Below, one piece after another: positions 1-64,000 of a stretch of DNA of 64,000 bases. How positions within the stretch are numbered: position 1 is the stretch's first letter; each line of letters starts with the position of its first letter. The position numbers were made by a program, and so were the translations under genes. A model generated the notes under the pieces. That model saw nothing but the letters and a program-made list of their open reading frames with translations. It was not told the origin of the DNA and did not search any database. Source of the DNA: Spizellomyces punctatus DAOM BR117. Taxonomy: Eukaryota. The stretch lies in the NCBI GenBank assembly GCA_000182565.2, contig KQ257466.1; one strand, written 5' to 3'.

Positions 1-1556
1 ATCCGCAAAAGATATCGGTGTCCAAGCAAAAGATATTCTTTTGTAGGCCCATGTTGTCCCGCCGCAAATTCCAATGACTGTACAGTCCCACGTTAGTCGA
101 GATTATGCGACATTTTCATCCAGAACAGACTAACCTTTAAATGTCTCCCCAAAAACGTCGTTAGAAAGAGTGACAAATTTTGAATAAATTGCTGCTCCGC
201 ATCCGAACTCGTTTCCCACGCTTTTGCTATATCTAAAAACTCAACCAATGAGCACCCGCCCGATGTTTGTTCATCCGCTGAACACGGGGATCTTACTCGT
301 CTCTGGTGGAAGCACGCTCGGTATGGTAGCGATTACGTGGTTATACATGAGCACAAACTTTTCCTGATACTCCGCCCCCAGTTGCAATCCAGCAATCTCG
401 GTGAAGCATTTTAGAGTCACGTTGCGGAATGCCGGAACACCGAGAAACTGTACATTGGTCAAATACGTGGCTATCAACATGATTAGGAAATCAACCTTGC
501 TCTTACCCGATTTTGAAGGATATTTATGAGATTGGTGTCAAAAATGTAGCCAAGGTTCATCCAGCTGAGGAATCGTAGGAGCGTCTCCAATGTTGCAATG
601 ATCAAGCTGGGTTTCTGGGCCTTTTCCAGCACAACGTGACAGAGTTGGAAAATCTCTGCACACTCGCCCAGCATGGTATTTTTTAGGTTTTGGGTTTTTT
701 TCGACGTCATTTGCTCCTCCGAAAAGTCGAAAATCTCCTCACTAAGCAAGTTAATATGGAGATTCCGAGAATACCCTGATAATGTGCCAAGACCCACCTC
801 AATAGCTTCAGAATGTTCATTGTATTCTCGCAAAGGGCCAGATTCGTCTTACTCGAGTTTACAATTTCAGGAATGAAGGTAGGCCAGTTGTGAGGCCATT
901 CGTGTTTTAGGATCTAACGAGGTCATTGGTCTCATAATTCACACCTTCAAGCCCCAAAAACGTGTTTACCTGTACGAGGACCATGTTCAGCTTTGCCAGT
1001 ACAAGTCTGTTCTTTTCTAATGCTTCATCTGTACTTGAATTCTTTACAATAAACGCGACAACAAAGTTTTGAATTCCTACGCGTGGACCATTTGTCAATA
1101 AGTGGAAAGATATGCAGGTTTTGTATCTTTACCTCCTCGTTCTCCTTGGGGGAGCGCTTTCCACATTGTTTTGATCAGATTCTCCAATATTTGTAGAGCA
1201 AGGTACTATAGATGTATGAGCATCGTCAGATAAACAGTAACAATTCAGCAACCTTGGCTGTTGGGCCGTACCTTTGCTTGCAACACTTGCGACCGCTCCA
1301 AGATAGCATCCACGCGCTTCCAAGCATCAGGATGTTGTCGAAATTGCTCCAAAATCATGTTCGCCTGAGCTTGCTGCAAGTAGACAGAAGAAAAAGAAAG
1401 GTTGAGCACAATATCAACCTATGGGTGCGTCGAGGCATGCTCGTTCGCCCGGATCTCTAGTTTTCGTACCTCTGGTCCACCGAGGAACATTGTGTTTACC
1501 ACGCGGTCAAACAGACCAATATCCAGGTCCGTCCCAAAGTCCAAAATTCCCTCCAT
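1..1556 (-). CDS. CRM1: Exportin-1 (CRM1/XPO1), 5' part, multi-exon, runs off the window start
   Basis: Spliced translation from the ATG at 1556: [116 protein letters not shown]. These are hallmark Crm1 N-terminal sequences, separated by GT-AG introns. Confidence 0.95.
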
Positions 1557-2335
1557 AGTGTCAGCAAGTAGCGCAGTCAAAGGTGGTGTCGTAGCAAAAG
1601 TCTGTGAGGTCCGGGAGTGTACGGTTGAAGGGGGTGATGACTGGCAAAATGCACCGTAGGCGTCGAAAAAACTCGGCGTTCGTTCCTATTTGACCCTGTC
1701 CACACAGTTTTATTTTTGCCTGCACGACAGGCCCGTCGCCGATGAACGCTGTGAAAAAAAAAAAAAAGCGGATGCGTGGATGCGATCAGCAATGGATCGT
1801 TTCCTATGGGCGACCTTTTCAAATAATGTTGAAGTTTGTCCGGCACGAGGGGATAGTTTTTACAGTCACATTAAAAGAGTCGCTGTGCCGCTAGATAAGA
1901 AAGCTGTGCCGATCATTAGTCTGTGCCACTCAATGTCACGGGCTTCAGACATCTTCTTAGAAAGCTGCCACGTAAAGACCTCCAGCAACTGAACTTCCTG
2001 TCCAGCTCACCTCGAGGCACAGGGGAAATTAGCAATGAAAAAACAAGGAACTCTGAACAATCCCGACGACCGAAAACTACATTGGTATAAAGGCCAGCCC
2101 CCACAACCACAATCGTTCAGCTATTGGTGTGAATAGCGACACCTGCCGCTGTCACAAGAACGAGTAAAACATGTTTACCATCCACTTTTGCGCAGAATGA
2201 AGAGCGTCGTCAGACATTTTTACCAACCCAACGCGCAGAGTTCTTTCCCATCACATTCTGACCAAGATGCTCATTGAAAAAGACCATTCCAGGCGCGACT
2301 CGACTCAGACTTGTGTAGAATAGTGTAGAGATGAC

Positions 2336-2625
2336 AGAAACTGGGACTAGCTACTACACCAGGGAATAAACTCTTGATGGCATTGAAGCCAGACTCTTGC
2401 ATCCAGGAGCGAATCGACTGGGCAGCGTCACAAGCTGGGGGATTTTCAGTGACAAGGCTTGGAGACTAAAGCTGCATGTCAGACAGAATGGCAGAATGAA
2501 AAGAGATGATGCCATTGGTACATACCAACCAAGCTCAACATATGTGGCAGTATAATAGCAGCTTTGTTGGTTCCGAGTGGTTGCTGCTGGTTCCAGTTGG
2601 TTGTAGTCAGGTGGGCGAGGTCCTC
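2336..2625 (-). repeat. Dispersed repeat / decayed intron-containing gene fragment (family B), copy 1; carries the empty LTR insertion site
   Basis: The reverse complement aligns by eye with 9395-9512 plus 9832-10060 (shared CTGACATGCAGxTTTAGTCTCCAAGCC, CTGGCTTCAATxCCATCAAGAGTT, TTCCCTGGTGTAG, TTGGTATGTAC). It includes a GTATGT...TGCAG intron-like segment. Confidence 0.8.
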
Positions 2626-3394
2626 GACACCACCACATCTGCATTCTCATGATTGGACCGAGTTGCGATGAGACTTGCCATGTGGGTCGTGATGAGAGTT
2701 GCGCAGATGGTTTGAGAGTCGAGGAACTGGTGAGGAAGGGGAGAGACAGCAAAAGGCCCCCCTTTTATAGACCTTTGGCATGTGCCTCACCGCAGTTTAA
2801 AAAAAAAACATTACATGCATGCCACACCAATCTGAGTGATAGAGGGGGTGCTGATTATGTGATATGACCAACAGGATTAATCCGGATAATAATGGGTCCT
2901 AGTGCCATTTTCAATCACCTCCACACTATGTTCAATGCGTTCCAAAGATTTGATGCACAAAATTGGCTGGACATAGTACTAAGAATATGCGACGGATTAA
3001 TGGGAAACAAAACACCCTCATGGGAGGCACGAAGATCCCCTTTATTTATGGGTTTACCCTTACATGGCGTCCGCCAGGGTAATGATCCTAGATTCCATTT
3101 TGGAACAAGTGAGCTTAAAAGTGAAATGTGACAATGCGTAGATAGTTTACGATCAGACATTGTATAATCAGGATCAAAAAGTAAGTAGTGTGCAAAAATG
3201 ACAGTATATTATCAGTAAAACTATCCAGCTCCAAATACACACGCGCAACACACACACACATACACACAGAAACGATACTACATGTCACAAAAAAAGGATC
3301 AGATACAAACTCTATGCAATCAACGTTGTTAATAAAAAGTGTCCATTTTTCTGGCGGCATTTCCAAATCTCTCGGCTCCTCTCTATCTCGGCAT

Positions 3395-4348
3395 TTAATA
3401 TCTCGGCTGCGATGACGTGTCATAGCCCTGATATGCAGCGTACGGCCCGTGACCAGGCGCATAGGCATCGTACCCAGCCGTAGAATGAGCGGCTGCGGTT
3501 GCATAAGGCGGAGCATAAGCATATTCATAGGGTACATAGGCTTCCTGTGGCTGGGCCGAGACAGGGGCGCCAAAGGGCGTGACACTGGGCGATTGGGAAA
3601 CGTGAATCGTGTCGTGAAGAAAGCGTTTGTCGCGGTCCTGGGGGCCGGGCACGGGACTGGTGGAAGGGGACGAAGGTTGGGTAGGTGTGGGGCTGACCCC
3701 GGGTGCGTCCAGATCCGCCAGACGACCGCGAAAGCGTTTCGAGGGTTTAAGCCCCAATTTGCGAAAGACAAAAATGCCAACACCGGCAATGACAATGGCA
3801 GCCCCACCGACCGACAAACCAATAATGACGGACGTGCTGCTGCTCTTTTTTGTCGTGTCTCCTGCCTCGCTATCAGGAGCGGGGACGCCTGAGGTCGTTG
3901 CCTTTGGATTACGTGTGTTTACGTTTCCCTGCCCACTAGGCCTATTTGTCACGGTGACAATAACGGTTGGAGCGCCATTATCGCCTGTTCGAGTAATGAC
4001 GACGGTCTCTGAAGGCGGGGCATTGGTGATGGGAGGCGGGGAGACTGTGCGAGACGGTGCCGGAGCGTCTGACGTGGTGATTGGCGGGTCGGGTGAAGGA
4101 GACTGTTGGGACGGCGTCGGGGAGGAGGATGGAGTGGGGGATTGCTGAGTGGAAGGTGGGACTGTCGCAGGGTTACTGGTTCCAGAGGGAGCCTGACGTG
4201 CGTACAGCATGGGCACCCCTATTCTCCCGTGTATCTCGTGGGAGAGTTTCAAGAGGGCCGTCGCCTTTTCCTCCTCTTTGTTGGCAGCGGTGCATAACCA
4301 TGGGCACGACAAGAGGAGGAGGAGGATTGAAACGACGAATGACTTCAT
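3395..4348 (-). CDS. Single-pass type I membrane protein, Mid2/Wsc/SKG6-like cell-surface sensor architecture
   Basis: Intronless 317-aa ORF with a signal peptide (MKSFVVSILLLLLSCPWLCTAA), an S/T/P-rich ectodomain, one TM (VIIGLSVGGAAIVIAGVGIFVF), a basic stop-transfer (RKLGLKPSKRFR) and a Tyr-rich cytoplasmic tail. Confidence 0.75.
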   Translation of the reverse strand: MKSFVVSILLLLLSCPWLCTAANKEEEKATALLKLSHEIHGRIGVPMLYARQAPSGTSNPATVPPSTQQSPTPSSSPTPSQQSPSPDPPITTSDAPAPSRTVSPPPITNAPPSETVVITRTGDNGAPTVIVTVTNRPSGQGNVNTRNPKATTSGVPAPDSEAGDTTKKSSSTSVIIGLSVGGAAIVIAGVGIFVFRKLGLKPSKRFRGRLADLDAPGVSPTPTQPSSPSTSPVPGPQDRDKRFLHDTIHVSQSPSVTPFGAPVSAQPQEAYVPYEYAYAPPYATAAAHSTAGYDAYAPGHGPYAAYQGYDTSSQPRY

Positions 4349-5196
4349 GATGGACTCAAAGAGCCTCTATCTGCATCCGCTCCAGAGTCCACAAAAGCGA
4401 TAAGACTAATGATTCCAATGACGACGGCAACGACAACGGTGGGCGATGGGCGATGGACGACGGCAACAATGAAAAAGAGGTGAAAAGTTCAGTGTGAGAA
4501 TTTCCCTCCTTTTTTGTTCGTATCCTCATTCCATTGTGAATAAGATGCATTGGAATGTAAGCGATAGCGAATTTGTGTTCCCATTGAACCAAGCAAAATC
4601 AAAGTTCAGTCATTTGTGTCATTTGTGTGGTTTGAAACGGAGGGGAAATGGTTTATCCTCCGTCCGCATGAGGCGATGCAAGCAGGACATGGCATGTGCG
4701 CCCAGAGAATATACGTGCACAGGATGGAAGCGGTGCAGAGAGTGTGTGGGGGATCGAGTGCATGCGATGAACAGACAGCGAGGCGAGCGACAAAAGGTGA
4801 TGCCAGATTGTTGAGACGGTATACAACGACTCTTCCCTCCTCCAGTGTTGCTAAAACCTTCACAAGGAAGCGCTATGGACTCGTGTCGTATGCCTAGGAA
4901 CGTGTCTCTTCCTAGTTCTAGTGACATGCCTATGGAGTGGAAGTAATCTAGAGGGTCATGCCGTCCAAAGGACAACTGGATGGCGGAGCTTCCGCCCATA
5001 TGCGTGACAGCGGCACAGCAACGATTGGAATGAAACTCTGTTCTTGTGAAACGCGCATGCTGTGCCACCTGCCATAGCACGTGATATCAGATGATACGTG
5101 TCATTCAACGCTTTGCTCGCGTTCGTTGCCCTCGTCGTTTTCCTTGCACTTGTCGTCGTCACCGTCGTCGTTGTCATCGTTGGCATCGTTGTCATC

Positions 5197-5688
5197 ATGA
5201 AAGTTGTTGCAGACTTTTGTCTCATTCCATTGGGTGTGGGCACATCTGTATGTCCATCTTGCTATGCACTCAACTGGCAACACCTCACTCACACGAAATT
5301 CGCTCCCAGCTGACAAAGTATGTGGCCATTGTCCAGCAGACCCTCCAGGCCTCTCCCCACATCAAGTACCTCATGCACTCGTGTGGCACAAACATTGGTA
5401 GGGAACATGACATGCGACAAATGGATGCATGAGTGTCAGAGCATGAATTGGCATATCATCTTTTTTCGCATTGGATTCATCATGTACTTTCCGGATCTTA
5501 CAGAGGGAGAGTGGGACCATGTCATGGAGGCCATTAAATCCTGCCATACCTCCCTTCACACTCGCCACGCCGTCCCTCGCATCCACACGACTGTTCGCAT
5601 CGGAACCCGCATCGACAAGGATTCGTCCATTCAGGAAAAAATCGATCGAGTCAAGAGTGAACTAGAGTCGTCGTCATCGTCATCGTAG
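5197..5688 (+). CDS. Thiamine-binding/UPF0045 (Ecm15/YqgV-like) family protein, 3 exons
   Basis: Spliced: MKVVADFCLIPLGVGTS|LTKYVAIVQQTLQASPHIKYLMHSCGTNI|EGEWDHVMEAIKSCHTSLH..PRIHTTVRIGTRIDK. This fits the family pattern ADFCLIP..GTxIEGEWD..RIGTRxDK. Introns at ~5248-5309 and ~5398-5503. Confidence 0.85.
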
Positions 5689-5828
5689 CAGGTCTGCATG
5701 ATGTGTCTGAATACAAATCATCCCTTTTACTAATGAGACATGCCAGATACACTCTGCCTTTCAGTGCGCTGCAGAGAGTGGACGACATTGTATATTCAGT
5801 GCAGTGCAACATCACTGTTCAAACAACA

Positions 5829-6494
5829 TCACTGTTCAAATTGCGTGTAAAAATTTTGTAAAGCCTCCTTCTTTTCCTCTTGGCTGTTTGCATCCGCAAA
5901 TGCTTGGCACATGAATTCACTCCACTGCACGAAAAAGGCTTCAAACGACTCTGACACGGGTGCAACCGCTTCCTTGCCTTCCAAATCCCCATAGTAAACA
6001 TTTCCAAATGCCACCTTTGACTTTTTCGATCCATTGACCAGGCACACCCAGAACCCCATCTCCTGTCCGATAACATCCAGTTCCTCATCATAGTCCATCT
6101 CAATCCTCACAAGACTTGATTCGGTCGGGTGAATATCACCACCCACCACGGGCAAACCAAAATCCGCGTCCGGAGACGCCTCCGTGTCGTGCGTCAGTAA
6201 AAGAAACTCTGAAATCCCTGCCGGAATGCGGACAAGGGGTCTCTTGTCCTCTGGTATCAAGTCCAGCAATTCCGAAAAGACCTCTGACATGTCGTCCGGG
6301 TCTCGTACGGCTTTGATGGAGCCAAACTCGACGGGAAACGCTGAGCGCAACTGATCCAACGCCGACCGCAATTGGGTTTGAATCTCGGCGCGAGCGCTCC
6401 GTATGAATGCATCTTGCTGCCCTCTAGGCACGTCCTCGATCCCTGCATACTCTACCAACGCCCTCCAGTCCAGTTCATCCTCATTGTCGCTCAT
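5829..6494 (-). CDS. SMI1/KNR4 (SUKH superfamily)-like domain protein
   Basis: Intronless acidic ORF from the ATG at 6494. The segments VRIPAGISEFLLLTHD and FGNVYYGDLEGKEAVAPVSESFEAFFVQW resemble the SUKH 'lP.dy..Fl' and 'G.Vy......vA.SF.eFl' motifs. Confidence 0.6.
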   Translation of the reverse strand: MSDNEDELDWRALVEYAGIEDVPRGQQDAFIRSARAEIQTQLRSALDQLRSAFPVEFGSIKAVRDPDDMSEVFSELLDLIPEDKRPLVRIPAGISEFLLLTHDTEASPDADFGLPVVGGDIHPTESSLVRIEMDYDEELDVIGQEMGFWVCLVNGSKKSKVAFGNVYYGDLEGKEAVAPVSESFEAFFVQWSEFMCQAFADANSQEEKKEALQNFYTQFEQ

Positions 6495-6818
6495 TCTTGG
6501 CCAAAATTCAGATAAAAAAAGCCCCAAAATGAAAAAGCCCCAATGTCCGTATCACGTGGTTTCGGACTGCTTAGTAGCCCCTTTTGTGTGAAAAGAAAGG
6601 TGTGAAGGAAGGGGGAAGGGCGGGACGGAAGACGGAATTTGGTTTGGGCATTTCTTCCATCTGGCCATTTGGGTGAAATTTGTAGAAACCATTTCCATTG
6701 GGAACTGTGAACGACGCAGAGACGATTTGCCAGCGCTGAACACTGTAATAACTGACGCTACGCACACACACACATTTGCGCCTTCATTACCACCAACAGC
6801 ACGAGTACTTGTTTGACT

Positions 6819-8678
6819 ATGCCGGCAACCTATTTGCGAATAACGATAACACCACATCGGCCGGGGTCTTTGCCGGGGTACGACGGTGACCGGCGAGTCG
6901 AGTGGTCCATTGCCGAAGACGCCGTCTCCATTGCAGAGGCACAGCGCAAGACGAGGGATGCCCTGAGGGTTTTGCGGGCGTTTTGGGAGGAAGGGGCTCC
7001 GGGTGGCTTGCGGTTTGCAGAGTTTGCCAAAACAGTATTGGCGGATGGTCCGAGCTCGCCAACGACACCTGTACCAACTACAAGAGGCAAGCTGGGTTCT
7101 AGCGAGGACGGGGATGATGACTCAGGAGAGGATCAAATCGACTTGGTGGATCCACTAGCGGAAAAGCTCGTTCGTCACCCCAATGTACTTCCCGCATTCC
7201 TCTCGGATCTCCGCGACTGGGATTCCTTTCGGTTATTGTTGCGCCGGCATGGAGGCGAGGTGCCTTTTGAAGGAAATGGCTCGCCGGTGCAGGCCGTAAC
7301 GTCTCGTGCTAATGCTGCTGGTGGTGACTTGAACACTGCCCTCGTGCAGTCCAACGCGGCGACAGCCGATAATAGCAGCACGAGTGAACACTCGTCCTCG
7401 TCATCTCCACCTTTGACACAACCTCCCCCTGGCGCCACGTCGGTTCTCCTCTCAGCCCTTGCCACCCGCGAACGTCAATGGCAAGATGAGCGTGCTTCGC
7501 TCCATGCCGCTCTCTGGGCCGCTGGAGAGCAGGTTCGTACATTGGTAGCAACACTCACAGACGCTCTGGAAAAAGTGGCTGCCATTTCGGATGGCGCAAC
7601 CGACTGCAACTCGGTCCCGTCTCGTACTTCCAAAACAGTGCGATGGGACGAACTCGTTCTCAAACGCGAGGTCATACGCGAAAGTGCCGCACAGTGGGGT
7701 CTTGGCCCGTCAGACGGTAACCATTTGGACTGGAGGGAAGCAGAGTGGCTCAAGGAACTCGCTAAGCAGGAGCAAGTAGTTCGTGCCCGTGGTGACTCGG
7801 GCCCAGGCTTAAATTTCTCTCTTGAAGATATCTTGGCAGTTGTGAAAGCTGGAAGGCGACTGACCAATCATGGCGCTACGGATGAAAAGGACGGTTACAT
7901 GTATGTGACTGAACAACACAACGACGACGACCATGACGAGGATGACGATACTGAAGAGGATATCGAGGATGACATGGTGGATGCTCGGCAAGCTCCCTTA
8001 CCACACGGCAACAGTGGACCAACCGCATCCGTCATTGATCTCAACGGTCATGCTCAACAAGAACGACAGCCGGACGATGAGGACGAAGACGACACAGAGT
8101 CCGAGGACGAAACCAATGCAGCCATGCTCACGGCTCGATTGGAACAACTCCGGAAATTGGCTGATCTGGCCGTTGCAAACGCGGCTGGATCTGCAGACTC
8201 GGAACCCGTTCAAGGGGCAGCACCTTCCGCCGAGCAAGTGCAAGACGCTGTCCATGTCCCAGCTGCCGCCCCGTTACCTCCCATCGAAGAAGCGGAAGGC
8301 GAGCCCAACGACCCATCAGCCTCCTCTGAAACTCCCAAAGCCGACACACCCATCCTCATTGCCTCTGGACGCCGCCCCCGCTCCCGTCCCTCTCTAGACA
8401 CCCCACCCGTCCTCATCGCCTCGGGACGCCGCGACCGCCCAAGCTCCACGGACTCTACCACTACCACTCCGCCTAAAATGGAACCAACCCCCCCGTCCAC
8501 CCCTCCCCCGAGCGTCGTTGACACCCCCGCCCAACTTGTAACAAAACAACGGGACGAACCCATCACGTTTACGGAGGCTTTGGCTCTAGATAAACTTTCT
8601 CCTGTAGAAAAGAAGCGGACTTCGAGCTTGGTGAAACGGGTCTGGAGAAAGATGAGCGGAGAGTTTAAAGTCAAATAG
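6819..8678 (+). CDS. Hypothetical low-complexity/disordered protein (~619 aa) with coiled-coil and acidic tracts
   Basis: Long intronless ORF with the first ATG at 6819, D/E- and P/T-rich stretches and a T-rich 3' flank. No family recognised. Confidence 0.75.
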   Translation: MPATYLRITITPHRPGSLPGYDGDRRVEWSIAEDAVSIAEAQRKTRDALRVLRAFWEEGAPGGLRFAEFAKTVLADGPSSPTTPVPTTRGKLGSSEDGDDDSGEDQIDLVDPLAEKLVRHPNVLPAFLSDLRDWDSFRLLLRRHGGEVPFEGNGSPVQAVTSRANAAGGDLNTALVQSNAATADNSSTSEHSSSSSPPLTQPPPGATSVLLSALATRERQWQDERASLHAALWAAGEQVRTLVATLTDALEKVAAISDGATDCNSVPSRTSKTVRWDELVLKREVIRESAAQWGLGPSDGNHLDWREAEWLKELAKQEQVVRARGDSGPGLNFSLEDILAVVKAGRRLTNHGATDEKDGYMYVTEQHNDDDHDEDDDTEEDIEDDMVDARQAPLPHGNSGPTASVIDLNGHAQQERQPDDEDEDDTESEDETNAAMLTARLEQLRKLADLAVANAAGSADSEPVQGAAPSAEQVQDAVHVPAAAPLPPIEEAEGEPNDPSASSETPKADTPILIASGRRPRSRPSLDTPPVLIASGRRDRPSSTDSTTTTPPKMEPTPPSTPPPSVVDTPAQLVTKQRDEPITFTEALALDKLSPVEKKRTSSLVKRVWRKMSGEFKVK

Positions 8679-9394
8679 TCTTTTTGTAGATTTCCGCAGG
8701 GTGGTATTGATTTTTTTCCTTTATATAATGTTGATTAGCTTTTATTGTTTTCCTATGTGTTTTGAGTTTTATTATGCTTCTTTTTGGATTTAGCTTGTGA
8801 ATTGTCTTTTTTTTTTCTGGAGTTTTAATAGTCTTGTTTTGTTATGTTTCCTTTTTGCATGTTTAAACATTCCACTTGGTATTTTATGCACAATGAGATA
8901 TAATCCCGCTCCTCTCTGTAACTCCAATATTCCCTGCATTTGCCCAGCCCTATTCATTGATATTCACCCGCATCAGTAGATACATAGCCTAACCTAACCG
9001 TAACACCGGGAGTTCCACCGCCATGATGGCTGTTGGAACCATCAGCCTTGCCCTTGCTCTTTACTACGAAATGCAACGTAACCCCGACCTTTTGACCACC
9101 AAGGCCGCAGATGTCAGGCAGGCACTGGGGCTCAAGTTGCCAGGAGGCTTCAAAATGAAAGACGGTCCTACACAAGACGTTGTTGGTGAAGACGTTTCAA
9201 CCAGGAGCCGTTTCCGTCTGTCTCAGTGCATCATATAAGAGTCTTGATGCTCTGAGACAGGGGTCATACATACAGTGATTATACAGTGGTAGACTTCATC
9301 TAGCTGAACAAACCATATTCCCATAGGGAACCCTACTTGATATGTGCTGGTACTGAACCACGTCAGGAACACACACACACACAAGAGTATGACA

Positions 9395-10060
9395 GCCACG
9401 TCCACCCAACTGCAATAGCAATAGGAATTGGTTGCTACCACAAAGATTTGCTATTAAAGGTACTATTATGCTACTGCATGAACGGTGCTTGATTGGTATG
9501 TACTGATGGCATTGTTGGGTAAAGTCAAGTTATTGGTGTTTGCCTGCAACTAGACTTGTTGCACTTGAGAGGTCGATAGCTCTGTTAGAAGCTATGCTGG
9601 AGAATGGCTCTGGGCACCTTGTGTGTCAAGAGAGATCACAGGGTGGCAACCTGACTTTGACCTCTAATTTTGGGCACATAAGACAACTAACTAAGAATAA
9701 GTTTTGCAAGCTTGTAGCGCGGATTCAGGGCTTTCTAGAACCGTTTTGGTCTTGTTGATAAGTTAACAACTCGCCTAGTTATGCAAGTTACCGTCCCATG
9801 ACAATCTCGATGAAATTAATGAATTTCAACAGGCATCATATCTGTTCCATTCTGTCATCTGGCTGACATGCAGTTTTAGTCTCCAAGCCTTTGTTCACAA
9901 AAATCCTCCGGCTTGCGAGTCTCACTGATGTTAACTCTCTTGCGAAGACTCTGGCTTCAATCCCATCAAGAGTTCCGGATCAACGTCCAAGCTTAAATTA
10001 GCTTTTCCGAACCGGTTGTCGCCGGTTTCTTCCCTGGTGTAGTTAGCTAGTGTCAGTTTC
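9395..10060 (+). repeat. Dispersed repeat family B, copy 2, interrupted by a solo LTR
   Basis: Homologous in inverted orientation to 2336-2625 on both sides of the 9513-9831 insertion. It also has ~55 extra nt near 9975-10030. Confidence 0.75.
9513..9831 (+). mobile_element. Solo LTR (~319 bp) with 5-bp target-site duplication GGCAT
   Basis: Starts TGTTG and ends CAACA, flanked by GGCAT at 9508-9512 and 9832-9836. The paralogous uninterrupted locus near 2510 has a single GGCAT. Confidence 0.85.
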
Positions 10061-10607
10061 TTCTATGTAAGCAGTGTATATGTCATCTCGTAAGCTCTTC
10101 CTGTGTCCCATGCTCATACCTAAACTTAACCCTAAGGTATAATGTTTGGTTGCGTGGTATATAGATATTCATAGTATGGTAGCATCTATAAAGAGACAAT
10201 GGTGCGCGTGGTGCTGCTGGCTGTCCATTGTTCCTGGTGTCTAAACAATGGAATTTCCTTATCTTCAATCATGACCCCAGAAAAACATGCCCCACACTTT
10301 GACGCAAATTAGACTGCGGTTAATGCACATAACGTTCATAAAAGCTTCATATTTCGTCCCGCCAGTTCTGTCAAACCTGCCTGAGAAATCGGTTATGTCA
10401 TAACTTATTCATACCTATCAAAAGTAACTTGAAAGATCAGCCTGAAATTTAGCAGTCCTATCCTACTCTTCCTTATTCCATACGTTTACCAAAATACCAG
10501 CGAATTGATTCCCTCGGTTGCCGGGTTTGTTGCCACCACCTCTTCTGACCTTCTAGTTCAACCAAGAACTTATCTTGTAAACATTAGTAACGAATCCACC
10601 ACGCAGA

Positions 10608-11587
10608 ATGATCACGCTTCGAGAACAACGTCAAGTCGGGATCTTATTCACGGGGTTCGCTCTCGGAATCACCTCCTCAGCCCTCATAAACTGGTCACGA
10701 AAACACCCAAAAAACAGGAACGTCATACTTCAGCTCTATTCCATCCTCCTCTCCGCCGTCGCCAACATTCTCATGTTTATCATTGCCCACGAGATCCTTA
10801 ACGATCGGTACGGTAAACCAGCAACAATTGCATCCTTCCTGGCCAACAATTGTAGCGACTTTCAGCAGTACTTTTTGACTTACTTTTCCGTGATCCGATT
10901 CGAATCACTCATTTACCCACGCAACCGGCGGGCAACGTGGGGGATTAGATCGTGGGCATTCCTCATAGTTGCGCTTTACTTTATCGACCACCTGATGACG
11001 TACATTGCAATGGCGAAATGCAACATGGAAAACGTTGCGACTTTTATCCAAAGTTACTACTTCAACAGTATCGGTAAATCCTCCGCGATGGCCGGATTGT
11101 TCCTCTACCTCGTCATGGTCCTCGTGGTGGACATCTGGCTCATCGTCAAGATTCGAGACTCGCAAAAAACGTTGACAAAGGGTGTCAACCTCCAAGCAAG
11201 CCATACTCAAATCGCTATTATAATCATGTGTGTTGTGGTGAAGCTCGCCGAATCCGCTTTCAAGCTGGTGAGCGTACTCACCACCTATGGCGCGCTGGAC
11301 TCGTACATCCGGGGCATCACCTGCGCGATCGAGATTTGGTCCATTACCGAGCTTGGCGTTACGGTGGAGGAGATTATGAAAGTTAAGCGTCCCGGACAGT
11401 CGAGCGATCCTCCTAGTCAAGAAACGCGGGAAGGAGGTAAAAACTTGTACCTTTTACCAAGGGTGTTTGGAAAGAGCGCGGAGAGTAAATTTTCTTTTAA
11501 ATACTCAAATGGTTTCTTGTTTTTACAACAGCTTTAGCGGATGACCCGACCAATATCCGCAGGAACACACACAAGTCCCCGGCTTGA
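10608..11587 (+). CDS. Orphan multi-pass (about 7TM, GPCR-like) membrane protein
   Basis: The 309-aa ORF has about seven hydrophobic segments, an 'SVIRF' at the end of predicted TM3 and a polar C-tail. A probable intron at ~11437-11537 gives a stop at 11585-11587. Confidence 0.65.
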
Positions 11588-12063
11588 GGTCCCCGATGCT
11601 CAAGTAGATATTATTGAGCTGGAAGAATTAGAATTCCCTTTTGGAGATGAGATGCGCTTACAATTATGTTTGCAGCGCATCATGCATTAATCAGATTGAT
11701 GTTCAGTGTTAATTTTGTCAAGTACTTGCATTGTCGAGTGGTGATAGAAAAGCAGGCAGGGCCTTGTGGGAACCAATGGCATTAAAGAGGGGTTTACTTT
11801 TGTTGGACCCATTCCAAAGTATGATTTCAATTATTTACTCTCAGAAATGACACGAATGTCCGCCGGAGGCCCGTGAGGGGTGTGTGGAGGCCCACCAAAC
11901 GTCTCATGGAACTTTTTGGCAGCTCCAGATGCGCTCAATCACCCTGCAAGCAAACAACATCTGTCATCTCCCGCGGGTGCCCAAACGGTGGGTTGGGGTA
12001 CGGATGCCCATGTAATCCCCATGTGTGGGTGGGTACCCATGACGCGCCCGCGTGGGTGCCTGC

Positions 12064-12416
12064 TTTCATCGGAAATGACAAAGGACGGAAACTTGAATAA
12101 CTCTGCGAGTTATTAAGTTATCGACAAGATCAAAACGGTTCTAGAAAGCCCTGAATCGTGGCTACAAGAATGTTAAAACGGTTTCTTAGTTAATTGTCTT
12201 ACACGCTCAAAAGTAGAGGTTGAAAGTCAGGAAGTCATCATGTGATCTGTCCTATACTTAGCACCCGCATTTTTCTACAATACAACTATTTCACTATTCT
12301 GTTGACACTTAGAGATGTTCCGCAGTGACAGCATAGCTTCTAACAGAGCTATCCACCTCTCAGGTGCACCAAGTCTAGTTGCAGGAGCAAGCCCTAAAAC
12401 TCAACCTTACCCAACA
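12064..12416 (-). mobile_element. Second, diverged copy of the same LTR in opposite orientation, 3' end truncated or unclear
   Basis: The reverse complement begins TGTTGGGTAA and shares long blocks with 9513-9815 (GCAACTAGACTT, GATAGCTCTGTTAGAAGCTATGCTG, GATTCAGGGCTTTCTAGAACCGTTTTG, CGATGAAA). Confidence 0.8.
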
Positions 12417-13130
12417 CTTCTCATGCTCTTGGTAGGACTTTCCCTACCCCCTAGTGCCAGCTCCCTCAACCTTCAGGTCTCATAGGCATCTCGGACCCAC
12501 TCCCAAATCATCGGTTCTTAACCATGCATGCTGCCCAGTGTCCACACCTAGGTCCTTCTGAGCATCCTTCACCAAGTGATAGTGCCGCCACACCTCTGTG
12601 GTCCGGTGCTTGGCATACTTCTGTTCTGCCCATAGAGCATAATTCTCTCAGTAGGCCACTTTCTCACTCTGCAATCATCATGCACTTTGGCTGAACCTTC
12701 TTTTCTGCAGGAACTTTACCTCCTCACAAAGGTCTGACTCCTTGTTGTTGTGATTTCCAGCAACTGTTGTGCTTCCTACCCTCACAACTGGGTTGTCTGC
12801 AGTGGTTGAATACACATGAAAAACGGTGACTACGTGAATGACCAGAACTGAGCAACTGTTATTGTTGATCATTAAAACGCTTGCCTTCTCTATTGTATAC
12901 TCAGCTAACCCTAACCCTAAAAAAAATCCTAATCCACACCTGTGACCGAAGCGACACACGTGTGAGAATACTGTGATTGCTCCAATCACAACACTCGTTT
13001 GCCACTGTGGTCACCACAACCCTTGCCACTGGTACCCTTCTTTGCAAGTTGCTTGCCATTTGTCTAACAACCACTGCATAACATTGGAGCATACACACTC
13101 AACAGATGAATACCATAAGGATAATCAGCG

Positions 13131-13263
13131 TGTTAGGGGTCTTTGATGCGCCTGGATTGGTACGCTCCGTAGGGGCATACTTATAGAACACGCAGGCACA
13201 GACCGACATCGGAGTGTACCATAGGTCTAAGTAGAGCTTTCTTGAGTGTGTTGTACGACAACA
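13131..13263 (-). mobile_element. Possible short LTR-like segment abutting the truncated copia RT
   Basis: The minus strand reads TGTTG...CTAACA with an internal TATAAG and begins exactly where RT homology (LKQSP-like) stops. No TSD seen. Confidence 0.35.
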
Positions 13264-15105
13264 GGGGGAATTGCTTTAAACTGAAAGAGCTTTTCTTAAA
13301 CGCAGCACCCATTCACTACGCGGGTGGCCGGCGGCCTCATAGCCCTCAAATTGCTCGATGTAGACTTTTTTGTCCATGGGACTATTCAGGAAAGCGGTTT
13401 CAGCATCCATAGTGTGAATGTCCATCCGTTTTTGAACAGAATATGCGAGGAATAAACGCAGCGCGGGAAATGCGAGAATCGGTGCGTAGGTATCCAAGTA
13501 ATCGAGACCGAATTGTTGAATGAAGCCTTGGGCTACAGCTCTGGACTTGAAGTTGCTGAATGAGCCATCTGGATTGACCTTTCGGACAGAATACCTAATG
13601 GCTGCCGACTACGCGCTTGTTCGGCGGACGTCGAACTCGTTCCCAAGTCTCACTATCGACTAGTGATTTGTGCTCTTTGGCGGCTGCCTCCATGTACTGC
13701 TTCGCATTCTCAGATGCCATGGCTTGTTTCCATGATAGAGCGTTGGGATCGACGGTTTGCGCGATCGCGTGGCGTATGCAAAAGTCGAGTAGGCATGAGT
13801 GCGGTTTTCCCAGAATTCAAGAGCGCTAGTGTCTTGAAGGATTTCTGCCAGCTCCCAGGTGGGAGTTGTATATCCAACTTGAGCAAGTATTGTTTCCCGT
13901 GCGCCCGGTGGTTGCATTCATGTAGAATTTTCTTGATAGGATATTCGTCATCGTCTTCTCCATGCGCCGGGTCGAGAAGATCGAGTGTGGCGGGATCTTG
14001 TTGATGGGCCAATTCCGGGCCCTTGTCCTCTTGAAGAACCACATCGCGGGAGATCGCCACCTCATCATGGCCGGGGTCCCACGAAAGATAAGGCTTGGTG
14101 CCCGTAGGGTGTCCATAGCCGAGTAGGTAACAATTCCGTGCTCTGTTCCCCATTTTATCTCTTCTTTTCAAAAGGATGACCATATAAGCCACGCATCCGA
14201 TACGCAGCAGGTGGGCAACGTCAGGACGCTTGCCAGTTAGTACCTCGTGGGGCGTCTTGCCGGTTAGGCGGGTCCAACTGAGAGAGTGGAGATATACTGC
14301 CATTTGTAGCAGCACAGGCCAAAATCTTGTGGAAGCTTGGTTTCAGCGAAGATTGCTCGTACACGATCGAGTGCTGTACGATGCCAGCGTTCGGTGCTGC
14401 CGTTTTGCTGACTAGAATAGGCTGCATATGTCTGGTGCTGGATTCCATGTTCAACCAGATATTTCTTAACAGCGCCGAGGTATTCAGTGCCCCGGTCGGT
14501 ATGCAAAATCTTGATGGATCGACTGGTAAGCTTTTCTATCCATGCTTTATATTCAATAAACTTCGCCAGGATGGTTTTCAAGTCCTTGGTTGCAATGGGA
14601 TAGACTGCTGCCACTCTGGATTTGTGTTCGATGAACTCCAGAGAATAACGCGACCCGTCGTAGCCGGGAATCTGAAATGGGCCTTGCAAATCGGAATGTA
14701 CGAGGTCACAAAGTTCCCTTGGTTCGTCATTACCAGAAAGGAAAGGAAGTCTGGCTGCTTTGGCCAACCAGCAGGGTTCGCAATCTTTGATTGTATTAAA
14801 ATCACCCACTACGGACCAACCGTCCGTAGCGTCTGCCATCTTTGGCAATACATGTTTACCGCAGTGTCCTAGTCTAGCATGGGCAATTTCGGTAGAGACT
14901 TCTACAGTGCAGGCTTCCGCGTCCAACCCAAGGCTTTGCCGCGGCGTACACCTTTAGCGATGTCTTGGCCGTCGTGCGTGAAAACTACTTCACCGGTATG
15001 CTTGAAAAGAACATCGACGCCGTGAGCATTACATTTTGAAACGGAGAGCAGGTCGTGTCACAAACTGGGTACATGCACAACGTCGCGCAGCTCGAGCGGA
15101 TTGGA
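13264..15105 (-). mobile_element. Degenerate Ty1/copia LTR retrotransposon pol fragment (protease end - GAG-pre-integrase - integrase - chromodomain-like - partial RT)
   Basis: Domains are in copia order on the minus strand: LRDVVHVPSL*HDLLSVSK (protease C-terminal region), HARLGH..CEPC, LVHSDLQGP, LHTDRGTEY, QQNGSTER, TPHEVLTGKRPDVAHL, ISRDVV, then RT FKSRAVAQGFIQQFGLDYLDTYAP..MDAETAFLNS..VYIEQFEGY..LRLRKAL. Several frameshifts and stops; RT C-half and RNase H are absent. Confidence 0.93.
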
Positions 15106-15331
15106 AAAGTCTTTCATTCCGACGCGGATAGTACCGCAAACCATAGAACTGATCGAGCGTTTGCCTGCAAGGGTGACCTTTCTTATATCTTCATTAACAC
15201 ACTCGCAAAACGGATATTTCCTTGCAATTATGTTCACCAGACTGATTCAACTTTTTGTATCATTCAAGGCGGGTGTCCTTAAACAATAGTTCAATCACCG
15301 TATTCTAACATCCAAGGCAAATTGTGTTTAC

Positions 15332-16442
15332 TTACTTTTTAGCCGCCATCCAATCTTTCAACAACACTTTACCACACGCGCACATCTCCGCATTCCGTTT
15401 ATTAGCCGGTAATGCCCAATACCCCCGTTCCGCACTCCGCAGCTCCTCCATTGCCTCACGTTCAACCTTTTTCTTTGTCTTTTCCCACACTTTAACGAAT
15501 CCAGGGGACTTTTGTCCTGCGTTACGTGCTGCATCCAGGTTTTGGTCCAATAGTTGGTGGTAGTTGGTGTGGATGTGCACAATATGCATGTGACGCATGG
15601 TTTTGACGGCATCAGGGAGTGTGACATTGTTGATACCCTGAATGTAATCATTGCATGTCTTTGAATCGTCTCGGAGGTCAAGATGGTAGACTTTAAGTTC
15701 TTTTGCAAGCTTTTCCCGTCGGGCTTGGATGCGGGCTTTAGTATGCATTTCTCTAGCTTTTTCGAGATTGCGCATTTTCTTGTGCATTGCTGCGAGGCCT
15801 TTGGGACCGTGGTATTTGGCATATGCGTAGGCGGCAACGTCAGAGCGCAAGTAGAGATGCATTGGGCGTGTGCTTCTGTACCGTGGATTTTTACGCCGGA
15901 CATAATAGAGTTTGGATAAATCCTTCTCGGTTAATACGTATTCCTTTTTGGCGTTTGTTTTAGGGATGGTTTCATCTGGATGGCATTTTGTACAATTTTG
16001 TTTGCCAGTGAACTCTGAAAGTAGTTTTGTCGTCCCGCAGGCCTTGCACTGGGTGTCCAAGACCTAAAACAAGCGGGGTAAGAACCATCTATCTCAAATT
16101 CCAATACAATTCAATTACCCTATTGTCTAGCTCAGCACTTAATAGGATTGCACGATCGAACCTCAGAATCTGCCTCTCTTGCCAGAACTGTCGCCGAGAC
16201 AGTATTTGCCGCCACACTCGAGCTGTTTGAGACAGGCTTCTAGCATCAGTGGGATCAATCAATTCACATATCCTCTGCTTTAGCTCGAACGAGAGCCCTT
16301 GTAAGGTAGCTGTTTCTGACACCTGTACAACTGCTTGACCGTCGGACGGTGTAACTATCTCCATCGGACAAGTCTGATGGGATGAGATACTTTGGCATGG
16401 TTTGTCATCCTCCATAGCATCCTCCTCCTGTAGACTGCACAT
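15332..16442 (-). CDS. F-box protein with C4 Zn-finger and XPA/Rad14 C-terminal-like domain, 2 exons
   Basis: Exon 1 carries an F-box-like LQGLSFELKQRICELIDPTDARSLSQTARVWRQIL. A 55-nt GT-AG intron (16064-16118) joins in frame to CKAC..CTKC, then IPKTNAKKEYVLTEKDL..RKNPRY..PMHLYLRSDV (XPA-C pattern), then LDLRDDSKTCNDYI. Confidence 0.75.
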
Positions 16443-17018
16443 TGATGGTTTTCGTGTGTTAAGAGTGTCAGAGGTCGTTGTCGTGTGTTAAGAGTCTCAG
16501 AGAATCAACAAATGGTTCGTATGAAAACAAGACTATAATTGGGAAGCTTTGAACGGGTCCTCCGTTACGTCATGCACAAAAGCCTCACGGCTTGACTCAT
16601 ATGTGTTCTGCTCATATCAACCATTGTATGTGGTGCATTGTCTACACATGGCCTGGTGGAAGCACCTTCAAGTGTCGCTTAAATTTACTGTCCTGGCAAT
16701 AGATGGACCGTTTGCGCGACTTGGGCTGCGAACTGAGGGTATGGAAATGAACCCAGTTCCAGACCGCAAAGAAACGCGGCAGACCGCTGCTACGAGCAAA
16801 GACCGCATAACGAGGAACAAGAAACAACCAAATCTAGTCAAGCGAGCGAGATGTATGCATCCTGCTTGGGGCATCTCTCAAGGGAAGCGCGAGCCAGAGG
16901 CTCGTCGGAGGATGTCACGTGCATGCTTACGAGGCGCGTACACGTTACTGCGGAGTCTGGTTCAGCAAGATCTGTACGTAGTTCTAGCAGCTTTTACGCA
17001 CATCGCCGGGGTCCCATC

Positions 17019-20000
17019 ATGTTGGAGGGTTCGGTCCTTCCTCCCAAGGAGGGAGAGGATGCTGCAAACTCAACAACAGCTGGACATGTATCCATGTCAC
17101 GATCCCCTTCACAATCGTCGCGACAACAACTCACGTCGTACCTCTCATCCGACCGCTCCGCATCTCCACCCATGCGACACGCCAGCTCTGCTGCATTCCG
17201 AAAAAAGAGTTCTCCCTATGGTTACAAAACTGTTGAAGAGAGGAGGGCGGAAGAACGAGCCCATGCACTGGCGGCTAGATTGCATACTGTCGCCGGCAAG
17301 GGTGAAATACCACGCTTTGACGTCAGAAGAGTCATGGCGTTGCCAAAAAGACCGGGAAGCGGGGAACGTCTGATGCCACTGGACAATCATTCAATCCATG
17401 GATCTGCCGAGGCCGTGTCACCAGCTGCTGTAAGTATCTGCCAAAAAAGTGTGGTTCAGGACCAAATCATTCAATGAGATCTTGTATTTCTACAGTCCCG
17501 CCCACGGGAAAGATCCGAAAGATCCGTACTAAGAGCCAAAAAGCCACTCGTCATACCCGCTAGCTCCGCGCGATCCCAATCCGGCAAACGGGCGTTACAG
17601 ATGGCCTCTGAGCTCAAAGGTGTGAACGATATCCACATGCCTCACAAAGCGACTGAAGAGCCACTCAGTAGGCCGCCATTAGCATTTCGCGCACTCACAC
17701 CTCCAGTTATTCCTCCCATCGGTACCAGTTCAAGAGACCAGCCCGATGTCAAACGGATTCGCATATCCGAACCCGGCAGGCGAGAACAAGTTGAAATGGA
17801 CAGAGTGGAATACCCAGCGTCGAAACCCGTTCTACAGCAGATAGACGAGGGTGTGGTGACAAAGCGAGCGACAAAGGACCTATTTGCCTTTATCCGTCAT
17901 TTAGAATCGTGTCCTACCTCGAAAGAGTTTGTGTATTTGAACGCTGTAAAACTGTCGGTAAAGCGGGGACAGCCGACTTTCAACCCCTATAATCTTGAGA
18001 TTGTAGACTACGCCGATGTGGATAAAGACGGAGGATACTATACTATCAGTGCAGCGGTAAGCCTTGTTATCATACATCTCCGCCTCATTTTCGTTGCACG
18101 TCTGACAATGGTTGGAACAATATCAGGGAGTAACGCACTTTGATCATCAAGGCCACGGTGATTTTACACCTCTAAATCAGTGGCTCCGAGAATATAAGCT
18201 GTTTCATAATTTATTGCGCATCCCCTTTTTTGCAAGATATCGCTTGTGGAAGTGCTTCAGCCTCTGGCGCAGAACAGTGCTTCATACGAAAATCACGCAA
18301 AACCGTCGACAACTGGCCAAGAACCTGTTCCTAGTTCACCCGATTCTTCGATCAACCCTTTTGGAAATTCGCGTCAGATGCGTTGATGTGCTCACCAACA
18401 AGCGATTAGTTAAGTTACAAGAGCAGCACAGCTACGAGCTAGCGGACTTTGTGAAGGAGCAGAAGGCTTGGGTTGAGGAAAGTGCGGGCTCTTTAAAAGA
18501 ATGGGAGACTACCGTACGCCGACTGGTAGAGCAGGCTGGAGTGGCGTGTTTGCGGGAAAAGGGCTTTGAAGTGGAATGGGCAGAAAATCACCAGGGAGAA
18601 TCTGGAGATAAACCTGATGAGTTGGCGCCTTTATCGAGTGGCAGTCGGCCCACAAGTGCTCTAAAGAAAGCCGTGGAGGAAATTGAACCTCGAAAATTGA
18701 CTTACACGGAGCAAGCTGCTCGACGCACGGAATGTCGTCGTCTTCAACGTTTTGTCAAGCTCGCCGATTACATGATCGTCACAACCCTTCATATCTTGAC
18801 CATTGAAAGTGTACGTGATCTTTTACGGTTCGTCCTCCGTGGATGCATGGATGAAGATGTGTTCGTAGACTCTTCCGGCAGCGGATCCATTGTGATCTCT
18901 GACCCTGGAATGCTTGGCGAAGGGCGCTTGTCAGAATTACTGCAGAATGAAGACAATGGTCGTGCTCGACCTGGCTTGGAACGAACTGGCTCTGTCAGCG
19001 GTGCAGATGCGTTTGGTATGGCTCCCAATGGTGGTGTCCAGGTTGGCGGTGTTGTTGTAGGCGAGGAGGTCGGAACAACGGAACTTGCCGATGCTGGGTT
19101 CGACGGCTTCTTTGGCATTTTGAGTCGGATTATTAAGGCTGCAATGCCAAAGTTGGAGTTGATTGAAGTTATTGAAGAACAAGGGCTCATGGCTGGAGGC
19201 ACGAACATGATGGACGTAGACGATCGACTGGTTCCTGCCGATGGAGCTGGAAAAAAAGTCGGAGATACGAAAGCGGCAAGCAATATCTCCTCCAATCATG
19301 GAAAGGAAAAGGAGAAGGCCGCCTTCGTTCCGCTCTTCCGTACTGAGCTTCTCTTACAGCTTGCTGCCGCTGTGCGGAATCTCTACTTTGCACCCTCCCT
19401 CCCAGACTATCTTGCAGCAATTGACATCCTCTTCAAACTATATCTCAATACTGTCGAGAAAGTCTCTCTTCTCACAAATACGATATCTTATCTGGACCCT
19501 GCCAGCGTTTCTGGCGGAGCTTACTCGTCTGTTCGAGGCTTGGAAGAGGCAGAGTACGGCGAAGGTCCTCAAATTACCGCAATCATAACAGAGGGTGCGT
19601 ACTTTAGGGAAGTATGTGGCCGTATTCGCGGTGTGCTTGTGGGTATCTTCTCTAATGCGGCAAAGTGGATGAAGACTTGGGAGGAGGTTCGTGGAATGTG
19701 GGTTGAGAACGAAGAGTTTGAGGGGTTAAGGGCCTTGGAGGCAGCTGCGGGTCATGTAGCCGTTGTGCTGGCTACTGCCGGGAATCAACCTGTTGAGGGA
19801 GGGGTTGCGGCCGTGTTAATGGCCTCCTTAGCGAATACTGTCGAGCCGTCGAACGGAGACCAAGAGGAGAGCGAGGGCACGCAGACAGAAAAGCAATCGA
19901 GTATCCTCGAACTAGGATCTACAATTATTACTCGCCCGGACGGTACAACCTTCTCTCCAGTCGTTGACTTTTTCGAGCATCACCTCGCCAAATTCTCCTC

Positions 20001-23000
20001 TCAGCGTCAAACGATGGCGGCAATTCCAACCACCTCCGTGATCAACAACCTGCTTATTGACACTACGAAACTCAAAAGCATTCTTGTCCCGAGTCCAGAA
20101 AGATGTTTTGCGGAAGTTGCCAAGATCTTACCTGGTCTTGCGAGGGATAAGAATGAGTTGCTGTTGAATGAAGTTCAGACATGGGTTAGAATTCTCAATA
20201 CCCAGCCTGGAAACGTTGAAGGCTTTGTCGAATACTTGGAGTGGCTTGAGAAAGGTACTATAAGAGATTGCTCACATCAATCTAAATAATGACACTCATC
20301 ACTTGGACATTTCCGCTATAGTTAAGGACTCGATGCCCCTTGTGGAGCAACTTTACGATGAGGTCACACGCCTCTACAACTTGATGGATCAGTACAAGAT
20401 TGCAATTCAGCCGACAGACCTGGCATTGTACCAAACCTTGGGACCAACCCTTCGCCAATTGAAAGAAGCCGTCGATATGGCGTCGGACACGAAAGAAGAG
20501 AACATCAACAAATTCTCGGCGGAACTTGATAAATCAATGGGAGACCTCATGACGGAAGTTTCAGAGATTCGCAATCGCGCACAAGACCCAATGGTGCTCA
20601 ATCCGGGTGCCAAGAGTGACATGGTTATCAAATTCCTGGAGGACTTACGAGGACAGTTGGAGAAGGTTGATGCTACAAAAGGACGGTATGAAACATGGGG
20701 TGAGCTTTTCAAAGATGGCGGAAGTGTGGCAGCTATGAAGAAGGGTGCTGCGGCGGCCGCGGAGCCGGGAAAGGCTGCGATCCCTGGTGTACCAACTAAA
20801 ATGGGGGAGTTGGAGGAGACGAAGAATGAGGTGGAGCTGAAAAGAACGCTCTGGATGAGTTTGAAAGACTGGGAAGTCATTACTCGGTAGGTGTTCGAGT
20901 TTACCCAAGTAGTGCTCCATAAGACGATAAATGTAACATTGCAATGTCCCTTCTTCGTGCACTAGGTCCTGGAAAGAAGGGTCATTTGATATGCTGAACA
21001 CGGAGGACATCAACAACCAAATCCAAGCTTACATCAAAACCGTCTATAACCTGGACAAGGGTCTCCCGCCAAACGAAGTCGTTCCTCGACTCAAAGCCAT
21101 GGTTGATGAGTACCGAAGCATGTATCCGACGATTGTTGACCTCCGCAATCCCGCCCTCAAGCCGCGACATTGGGAAAGATTCACAGACGCCCTCGGAAAG
21201 CACTGGTGAAAGACGAAACGTTCACCTTGGAGAGGCTGATGGACCTCCGCGTTTTTGATTTCAAAGACGAAATCAGTAACGTCTCGAGTCAAGCTGGTTC
21301 TGAAGCAGCCTTGGAAGAGATGTTGGGTAAAGTTATCAAAAACTGGAACGAGGCCGAATTTATTGTTGCTTCCTATCGAGACGCCAAGGATGTATTTATT
21401 CTGGGCACCGTCGACGATATACAAACATTGCTAGAGGACAGTCAGGTCACCATTGCGACAATCAAAGGATCACGGTTTATTGGGCCCATTCGCACAGAAG
21501 TGGATAGATGGGACAAGCAGCTGACTTTGTTTGCTGAAACACTGGATGCATGGTTGACGTGTCAACGGAACTGGCTTTATCTTGAGAGCATCTTTTCTGC
21601 TCCAGACATCCAACGCCAACTTCCCGATGAAGCCCGAATGTTTGCTCAAGTCGACCGTAGCTGGAAGGACACGATGAGAAAAGTCTATCGAAATCCCAAT
21701 GCCATGAAATCTGGCACGACACCCGGTCTATTGGAAACAATGGGGCAAAATAATGTCCTTTTAGATCAGATTCAGAAATGTCTCGAAGACTATCTGGAGA
21801 GCAAGCGGCTACTGTTCCCCCGATTTTACTTCCTATCAAACGAAGAGCTCCTCGAAATCTTGTCCCAAACACGAAACCCGCAGGCAGTTCAACCACATCT
21901 CAGCAAGTGTTTCGATGCCATTAAATCTCTTGAATTCTCTTCATCGGATCCAAAGAGCATTGACATTGCCGCGATGGTCAGTCCCGAGGGTGAGCGCGTG
22001 CCATTCCTGAAAACAATCAAAGCCCGTGGTAACGTGGAGGCGTGGCTGGGAAGCGTGGAGGAAGGCATGGTAGCCGTTCTCCGGCGGTTGATTAAACAGG
22101 CATTGGCAGAGTTTGAGGATGCCAAGCGCGGGGATTGGGTTAGAGAACATGTTGGGCAGGTAGTTTTAACGGGAAATCAGGTCTTGTGGTGTAGAGATGT
22201 CGGCGAATGTTTGAAGACAGCAGATCCAGTCAAGAGTCTGGTGGCTTTCAAAGAAAAATGTGTCCGGGTAAGTAGGACACGCTACGAAATCTATTCGCAA
22301 TCATTCGGTTGGCATGTATAGCACTACGGTATCTAAAACCTTCCTAACCTTATAGAATCTTGCCGGCGTGGCCGCCCTCGTCCGTGGAGATCTTACCCGC
22401 ATCCAACGGGGCATTCTTGGTGCACTCATCACGATGGATGTGCATAATCGCGACATTGTCCAAAACCTCATTGACGCNNNNNNNNNNNNNNNNNNNNNNN
22501 NNNNNNNNNNNNNNNNNNNNNNNNNNNNNNNNNNNNNNNNNNNNNNNNNNNNNNNNNNNNNNNNNNNNNNNNNNNNNNNNNNNNNNNNNNNNNNNNNNNN
22601 NNNNNNNNNNNNNNNNNNNNNNNNNNNNNNNNNNNNNNNNNNNNNNNNNNNNNNNNNNNNNNNNNNNNNNNNNNNNNNNNNNNNNNNNNNNNNNNNNNNN
22701 NNNNNNNNNNNNNNNNNNNNNNNNNNNNNNNNNNNNNNNNNNNNNNNNNNNNNNNNNNNNNNNNNNNNNNNNNNNNNNNNNNNNNNNNNNNNNNNNNNNN
22801 NNNNNNNNNNNNNNNNNNNNNNNNNNNNNNNNNNNNNNNNNNNNNNNNNNNNGATTGGCTCAGTCCGGTGCTTGGTGTTGTTTTGATGAGTTCAACCGTA
22901 TCGATATCGAGGTGCTCTCCGTTATTGCTCAGCAGCTTTTGACAATAAAGAATGCAAAGGATATGAAAGCGACCAGGTTTATGTTCGAGGGAAGGGAGAT

Positions 23001-26000
23001 CAGATTAATCGACACTTGTACAGCATTTATCACTATGAATCCTGGGTATGCCGGACGTCAAGAGTTACCGGACAACTTGAAGGCGCTTTTCAGACCTATT
23101 GCAATGATGATTCCTGGTATATTTATCATGTCTGGTTATAAGGTGAAGCATCAAGTGCTAATCTGCGGCTCCCTCCTGACAGATTACGGCCTTATTGCCG
23201 AAATCTTGCTCTTCTCGGAAGGATTTGAAAATGCGCGAGTTCTTGCCGGAAAAGTTGTAAACCTCTACAAACTCTGCTCTGAACAACTCTCCCAGCAGGA
23301 TCATTACGATTTCGGCATGCGAGCCGTCAAATCCGTGCTCATCATGGCGGGCGCCCTCAAGCGTACCAACCCAGAACTCAGCGAAGAAATGGTTCTCATC
23401 CGTGCACTGCGGGATTCAAATCTTCCCAAATTCTTGGCTGAGGATATTGGCTTGTTCCGTGGTATCCTTTCTGATCTCTTCCCAGGTGTCTCCATCGTGG
23501 AGCAGGATTACGGTGCTCTAGTCGCAACGATCAAGGAAGTGATGATTGAAAAGAAGTTGGAGGTTGTGGACAACTTTGTGACGAGAATCTGCCAGTTGTT
23601 TGAAACGAATAAGATTCGGCATGGTGTTATGCTTGTTGGACCCACTGGAGGTGGAAAGACGACATGTTATCAGGTCTTGCAGGAAGCTTGTACTAGATTG
23701 CAGGAGAGAGGAGATGTACAGTTCCAGGCTATCAAGACTTGGGTTCTTAATCCAAAGGTATGATCATGTCGTAGTTCCAAGTCCATATGTCATATTTTCA
23801 TACCATATAACAGTGCATCACAATGAACGAACTCTACGGAGAATTCAATCTGGCCACCATGGAATGGAAAGACGGTCTGATCGGTTCCATTTTCCGTCAA
23901 CAAGTTCAGGACAACAGTGCTGATGAAAAGTGGACCGTTTGCGACGGACCCGTAGACGCACTTTGGATTGAGAACATGAACACTGTCCTAGACGACAATA
24001 AGCTCCTCACGTTGATCAACGGAGAACGAATCAAGATGAATAATACTATGCATATGTTGTTTGAAGTGGCGGATTTGGCTGTTGCGTCTCCTGCCACGGT
24101 CAGTCGATGCGGCATGGTATACATGGATCCTACCAACCTGGGCTGGCGGGCTTTTGTTCAAAAGTGGCTGCGTGAGCTACCGGAACATGTTGGAACAGAG
24201 CTCAAGGATATGTTGTGGAGTTACTGTGACACGTACATTGACAGGGGACTCCGCTTTGTACGAAAACAGTGTACGGAGTACGTCAAATCTGTCGACCTGA
24301 ATCTGGTGCAGTCTCTGTGCAAGCTTCTACAAACCTTCATCAACAAAAAGGAGGTCGATTTTTCGCAGGCCATTGGAGATTTGAAGTGCTTATTCGGCCA
24401 TTTGTTTGTATTCTGCTATGTATGGGCCTTGGGTGGAAACCTGGCAGATGGATTCCAGGACAACTTTGATACGTTTGTCCGAGACCATTTCGACGCAATC
24501 CCAATTCCGGATGTACAGTTACCGTCTTCCAACAACATCTTTTGTTACTATGTCGACCTCAAGACCAAATCATTTGCCCTTTGGGATGACCTGGTGCCAG
24601 CCTTCAAGTACGCACCCGAGATCCCTTATTTCCAAATGATGGTCCCAACGACGGATACAGTCAAGTACGAGTACTTTCTCGAAGCCCTCTTGTCGAATGG
24701 ATACCCGACTTTGTTCACGGGTAACACCGGTGTTGGTAAATCCATTATTGTCCAAAATTTATTGAACAGGTGCTCGAAACGATTCGGATGGGTCCCTGTG
24801 ACGCTCAACTTTTCTGCCCAAACCAACAGCGCCCAGACGCAGCAGATTATGGAAATTAAGTTGGAGAAGAAACGAAAGAATATTTTGGGTGCACCCACAG
24901 GAGCGAACAAGGTTGTCCTGTTTGTGGATGATTTGAACATGCCCAAGCTCGACACCTACGGGTCGCAGCCTCCTATCGAGCTCTTGCGGCAGTACATTGA
25001 TTTCCACGGATTTTACGACCGAGAGAAACTCAGCTGGAAAATAATCCAAGATGTAGAACTAGTGGCTGCTTGTGCACCTCCTGGAGGCGGGCGCAACAAC
25101 GTCACACCCCGTCTTCTCCGTCACTTCAATCTATTCAACATTCCCGCGCCTAGCGAAATGTCATTAGGAAAAATATTCCGATCTATTGTGGAAGGATTTC
25201 TCAAGTCCGGCTTCTCATCTGAAGTGCGAGGTGTGAGTGAAGCCATTGTGAACTCGTCCATAGAGATCTACCATCGAATGTGCACAGAGTTACTGCCTAC
25301 ACCCGCTAAATCGCATTACACGTTCAATCTCCGGGATCTATCGAGGGTCGTTCAGGGCGTGCTACAGGCCCGTCCGCAGGTTATTCAAGCCAAGATGGAC
25401 ATTGTGAAGCTGTTTTGTCACGAGTCCTCCCGGATCTTTCACGATAGGTTGATTGACGAGGCGGATAGATCCTACTTTAATCGCCTTCTCTCCGAACTGG
25501 TTGAAAAGAACTTTGGCGTGAGCATACCCAAAGAAACTTTTAGCCAGAAACCAATCATGTTTGGGGATTTTGGCAAGAGGGGTGTTCCCCCCGAAGAGCG
25601 ACTCTACGTTGAGATGAGCGACATGAAGGCCATGAACACGCTGTTGGAAGAGTATCTAGAAGAATACAACGTGACAAACAACAAAGACGTTCGCTTGATC
25701 TTTTTCATGGACGCCAAGCAGCATATTACGAGGATATCCCGTATCATCCGGCAACCTCGCGGCAACGCTTTGCTGGTCGGTGTCGGTGGAACGGGAAAAC
25801 AATCTCTGACCCGGTTGGCCTGTCACATATCCGATTACCAGTGCATTCAAATTGAATTGACGAGGACGTACGGACAAACAGAGTGGCGAGAAGATCTTAA
25901 GAAATTGTACCGATTAGCAGGTTTGGAAGGTAAAAACACTGTATTCCTTCTCTCAGACACCCAAATCAAGAGCGAAACCTTCTTGGAGGATGTGAACAAC

Positions 26001-29000
26001 ATTTTAAACTCGGGGGAAGTCCCGAACCTCTTTGAGTTTGACGAGCGTGAAAAGATTTTGGGTGAACTGCGGGCTGTAGCAAGAGATAAGGGCTTACCCG
26101 AAGACCGAGACAGTGTATATCAGTTCTTCATCAACAGGGTGAGGGATAACCTCCACATTGTATTTGCGACAAGTCCTGTCGGAGAAACCTTTCGGACACG
26201 TTGCAGGATGTTCCCTTCCCTTGTCAACTGCTGTACGATCGACTGGTTTGATGAGTGGCCCAGAGAGGCTCTCCTCTCAGTGTCGAAACGGTTTCTGGAG
26301 TTCGTGGATTTGGGCTCAGACCATATGAAAGAAAAGATTGCTGAAATGTGTGTCGAGATCCACGAGTCCGTTGGAGAGCTTGCGAAACGATTTTGGGCTG
26401 AACTCAGGAGACGGTATTACACCACCCCCACGTCCTACCTGGAACTCATCAACCTCTACATTGCCATGTTGCAAGAAAAGAGGAAGGAACTTGGGTCCTC
26501 ACGGGATAGGTTACGAAACGGTCTAAATAAACTCCTCGAAACCAATGAGCTCGTCGCGAAAATGCAAGTCGAACTTGAACTCCTCGGCCCAGAGCTAAAA
26601 CAACGGGCTGCGGATACGGAGGCGCTCATGGTGAAGATTGGAAAAGATCAAGAAACAGCCGACGGTGTCCGGAAAGTAGTATCGGAAGAGGAAACCATAG
26701 TCCGGGCCAAGGCGACCGAAACAGAAGCCATCGCCGCAGAAGCCCAGCGCGATTTGGACGAAGCGTTGCCAGCTCTCAATGCGGCGTACAAGGCATTGGA
26801 CTCACTAGACAAAAAGGATATTGCTGAGCTCAAGGTTTTTACCAAACCTCCCGAGGTGGTCTTAATGGTCATGGAAGCTATTTGCACGCTCTTCAAAGTG
26901 AAACCCGATTGGGAAAGCTCCAAAAAGCTCTTATCGGACCCGCAATTCATGAAAAAGTTGCAGGAATATGACAAGGACAATATTCCCGAGTCGGTGTCCA
27001 AAAAGCTCAAAAAGTACATCGAAAACCCCAATTTCACTCCCGAGGCCGTCGAAAAGGTGTCCAAAGCGTGTAAAAGCATGTCTATGTGGGTGATTGCCAT
27101 GGACCTATATTCCAGAGTGTTCAAGGAAGTAACGCCTAAGCGACGGCGGCTAGAAGAAGCGCAAGCAGCTTTGGATGCCACGCGGGCTAAATTGGCAGAA
27201 AAAGCGGCAGCTCTTCAAGAAGTCGAATCCCAGCTGGAGAAACTCAAAGCCAAATACGAAGAATCCATCGCGAGCAAAAAGGAACTTGCAGAAAAAATGG
27301 AGGAAACAACGCGTCGGTTGGCTCGTGCTGGAAAATTGACGACGGCTTTGGCCGATGAACAGATTCGGTGGGCCGAATCTGTTGAAAAACTCAATCAGCA
27401 AATAGATGATTTGGTCGGGAATATTTTTCTTAGTGCGGCGTGTGTTGCTTACTTTGGCGCCTTTACATCTACCTTCCGTACTGAGCTTGTCACAGGGTGG
27501 ATCAAGCGATGTCAAGAGATTGGCATCCCCGTCTCAACAAACTTCAATCTATTGGAGAACCTCGCTGATCCAGCTGTCGTCCGCGACTGGAATATTCAAG
27601 GACTCCCAGCCGACCCTCTCTCGGTTGAAAATGGTATCCTCGTCACTCGGGGTCGACGATGGCCGCTCATGATTGATCCACAAGGACAAGCAAATCGATG
27701 GATACGCGCCATGGAAGGAAACGACCTCAAGGTGATCAAACTGTCCGAACCAAAGTTTCTCCGATCCCTTGAAAATGCCGTGAGAACGGGACAGCCTGTT
27801 CTCATGGAAGATGTTGGCGAGCAGCTTGATCCAGCCCTTGAGCCTCTCCTGTTGAAGCAGACCGTTCGACAGGGAGGGAGATTGCTGATGAAGTTGGGTG
27901 ATTCATTTGTAGAATACGATCGAAATTTCAAACTGTACATTACAACAAAACTCTCGAACCCGCATTACCTCCCCGAAGTCTGTATCAAGGTCACTATCAT
28001 TAACTTCACCGTGACAAAGATTGGACTTGAGGGACAACTCTTGGCAGATGTCGTCCGTCTCGAACGGCCGGAGCTGGAGGAACAGCGCAACAACCTTATC
28101 GTAAATATTGCTACAGACCGCAAAGCTCTTAAAGACATCGAAGAACGGATCCTGAAGCTCCTGTTCAACTCTGAGGGGAACATTCTCGATGATGAAGAAC
28201 TCATCAACACTCTCAACCAATCCAAAGTCACGTCCGCGGCCATCAAAGAGCGAGTCGCACAAGCCGAAGTCACGGAGCGGGAGATCAACACTGCCCGAGA
28301 AAAGTACCGACCCGTTGCAATTAGGGGTTCGGTGCTCTACTTTGTTGTCGCAGACTTGGCCGGCATCGATCCCATGTACCAGTTCTCGCTGAAGTATTTC
28401 AAGAACCTATTTAGCGGTTGCATCCTCTCTTCGGAGAAATCCGAGGACCTCCCAACGCGAATCGGGATTCTATGCAAAAATGCAACATATAATACCTTTG
28501 CAAATGTCTCGCGCGGGCTATTTGAACAGCACAAGATGATTTACGCGTTCATGATTTGCGTCGAGATTTTGCGGGAAAAGGGAGCCATTGATGATTTTGA
28601 GTGGAATTTCTTGTTGCGGGGTGGTGGTGCGTTGATGGTTGCCGGGGATATTCCACCAAAGCCCAACGTCCGCTGGCTATCCAATACAATGTGGGAGAAT
28701 CTATGCGATTTAGCGAGGTCGATACCCGATTTTGGGTACGCTATTGAGCATGTGCAAATGTATACGATGGACTGGGAGGCCATTGTTGAGTCGGATACAC
28801 CATACAGTGTGTCTGTCCCTGGCGACGACACAGGGCAATTAACAGATTTCCAGCGACTGCTGCTCATCAAGGTATTGAGAGAAGAGAAACTCGTTTCGGC
28901 TTGCGTGGAATTTGTCAAGCGAAACCTGGGCTCCGAGTTTATTGATATTCCGCCCCTCGACCTCGCGGTTGCATTCAAGGATATCAACAACCGTACCCCA

Positions 29001-31010
29001 TTCATCTTTATCCTGTCAACGGGGTCGGACCCTGTGTCCGCTTTGATGAAATTCGCCGCCTCAAAGGAGGTTAATATGCAGGACCGATTGCACATGATTT
29101 CATTGGGACAGGGGCAGGGACCTATTGCCGAGCAATTGCTGCGAAAGGCTATTACGAATGGGGATTGGGTGTTTTTGCAGAATTGTCATTTGGCAGCTTC
29201 GTGGATGGGACGGTTAGAGAGTATTGTCAAAGAGTTCTCCAGTACGGACGCAACGGATATTCATGAGAATTTCCGGATGTTTTTATCGTCGATGCCTTCG
29301 AAAGTGTTTCCGATTGCCGTACTCCAAGATGGTGTAAAAGTGACCAACGAACCACCAAAAGGTCTTCGGGCAAACCTCGCAAGAAGCTTTGCAGATGTGT
29401 CGAGAGATTTGTTTGATGATAGTCCACCGCAAGGAGTCAAGTTCCGGAAACTTTTGTTTGGAATCACATTCTTCAATGCTGTTATTCATGAACGCAAAAA
29501 GTTTGGGCCACTGGGATGGAACATTTTATACGACTGGTCAAATTCGGATTTAGAAGTTTCGATTGCCATCTTGAAAAACATGTTGTCGGAGCATCGAGGG
29601 ATACCCTGGGAAGCTCTGTCATACCTGACTGGGGAGATCACTTTTGGAGGCAGAGTGACAGATGATTGGGATCGACGGACACTGAGATCGATTTTGAATC
29701 GATTTTATTGCCCTGCGATTTTGGACGATGGGTACAGGTTTTCGCCCTCGGGCGTCTACTATGCGCCGCCGGATGGAGATTTAGCATCATTTAGAGCGTA
29801 TATTGAGCGATTGCCTTTTACGGAGGAGCCTTCTGTCTTTGGGATGCACGAAAACGCGGATATCAGTTTCCAAGTCCAAGAAACGCGCCGGTTGCTTCGT
29901 ACAGTGTTGGAAGTCCAGCCGAGGGTGGTGTCATCTGTTGCCGGTGGAACATCTAGCGAAGACATTGTAACGGGGATAGCGATGGCAATCTTAGAAGATT
30001 GGCCAGAGATTCTGGTCATTGATCTTCCACCCGAGACGGAAAAAAGACCGAAATCCGCATCAGCGCGACCCCAATCGGCATTTACTGGCGAAGCCCCGAA
30101 CCCCGTCCTACTCAACTTGTTCCAAAAAGATGAAACCGGCCGTATGCTAAATTCGCTGTCGACTGTCTTGGCACAGGAATCTGTGCGGTTTAATAAATTG
30201 AATGGGATCGTGAGGAGTTCGTTGGAGAATTTGGTAAAGGCTGTCAAAGGTCTTGTTGTCATGAGTTTGGAATTGGAGTTGGTCTATAAGAGTTTGCTCA
30301 ATAATGAGGTTTGCATTCTTTTCATTTGTCTTTGTTTTTACTTGAACTAACGCATTCAATGCAGGTGCCAACTGCTTGGTCCGCCCACGCCTACCCCTCC
30401 CTTAAACCGCTCGCATCCTGGGTCAAGGATTTCCACGCCCGAATCACCTTCCTCCGAAACTGGATGACCCAAGGCGAACCCACTTCCTTTTGGCTACCAG
30501 GTTTCTTTTTCCCACAAGGATTTTTAACGGGCGTATTACAGAACCATGCGCGCAAGTACAATATTCCGATTGACGCTCTGAGCTTTTCGTACAAGGTTTC
30601 GGATTACGAAGGTGGGGATGGACGGGCTTTTGAGGAGGGAGAGGGTGTGCTCGTTCACGGATTGTTTGTGGAGGGGGCAAGATGGGATAGGGAAAAGAGA
30701 CTATTGCAAGATTCGTTTCCCATGGAAATGTTTTCGGTATGTTGCATGTTTTTATCTATTTTGTTAGTCTCGCATTCGCTGACCTTCCCCATAGACCATG
30801 CCTCAAATCCGCTTCACTCCTACTACCGCCCCATCTCCAACCACCGGGTTCTATACCTGTCCCCTCTACAAAACATCCGCCCGAGCCGGCACACTCAGCA
30901 CCACAGGCCATTCCACCAATTTTGTCGTGGCTCTCTCGATTCCGTCCGATCGACCGCAAGATTACTGGATTTCAAAGGGTGTTGCACTGTTGTGTCAGTT
31001 GAGTGAATAA
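17019..31010 (+). CDS. DNAH6: Axonemal inner-arm dynein heavy chain, DNAH6-like, multi-exon
   Basis: [25 protein letters not shown] (DNAH6-type tail), [46 protein letters not shown]-loops [16 protein letters not shown] and GVGGTGKQ, stalk coiled coil, and C-terminal [31 protein letters not shown]. The start codon is uncertain, the AAA1 P-loop lies in the N gap, and there is an apparent frameshift near 21200. Confidence 0.93.
22478..22852. other. Assembly gap (375 N) inside the dynein AAA1 region
   Basis: Run of N. Its size is compatible with the ~125 missing codons expected between DVHNRDIV and [13 protein letters not shown]. Confidence 0.98.
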
Positions 31011-31218
31011 TGAGTAACCATCCTTTGTACTGTATATATGGAACAGATTTTTTTCAGATAAAATTCAAATATTTAAGCAAATGTTTAATTGATGTCCTTC
31101 ATTGACGCATAACAAGATGCCGGAACGCAATGGAATACGTGTGGAAGAAAGCAGTAATACATTATCATAATTGGCCACAGACTGCACATTGTTGCCCATA
31201 ATAGGCTACACACACTAT

Positions 31219-32275
31219 TTACATCACACTCTTCCCTTCCTGCCACAACTTAAGACAACTTGTACTCAGACTGGTCACCACAAGCGCCTTTTCTTCCTCT
31301 GTCATATTCACCGTCGATGCACGGGGGGAGGTGACGGCTGCACCCATTATAAACCATCTCAACCAGCGTAAGATAGTAGGGAGAGTCTCCTTACTGTACA
31401 CAATGTCAGGTCCTGAGCCATACACTACCCCCGCATCATCGATGCAATAAAAATTCCAAAGAGTGGCATTTGTCAGGATGACAAAGACAGGTCCCGACCG
31501 GCCGTATTTTTGCCTGTAGCGGAGTAGAGTGCCACCTGCGACCATACATCAGCTTCAAGTTTTGTACAAGAAAAAAGCGTCACTTGAGAATAATGAACCA
31601 ACCTCCAGCAATGGCTTGAGGAATAGCAGAATTAGGCCATTCCTTTTTTGCTTCCACAGCAATTAAAAAAGAATCTTTTTTAACGTCATCCACGTCATCG
31701 CCACCCCCGTGGCCCAGCAGATAATCAACAATGCCAGTCGCCCCTTTGTTGGGGCCCCTCCACTCTAAATCAACCTCTAAAAAGACCCGCAATCTTCCTA
31801 GAGGCCGGCCCACCTTCATAGCATCCTCCTGAGGCCGTTCATCTACCATGATCCCATGGTAAAAGGTGTCAACAGCCTCCCCAAGGATAGCATCAACAAT
31901 GGTTCGACATGCTGCCTCTGAATTAAGGCTCCAAACGCGGTCTAACCTATCAAGTTGCCGAGTAAGGTGCTCTGTCGGGTGCACCGAACCCACAAACGGT
32001 GGGACTTGCAAAGAAGGGATTCTGCGTTGAGCAGCGGCCTCCACATTGGCCACATCCAGATTCAGTCCCTCCGGACTCTGCAACTGATTCCATGTCATTT
32101 TCGTAAAAGGCGTCAGCTAGAGAAATGACACAATAAGTGGAGAGTTTGGAGGAGACACTGAGAATGGGTAGTAAGTAACCTTTGCATCCTGTCGCAGCAG
32201 TGCTAGCATCTTGCGCAGAGTCTCCCGAGAGGCCCCTGGCATACCAGCAACAATATCTTCAATATCGGTGTCCAT
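31219..32275 (-). CDS. PD-(D/E)XK restriction-endonuclease-fold protein (Crinkler-REase / HsdR-N-like), 3 exons
   Basis: Spliced ORF with NSEAACRTIVDAIL, FLEVDL, GIVDYLL, IAVEAKK, AIPQAIA and VFVILTNATLWNFYCID. This gives the E..D..ExK..Q and 'iLTnG..W.F' pattern of this fold. Confidence 0.7.
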
Positions 32276-32965
32276 TGTGAAAATAATGTGAAAAGGTGGC
32301 AAATACAAAAGACACAGCACTTAAGTACTTTACATGGGAGATCACATGACTTTCATGTGACCGGTGTTCAGGTGGGATCCTTTCACGATAGTGTTCGTTC
32401 CCCAACGTTTTTTTTTGTATGGCTTTCATGATCGTGCCTGCTGCACGCAGCATGGATTCTTTTCTTCTACATTTTAGGGACAGGTAATGTCAAAGGAAGG
32501 TGCAGACGCATGATCGATCCCCTGCTGTTCATTCTTGCCAGATACTGTCAAAAGTACTTAAAAGTCATCACATTTTGACTTCAAAGTGCATTCGTCCGTG
32601 AAGGAAATGGAAGAAAAAGTTTAAAATGGCAAGTAAGGGCAGTATTCACAGAAACTAGCCAGATATCGTTCGTGTCACTTTTATTGTTATCTGCCCCATT
32701 TATGCTTTTAAAGAACAAAAGACAAATTATGAACAAAGACTACTGCATCAGATGTTTATCAAGATGCTGATACTGCACCGGGCAGTGGATTCGGATTCTC
32801 TTCATTCACTGTGCTCTACTTCTTTGGCGGTAGTTTCTAAAAACGTGATTGCAGGAATTGAACAGACCAATATCAAATAGGCAAACGCAGAACAGAGCTC
32901 GCAAAGCGCGATATTAACTTATAGTGACACACTTCTATTCTTTAAACATTATGCAGAATTTGAAT

Positions 32966-34990
32966 TTAAAAAACAAGCGATGAATTCATTTCCACTGGCG
33001 ACGCAAAGACCTGGGGACGCCGCTTGCTAGGTCCCTGGTCATCATCCTCATCCTCGTCGTCCCTCTTCCTCTTTATGCTTTCCCTGGGGGGACCCATCTT
33101 GGGCCGCTTACTCCCTTCTCCGCGACCTTCATCAGCATCTTCCTGCTCTTCCTCTTCCCCATCCCTTTTTCGTTTAGTTTGATTCTTGAATGGAGAGAGG
33201 GGAGGAGAGTGGTACTCGCCAAAAAATAATTCGAAGTCCCCTAGATGGAGGGTATTAGAAATCATGCCATTTTGCCACAAATGTTCAAACACGTACCTGA
33301 TTCCGCACCAATGGGATCGATACCGTGCAATGGTCGATTGTATCCTACGCCGTTCCACACATCACTCAAGGAGCTTTGACCAAACAGGCCTCCGAAATCT
33401 ATCGCAAAGTCGTCGGGTATATCCCCACTGAAGCCAAGGTTGCTCTCAAAGACACCTCGCGCTTGCTCTCTGGCTTCCATCAAGACGGTCTGTTGGGGTT
33501 GAGTGACCGCGGCAGTACTATCTACGGCGTTCGCAGCTGGCACCGCGGGTGGCACGATAGGAGGTGTTTGGTGCTGAGTTGTTGGGGCGGCGGTAGATAT
33601 GGGCAGGGGGGATGCAGACGCGGCAGTTGCAGGGATACGCGGCACGATCGTCGAAGACGTGCCCGGTTGAATTTGCGGATTGGGGACCTGCGGCACTGAT
33701 GTCCTAGAGACGGGTATATTCCCTGTATGATGCTCGGCTTTCAGATGACCGGGATTGACAAGTTGAGGTGGCGGGCGGGTAGGTAACTGTAGCGGAGCGG
33801 TCGAGCCCTGGAGTTGTGCTTGGGTCGGGATCGGAGGCTTGCTAGAACTTGGCGGCCGCCGAACTTGCCGTGTCTTTTTGCCGCTCTGGCTTGAAATAGA
33901 TGCACGGCGCTTTTGGGACCCAGTGCCCTGTCCAATAGACGAACCGCCCATTTCCATAGGGGGATGCATTGCCTGCGATACTTGAATGCTCGGAGACGCC
34001 GCAGGAAGCATCGCGGCAGGTACAGGAGGTGGGATAGCCGCAGTCATGGCAGAAAGCATAGCGGCAGGAAGGACAGGAGCAACGGAGCGCGGGAGCGTAG
34101 GAGGTAGGGTGGGAGGGAGGGAGTGAGGTAGAGTAGCTGCTATGACAGAGGGAACGTCTGGTGGCCGCTGTGACGCACTTGTCCTCTTCTGAGGGCTAGC
34201 CCGCATCTGAGGAGGTCTGGTGGCTTGAATGTGCTGTTGCTGCGACTGTGGTTGGTGCGGTGATGTTGAAAGCTGGCTATGTGACTGGCCAACATTAGCG
34301 TTCGAGATCTGCTGAGCCGACCGCTGCATGTCAATCGACTTTCGCAGAGTTTCTCCGCTTTGATACAAGCGCCGCAAGTTTTGCAACAAAAGCTCAGCAT
34401 TTGCTGGCGTCAGGTAATATGTGTCCGTAACGAATCCGTCCAACTGTCTGGTCCACATTGCTTTCAGTTGCAGGGAGCGTTTTGCCTCCATGTTTTTACC
34501 ATGGGTAGCAAACAGTCCAATCAAGGTATCTGCCTTTCGGTACATGTTGTCCTGAGCTTCCAATTTGGAACGCACGAAAGCCTTCTCTTGTTCTGTTAAG
34601 GCGATTGGTTCCATGCGGCAACTTTCTGCGGCAATCTGCGGAGTTCCAGCCATGGTCGCCGACGGTGCACTGGCTCCTTGTCTAGCGGAAGTCGGTGGAG
34701 ATGCCGCAGAGGACACGGCCGCCATGCTGATGTTTGGCAAAGCGCTGGAGATGGCACTCGAACCGGCCATACCTGCGGCCAAGTGGACTTGATTGCCTGG
34801 AAACGGATGGGTTGCGGCATTGGACAACTGGGGTTGCAGCGATGCTCCAGAAGAAGCAGCTCCTCTTTGCAGCTGGGCGGATGCAGAATTGCTCAATGCT
34901 TGCGCCCTCTGCGCGGCCACCATTTGCGCCTGCGCTTGAGCCTCAGAGGCTTGTCGCATCTGTTGTTGATGCAGCTGCACCCGTTGTTGG

Positions 34991-35022
<32 letters not shown>

Positions 35023-36424
35023 TTGCTGTTGATGCTGCTGCTGCTGCTGCTGCTGTTGTTGTTGGTGTTGTTGTTGGTGTTGTTGTTGGTGTTGTTGTTG
35101 GTGTTGTTGGTGTTTTAGCTGAAGGCGCTGCGGCTGCTGTTGCATCTGCACTTGCTGCTGCCTTTGTTGCTGCTGTTGATGCGCCGCTGGGGTCTGAACT
35201 GCACTAGGCGTAGGAACTGGAGGGCGCTGGACATTGCCTTCAGGTTGGATCACGGGCCGCATTGCGGCCCGTGACCTTTCCTGTTCGGCCTTCTTTTGCA
35301 GCAGTCGTTCGGTGAATTCAGGAGGAATGTTGCGCTGACGGCAGAGTTCCCTTAGCTGTGCCAAAGTGCTGGTGTTGACGAGGTGCATCAGTTTCGGATC
35401 ACCAAACGGTTGGCTCAACTGCTGCTGACCCGCCGCACTCGTGTTAGGGAGGGCGGTGGTTGATGGCGGAACAAGTGGTGTAGACATCATTGACGTAGAA
35501 GACGCTGGCTGGGACGGGGTATTAATGCCGACTGACTTGACATTGTGGTTACTCAGAATCTCGTTGATTTTTTGATTCATGGCATTCACATATTCGTCCT
35601 ATTCAAGGGGGGGGGGGGGGTGGAAATCCATCAGCTTACGCAATCTCGTATCATTTGGATGAGAGCATACATTACCTTGGTAAAAGCTCTGCGAAATACT
35701 CTTGTTTCATAATCGCTGGCCATGGCCTCAACTCTTTCAGCAGACTGAACTTTTGCTGATTGCAGCTGAGACACAGCATGAATACTAGATGTAACCGTCA
35801 AAGGACATTGTTACTTCGCATTAGACATGAACATTGCGCGGTCGAAAGTTGGTCACTTACAGTCTATCAATATATTCTTTCCTGAAGTTTGCGGCGGCTG
35901 TGAGCCTCCAATCCCCGACTTGAAGTCCTTGCAAAGTCTGTGGCTGGGCTTTGGGTTGTGCCTGGGAGGGTTGCTGCTGAACCACCTTTGGTGTCTGCGC
36001 TTGTTGTTGGGAAGCCTGCTGTAGCGTCTTTTGTTGTGGTCTGGCTGGAAGACCCAATTGAGCAGCTAGTTCTAAAGGGCCACCCAAGCGGACTTGTTGA
36101 GGTTGCACTGCTTGAGCGGCTGGCTGTCTGGCCAACTGTTGCTGAACGGATTGTGATTGAGGCGGTAGATGATGACTTTGCTGGACGTGCATAAGTTGCT
36201 GAGCTTGTGCCTGAGCTTGGGCCTGAGCCTGAGCTTGAGCCTGCTGCTGCTGAAATAGTAGCGCTTGCTGGGCGTATACGGCCTGAGGTTGAAGGTGGGA
36301 TGGGAACTGCTGCTGAATGGGAGCGACACCTTGAGGCGGACGCATCTGAAGAGTGGAAGGTGGCATAAAGGCAGGTCGTTGCTGCTGCTGCTGCTGTGGT
36401 TGCTGTTGTTGTTGGTGTTGTTGT

Positions 36425-36459
<35 letters not shown>

Positions 36460-36543
36460 CTGCATCAGCTGGAACAGGTATAGTTGCTGTTCCGGGGGTA
36501 TTTGGGCTGCCATAGGGAAGCCGGTAGGGAAGTTTGGGTTCAT
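32966..36543 (-). CDS. MED15: Mediator subunit Med15/Gal11-like, KIX-like domain and polyQ tracts, multi-exon
   Basis: PolyQ/QA N-terminus, then a spliced KIX-like DWRLTAAANFRKEYIDRL|IHAVSQLQ..VEAMASDYETRVFRRAFTK|DEYVNAMNQKINEIL, then long Q-rich and P/S-rich regions. Last intron at ~33242-33297. Confidence 0.65.
34983..35112 (-). repeat. CAG/CAA trinucleotide tract encoding polyQ (with H interruptions)
   Basis: (TGC/TGT)n on the plus strand, in frame in the MED15-like ORF. A second tract lies at ~36378-36465. Confidence 0.9.
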
Positions 36544-36889
36544 TTTCGTTCTGAAAAACAGGCGATGTACGTGGAAAAGAACTCAACCGAGAGATGGAAT
36601 GCCGAGGGAGGGGGATAGCGAACTGGGCTGTCTTATAGGAGATTTTTTATTCAAAGACCGCCGACTACGTCAACGTTGGGCATATTCATTGTTTTCGCAG
36701 GTCAAAATGAGGGTCTGGGTCAAAAGGGCAAAAGCGCGTATCGCTTTGAACACTTTCAAAACATGGATGTTGGCCAGTGCAAAGGCGCCACACTATTGCG
36801 TAAGCAGAAACGCAATCAACAAACCCCGACGCTGATAGCAAACGAGATATAGTTTTGCATGAACGAATTCCAACGACGAAAAGCTTGTT

Positions 36890-37080
36890 ACAAATCCATT
36901 GTCGCCCAAACCATAGTTGTCGAGGTGTGAAACTTTGTCGTACCAGGTCTTCTGCAGTTTCTGAGCATGTTGAATGTTTTTTCTTGCCAAGTTCCATGCT
37001 GACTGCAGTCGGTGCTGTACTTCTTGTTTGTAGTCTCGAAGGTCTGATTCCGGAATTCGCTGTCCATCCTCCTCTTCTAG
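36890..37080 (-). mobile_element. Ty3/gypsy integrase C-terminal remnant
   Basis: The minus frame reads ESDLRDYKQEVQHRLQSAWNLARKNIQHAQKLQKTWYDKVSHLDNYGLGD, matching the post-integrase 'L..a...Ar.ni..AQ..qK..YDk.....f..GD' pattern. Flanks are degraded. Confidence 0.6.
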
Positions 37081-37845
37081 GTCGCCATAGGTCTTTGCTA
37101 GAAGGCCAAATACATTTCACTAGGAGGACTTCTTCCTGCTTGCATTCATCGGTGTGGGTGGATATCGACCAATCATTGAGGCACGCCCTCGCACTCTTTA
37201 TGAGGGCACACTCGGGCCAAAGGCGCAAACAGGTCCCATGGCCGTGTCGCGCCGCGTTATGAATGTCGTCATGCTACGTTCCATGCTCGAACGTCAAGTC
37301 CTGTGAGCTCGCGCGCCGAGGTATTCATGTCTACCAATCCAAAGGTGCTCCCACTCAATGGGGTGGACGGCGCCAGTGTTGACCCTGCACATACAGATGT
37401 ACCCGTGGTCTATCTGGTATTCGTGGGCTATCCGCGCATCAGCTCCAACGAAAAGATTGAGATCTGCCTCAATCGGATATGGCAATCCACGCACGCCAGA
37501 TGAGATATGCAATATTCGGAACCATATGCGGAAGTTTCTACTAACGTCCACTAGGTGTAGATACGAACATTTTCTATGGCCACTTCCTTCAAAGTCGATA
37601 CCATACCTCCGAGTCTAGTTTTATAGATCATGGGCCGACATTTGCATCGTTAGCAATGGACCGTTTGTATGTTCCGGTTATTGTTCAAACCTTTGCAGAC
37701 ATGCTTTGCGTTTAAGCTCAGTTCTGTGCAGTGGGCACTGTTGTCTTTTTGATCGGGTTTGGTTACCAGCATGTCTAAGGTTGAAAAATGATATTTTGGG
37801 GTTCTGTTTCCAATGTTACAGTTGTAAAATTTGTACATCCATCGA

Positions 37846-40321
37846 TTAAGATCGACAATAAAATAACATGTATGCCTGACGATCTTTTTGTTCCCGCACT
37901 ACATCGTCCGGTCGACATGGCGATATTTGTGCATCATCAAGGTGCAACCACTCGCCGGACTGTCGCTGCACATCGCACGTGTAATGGCCGCCCGCCGCCA
38001 AACGTCCATGATGGTATACGACCGCAAACAATCGGTATTCTAGGTATTGCGATGCTGCCCTCGCAGCTGGGGACATTATTTCTACAATCGCACATCCCTG
38101 AGCTTAGACTTCCATGACAAGATGCTACTGCTTTTAAGATACTTACCTGAAAGTATCTTGAGTGCCATCGGATACTCAACATGTTTATGCACTTTCTGAG
38201 TACCACTGACATTATCGTACACAAAACGCTTCAAATGTAAGATGAGAATCGGTGGTAAGCTGTCCAGATAGTTCTGCTTAACTGCGTCGCCCTGATGGTT
38301 CATTAAATTCAGTACTCAGGCATTGGACTTATACAGTGCGTTGTGAACGTGCTCTTACTCACCCTGTTGCCCTTCGTCGGGGAGGTGAAGCCTTCCAGAG
38401 TTTCGGCCGCTGTCAAATTGATTAAGGCATCTTCAATGGTTCTAACGTTCGCTGGCTTTCAAATGATAGAAAAATCAGGATGAGCGCAACTACTGGCTTG
38501 CAGCAAAAGCATATGCACACCGTGATGTCCAGCTGAAGAGCCTGAAATGGTTGCAAAGTGATTGAGTCTTTTCTGCCGGGGCATTTTAATACAGATCGCA
38601 TTCGTCCACCGAAAATTCGGGATATTGGAGATTCTACAATTTCGGTCTGAAATGAATATAATTAGAACCAGTTGCGCATTGGAAAAGACTTCACGCGGTA
38701 CCTACACTTCGAGTCACGAGCGTCTTATTATTTCGGCCAACTTCTACCCAGCTGGAATCGCCTTCTGATGCGTGTCCATTGACTTTCACAGGCCCATGGG
38801 CTTTTTGCAGACTTAGAAGCTCCTCATGTAGCCCATCGAGGATGAAACCAAGGAACTCTTCTGCGTCTTCTTGCCGACCCTGATAACCTCGGCCATTAGA
38901 TTAACGATACGGCGTCCTTGGCACTAATATTGCCCACCTTGACAGATTCTATTTTTTTCATAGCTCGAAGGGCGTCATAAACATATTCTGGAGCGAAGGC
39001 ATCCTCATCATCTCCATCTGGTAGGTCCAACTGTCTTCCCGGTTCATCTTCTCGGAACTCGTTCAGAAACATCAGTCTGTGCATGAATATTGAATGTAAG
39101 TTGCAGTGGCAGCAACAGGGAGGGTCACCGGGTACGTACATTGCACTCAAGAGGGACGATTTAGCTTTAAAATTATGCGTCAATTCTTTCGAAAGCTTCT
39201 TGAACGAATTGTAGAACGGAGGACAGTGAACCAATGGCTGTAGGATAGCGTTCATGAAGCACATATTGCCGTTATTAATCAAGCCTCGGGGTCGTATGAG
39301 AGTGCCTTGATATGATACTGTCAAATCTTTCAGAACATCTTAAGGTAGAAGGTCATTTCAATTAGAGATCAACCAGTCATATCCACAATCCGAGGATGGA
39401 TGATTTTCAATGTAATCACCTGCAGGGCTGCGTTTACCCTTGGACCCTTTTGACAGAGTCTCCCGTGGCGGTACTCCATTTGGGGTTGTACCAGAATGCT
39501 TCTTCAAGAGATCGGCCCAACTTTGATGAGCAGCTTTGACAGGTGACACAGGCTGCGTTTCCGTTTCTCTACTCGGTTCCGTTGGTGTCTCAGTCGGTGG
39601 AGCGCCTCTTTCTTGGTCTCGAGTGGTAACTTCTGCAGCTCCAATTTCCATCTCTTTTTGTACGTCCACGTCCGGGTCCATCTGGACACCAGAACCTTCT
39701 ACAGCAGGTGAGATGGGCTCGGTAGTATCGACCTCACTCACTATGTGACCATTTGCAAGATCGGAGCTGTCAGCCTTGGACGAGAGGCGAATGGCTGCCG
39801 AATTATCTGTCACTGATTGTGAATAGGGTATACTTCCGTCCATCTCCTTCACCGATGGACGAGAGGACACAGTATCAATCGCCCCTTCAGCCGTACTGCG
39901 TTTCTCAGAAACTTGGCCACTTTTAGATCTATGGTAAACCTCCTCTCTAACAGACTGAAAAGCAGTTGTGTTGTCAGCCGCACCCGAGTTGACGATAGAA
40001 TCCAAGTCCTTTAACGATGCACTAGTCGTGCCAGAACTGGCTGGACCGATTACAACTGGTGAACTGAGTGCAGGATTCATGGCTTGGTCCGGACTCCTGA
40101 TAACAACTATGGACCCGAATACTATACTTGGCCGTTTTAGTGATACGTCCGGAGGAGACCATCGCGGCTAAACAGAAAGAAAGGTCGCAGAATGAGAAAG
40201 AGTGGTGGACTTGAATGGGGAACGCTTAGTCACCTACCTGGTATGGAACTAAAGATGATGCGTCGATCACTTTTGCAATATCGGCCGGACTCAAATCACC
40301 AAATCGGATGGAAGAAAACAT
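37846..40321 (-). CDS. UBP3: Ubiquitin-specific protease Ubp3/USP10, multi-exon
   Basis: Cys box [53 protein letters not shown], His box [18 protein letters not shown], and N-terminal IRFGDLSP and SWADLLK motifs. The start codon is tentative. Confidence 0.9.
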
Positions 40322-40894
40322 ATTCTGAGGAGAAAAGTAGAAGCGGAGACGTATAAGATTGGTGCCGACTAAGGTTCTTCTGTACTGCTTCACTAAGTTG
40401 TCTTGGACTTACCGTAAGGCTCGGCTGTGGCCAGGAGTAAGTGCACAGATTCACCGTCGCCCCGGGCGAGGTGCAAGTCGCATTTTCCACCACCTTTCGG
40501 CGGACTTGTGAATTAACGACACTTATGTTCACTGAATAATCCGGCCAACGGAAATCAAGGCGAATTCATCCACCGCTAAGGACACTTTCTGGCTTTCCAC
40601 CCTCCTGTACCAGAAACGATCGCAAACGGATCACTTCTCCGAGCTGCGATCCACGAGCTCAATAGCTGCTCGTTTATTGAATGGTCCGAGTAACGTCGGC
40701 AGCGGGTATCGATTAAGCTCAATGCCCCCAATGAAAGGTTTGTAAACAGCATGAAAAAGCCCTTCACAGTTGCTTGATGAATTTCGTTGTGGCACAGCCA
40801 CTCAATGAAAGTGACTGCACCGCTGATGGAGCTGAGTCATGAGCGCCAACCGTCGTTCCGCCTTCTTCCCCAACTCTGCTCCAAAGTGCACATC

Positions 40895-42495
<1,601 letters not shown>

Positions 42496-42780
42496 GCGGT
42501 TAAATATGTCCGACGCTTACGCATAATATATCATTAGTTATTGTCTATAACCATAAAGCTATAGTGATCAGACAGAAGTAGTAGTGCACACCTGCTTGTT
42601 TGAATCCTAGCACTGCAGCACATGTTCCACTGATCAAGCAGCGCGACGTATTCCAGGAATCAGGAAACACTCGAGATATTCAGTCATGCGCTGAACTGTG
42701 TCCATCAAATAGAGCCTAGACTCATTTCAATCGTAGTTTGTACAAAAAAAATCACGTATATATACAAGCATCCCCAATCC

Positions 42781-44060
42781 TTATAGGCAATGCACCATAA
42801 GCCCTCCTCCACCAGGTATCAACCTTCCCATTAAAGCAATGATGCCTCTTGACAGAACCCCACTCTTCAAAAACCTCCCCTTCACATCGAAATATGAAAG
42901 CGACTGAATGTCCATGTGAATCTCATAGAGAGTTATCAACTCAAACTTCACAGTACCCCAACACCTCCCACTCCATAAGCAGAAGTCCCGCATTGAAGAG
43001 AGGACATGGCTGTACGTACAGAGCGACGATCAGAACGCAATTAATGTGAGGCTGGCAAAGAGTAAAACGTACCGGGTGCCTTCTTTACTTATGTGGAAAT
43101 CAGGATTGAGACTTTGGGAAAATAAGGAACTTAGGCTTAAACGTCGCAGAATAGGATGCAGACAAAAGCAGGGTACCTTTGCACATGGTCCACTAGTCGC
43201 ATTAATGTTTCGAAATGACCTTCCAGAAATTCGGAGAACACCTATCATGACTCAACTTAGCTCCGCTGAAGAGTACCAATATCTGACATGCAATACCTGA
43301 TTCAGTGCATCTTTGGTGAAGAAAGTAGATGTGATCAGACGAGTCGTTGCAGTAGCCAACAATACACGTAAACTCATTTCAACTCGCATACCATAAAATG
43401 TTTGCTCATTGCCGTCGATTTGCTTTCCAAACCTATCCCGGATGATGTCAGCAATTAAGCCATACACTGTCCAAATATTACTAGGAACTCACATATCATA
43501 TTGTCGTCGGTTGAAAGGATCAGAGAGAGTTGAATAGGCGTTCGATAAACCTGAGTGTTGGAATGAACTCGCAGGTTGAGGCCGTGTCCAAGGGTACAAG
43601 CGACCTGCTGTTTGTTACATACGCTGAACTACAAAGTTTGCAGAGAATTCGATTAAGCCGAGCAAGGCACTCAAGCAACCGGAAGCCGCTTGAAATACGG
43701 AACTGAGTAGTTCCCGGCAGAACTCACAGGCTTCTTTTGCACGAGGGTGCCTAAGTCGATCCGGATGGCATATCTGGTAAGTTCACATATAAAAATCGTG
43801 CGGTGTCGCCGAGAGAGCAAAAACATCAGTGCTCCTGAATTTCTGCACACAGGTCTCTCCTCCGATGGTCTACAACGAGACAGGAAGAGTCAGTGAAGCT
43901 CGCTACATACCTTGCTTCTGGACAGGTATCCTCTTCGAATCTGTTGTGGGGTTGCATTTTTCGACACTCCGATGCGTGCATAGAAGCACTCTTGATGCAG
44001 AATATCGGATATCGTTTGCTCGTCCTCGTTGCTCAATGTCGTTGGCACTGCCTCTGGCAT
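42781..44060 (-). CDS. DnaJ (J-domain) protein, multi-exon
   Basis: FYARIGVSKNATPQQIRRGYLSRSK|ICHPDRL..AKEA|FQ|RLSNAYSTLSDPFNRRQYD contains the HPD motif. The 3' exons are less certain. Confidence 0.85.
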
Positions 44061-44284
44061 GACGGCCCGCAGAACGTAACGGCCAGTTGAACGGCTCGCT
44101 TCCCGCAACTGTCAATCCAGGGAGGCGGGGAAGGGGAAGGTGAGGGGGCATGACAAATGTCGCACAGTGATTTGCACGTACTAGAGTCACCGTGCCACAT
44201 GCCGATGCTTTGCTTATTTCATTCTGTTTTTTCTTTTTGTTCTATAGCGATCTCAATTTCATTTATTGGAAGTTGAACAGTATC

Positions 44285-45541
44285 ATGTCTGGGCATAAGA
44301 AACGTCGTGCAGAAGGTAACAACCGGCTGAAGTTACGCTTGTTCTAACTGTACCTAACATCTGGCATATTTACATTTGTAGCCAAAAGTGGGGTTGGAAA
44401 GAAGACAAAGACAGGCAAGGGTTCTCAACCAGGAGAAGAATACATTGAGGCTGTTGGGGAGACGATTCCAAGTAAGATTATGGGCATTTTCCCTTGTCCA
44501 TATCGTACACTTGACAAAGCAAACAGTGGGCTCAATGTGACTGCAACTAGTAGATCCGGTGTCAGGGGAAGACAGTCAGGAGGAGAGAGAAGGCATAACG
44601 GCCAGTGAAGCAGCATCCGAAAATGAGACCGAAAATATTGTGATTGAAGGTATTGCGGGAGCTGTCCATTGTACATCTTACATATCACATTGAAACTCAT
44701 CGCTTGAAAAGAAAATACCGACTCAAATGATAGCTCCGACGATGATGCTTCAACGGCGGAAAGCTCTGACGATGAGTTCAAGACAAATCGTCCTCTGGTT
44801 CTACTATCCCCGGAGGATAAGGAGGCGCTGATGGAAAGGACGAGAAAGGGAAAAGATACAACTGCTACATCCAAACCTGGCGTGGTCTTCCTTGGCCGAA
44901 TTCCACATGGATTTTATGAGAAAGAGATGAAGGCGTACTTTTCACAATTTGGAGATGTTAAACGCTTACGCCTTTCACGGAATAAGAAGGTACCATTGTC
45001 CTTTTTGCGTCGCTTGTGAAACTCATTTGTTGAAAATGACCTATCTTGTTTAGACTGGGAAATCGAAGCATTACGCATTTATAGAGTTTTCCTCGGAAGA
45101 TACGGCAAAGATTGTCGCTGAGACGATGGATAATTATCTGCTGTTTAACCATCTGCTAAGATGTACGTGTGCGCTGGATATGCAGACATGGTATACTTTA
45201 AGCTAAGGATAAGGTCCACTCCAGGCAAGTTCGTTCCAGAAGATGGTGTACATCCTGAAACATGGAAAGGAGCGGACAAGAAGTTCAAAGTCATACCACG
45301 GGCAAAATTGCAACGCGAAAAGCACAACAAGGTCTGTTTTCACAGATTAAAGCCAGTTCAGCTCTTTAGTAACCATTTCAATTTCAATATACAGTCGCCT
45401 TCGAAGAAAACGCACGACCGGCAAGTGAAATCGTTACTGGAAAAAGAATCAAACAAGCGTGCCCGCCTTCAAGCGCTTGGTATTGATTACGACTTCCCAG
45501 GATACTCGCATAACACTGCGGGTCGTACCACCTCGTCATGA
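44285..45541 (+). CDS. NOP15: Nucleolar RRM protein Nop15/NIFK, multi-exon
   Basis: [68 protein letters not shown] and C-terminal [11 protein letters not shown]. Confidence 0.92.
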
Positions 45542-45697
45542 TCGACTCCGGAACGCACAGGACGCCGAATCTATTTAAATGACAGATACTTGTACATTAT
45601 CTTGTTAACTGCACGTGTCTACATGTAGAAGTAATAATTTGGTTGGAAACCGTACAAAATGCGCGGTAATCCGGACTCTCGTTGATAACTACTCCTT

Positions 45698-48593
45698 CTA
45701 AAGTCCCAAATCCTTACGAATCATATTTGCGCAGATAGGGTGATAAAAGTTTCTGTTTTGTAGGAATGTTTTCTTGGCCAAGGCTCCTCCGTTTTTGCAC
45801 TTGTTCAAAGCCCGGTACAACGGCCGCACAAACTTCATTCTCCCCACCTGACGAAACAACATGCTTAATAGCTAGTTGTAGTTGCCATGCGATGTTACGA
45901 TTCTTACTTCTGTGAGAAACCGGGTGACCTCTGGGAAGACGGTCTCGTACTCTGCATTCAGACACAACCACTGCCACCTGCACACCCCCTTTGATCAGTC
46001 CTGTGCATGAGGGGTAAAAAGTGCCAGCACCACTTACCGGAATCGGATCTCAGCATTAGTGACACTAGATAAGGTGTATGTTTCGTCCATAGCTGCGAGA
46101 AGCTCGTGCGGAAAGGCAGATTTTAGTAGACACTTTTCGAGGAACATGACTTTAAGCAAAGAATGTTAGATACTGAGGAGCAGAATCATGACAAGGACTT
46201 TGACTACGCACCTTTCTGATTGGAGTTGAACTTTTCAAATACCGATTTATCAAATTGAGGCTGTTTGCCCCTGCATGCATCCCATTCGTCAGCGAGATCT
46301 TGGCAAACTTGAGCAAGTTCTTGGTTAAAGTCGTTTTTCACAGGAGGCTAGATAGAAAAGATGTCAGCAGTGGCTGGCCAGAGAGTAGTGATAATCAACA
46401 CCGACCATGCCGGGCTCAAATAACCACGCGTTCCAATCAACTGTGTCCAAAAGAGCAATCTTTTCATCCCCATACGAGGTGCGATAAAATTCGTACAAGA
46501 ACCGCTTAAAGTCATCAGTCGCAATCGACGTGTGGGCGAACTTCGTGACGTGAGCTATGAGAAATCAATAGGTCCATGAGTCACTTCATGCTATCTACAA
46601 TATGAGCCCGTGCTCTTTACCCTTAAGATAAGGCTCTGCCGCAAGATTACATCGGTATGTGAGTATCAGCAACTGTCGTGGCTGGCTTTAATGAATCCTC
46701 ACCGAATACATCCGGGCCACCCAGCAGTCGTTCAAGGTAGAACAACAGGTTGAAACCCTTTTCTATGTAACTGTTCAGCATCAAATAATGGAATCGCTCA
46801 TTCAAAATACATGGATACCATAAGGAACCGAAGAGAATCTGCATCAATTATGGAAGGTTAACAACATGGATAAGGCTATGGAACACTCGTAACGTATATA
46901 CTCACGCCTAGTGGACACCATTTTGCCACGAAACAGAGTTGATTCGGACGAGCTGAGTAAAAGGAAACAGTTCTGGATTCCACTCAACGCCTACCTCGTC
47001 GGGATCTTCATCCCGTAAACAGGGACACAAGCGCGAGAACTCCGGGCGCTTGATCTCCTCAAAATGCTCAACCGACTCCGAGAGAGCTTTCAACCCGATA
47101 ATGGCATCGAACTCGAGAACAGGTTGCCCATGGAGGCGACCGGCGATCTTCCGTTCTATAAATACCGTAAATCCCTCATTTAACCAGAAGTGCTCCCAGT
47201 TTTGGGTCGTAACCAAGTTGCCCATCCAACTGTGAGCAATCTCATGAGCAACCACATCAACTAAGCTTCTGTCACCAGCCAGGAGAGTTGGGGTGACGAA
47301 CGTAAGGCAGGGGTTCTCCATACCCCCATATCTGTGAGTACCAAGTCGCAACATATATTATTACTAGATCACATAGCGAACGGAAGAAGAAAGATACAGA
47401 CGGGAAACTCGGAGGCAGTACAAGTAAGTCGTACAGGCCCCATTCATAAGGAGTGAGCTGAAAAGCGCAGGTTAAATTTAACAGCCTGCACTTAAAATAC
47501 TAGTAAAACTCACCAGCTCTTCGCCAGTCTTAATGAAACGCTCAGTGTCGATGAATTCCCACGCGGAAGCCTCGACGTTCTCAGGTTCACTCCACACTGT
47601 TGAGCGGGGTCCTATGGTTCGACCTTCGAGGTTTCCAACTGCTAGAGCGATTAGGTAGGACTTTTAAAAAGAACTTGTTACACCAACTCCCATTGTTTAA
47701 TGAATGTATTGCTGCACCTACCGGAACTCCCACATTCTGGGCAAAGCTATACACTTTCTGATCCCCTACGGTGCGTTCACCGGTTCGTACAGCACTCATC
47801 AATGCACGAAGATGCGAGGGGACGACCACGTCTGCCGACCACTTCAACTTGTTTCCAGGGGTGTCCTGCCAGCCAATTATTAGCATATTTTTTTTGAAAA
47901 CCATGTAAATGCTAGGCCTTGTATGTTGCATAAATATATCTTCTGTGTGGATATAATGGAGATCTCTACCTGACACGGCAGCATGCTGCGGGCATGAATC
48001 GCCTTTAGAGGAACATTTGAGTAAAGCAAACGCAAGATCAAGTTGACACAGTAGCACACACCTGGCATTGAGAAAAGAGGTATGGATATTTCTTTCCCAT
48101 AGTTTGGCTTCACGCACGATCGTCAATATAGTGGGCTGGACGAGATGGTCGCGGGTTTACTACAGTTACCTTGGCTCTAGCCACTGAAGAGCAGTACATT
48201 TTTCTGTGGTAGCATATTCAATGCAGACCTTAACTTCCTCATCGGTCCCGAGTGGCTTCTCGAAGTGGATGGTAAACTTGGACCCGAACTTAGGGTGATG
48301 ATCCGCGACGATGAACTGCCCGGACGTTAGTTGTAATTTTCAAATATACCGCAAGAAAGCTTCTCCAGTGTAAGTACCTTCAAAGGAACTCCATTAACTG
48401 ACACACTCTGAATGTCGAGAAAGTTCGAGTCCAAGATCAACTGAGAGACATTGGGTTGAACTGCCCGTGCCTGGTGCACGACTTGCCCATGTAAAATGCG
48501 ACGATCGAAGTCGGCTGTTAGTGTGAGGTGGGTATGCTTCACCACAATCTCATGTACGTTTGCAAACGAATTGGGATCCGTTGGGCACGTCAT
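45698..48593 (-). CDS. LAP2: Leukotriene A4 hydrolase / M1 aminopeptidase (Lap2), many exons
   Basis: [76 protein letters not shown] and C-terminal [16 protein letters not shown]. Confidence 0.95.
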
Positions 48594-49179
48594 GGCTTAA
48601 TACATGATAGTATGCCCTTGTGCCCGTTCCTTTTGTAGTGGGGACTTGCGATGCTGGTGGCATATAAATCACGTGGGCGCGGCAAAAGGGAAATCATGGG
48701 GATTTATCATGACCCCGTCACCGAGCAGCCATGGAGGATAACGACGGCAAATGTCCACGCGACGCTGAAAGATCAATACAACCGAGGCCGCACTCGGTTT
48801 AAGTATTGAGTTGCGCTACAAGATTCTTCGATCCGCCGTACCACGGTATGAAAAGACTCTGAGTGAGAGCGTTTTCTTGCTCAAATGTCAAATGAATAGC
48901 AACATTTTGTGCTACAATCTGTTGAAAACTGACAAACAAAACATGAACTCTAGTTGTCACCTGAAAAACTCAGTGAAGCCAGTTGAGGTCATGCAACTTG
49001 GTGTACGATATTGCATCGAAGCACGCTCCACACCCGAATCTGTTTACACTTTTCCAGAGCATCGCTATTCATGTTGGGGACAATAATTGGTTATGGTCTA
49101 CAAAACTCTATATAAACATGTATAAGATATGCGAAATACAATAAAAATACAGTATATACAAAAAAATATCAGCAGTCGC

Positions 49180-52100
49180 TCATTGCCCATGACGCAACTT
49201 CTTGGAGATGTTTGTTCGGTGCTTGGTTCTCGCAAACTCCTCTGCTTTCCGCTTTCGGTTTGTGCGTTTCATGTTGGATTTTTGAAGTTTTCGCCGGGCT
49301 CGTGCTTCTGGATCCAGAACAGCCTGTACGTTCCTTTGTACTCTCCGTTCTTGCCTGACCGTCTGCACTCGGAAATGCACTTGATTGTAGACTTCCAGGT
49401 AATCTGCAGTACCGACCTGCCTCTGAATCAATTCCATGACCTCGTTTGCTAGTAGGCGCAGCTCGTCTGCGTTTAAAATTATCTGGTGAGAAATCTCCAC
49501 CGAGAGCTAAAGTAATCTAAAATCGCACCTGCATCGCTGCCCTTGGCAGTCTCGTCTTTGGACGTCCGGTATAACGTTGATACCATCGGAACAAGATATA
49601 GTTTCAGATGTACCGATGGAATGTACCTACTCATGGCCGCAAACCATTGAAAGACGCTACGACGCTGATCGAGAGAATCACATTTAGTAAAGTTCGTGAA
49701 TGCAGGAAATCATTCAGAGTATTTGACTAACCAGGATAGGTCCCCGCTTCTTGGAAGCCTCAGCTCTTGCCAGGTACGACAACTTACGGCACAGTGCAAG
49801 TAGCAAATCACCATGTGAGGGTGCGTCATCTGGTCCCGAGCTGGGAATCTGGTCCTCCAATATGGGTTCGCTCTCATGTGATGCGGTATCGTCCAATTCT
49901 TCCAGGGATGGTACCAGCCCTCTCATGGCGAAGTTGCCCTTGTTTAGCTCGTAGAAGCACTTTCCAAGGAAAAATAGGTTTTTTACTACTTGCGTAGCAA
50001 GATCCGTCGTCAACAAGTCAGAATTCAACTGAGCACAGAAAGAATTGCCTAGGTGTTTAAGCGATTCTTGGCTAGCCAGGACGGTATGCGGACTTGCCAC
50101 TCGAGAGTTAATCACCTTACGGGATATAACATCGATTTTACCAAACAAAAGGCCAAAAGAGCGGCTACAGGCAATTCGAACCCATTGGTGAGGATGTAGC
50201 AGTAGCCGGTGGACGTGTTGCCAGATTGGTTCGGTTGCATCCATGGTGTCGGGATATTGTACTAGAACCTTGGAAAAGGTGTTCACGGTATAATACGCAA
50301 TCTGCCAGGTGTGGCCTTCTTCAATTGGCCCCGTCTCTTCTTGTTCGTTGGTTCTACCTTGCTGCTCGGCCACTTCGTGCAGCACTTTCTCCAAATGTGC
50401 CAGTAATGCTGGTGGCCATCTCTTTTGCTTTTCGCCAGAGGCTTCCACCATGAGTCCGGCAACCTGCGCGGCTGTGCGCTGCAGGTGTGGTTGCGTGTCC
50501 TGCTCGAACCATTTTTCCACTAGAAGCTGCAATTTGGATACTCGATTCCCATCCAAACGAGCCGTCAGGGTAGAAAGGAGGGAGCCAGATATCTCCCTGC
50601 ACTTTGCGGAATCGTCGTTGACTAGATTCATCACCAAGGCGACAAAGAGCATTTCCGCGTAATGAAATATCATTTCATCAGCCCCCTTATGGATCAGCAA
50701 GTTTAATATCTCGAGTACTGACTCGCGTCCGCTTTCGTGTTCGTATGCCAGATTTTTAACCAAGTAACCTAGTTGCTTGCGCAAGCTATTTGGACCATGT
50801 GGGTAGTTCAAGAGGAATTGGAGATACGTTTGTCGACAAAGATCGCGAACTTGAGCACTTTGACTTGTCACCATGCACTTCCGCACAATATCCATCAAAT
50901 CATAGATTTCTTTGACAAGAAACTTCCGTCCCAGGATCGCACGGATGAGGGAGAATACCGTCGTCTGCCGATCCGGCACTTGTGTTTCTACATCGGGACG
51001 AATGACATCGAGTAGTGCGGCAATTTGATTTTGATCAATTGGCACATAACTACAGTCCCGTATTATGGTGGTCAATAAGCGGAAGGCGGCCTGGACCAAT
51101 TCGGGATTCGTAGCCAGGCTCCTGCTCACGATTTCAAACAATCGCTTGAGAACGATCGGTATGGTTTCCTTCAGCTTCGGCAAGGGTGCTTTTGCAAGGA
51201 TGGTCAATATTCGCAATGCCTGAATGCTAACTGCACTATGTTTGGAATATAGCGAACGGCCGAGAAGTTCAAGTAATGGGTCTAACATGCTCAGGTGACG
51301 TTCGTTCCGAATGCTGACGCGTTCCGTCCGTAATGCTGTCAATAGGAGGGACAGCCCGAAGTTAACAAACATATGTGCATTTGCTTGAAAATACTTCAAA
51401 GGCTCAACGCAATCAGTCCGCTTCAGTTGAACCAGAAAATTTTGCTCGACGACTGCTCTCTCCCTTTTTGTCTGAGCTGGCATTTGGGATATAGAAAGGC
51501 TCTCGGTCACAAGGTTATGAATGAAGACCATCAAATCGGTCTCGCTCAAGCCCGTGTTGCTGCTCAGACCGACTGCAAGCTTCCTTAAAACCTCTTCGAG
51601 TTTGCGTATCACTGGCGCACTATTAGTTTCCAGCATGAGCTCCTTCAGCGGTAGCAGCAGAGCTCCGATCATATTGAAGCTGACTACTTGAGATATGAGC
51701 TCAAAAGAATCAAAGCTTTTCGTAACTTTAATCTCACGCATCTTTCCTCGAAGTTCCTCCACTTCCCTTTCCGCACCAACGTCACCGAAGATATCAGCCA
51801 TGCAGATTCGGACAAGGTTTCCTACACACGCGTCCAACTGCCCGGCAGCAACAGTGGGAACCATGTTGGAAACTAGAGAATGCACCGTAAAACCGAGGAC
51901 ATGAAGTTGATACCCTCTCGTAAGCGCCCCTTCGAGTTCTTTTAAGATGAAAGGTAAATACTCAGCACCCAAAACTGCAGCAATCTTAACCAATGTGTCC
52001 CGTGTCCGATCGCGAGCATCTTGGCCTCGAGAGCGAAGAAATTGGCAGAGTGTTGTAATCAGCTTAGGCAACTGAACCTGTATACTTTTTTCCGGAAGTT

Positions 52101-55100
52101 TCTGCAGTAATTTCGCAATAGCCAGAGCCAACGGGACTCGAATAGGTATCGTGTTGTCGTCAACTGCCGCCAGGTAGCCTTGCAGATCCGGCAAGAGCCT
52201 TTGCATGACCGTACTATGCACCCGTTCAGTAAGCGAGATGTCCGGCATCTCACTACCCAATTTGTTCACCATGCCTTCGGCTCCTTCATCTATCTGGTCC
52301 TCATCGATGTCAACTTCAACATGGTCATTTGCATCTTCAGGTACGTACAACTGAACTGCACTTTCTTCACTGCTCACATTGGGCATCGCGTGATCATTCT
52401 TTCCTGAGACATCGAAATGGAAATTATCCAGCACGCTGATGATGACCCGGTTTATCACTTTCTCAAGTGCCGGCTTGTGCTGTAGGGCGTTGAGAAACCG
52501 TTTGAGCAGTCCATAATAATGTCCCCAACTCAACGATCCTGCACATGCTGCAAGGGTAGTAACCGCTTCATTGATTAGGTCGTGATCTTGCACACGGTCA
52601 GATTCGAAAATAAAATGTACAACGATCGGAACAAATACATTAGCGATGTTCCCGACCGTTAAATGTCCCGCTCTACATTCATCGGCAAGGCGTCGCAATG
52701 CACGAATGCGTCGATGTATTTGCATGTGGTATATATTGCCGAAGAAACTGGCTTCCTCATCGCCGTCAGCCAAAAGACCCACCATATCAGAAACAGATGA
52801 CAAAGATGGGAAAGAGCGCACAGTCTGTGCCAACAGATTTAGAAACTCCTGTCGGATCAGCTCGATCTTGAGCTTGAACCCTCGTCGTATCCTCGGAAGT
52901 ATAACGTGAACCAACAAGTTCATCCGCTCCGCACACTCTTCTGGCGTGTCCCTATGCCGCTGTTCCGACGTTCGGGCAATAAATTGGGATACGCAAAAAC
53001 CGGCGCTAGTACGAATGGAGAACTCTTCAGGTTCCTGAATGTAAAACAGCAGGTTATGCAAAATTGGTAGCCATTGCGTACAGCTCAACGTGACGTAGAG
53101 AGATTGACTGATGCGTCCAAAGGCCTCAAAGCGGCGATCAAAGTCTGGTTCGTCAAGGCGGTTTGTGGAATATGCGTTTAGCCCATGTATGAGCTCTGAC
53201 ACAAGGTTCAGACTAGCATCAAGCTTGACAAATTCCGAAAAGACTTTAAGTAATTGTTCGCGCGCTTCTCTACTTTCTAGCGTTCCAAACAGTTGGGATA
53301 TGACCTTGAAGTAAATTGTGCCACAGGGTGATGTTTCCCTCAACGCAGGTAATATGGACACGAAGTCGGAAAAAATCCGAAGGATTTCGACCTTGGTGGA
53401 CTCTGGAACAGCCTTCGCGGGCCGTTTTAGGTAAGGTAGCATCATGTCCAGCAGATTAGACGCCTGATCAGCATCCGTCACGTGCATGGATATCTGTGCC
53501 AGGATGCGAATCACCCGAGCGGGAATAGTGTTGCCCAGTAATCGTGTTGGCCCCTTGTCTTCGAAAAGAGAAGAGAGCAAACAGCGGAGATTGAACATCA
53601 GCACAGATAAACTCGGTTTTATGATATTCGTTGCCAGGGAATCGGATGGATACTCGTCATCCAATAGCAGAATCGCTTCAACGATTTCCAACACGACATT
53701 GACGACCGCGGGTTGTACTTTCTTCGCGGAGAGGAGAGACAGAATGCTCGGGAATAAAAGTGGCGAGTAATCGATCAAATACGATGCATATTGTCGATGT
53801 TTCGACCATGTCCTCAGAAGCTCAAGGAGTGAACTAGGCGCCTGCGTATTCTCAACACCGAATGCGGCAATCCGTTTGTTGATGGACGTCTGGAACATCG
53901 CCGGGATATACGGGCTAAAGTCAAAATCCAAATCCACCTCAAATAGCTCGTTTACCCTACGGATTGCGAGAACACGAATCTCCTTCAGTTGCTTGTCGAC
54001 ATACGATTCCCCTGGATCCTCATTTGTCTCAGAGGACCGGTTATTTCTTTTGCGATCTTCCTCGAGAGTATTAGAAAAATGTAGCAGGTATAGCAGGACT
54101 TTTAGTAGCTTTGGTAGGAAGGGGACCAGTAGATTCCTCAGTTGCTTAATGGCATCTTGAAGCAAATGCAGATAGCCAATTTTTCTCTTCATGTCCCTGA
54201 GCGATTCGTTCATTAAACCATCCGTTATCTGCAAAGGGGCCTCAAAGGTCGGTTCCGGAGTACAGACGACGGCATCGAACGAGTCTAGCATCATGTCAAA
54301 GATGTGTGCGCGGTAGGACTCATCTAATCCAGCTAGAAACGCGAAAATCGCCGTTCGCCGGGCTCTTAACATCATTGCAGAACTTCGACCTCGTTTACTG
54401 ATGAGCTTGCCGTACAGAATGCGCACTAGAACCTGGGCTAAAGGCGCCTGATCCACAACTTTCACATTCGCATGAATGTCCTCCATATCCACCTTTGAAA
54501 GAGTGTCACGAAACTTATCGTCCTCGGTAAGACATTTCAAAGCATCTTCCAAATATAGGATCCCCGGCTGTTTCCAGGCGATTATACATTCGAGAGCCAA
54601 TCTCTGAAGCCGATCATCCCCATGCGAAAGAAGCTGCAGGTAAACGTTGTACAACAAATGCGACTTATAAATACGGGAAGGTTGCCTAACTTTCGACATG
54701 ACACCTAGGAAATCGATCACTCTCATTCGACATCCATCTCTGATCTCAACATGCGCTTGCTGACGCTCTGTGCCTGCTCCATTTGGTAGAGGTTGACGAG
54801 GTTGAAAGGTGGTTTGACGACAATCCTCCATCTCAAATAGCGCGAGGAATATGGAAACAATCTGCTCAGAATGCTTCTCGACGGCTTGGGGTACACCAGA
54901 GAGAATGCCTATGAGAAGAGAATGATATTTCACCGGATCGAAACGATGGCTGGAAATGGTTACTAGATCTCTTAAGAATATGGACAGGCGGTCATCGATA
55001 TCAGTGTAAACGGCACGGACTAAGATAGTCCCATCTGCGACATTTGTGCAGTTCACCGTAACGCCGGGTTGCGGAGCTTCGAGCGCCGGCGAAACGTCTT

Positions 55101-58100
55101 CCTTGTTCTCCAGACCTGCCTGATCACACATATTCATGTCTTTTCGTATCATGCAAGTTACATCCGCTCCTAGAAGCGTTTCATAATATGCTGACCAGAA
55201 AAGGCTCAGATCGCGTTGTCCAAGGTTGCAAACGAGTTTAGTGGCTTCGGCCCAAAGAGGGGTGAACGGCACACTCAACATCGCCAACGCATAGCGTAAG
55301 GGCGCCTGCGCATACATAGCCGGCAGAGTACCAGACAGAGCTAGGGACTCGAGACGCCGGAAAAGGATGGTCTTCTCTCTAAGTGTCGCGACCGTGTTTG
55401 CAGTGCGTTCCACCTCCAAGCAGATCGCAAAAACAGGACAGGTTCCAGTATATGCGCTATCCTTACTAGGTTCCAGAGGACACTGATCAAACGCACATAA
55501 TATTCGTAAGGTATGCAGTCGAACGTCCCCGTTCAGAGACCCAATATCTTTACCAATAGTGGCAAAAACTTCTCCAAGATTACCGGTAGATAGGAGAGCG
55601 TGATCGCCCGACCGCTGAAGGACTTCTACAAAGTCGGCCACCCCTTGCAGAGCTACAGCATTGTTGACAGCATAAGGCAGAAACGAAGTGATGATCACAT
55701 CCCATGCGTCGCCTAAGCGATGAATGCTCCCACTCCGTGAAGCAGATTCAGATAGAGCACCGATCACATGGCCAGCCAAAGCAGACATTACAGCGCGGCT
55801 GGCAGGGTCGGTCAACATGTCGCCAGAGAGAACGTCCACGAGCGATGCTATCAAAGCATTTAGAGCCTCAAAAACGTCCGCAAATGGTAGCGCAATGTAA
55901 GGGATGGTTGAACATACGGCGGCAAGTAGACCGAGATCTGAAGATGCCTGATGCGATTCGTTCGCGATTTCTCGAAACTTAGCGTTCCAGCTTTCTCGCT
56001 CTCGCAATAAATCAATAATTGCCGGAGCTATATCAGATTCAGGCTTGCTTTTAATCTCATTTCTTGTTGATGATCGGAGGTAGCTCACATGAGAGTCAAA
56101 GCGAATGCGATTATCAGCCGTCTTAAAAGAATATGGAAGGGTTGCGATGTATTGATCGATCTTGCCGCAAAAGCTCGCTAAACACAGAATAAATTCTTTT
56201 GGATGGAGTGCCCATCTTCCTTGTATATATCTGGGATAGATGACATGAATACGAGCCGTATGATGCGGACAAATCCGGATGTGTCACTTACGTCAACAAA
56301 TACGGAAGGATGATTCTGGGGAAGTGCTCCCAATTCCGATGATGGAGCAGGTCGCAAAAATGGAGGACGAGTGCGAAGTCCTACATAGCAGTTATCATAA
56401 GAATCAGGCACACGTTATTCAGAGTTCGATATGCAACCGTACATCAGTTGTGAAGAGGGTATTCAAAATATCCTTCCCACGGGTAAGCACCTCTTCCATT
56501 GAAGAAATCAGCAAGCATTCGGCCAGCAGCTCAACAAAAGCTGTTTTTGTGTGCGATGGGCAGTCACCGCGCGCCTCGTAAAGAAGTTGGCAAAGAGGGT
56601 TCAATGTCATATAGAGCGACTCTCGATCTGTGAAGTCAGATGAGATAAGGCGATCAAGTTCCTTCATTTACGCACCACTTCAATCAACGTACTTGTGACC
56701 TTTCTGCCATTGCGAAGAGCAACCCAATTGCGGATCAAATGCATTATTTTGCTTAGTTGCATATAGATAGTCGCTGTTGGTGTTCCTGCCCTAATTTTTT
56801 CCATCCATGACTGCAACTCGCTTAACAAAGTATCCCATAGAGGGATCAGATTCTCAGTTGCGGTATGATGCCCGACTAGTTCAAATAAGCGCTGCAGCAT
56901 CCGGTACGCAGGATCTGAACCTAAACATTAATACTTGAAAAGTTTACAATGACAAACGCTGTCCGAAATACCGGTGTCATCGGATCCTTCACTCAGTATT
57001 ACCAAGAATAGCTGCCTCACCATTACTGGTGACCGGTAGTGGACGTTTCCGTCTACTTGCTGCAAGGACGGTAGTGTGAGATACCATACGTGGGTCGTGT
57101 TCGTCATGCCATATACGTGCCTTAACAGCTTCGAAGAAAAGTGCGCTGAGGCCATCGAGAAGAGGATCCTCAGGGGTCGCTCTGAGGCGCCGGATGATGT
57201 CCTCATACAATAAGGCAGCGGATGCTCCTTGAACCTTTCGCATCAACGATCCGAAGGATTCTGCTGCAAAACGCCGAATGTACTCTTTTGTGCTTCTTAA
57301 CAGTGGGACCATTAAGCTATTTTTCAAGTACGCAGAGGAAGGAATTAATGACCGGGGCAACCGATGAATCGCGAATGCAACATACTCAAAAGTCGAAGAC
57401 ATATCATTTAGTAGGTATTTGGATTGATATTTAACAAGATACGCGAGAGTATTGAACAGGCACTATAATGAAAGGTGACGCAAGAAAAATATGATGAGAC
57501 CCCCAGTCTTGATGGCCCCAGAGACATCAGGACTTACCTCGGTTAGTTTGATATCTGATATTTGGAGCAATCGAACAATGATTTCAAAAAGTGGACGGAT
57601 ATAGGGATGGAAATCATCCTGCAGATCTCGAGCTAACGCCACGGTCAAACTGGAAAACGGATTAGTAACATGCTCCCATCGCAAGCAGGCACTCGTATAC
57701 GTACTCCAAAATCGGCTCGTACGCGAGACTGTCGAATATTTGAAGATGACGCATGATCAATGTCATCATCGCATCTTTATGATATAGTATTTGCACCAGT
57801 GACATGGACAAGGGCCGCACATCCCGGACAAATGAAGTGAAGTGTCCAGTACAGTTGACTTCCACCCATCGATCAAGAGCATCCTTGAAGAAAGAGCCAT
57901 CCTCGTCCTGGTGACAGTTGCCAGATCAGACATTTGTACAAATGTTTGAACTTTCAATGTCCCGAGAACAAGCAAACGTACCTCGATTGGACCATGTTGT
58001 CGGACACGATGAGCAACGTCGATTTTCACCGTTTTGATACGATCATGAAACGATTGAAACTAAGACAGTTCAGGGTGAGAAATCCTTATATTTCGGGAGA

Positions 58101-58177
58101 TAATGTGAGGCTGGACGTACCCTAAACCGGTTACTACCGTCGGTTGTATTAAGCTCTTTTACTGTGGGCTGCAGCAT
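49180..58177 (-). CDS. UTP20: U3 snoRNP / SSU processome component Utp20 (HEAT repeats), multi-exon
   Basis: N-terminal NRFR|FQSFHDRIKTVKIDVAHR, LALARDLQDDF, EYIRRFAAESF, DEPDFDRRFEAF, NIYHMQIHRRIRAL, RGYQLHVLGFTVH, YEHESGRESVLE and a basic C-terminus. Confidence 0.93.
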
Positions 58178-58606
58178 GGCCGGTGTAATGGAAGAGTAGG
58201 GCCCGGGGAATGATGAATGCGCTCAATGACCGAGGAGCCGGTCGCAAGGCTCCCGCTAGGTTAGGCTGCCCTTGAATTTACTACGAAAAATGTGCCTGGA
58301 CTGGGCAGCGAAGATCTACTTCGACGATCTCACGTAAGTCAAAAATAAAAAAATGATTACGTCCGCTTGCCCCCAAGGCGGCTTAGCGCGTCCCCTGCAA
58401 TGAGTTGGGTAGGCATGAAACCCAAAAGTCGACGTAAACGGATTCCGAGATCATCAGCAAACGAAGCACAGGAACGAACAGGGTTTACCTAGTAGGATCC
58501 GGCTACTAGCTATTTTTAGGCCACCGGATCACCCATTTGGGTAGCTCGTATCGTGGCTTACCACCAAGCGATTACATCCTATGGTCCGACTTGTGTGAGT
58601 GGACGA

Positions 58607-59240
58607 ATGACAGCGAGCAGCGCGGAGACCTCTTTTCGTAAACGGAGGCGGTCTCTTGGAGAAGATATTAATCATGAGACCAAGTGGTACCGGATGCTAC
58701 CTGACGATGATAACGTTACTCCAGTACATCCTCACAACTCATCAGACGTGCCGGTATCTTGCACCCTCGCAGCATCCTGCTTGAACTTCTCATTCCAAAC
58801 AGTTGATGCCTACCGGGAGCACTACCGTGAGGCCCATGTGCTCCTGTGCTTTGTTTGTGGGCGTATTTTACCTACCGCATACTTGCTGGACATTCATCTC
58901 CAGGAGATGCACGATAGTTTTTTCCAGGTTTTAGCCGCTCAGCAAGATATGGTATGGTACCCATATAACTCGTTGTCGGACAGCATGTTTCGTAACTTTT
59001 GGTTATTAGTACCGGTGCCTGGTGGAGGGATGTACCACTCTGTCATCCACTGCACAATCCCGAAATCATCACTTCAGTCATTCACATTCACTTAACAAGG
59101 AGTATGATGTTCGCGTGGTCTTTGGAGAAGATCCACATGAAGTGAGATCAAGTGAACCGGATTCCAGGCTTCTCTTGCTTTCCCCAGCGGACGCCGCAAC
59201 TGTAGCGAGTTACGATACGTGCGATTTAGACAGTATATAG
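58607..59240 (+). CDS. C2H2 zinc-finger protein, ZNF511-like, 2 exons
   Basis: YREHYREAHVLLCFVCGRILPTAYLLDIHLQEMHDSFFQVLAAQQDM|YRCLVEGC..RNHHFSHSH matches the ZNF511-type 'HLxExHDSFF...YxCLVEGC' pattern. Confidence 0.8.
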
Positions 59241-59312
59241 AAGCCGCAGAGTTTTAACACATATTTAAATCGGTCAATTTTTGTACAGAATAAGCTGCAA
59301 TATACAAGACTG

Positions 59313-62300
59313 CTATGACTGGGGGGAGCGCATTAAGGACTGGTTGATGGATTTGGCCACGCTAGAAAACAGTCGCTCGATTTCCGGAGCACACCGTATG
59401 AAGTTCGTATGATCCCAGAAATTGTAACGCGGGTTTCGGATCAATTCGATAAACGTTATCAGAAGGCCGTACGGATGTGGTCGGTTTACTACCAGCCTCT
59501 CAATCAAGACCCTTGAAGATAGAGGTATCGGTTGTCAGACAGCGGAATGCTTACACAGTATCATGTATCGATCCAATTACCTTGTTATTTGTTCCTGCAC
59601 AATCTCCTGATTCGCCTCGGCAAACAGGTAGAGCAGTACACAACTGAAATAATGCGTGTGACTATTAGGGTAGCGAAGTTGATTGGCTATTGAACTGAAG
59701 AGCAAGTATCGACCTACGTAAAGATACATTTATGAGCTAAGACTGTGTTTACTAGCCGATTGGCTATTTCCTTACCTTCCGTGTCGAGATCCACCGCCAA
59801 TTGCTGAAATATGTCCATGGGAGCGCTGTGTGTTATGGGAGTGGAGCTTTGCGACTGCTTACTCTGGGTTTGCGTTATGGCTTGTACACCAACGTACAAT
59901 ACCAGAGCATTGATAGCGGCGACATTATAAGCAGAGTCCGGAAGGAGCAAGCGACTCCGTAAGTCCAGCAGAAACGTTACTGGCCCACGCGTCTTCAAAT
60001 ACACGTCAATGTCTTGCTTGAAATTGTTCAGTAGCAAGCTGCTGGTGTAGTCGGACAGAACGTGCGGCGGCTGGTTGATTTCCGGTAATAAGTCAACTTT
60101 CAGATTCGGTGTAAACGGATCCGGCAGCCGCATGTTTCTCGGAAAGGCGCTAAGAATCAGATTCCGCAGTTGTATGCACGTATGGGGAATCACATCTACA
60201 AAGCTGAAATGATAGTCGCACAGAAATTCGGGAAAGTCGTGCAGCAAGACAAGCAAAATGCGCAAAGTTGCTCTGTACAATAGCCGCGTGGTTTCCGACA
60301 TTTCCACTTGTTTCAACAACGGCCCGAGAAATTTAAACAGGTCGACCAAGAGGCGCTGGAAGAACGGCCAAAACTGATGAAGAAGAAAATGAGCCGTCTA
60401 TTCGGTATACGCACAAGCGGTGTCCAGCTACCTTTTGATTTTCAGCTAAAAGCAGCTTAGACATGAAAAAGCGGTGTGAAACGAGCTGCAGCCACGAAAA
60501 CGTGAATCCAGGCAGGAATGAAGGCTGGAGAGTATGGAATGTGTTGCTGCATCAAGCATAAACGTAAACAGGCATTCATTGCATCAGAGATGACAGCTAT
60601 CCACAAATACGTACCTGACGGCCGACAGAATCTGAATGTAAATTGGTTGCAGATCGTGTTCAAACATGTTGAGATCGTTCAGTAGCGTGGAAAACAATCG
60701 GAAGAAGGGGCGTTGGTTGAAATGAGTACGCTGCTGTTCGTGGGAATGAACCAAGACCAACACGATAATCGAAAGAATCTTTGCTGTCAGATTCAGCCGC
60801 GCATGGTTGTTGTCTGCGCCGGCGGGATCAACATGGTAGCGTACGAGGAGAACAATCAGCCGCGCAAAGGCGTCTACGGCCTGGAAAGGTAGGGCGGGCG
60901 GAATATCAGGGCTGGATTTTGACTTGATGTACGAATCAATGCATATCTCCGTGCAAACACGGAAGAATAGTGGTGAGATCGACTCGGCCTTCAGGATGCC
61001 TTGCTGTTGCAGCTGAGAAGCGACCTCTGAGAATAAGCATCTGACCAACTAAGCAATTCGAAACACCTTCCCCGTACCTGTTGAATGAAGAACGCATGGG
61101 CCTTTTCGTTGGAAGCGGGATGATAAAATGTGCGGGTCCAATCATGGAACAAAGCAGCCAGGTGCTCTCGAAGGCTTGCCGTTTCATTATCTTTTGCAGT
61201 CAAATCCTTGACGGAGAAAAGAGGCATATTACTCCTCCATGCTTCCAACTGTTGAACAATGCTGGATGAAGTGTGGTATCAGCAAAATCTACCCTTATCA
61301 ATGGATGGTGTTCACCAAATAACTGACCCATCTGATAGTTTCCCACGCATTGCCAATTTGTTTAGCATTTCGAGACTATTAAAGAAACCGCTCTGCAATG
61401 CTACTGGCTGATCGGCTTCTACAAACTTCTGCATCAAGTCCACGGTGAACTCAATGACAGGTGTGCGGCCACCGTCCATTAAACGAGCCAGTTGCATATC
61501 AAGTTCAGAAATACTCAAAAGATTCGCTTGAACAATTGCGAGCGTTGCAGAAACATTGTATTTGCGCTGACCATTAACAGGTTAATACGGACATAGAGCA
61601 TGTTCGACCAAGCGCCTCTCCTTACCTCATCATCATGGTAGAGCAACCAATCTTTAATTTCTTTTGCTAACCGCTTGGAGACGTCACACATCTTTTCCAG
61701 CAGATGCATATAGACCTCTCGTCCGATCGGTGAGTTGTTCTTATACAGTAGCTGGACAACTTTCTGTGCGAAAAGCAGTGCAATTTCATCTCGATTGAAA
61801 GAGTGCGATAGGAGCAACAGTATGTCACGCATTAAAATGCGAATTTCATGCTGAGCTGGAAGGGTAGCCAGTGTAGCAGTGGAGTTCTGAAGGACTTGTT
61901 GCTCTAAATCGGACATATAATGCTATAGCGATACGTCCTTTAGCTTGGAATTACACCCGAACGTTGCGGCCTAAACAAAACGCGTCTCACCGCAAACTTT
62001 TCAACACATTGTTGCGTGGGTAATGCGCCCCTTGGTTCCTCAAATGTTCCTTCCCCAGCACCCGGAAGGACAGCAGAGACCGTGTCTGAGCGTGTTTCTG
62101 CCCGAGGTATTGCATGCCGAGTCGTCTTTTCACCAAGTTCGGCGCCTGTATATGACAAAATTGGTATTCTGCATTGAAATGCAAATGCATGTCAGGTTCT
62201 TCAGCAGAAGGCCTACCAGGCGTAGGGGACATTTGCCGAGATACTCTAGAGAAGTCTTCGTATACGCGGAACTACGCGAAGTTAGAAACATACTCGCCAA

Positions 62301-64000
62301 CCATAGCCTTGCACCGTGTAATAGTTTACCTGCTGCACATTTAGTCCGCCAATTTTTAGCCGCAGCGGCTCCGGTAAAGTGGAAGGATACCGGGAGGCCG
62401 CGTAAACAGCCATATCATAGTATGGTTGATTACTCCGCTTCATTCAAGAATTAGATCGGTTCCGCATTGAAACGGGCTAAGCTTTTAACTCACCTCTCGA
62501 TGTTTTCGTCGATTAACAAAAGATGTGGCCAACGCCTCGTCAATGTCAGGCAGGGCCTTCTCAGCAGCGGCTTTCTCTAATACAGAGCACGCCAGATCTA
62601 AATTGTCGGCTACAATAATGTACACGGCTTGCTCCGGCATCGTTTGCTGGTAATATCAGTGACAATGTCAAGCTAGATTCGGTTGGTAACGCAATGCGAC
62701 GAGCATCGTATACCTCTGTGAAGCCGTTCTGCACCAATAGACTGCGGAGATGAGACATCATGCTCACCCGTAAGGGTTCACGAGATGATACTGCAGCCAA
62801 GCTCCCTGGACATCATAATTAGAGCTAGCACCCAACTCTCTCACTGGTTGTACGTACCCGCGAGGTTAGACACCATGAGATGTGCAGCCTTGCGCATTTT
62901 ATTCTCATCCGGCTCTAAAGCAAAATCTTTGATAACGATTTCTCGCGTAGCGATTCCTGCGATAGTGACGCTTCGCTCGACAACAGGGGATATTATCTAC
63001 AAGAAGCCTAACTCAGCGACACAATTTTACGGCTCCGAATACACACAAAATTGAACCTCTCTTATAGCGCGATCAATAGCGATGTGCACTATTCTCTTTA
63101 AGGATGGCTGCGCAGTAAAAATTGGCAAGTTGGGGTTAAAAGTGATGAAAGCTGCGAGATTCGGGATGCCAACCCCGTTTTCATCGGCTGGAGACAACAA
63201 TGAGATGGCGTATAGAATGCCAGTTGACAATAAGATGGATCTCACCAGCGGTTGTATTTGTTGCCAATGGTGTGTGATTGGAGAGTGAGAGCAGTGGTTG
63301 GTCAGACCCCAAACCTGCTCCCAATCCGCTAGTGAAAGTGGCAGAGTTCGGATCTACAGGGAAAGCTCCTCCCAGTGTTCCGTTACCCACAGCCCCGGTA
63401 GTTGAAAGGGTTGAAGTCAGAGGTTTGCCAATATTCTTAAAAGCGTCGGTGGTAATGGTGGACTCTCTCTGGGGTCTATTGCGCAGGAGACTCGTTGGCT
63501 GAATATCTGGACATTCCGAAGGTCAACCACGCCGGCAATCTGTGATATATATACAACAATTCAAACCTTTGACATCGAGTTTGATGTTTTTGCAAAGGAC
63601 TTCGATCTCAAATTTCAAATTCAACTTCAGGTCGGCAAAATGATATAATTCAGCTAGCAGTTTCATGACGGCCATGAGCCACGGGTTGGGAGGTTTGAAA
63701 ACTTTGCTAGCGTTGCACTGCTCGAGGACCTTGCATACAAAAGGTATAACCACTATCAAGCGTCCGCTGTCGTACCCCTCAAGTAGTAGATCCTAAAATC
63801 ACCAGTCAGTTTCGTGTGCAAGGGAGGAGGCGGCGCTCAAATATATCTTACTACCTTCACCGCCAAGTTTTTGTGCTTAATTGGCCTGTTTTTGCCAAGA
63901 GTGATACCTCCAAGCCATGTTCCAAGGTTTTTTAACAAGGAGCGTTCTTGAGAAGATGTAACAGTTTTCTCCGAGTTCAGCAAAATGCGTATATTCGCAA
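59313..64000 (-). CDS. NOT1: CCR4-NOT complex scaffold Not1, 3' part, multi-exon, runs off the window end
   Basis: [95 protein letters not shown] and [14 protein letters not shown]. Confidence 0.96.

What the first reader, a model, noticed from the sequence alone, without database searches (positions are those of the whole stretch)
13800..13950. Chromodomain-like module inside a Ty1/copia pol, between integrase and RT
Seen: across one frameshift the minus strand reads DDEYPIKKILHECNHRAHGKQYLLK/VGYTTPTWELAEILQDTSALEFWE, closely following the chromodomain consensus EY.vekIl..r......YLvKW.Gy...TWEp.enl....al..f. The domain order (IN before RT) is unambiguously copia. Known: integrase chromodomains typify Ty3/gypsy chromoviruses and direct integration to heterochromatin, and they are rare in copia. 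Inference: a chromodomain-bearing copia lineage in a zoosporic fungus, possibly with chromatin-targeted integration.
Basis: partly seen in the sequence, partly recalled or inferred. Interest (0 to 1): 0.75.

Follow-up and report, generated by a model that had tools for sequence, protein, structure and literature searches.

The report
Dead copia fragment with integrase chromodomain
This is a broken, inactive piece of a Ty1/copia jumping gene whose integrase once ended in a chromodomain, a rare design already reported in diatoms that probably steers new insertions into silent chromatin.

Summary
On the minus strand at 13789-13952, two reading frames carry the two halves of a chromodomain. They sit inside a decayed, LTR-less internal fragment of a Ty1/copia pol (about 13105-15198). 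The order is PR end, IN zinc/core, IN SH3-like domain, chromodomain, then RVT_2. It is not a nested gypsy piece. The fragment is colinear with a 1666-aa gag-pol protein (P0151) that has the same order in one ORF. Six unnamed environmental proteins have SH3_retrovirus, Chromo and RVT_2 in one protein, with Pfam Chromo above its cut-off. The family keeps the HP1-type Y-W-Y cage, matches solved H3K9me3/K27me3 readers, and folds as a chromodomain. The window copy is dead. It is truncated at both ends, has at least five frame changes and two stops, and lacks the cage tryptophan. Reads from other runs show no indel at the break. The host looks like a flagellated fungus. The design is not new: diatom CoDi-A/CoDi-I copia were reported with an integrase chromodomain in 2009. 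I found no report outside diatoms. Heterochromatin-targeted integration is inferred, not shown. Kinship to CoDi-A could not be tested.

The parts
13105..15198 (-). Whole relic: an internal Ty1/copia pol fragment, colinear with residues 313-1021 of the 1666-aa gag-pol protein P0151. It lacks gag, the PR N-terminus, the RT C-terminus, RNase H and LTRs.
   Evidence: tblastn gives four HSPs in frames -2, -1, -3 and -2, at 55%, 66%, 59% and 40% identity. Nothing in the window matches P0151 residues 1-312 or 1022-1666. There are no direct repeats of 30 nt or more in 7000-21000. There is no second copy in the window.
14932..15198 (-). C-terminal part of the protease (beta-barrel) region, with one in-frame stop.
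   Evidence: tblastn to P0151 residues 313-401, 55% identity. The stop is visible inside the alignment.
14759..14914 (-). Integrase N-terminal zinc-binding region (gag_pre-integrs).
   Evidence: Pfam PF13976, 23.2 bits (below the cut-off of 28.4), at residues 14-65 of ORF 14264-14953(-). It lies within the 66%-identical HSP to P0151.
14414..14698 (-). Integrase catalytic core (rve).
   Evidence: Pfam PF00665, 29.6 bits (cut-off 32.6), at residues 86-180 of ORF 14264-14953(-). 66% identity to P0151 residues 411-616.
14016..14237 (-). Integrase C-terminal SH3-like domain (SH3_retrovirus).
   Evidence: Pfam PF25597, 61.2 bits (cut-off 27), at residues 36-109 of ORF 13710-14342(-).
13953..14015 (-). 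Short acidic linker between the SH3-like domain and the chromodomain.
   Evidence: Translation. It aligns with the equivalent P0151 linker.
13878..13952 (-). Chromodomain N-half. It holds the first cage tyrosine (the 'EY' motif) and strands 1-2, and ends at the lysine before the missing tryptophan.
   Evidence: 20.2 bits on its own against the family HMM. It aligns to P0151 up to residue 765.
13789..13878 (-). Chromodomain C-half, in the next frame. It holds the third cage tyrosine (the 'GY' motif), the 'TWE' motif and the C-terminal helix. The cage tryptophan between the halves is absent.
   Evidence: 38.5 bits on its own. It aligns to P0151 from residue 767. Reads show no indel here.
13105..13788 (-). 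Pre-RT segment and the N-terminal two-thirds of a copia-type reverse transcriptase (RVT_2). It has further frame changes and a stop, and ends about where the YVDD box is expected.
   Evidence: Pfam PF07727, 74.4 bits (cut-off 31.6), profile positions 30-120 of 244, at 13285-13563. tblastn to P0151 reaches residue 1021 at 13105. Frames are read.

Best explanation
The segment is a real chromodomain remnant. It sits at the C-terminal end of the integrase of a Ty1/copia LTR retrotransposon, directly before RT. In copia, where IN precedes RT, this corresponds to the integrase C-terminus of gypsy chromoviruses.

The window holds one dead copy. It is an internal pol fragment without LTRs, truncated at both ends, with at least five frame changes and two in-frame stops. 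The chromodomain itself has lost its cage tryptophan. It does nothing now.

It is a fossil of a copia lineage whose intact members encode PR, IN (zinc region, rve core, SH3-like domain), an acidic linker, a chromodomain, then RT and RNase H in one ORF.

Inferred mechanism for intact members (about 0.55-0.6 likely):
1. After protease processing the chromodomain stays on integrase as its C-terminal module.
2. Its Y-W-Y aromatic cage binds a methylated histone H3 tail, most likely H3K9me2/3, possibly H3K27me3.
3. This tethers the integration complex to silent chromatin, so new copies land away from genes.

Shown here: the architecture, the family, the cage residues and the fold. Inferred: histone binding, which mark is read, where the polyprotein is cleaved, and the targeting outcome.
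For: **Architecture in the window.** Pfam SH3_retrovirus scores 61.2 bits and RVT_2 74.4 bits. rve and gag_pre-integrs fall just under their cut-offs.

**Colinearity.** The fragment is colinear with P0151 residues 313-1021 at 55-66% identity in PR and IN. The chromodomain lies between the SH3-like domain and RT with no extra sequence.

**Family.**
- Of the 150 proteins listed in an exhaustive phmmer search (4588 with E <= 0.001), I ran Pfam on 18. Three had Chromo above the cut-off (P0002 32.7, P0003 33.8, P0004 36.7 bits). Two more (P0006, P0012) are cut off inside the domain and score just below it.
- Of 120 listed long relatives of P0003, 4 carry both PF00385 and PF07727. All four have the order rve, SH3_retrovirus, Chromo, RVT_2.
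- P0277 adds a sixth such protein.

**Cage.** In the seven aligned copia chromodomains, W26, G28, Y29, W34 and E35 are invariant. Position 4 is Y in 6 of 7 and W in 1 of 7. That is the Y-W-Y pattern of HP1 and group I chromoviral chromodomains (passages of PMC3605345).

**Solved relatives.** The family profile hits 74 distinct PDB sequences at E <= 0.01. The best are CDY1 (1.3e-18), then CDYL, MPP8, HP1, Clr4 and Chp1.

**Fold.** In the AlphaFold2 model of P0002, residues 120-176 form three strands and a helix at block pLDDT 83-90. The ten best Foldseek hits are all chromodomains. Examples are Chp1 with H3K9me3 (target TM 0.78, rmsd 1.5) and, further down the list, HP1 (0.80, 1.6).

**Position.** The C-terminus of Ty1 IN and of Ty5 IN carries their targeting interactions, and Ty5 is targeted to silent chromatin via Sir4 (passages of PMC5911963). 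Chromoviruses are described as using chromodomains to direct integration to heterochromatin (Gao 2008, as quoted in PMC6673714; the paper itself is not held).
Against: - No binding or integration data exist for any member.
- Which histone mark is read cannot be told from sequence.
- The IN/RT cleavage site is unknown, so the chromodomain could remain on the RT N-terminus.
- Pfam Chromo did not detect either unjoined half of the window copy.
- Foldseek gave no hit at E <= 0.001; the best was 4.8e-3.
- The structure alignment had only 12 rows, and pTM for the whole 222-aa model is 0.39.
- All relatives come from unnamed assemblies. None is shown to come from a fungus or to be flanked by LTRs.
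- There is only one copy in the window and no host genome was available. The family's copy number, activity and insertion sites in this host are unknown.
- The ChIP runs cannot be interpreted because their antibodies are not known to me.
Confidence: 0.8

Rival explanations
1. The chromo-like piece is a fragment of a Ty3/gypsy chromovirus nested in, or fused to, a copia relic. It would then not be part of the copia pol.
For: Such juxtapositions exist. P0299, a Microbotryum gene model, joins a complete gypsy chromovirus pol to a 5'-truncated copia. The nearest non-copia chromodomains are gypsy ones: P0271 at 58% and P0272 at 49% identity to the P0151 domain.
Against: In P0299 the Chromo domain (1217-1266) follows the gypsy SH3_Tf2-1 domain and precedes the copia SH3 domain. 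That is the opposite order to the one here. The window is colinear with P0151 from the SH3-like domain through the chromodomain into RT, with no gypsy-type domain. Six proteins carry SH3_retrovirus, Chromo and RVT_2 in one ORF.
Confidence: 0.02
2. The chromodomain is real and belongs to the copia pol, but it does not aim integration. It might serve nuclear import or retention, recruit or evade silencing factors, or act as an N-terminal extension of RT.
For: The cleavage site between IN and RT is unknown. The domain ends only about 46-54 residues before the RVT_2 profile start in five of the six proteins that carry the order in one ORF (in the sixth, P0248, the RVT_2 match starts later and at profile position 9). 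Chromodomains have other partners too: cpSRP43 is among the structural and sequence hits.
Against: The intact Y-W-Y cage and the closest solved relatives are all methyl-lysine histone readers. The position matches the targeting tail of Ty1 and Ty5 IN and the chromoviral integrase chromodomain.
Confidence: 0.15
3. The family is simply part of the already described diatom CoDi-A/CoDi-I copia clade. It would have been inherited from an old copia branch or transferred horizontally, so nothing here is a separate acquisition.
For: CoDi-A INs are reported to carry a putative C-terminal chromodomain (PMC2774666; PMC5348765). There is one weak lead: the best ESM Atlas cluster for P0151 residues 640-900 has diatoms as its commonest phylum. 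Its score is 0.85, below the 0.9 the tool treats as meaningful, and the phylum is known for only 5 of 63 members.
Against: None is direct. I could obtain no CoDi sequence, so the RT/IN phylogeny was not done. The window's host looks fungal, not diatom.
Confidence: 0.25
4. The resemblance to a chromodomain is a chance match in junk DNA.
For: Pfam Chromo did not hit either unjoined half.
Against: 68 bits against a maximum of 9.8 bits in 1000 shuffles. It is the only hit among 1975 six-frame pieces. The chromodomain tree gives 58% identity to the P0151 chromodomain over 57 columns, with flanks colinear.
Confidence: 0.01

Closest known systems
CoDi-A (also called CoDi-I) Ty1/copia elements of the diatom Phaeodactylum tricornutum
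   Same: They have the copia gene order and a (putative) chromodomain at the integrase C-terminus, that is, before RT. Seen in passages of Llorens et al. 2009, PMC2774666, and Ustyantsev et al. 2017, PMC5348765.
   Different: The host here appears to be a flagellated fungus. Phylogenetic relatedness is untested because no CoDi sequence could be obtained. The main text of the original diatom paper does not mention the domain.
Chromoviruses (chromodomain-bearing Ty3/gypsy elements) with group I chromodomains
   Same: A chromodomain is fused to the integrase C-terminus. The Y-W-Y cage is kept. The domain sequences are very alike: P0271 is 58% identical to P0151 across the domain and shares the same C-terminal helix motif. 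In the chromodomain tree, 8 of 9 copia domains fall in one unresolved cluster with 15 of 17 gypsy domains.
   Different: The RT is RVT_2, not RVT_1. IN precedes RT. The integrase C-terminal domain is SH3_retrovirus (PF25597), not SH3_Tf2-1 (PF24626).
Ty5 and Ty1 integrase C-terminal targeting regions (yeast copia elements)
   Same: They belong to the same superfamily, and the targeting determinant is in the same position, the IN C-terminal tail before RT. Ty5 is aimed at silent chromatin (passages of PMC5911963).
   Different: Ty5 and Ty1 use short peptide motifs that bind Sir4 or RNA polymerase III subunits, not a folded histone-reader domain.
CopiaMBD elements of arthropods
   Same: A copia lineage captured a chromatin-reader domain that is thought to bias integration towards repressed, repeat-rich DNA (abstract and passages of PMC6673714).
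   Different: The captured domain is a methyl-CpG binding domain, not a chromodomain, and the host range is different.

Membership tests
Ty1/copia (Pseudoviridae) LTR retrotransposon | The pol domain order is PR, IN, RT (IN before RT). | tested here: met
   gag_pre-integrs/rve at 14414-14914, SH3_retrovirus at 14016-14237 and RVT_2 at 13285-13563 follow one another on the minus strand. The fragment is colinear with P0151.
Ty1/copia (Pseudoviridae) LTR retrotransposon | The RT is of the copia type (Pfam RVT_2, PF07727). | tested here: met
   74.4 bits against a cut-off of 31.6.
Ty1/copia (Pseudoviridae) LTR retrotransposon | Flanking long terminal repeats and gag. | tested here: not met
   The window copy has no direct repeats of 30 nt or more in 7000-21000 and no match to P0151 residues 1-312. 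It is a truncated relic. P0151 has a gag domain. LTRs of relatives could not be examined because only proteins were available.
Chromodomain (Pfam Chromo, PF00385) | A match to the Pfam Chromo model at or above its gathering score. | tested here: inconclusive
   For the window copy as it stands, neither half hit at E <= 1, and the X-bridged peptide was not sent to Pfam. For eight relatives the feature is met, at 32.0-54.4 bits against a cut-off of 25.1. The window peptide scores 68 bits against an HMM built from seven of them.
Chromodomain (Pfam Chromo, PF00385) | Three aromatic cage residues (Y-W-Y in HP1). | tested here: not met
   The window copy keeps the first and third but lacks the tryptophan, at the frame break. 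In the family the cage is kept: Y or W at position 4, and W26 and Y29 in 7 of 7.
Chromodomain (Pfam Chromo, PF00385) | A three-stranded antiparallel sheet packed against a C-terminal helix. | tested here: met
   In the P0002 model, strands lie at 120-128, 134-140 and 147-150, with the main helix at 158-176, at pLDDT 83-90. The top Foldseek hits are chromodomains at target TM 0.65-0.80, but E >= 4.8e-3.
Chromodomain (Pfam Chromo, PF00385) | Binding of methylated lysine on a histone tail. | not testable with these tools
   This needs peptide-binding assays.
Chromoviruses (Ty3/gypsy) | A gypsy-type RT (RVT_1) with IN after RT/RNase H. | tested here: not met
   The RT is RVT_2 and IN is upstream of it.
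Chromoviruses (Ty3/gypsy) | A chromodomain at the integrase C-terminus. | tested here: met
   Chromo follows the IN SH3-like domain by 16-36 residues in seven relatives and in the window copy.
CoDi-A / CoDi-I diatom copia | Placement inside the CoDi-A clade in an RT/IN phylogeny. | not tested
   No CoDi sequence was obtainable. The readable supplements hold none, and the chromodomain alignment figure is a PDF.
CoDi-A / CoDi-I diatom copia | Copia order with a chromodomain at the IN C-terminus. | tested here: met
   The feature is described for CoDi-A.

The most novel reading that the evidence does not exclude
A fungal Ty1/copia lineage, unrelated to diatom CoDi-A, captured a chromovirus-type (group I, Y-W-Y) chromodomain at its integrase C-terminus on its own. 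The likely route would be recombination with a co-resident gypsy chromovirus. 'Chromo-integrases' would then have arisen repeatedly in both LTR superfamilies. Intact members would aim at H3K9- or H3K27-methylated chromatin in a zoosporic fungus for which ChIP-seq data already exist.
Probability: 0.35. Interest if true: 0.55.

Novelty: new member of a known kind. Interest (0 to 1): 0.4.

Why it matters
Where a retrotransposon lands decides how much harm it does. Fusing a histone reader to integrase is one of the few known ways elements choose safe sites.

The chromodomain solution was thought to be essentially a gypsy trait, with diatom CoDi-A copia as the single exception. A second copia group with the same layout, here in what looks like a flagellated fungus and in at least ten environmental proteins, suggests the fusion is more widespread or more often re-invented than the literature records.

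Its chromodomains are as similar to gypsy chromoviral ones as to each other. That raises domain exchange between the two superfamilies as a testable idea.

The copy in this window has no function. Its value is as a pointer to the family.

Tried and rejected
- **Host genome.** Not held, so I could not look for other copies in the host. A BLAST of 12500-15400 against the window found only itself.
- **Pfam on the unjoined halves.** No Chromo hit.
- **Atlas on the dynein ORF, to place the host.** No usable hit.
- **Atlas on P0151 residues 640-900.** Only sub-threshold leads, 0.80-0.85.
- **Sequencing runs.** No RNA holder is listed among the indexed runs.
- **Metagenome contig scans.** With A3 and with P0151: 35 pattern matches each, none confirmed. 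So I recovered no LTRs, flanks or habitats for the family.
- **RT tree.** The chromodomain-bearing copia need 3 changes of state. One clade is neither shown nor rejected (AU p 0.372).
- **Chromodomain tree.** 63 columns, largely unresolved. The direction of any copia-gypsy exchange cannot be read from it.
- **Rfam on 9000-17500.** Nothing.
- **Literature.** Six phrases for a copia chromodomain gave 0 papers. 'chromodomain + copia + early-diverging fungi' gave 0. 'chromodomain + copia + chytrid' gave 7 papers; I opened two of the six listed and neither was relevant. 'chromointegrase + copia' gave 2, both about gypsy. The fungal surveys PMC3248453 and PMC5445492 mention no copia chromodomain. 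Gao et al. 2008 is not held.
- **CoDi sequences.** Not in the readable supplements. The PDF supplements of PMC5348765, including its chromodomain alignment, could not be read and may bear on how CoDi-I domains compare.
- **Rejected readings.** A nested gypsy fragment, a chance match and an assembly error. Reasons are under the rivals and the observation check.
Full report
**1. What is in the sequence**

Both peptide halves quoted in the finding are on the minus strand. The first ends the stop-to-stop ORF 13710-14342 (residues 131-155, bases 13952-13878). The second lies in ORF 13660-13917, from base 13878 down to about 13789.

Pfam on the separate ORFs shows the setting:

| Pfam family | Coordinates | Bits | Cut-off |
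|---|---|---|---|
| gag_pre-integrs | 14759-14914 | 23.2 | 28.4 |
| rve | 14414-14698 | 29.6 | 32.6 |
| SH3_retrovirus | 14016-14237 | 61.2 | 27 |
| RVT_2 | 13285-13563 | 74.4 | 31.6 |

Neither half of the chromo-like segment hit Pfam Chromo on its own at E <= 1.

**2. The copy is a relic**

tblastn with the closest full-length relative, P0151 (1666 aa), maps its residues 313-1021 onto 15198-13105. There are four pieces in frames -2, -1, -3 and -2, at 55%, 66%, 59% and 40% identity.

- With the finer pieces given by P0002, the path changes frame at least five times. It crosses at least two in-frame stops.
- Nothing in the window matches P0151 residues 1-312 (gag, PR start) or 1022-1666 (RT end, RNase H).
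- There are no direct repeats of 30 nt or more in 7000-21000.
- There is no second copy in the window.
- The neighbour at 15332-16063(-) is an XPA_C-domain ORF.

The break inside the chromodomain falls at P0151 W766. The alignment stops at residue 765 in one frame and resumes at residue 767 in the next. The copy therefore lacks the tryptophan of the methyl-lysine cage.

Raw reads of three ChIP-seq runs and one RNA run under the same species label list no indel or base difference in 12400-21000. Summed depth over the break is about 31, 62 and 31 in the three DNA runs. So the frameshift is genomic.

**3. Is it a chromodomain?**

An exhaustive phmmer search of 1.84 billion representatives with ORF 13710-14342 gave 4588 proteins at E <= 0.001. 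The best ones align through the chromo N-half.

- I ran Pfam on 18 of the 150 listed. P0002, P0003 and P0004 had Chromo above its cut-off (32.7, 33.8 and 36.7 bits against 25.1). P0006 and P0012 end inside the domain and score just below it.
- P0003 has SH3_retrovirus (102-173), Chromo (209-255) and RVT_2 (304-515) in one protein.
- A search for longer relatives of P0003 listed 120 proteins. Four carry PF00385 together with PF07727: P0151, P0162, P0218 and P0248. In all four the order is rve, SH3_retrovirus, Chromo, RVT_2. Chromo scores are 32.0, 49.5, 41.0 and 40.4 bits.
- P0277 is a sixth such protein, at 54.4 bits.

I built an HMM in the script box from the seven complete copia chromodomains.

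- The window peptide, read through with X at the break, scores 67-68 bits.
- The C-half alone scores 38.5 bits and the N-half alone 20.2 bits.
- The best of 1000 shuffles scores 9.8 bits.
- Of 1975 six-frame pieces of the window, only the two at this locus hit.

**4. Cage and fold**

- In the seven-sequence alignment, W26, G28, Y29, W34 and E35 are invariant. Position 4 is Y in six sequences and W in one.
- That is the Y-W-Y cage of HP1 and of group I chromoviral chromodomains, as defined in passages of PMC3605345.
- The profile matches 74 distinct PDB sequences at E <= 0.01. CDY1 leads (1.3e-18), followed by CDYL, MPP8, HP1, Clr4 and Chp1.
- An AlphaFold2 model of P0002 (12-row alignment, mean pLDDT 76.4, pTM 0.39) gives residues 120-176 as three strands and a helix at block pLDDT 83-90.
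- Foldseek's ten best PDB hits are all chromodomains, several of them solved with H3K9me3. Target TM reaches 0.80 at rmsd 1.4-1.6. No hit reaches E <= 0.001; the best is 4.8e-3.

**5. Not a nested gypsy piece**

The nearest chromodomains outside the copia set are gypsy chromoviral ones: P0271 at 58% and P0272 at 49% identity to P0151's domain.

A profile search over longer proteins gave 45 proteins at E <= 0.001 among 5977 candidates:

| Class, by precomputed Pfam | Proteins |
|---|---|
| Copia type | 7 |
| Gypsy type | 16 |
| Mixed (P0299) | 1 |
| No transposon domain | 21 |

P0299 is a Microbotryum gene model. It is a full gypsy chromovirus pol followed by a 5'-truncated copia. Its Chromo domain follows SH3_Tf2-1 and precedes the copia SH3 domain. 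That is what a nested or fused artefact looks like, and it is the reverse of the order found here.

**6. One origin or several?**

- An RT tree of 133 rows needs three changes of the chromodomain label. For that tree I dropped 24 of the 156 proteins with an RT hit because fewer than 200 RT residues aligned. I added P0248 by its Pfam coordinates.
- A 47-row IQ-TREE groups P0218 with P0151 and P0003 (SH-aLRT 86). P0162 with P0277, and P0248, stand apart on an unresolved backbone.
- The AU test does not reject one clade (p 0.372).
- The chromodomain tree has 47 rows and 63 columns; four short rows were left out. It pairs the window with P0151 (82). It puts 8 of 9 copia domains in one unresolved cluster with 15 of 17 gypsy domains.

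So the copia domain is of the chromoviral type. Neither the number of acquisitions nor their direction is resolved.

**7. Host**

The window encodes a Med15_fungi-domain protein (36.8 bits) and UTP20. It also encodes a dynein heavy chain, running to 30350, whose best solved relatives are axonemal DNAH6-type chains at about 2700 bits. A flagellated fungus is a fair reading, but it is not proven. The organism names of the sequencing runs are coded.

**8. How it most likely works**

In Ty1 and Ty5, the IN C-terminus carries the targeting interaction, and Ty5 is sent to silent chromatin (passages of PMC5911963). Chromoviruses are described as using their integrase chromodomain to direct insertion into heterochromatin (Gao 2008, as quoted in PMC6673714; the paper itself is not held).

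The copia family here places a canonical caged chromodomain 16-36 residues after the IN SH3-like domain (seven relatives). In five of the six proteins with the whole order in one ORF, it ends about 46-54 residues before the RVT_2 profile start; in P0248 the RVT_2 match starts later, at profile position 9. I infer that it stays on integrase, reads H3K9me2/3 (possibly H3K27me3), and tethers integration to silent chromatin. I put this at about 0.55-0.6. None of the binding, processing or targeting steps is shown. The window copy cannot do any of it.

**9. What is known**

- Llorens et al. 2009 report that diatom CoDi-A copia encode INs with a putative C-terminal chromodomain. They state that none was known in other Ty1/copia elements (passages).
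- Ustyantsev et al. 2017 state that a chromodomain had been shown only for chromoviruses and for CoDi-I copia, before adding their own gypsy Chronos group (passages).
- The main text of the diatom paper itself never uses the word.
- I found no report of a copia chromodomain outside diatoms. I also opened passages of two fungal LTR surveys.
- The library lacks most subscription journals and Repbase Reports, so a prior description may exist.
- I could not get CoDi sequences, so kinship with CoDi-A is open.

**10. Verdict**

- The thing itself is a dead fragment.
- The family is a new member of a known kind: LTR retrotransposons with a chromodomain on integrase, copia version.
- It is moderately interesting to transposon biologists.
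- Existing ChIP-seq data for the species make the targeting idea testable.

Noticed in passing
window 12600-21000: The three ChIP-seq runs give two profiles. X19 and X21 have sharp peaks at 13010-13811 (about 50-67 per direction against a background of 2-4) and at 16218-17420. X20 is broadly raised over 13411-15014 (the IN part of the relic) and over the dynein gene body from about 17421 onwards. The dynein gene has almost no RNA reads in X18. The antibodies are unknown to me, so I claim no mark.
   Followed up: partly
window 14213-15014: Weak plus-strand RNA signal (depth 13 and 5.5), antisense to the copia ORFs. The strand is calibrated on the GT..AG intron at 11434-11530 of the neighbouring plus-strand gene.
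   Followed up: no
window 9802-10202 (core about 9998-10043): A short stretch with very high depth in all four runs (RNA about 870). Many reads run on into unlike sequence on both sides, as for a short dispersed repeat or a piece shared by many transcripts. There is no Rfam match.
   Followed up: partly
window 12905-12920 (minus strand): About two and a half telomere-like TTAGGG units lie roughly 190 bases beyond the truncated RT end of the relic.
   Followed up: no
window 15332-16063 (minus strand): An XPA_C-domain ORF (45.2 bits) lies directly upstream of the relic.
   Followed up: no
window 17478-30350 (plus strand): An axonemal inner-arm-type (DNAH6-like) dynein heavy chain gene in several ORF pieces. 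A 375-base run of N lies at 22478-22852 inside it.
   Followed up: partly
protein P0299 (named Microbotryum gene model): A single annotated protein joins a complete gypsy chromovirus pol to a 5'-truncated copia pol. It shows how a chromoviral chromodomain can come to lie next to copia coding sequence.
   Followed up: partly
protein P0006: A copia gag-PR-IN protein that ends inside the chromodomain. It is labelled as from an 'archaeon' in its source record, which is most likely a eukaryotic contig in a metagenome bin.
   Followed up: no

Follow-up and report, generated by a model that had tools for sequence, protein, structure and literature searches.

Exons of one or two nucleotides are rare but known, and exons of a single nucleotide have been published with RNA evidence in plants and in Fusarium (PMC4674806, PMC8831610, PMC12940212). 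The plant examples lie in APC11 and VPS55, where the 1-nt exons were verified by RT-PCR and with reporter constructs and are conserved across land plants (PMC4674806, PMC8831610). In Arabidopsis APC11, the introns around the 1-nt exon are proposed to be recognized by intron definition and removed recursively (PMC4674806). In Fusarium, the P450 genes of CYP621A contain a single-nucleotide exon which was confirmed by RNA-seq and is kept in 20 orthologues (PMC12940212). Filamentous fungi also have stwintrons, in which two U2-type introns in contact with each other are spliced consecutively, and which have been linked to intron gain and intron shift (PMC5587772, PMC6616335).

An LTA4H-type M1 peptidase gene of the chytrid Spizellomyces punctatus DAOM BR117 carries a predicted exon of two nucleotides, GC. 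The gene lies on the minus strand of a 64,000-nt stretch of contig KQ257466.1, which was analysed as a whole and is called the window here. GC very likely stays in the mRNA as a 2-nt exon, where, together with the A that opens the next exon, it would form the Ala codon between DPDE and FSSVPYEKG.

Like the exons of plant APC11 and VPS55, the GC exon is ultra-short, sits between two ordinary introns and is missed by annotation, and the mechanism proposed for it is the same. The plant exons are constitutive and RNA-verified, whereas the chytrid exon is fungal and predicted from DNA. With Fusarium CYP621A it shares a fungal host and out-of-phase exon ends in a conserved motif, which can be joined only by way of an AG-N-GT in the middle of an over-long 'intron'. 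In both cases the automated models are wrong at the site, and the argument is made from the fixed spacing of the motif and from relatives. The CYP621A exon, however, is 1 nt long and seen in RNA-seq, while the chytrid exon is 2 nt long and known from the DNA of one species. Unlike for CYP621A, an origin can be proposed for the chytrid exon, in which a newer intron separated the end of an old exon from the rest. Stwintrons have an inner intron that splits a splice signal of the outer one, and they leave no residue behind, whereas the two chytrid introns are adjacent rather than nested, and two bases stay. Reading the interval between 46995 and 46838 as a stwintron was tried and rejected, since its full removal breaks the frame.

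Table. Features of the LTA4H-type gene and of the junction around the predicted GC exon, in positions of the window.
Feature	Position	Strand	Remarks
LTA4H-type M1 peptidase gene, whole coding region	45698..48593	(-)	tblastn with P0009 and junction reading
Exon 8, 337 nt	46995..47331	(-)	GGMEN and HEIAH...WLNEG zinc site; ends ...DPDE, phase 0
Upstream intron, 87 nt, GTAGGC...CACTAG	46908..46994	(-)	donor 5.55 bits; insertion also read through in P0017
Alternative donor GTGGAA	46983..46988	(-)	-2.69 bits; would give a 145-nt intron
GC exon, 2 nt (predicted)	46906..46907	(-)	first two bases of Ala codon; sole family-motif solution among 15
Downstream intron, 67 nt, GTGAGT...GATGCAG	46839..46905	(-)	TTAAC 19 nt from 3' end; position matches fragments with DPDDA followed by an end or Tyr
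Exon 10, 20 nt	46819..46838	(-)	Ala codon base 3, FSSVPY, Glu codon base 1
Intron after exon 10, 56 nt, GTATCC...ACATAG	46763..46818	(-)	phase 1 after VPY

The homologue P0009 was used by tblastn as the guide for the gene model, and each junction was then read from the sequence. With the GC exon included, the model has 17 exons and 16 GT-AG introns and encodes 612 aa with 0 internal stops. In gene order, the exons are 216, 146, 46, 33, 144, 147, 56, 337, 2, 20, 60, 15, 149, 136, 112, 70 and 150 nt long. The model thus contains other small exons of 15, 20, 33 and 46 nt, so this organism appears to splice very short exons.

The sequence-only reading, made before this analysis, had called the gene LTA4H-type, and a homologue search together with the Pfam and TIGR02411 matches of its exons bore this out. 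Single exons matched Peptidase_M1_N, Peptidase_M1 and Leuk-A4-hydro_C in Pfam. Exon 8 matched PF01433 (3.8e-26) and, when scanned alone, profile positions 256-365 of TIGR02411 (3.3e-53, 181 bits). The equivalog cut-off of TIGR02411 is 761.7 bits, and P0009, which is 87% identical over exon 8, scores 774 bits. The last exon matched PF09127 (3.5e-18, 66 bits, with a cut-off of 27), so the C-terminal Leuk-A4-hydro_C domain is present. The GXMEN exopeptidase motif and the HEXXH-(18)-E zinc site are present as well, with GGMEN at residue 265, HEIAH at 292 and WLNEG at 312 of the model. A protein search with exon 8 found 7843 proteins at E <= 0.001 among 8000 scored, and the matches listed were all of the LTA4H type. 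When these were ranked by identity, P0017 from Spizellomyces sp. 'palustris' came first (98% over 83% of the query), and the other chytrids reached at most 89%. These matches place the window in a Spizellomyces-like chytrid (order Spizellomycetales), in line with the chytrid origin assumed in the sequence-only reading. Apart from P0017, identity to exon 8 peaked at 89% in a search of longer proteins and at 93%, over 63% of the query, in a search of proteins similar in length, and neither search of the protein collection met a same-species or transcript-derived sequence. Jointly with the two-intron reading of the GC junction, it is judged with high confidence that this is an intact, intron-rich LTA4H-type M1 aminopeptidase gene.

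The predicted protein shares the M1 architecture and the catalytic motifs of the leukotriene A4 hydrolase / aminopeptidase of human and yeast (PDB 1hs6, 2xpy and others). Exon 8 could be aligned with residues 268-376 of chain 1hs6_A, which has 611 residues, and the last Asp of DPD falls on residue 376. We take this chain to include the initiator Met, in which case chain residue 376 is Asp375. On that assumption, the GC exon would open the codon of Ala376 of the model, the equivalent of human Ala377. This residue sits between the equivalents of Asp375 and of Tyr378 and Tyr383, and the catalytic roles of these three are described in PMC8954237. The segment that holds them, DPDxA[YF]SxVPYEKG, is in frame with its fixed spacing only if GC is spliced in. 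At position 378 the chytrid protein has Phe and not the Tyr of the human enzyme, and hydrolysis of LTA4 by the chytrid enzyme is only putative.

When the sequence was re-read, all elements of the junction were found on the minus strand at the positions where the sequence-only reading had placed them. Exon 8 ends with GAC GAG at 46995 in phase 0, and the next exon runs from 46838 as A TTC TCT TCG GTT CCT TAT G, which needs phase 2. Joining 46995 straight to 46838 causes a frameshift and a stop after 7 codons. The 87-nt interval, read in frame, ends with TAG. The acceptor of the FSSVPY exon is fixed and cannot be moved upstream, because the frame of that exon runs into a TGA two codons before the 46839/46838 acceptor. 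The site between these ends reads CACTAG-GC-GTGAGT, with an AG immediately upstream of GC and a GT immediately downstream. The pattern AG-NN-GT[AG]AGT has 5 occurrences in 128 kb (both strands of the window), and AGGCGT[AG]AGT has a single one, at the GC site.

All canonical, in-frame and stop-free solutions for the junction were enumerated, and 15 were found: 4 with one intron and 11 with two. Only the solution with the GC exon gives DPDEAFSSVPYEKG, and the remaining ones add 2 to 24 residues. The spacing of the motif was then read from an alignment of 102 homologues of 450-760 aa. No indel separates PD[DE] from xFSxVPY in 101 of the 102, and the sole exception is P0017, which is a faulty model. 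In the same alignment the residue at the position of the GC-exon Ala varies; it is mostly Ala, but V, S, Y, C and T also occur. The spacing is therefore a strong constraint, while the identity of the residue is a weak argument. That the GC exon restores DPDE-A-FSSVPYEKG, as the sequence-only reading had claimed, is backed by this single solution, by the spacing in the family and by a chytrid exon end of GC-GT (see below), which together point to its inclusion in the mRNA.

The 14 remaining introns of the gene are 56-104 nt long (median 61.5). The 87-nt and 67-nt introns fall within that range, whereas no other intron of the gene would be as long as a single one of 145-156 nt. A donor PWM was built from the same 14 introns, a small set, so its scores are rough. 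The donor of the 87-nt intron scores higher than 7 of the 14 other donors, and the donor of the 67-nt intron (3.01 bits) scores higher than 4 of them. An iterative PWM harvest drifted to dubious sites, going from 14 to 35 extra introns, and a strict one-pass harvest gave 5 extra candidates of which at least one was doubtful; both were left out of the scoring.

These lengths and scores bear on an alternative that the sequence-only reading had itself raised, a single 145-nt intron which would run from the GTGGAA donor (46983) to the 46839/46838 acceptor and give a protein of 615 aa with VGVE in place of the Ala. It is canonical, in frame and stop-free, and it is favoured by the degenerate donors of this gene. 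However, none of the 14 other donors scores as low as GTGGAA, which ranks at the 17th percentile among all GT dinucleotides of the window, and its intron would exceed the longest of the gene's other introns by 40%. Its use would also add 3 residues between the equivalents of Asp375 and Tyr378/Tyr383, where 101 of the 102 homologues are free of indels, and it leaves a perfect AG-GC-GTGAGT at the old exon end unexplained. This solution seems quite improbable. Other two-intron solutions are canonical and in frame too, for example those that combine the GTTGAG donor at 46988 with the GC exon (DPDEVGAFSS) or that contain an internal exon of 14 nt or 23 nt. They are considered extremely unlikely, given that they insert 2-24 residues into that same indel-free segment and that GTTGAG scores -4.42 bits.

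The sister-species protein P0017 is informative about the 87-nt intron. It continues from DPDE through 22 codons which can be aligned with the 87-nt interval of the window, and its Val after Glu shows that the GT at the donor of the 87-nt intron is kept. The window and P0017 agree in 17 of 22 codons of the interval but in 242 of 248 across the flanking exons (Fisher p = 0.0008), which marks the interval as evolving in the manner of non-coding DNA. Where the window would have the GTGGAA donor, P0017 has an Arg codon and the window a Trp codon; Arg codons never start with T, so the GT of the alternative donor is absent from the sister species, which is a further point against the 145-nt intron. 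P0017 departs from the model of the window at 4 places, and because of this its failure at the GC site is not diagnostic. Inferring the DNA of P0017 around GC back from its protein was tried and dropped, since ...SVSMNGYD is ambiguous to align with the window.

The same comparison bears on whether the locus lacks a functional protein, either as a young pseudogene or through an assembly error which lost two bases at the exon end. The 87-nt interval does have a poor branch-point motif, as such a reading would have it, and this is a weak point of the GC-exon reading as well. No YTNAY lies 6-49 nt from its 3' end, and only a TCAAC at about 31 nt and a TTTAC at 50 nt were found; YTNAY is also absent at the usual distance from 2 of the 14 other introns. 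Against a pseudogene, all 15 other junctions and 16 exons are intact and stop-free, and the higher identity of the flanking exons to the sister species than of the interval indicates purifying selection on the exons. Against an assembly error, DPD is immediately followed by Glu-Val (GAR GTN) in the independent assembly behind P0017 too, so that assembly lacks no GC at this point. An AG-GC-GTGAGT is also unlikely to have arisen by chance, the 10-mer being unique in 128 kb. Loss of function or of bases is judged very improbable at this locus.

A total of 10 chytrid models were fetched, and 9 of them have the normal motif, the exception being P0017. These 9 are probably without the 87-nt intron, because a pipeline cannot yield the motif across a 2-nt exon. 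The 87-nt intron appears to be a gain that Spizellomyces sp. 'palustris' has in common with the window. No second copy of it was found within the 64-kb window, where the best other match was 12 nt, and a comparison with the rest of the gene on both strands showed no similarity beyond shuffled controls. An introner-like or transposon-derived origin was considered and set aside, since the many copies by which it would be recognized were not seen within the 64-kb window.

The age of the 67-nt intron was approached through 240 fetched proteins, which include ORFs called on chytrid genomic contigs that read into introns. Among them, 125 continue through VPYEKG, 15 reach VPY and then diverge, 81 end before the motif and 19 break directly after PD[DE]x. 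Eight of these 19 break at DPDDA: the protein ends there in P0121, P0122, P0135 and P0150, and a Tyr followed by nonsense comes next in P0010, P0123, P0126 and P0141. Reading through an exon end of GC-GTRA gives Ala and a stop, and reading through GC-GTAY gives Ala and Tyr, while Val would be expected from a phase-0 intron and Gly from a phase-1 intron. Gly is found at the break in P0130 and P0147, and Val in P0229. The signature of DPDDA followed by an end or by Tyr therefore suggests that a phase-2 intron of the Ala codon is widespread in chytrids, and that the GC-GTGAGT of the window is the old exon end. The eight DPDDA fragments were compared with a panel made of the model of the window and 31 named fungal, mostly chytrid, proteins; the protein of the window was the best match for 5 of the 8, and the other 3 were nearest to Batrachochytrium. 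Fragments from other fungi that diverge after VPY (...VPYG) do so at the position of the next intron of the window, the 56-nt one. From the positions of these ORF ends, we infer that the 67-nt intron is an old phase-2 intron.

In the mechanism proposed here, splicing would take out two short U2-type introns separately, one of 87 nt and one of 67 nt, which lie 2 nt apart, and GC would survive. The 67-nt intron would be old and in phase 2 of the Ala codon, and the 87-nt intron, in phase 0, would have come later in the Spizellomyces lineage. Its gain would have cut the last two bases, GC, off the old exon. We lean towards the view that the GC exon is real and was born in this way, when the Spizellomyces lineage gained an intron two bases ahead of an ancient intron in phase 2.

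The order of splicing can be considered from the same few bases. The acceptor AG of the first intron occupies positions -4 and -3 of the second donor, and this overlap with the donor context suggests that the introns are not processed simultaneously and are removed in turn. Two spliceosomes would be unable to work 2 nt apart, which would lead to removal of one intron after the other with the splice sites paired across each intron (intron definition). Exon 8 and the 87-nt intron both end with AG ahead of GC, so the context of the second donor is unchanged by the first splicing, and either order is possible. Sequential splicing with intron definition, as proposed in the sequence-only reading, may reasonably be assumed from the analogy with Arabidopsis APC11 and its 1-nt exon.

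Special RNA features were looked for across the junction. Folding 176 nt across both introns showed no special RNA structure (z = 0.12), and an Rfam scan of the gene region returned one sub-threshold chance match only. A 19-nt match which the 67-nt and 56-nt introns share in their 3' parts fell short of significance (p = 0.055; among the 120 intron pairs, several score equally high) and was rejected.

The sequence-only reading had also proposed that skipping of GC acts as an off switch, that is, that the GC exon is real but its skipping is regulated, so that a premature stop turns the gene off. Translation of the skipped form would indeed stop after 7 codons, and the 381-aa product would lack the catalytic Tyr. 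Retention of either intron would also truncate the protein, to 403 or 376 aa, and a premature stop is the outcome of any mis-splicing at a frame-critical exon. No sign of regulation was found, as there was neither structured RNA at the junction nor an RNA family match in the gene region. The proposal of an off switch found no support, as only the premature stop follows from skipping, and regulated skipping appears very improbable.

In the open-access full-text literature, no report was found of a 2-nt exon in a fungus, nor of any microexon in a chytrid. If confirmed, the GC exon would be among the smallest nuclear exons known. It leaves the knowledge of splicing unchanged, because 1-nt exons are already documented; what it would show is a route by which a tiny exon can be born, through an intron gain that trims the last bases of an exon. 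The locus is a concrete site where automated annotation must fail, and the sister-species model P0017 is wrong here. If the proposed origin is true, it would be a datable natural case of an intron gained beside an existing one, with splicing possible only in two ordered steps. The early-diverging fungus that carries the predicted GC exon is genetically transformable, and the locus would then be a test bed for minimal exon size in such a fungus.

The peptidase gene, an LTA4H-type M1 peptidase, packs 16 introns into 2.9 kb. Its neighbours carry very long single exons, and adjacent genes in this region therefore differ strongly in intron density. Several exons of the peptidase gene are short: besides one of 15 nt, there are exons of 20, 33 and 46 nt.

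Features in the peptidase gene and its surroundings
Feature	Position	Strand	Remarks
Assembly gap, 375 N	22478-22852		falls inside the stretch taken up by a large gene on the plus strand
Dynein heavy chain motor region	23811-30347	plus	very long single exon
Med15-like protein	33265-35598	minus	very long single exon
15-nt exon	46621-46635	minus	encodes part of EPYLK; flanking introns 67 and 66 nt
56-nt intron	46763-46818	minus	after FSSVPY
Near-repeat, downstream copy	46900-46910	minus	peptidase gene
Near-repeat, upstream copy	46982-46993	minus	peptidase gene
UTP20 homologue	49717-56283	minus	very long single exon

The public gene model of the protein from the sister species Spizellomyces sp. 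'palustris' (P0017) disagrees with the model built in the window at four places: the 33-nt exon, an intron with a GTCTGT donor before GGMEN, the predicted 2-nt GC microexon, and the C-terminal exons. Both GGMEN and the segment with the catalytic Tyr are missing from the public model.

U12-type introns have the donor consensus GTATCCTT. The 56-nt intron begins with GTATCCAT, which resembles that consensus; its 3' end is pyrimidine-poor, with TGCTGAAC roughly 12 nt upstream of that end. The donor at the same position in other chytrid fragments appears to be U2-type (GTAAG...). Spizellomyces punctatus is listed among minor-intron-bearing fungi in PMC10639083.

Bases 2-13 of the 87-nt intron upstream of the microexon, TAGGCGTTGAGT, are a near-copy of TAG/GC/GTGAGT, which spans the microexon 83 nt further downstream. 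Eleven bases are identical, and the upstream copy has one additional T. Shuffling gives p ~0.0035 for a comparison that was picked post hoc, with the donor consensus accounting for part of the match. The near-repeat might be a footprint of the process by which the 87-nt intron was gained.
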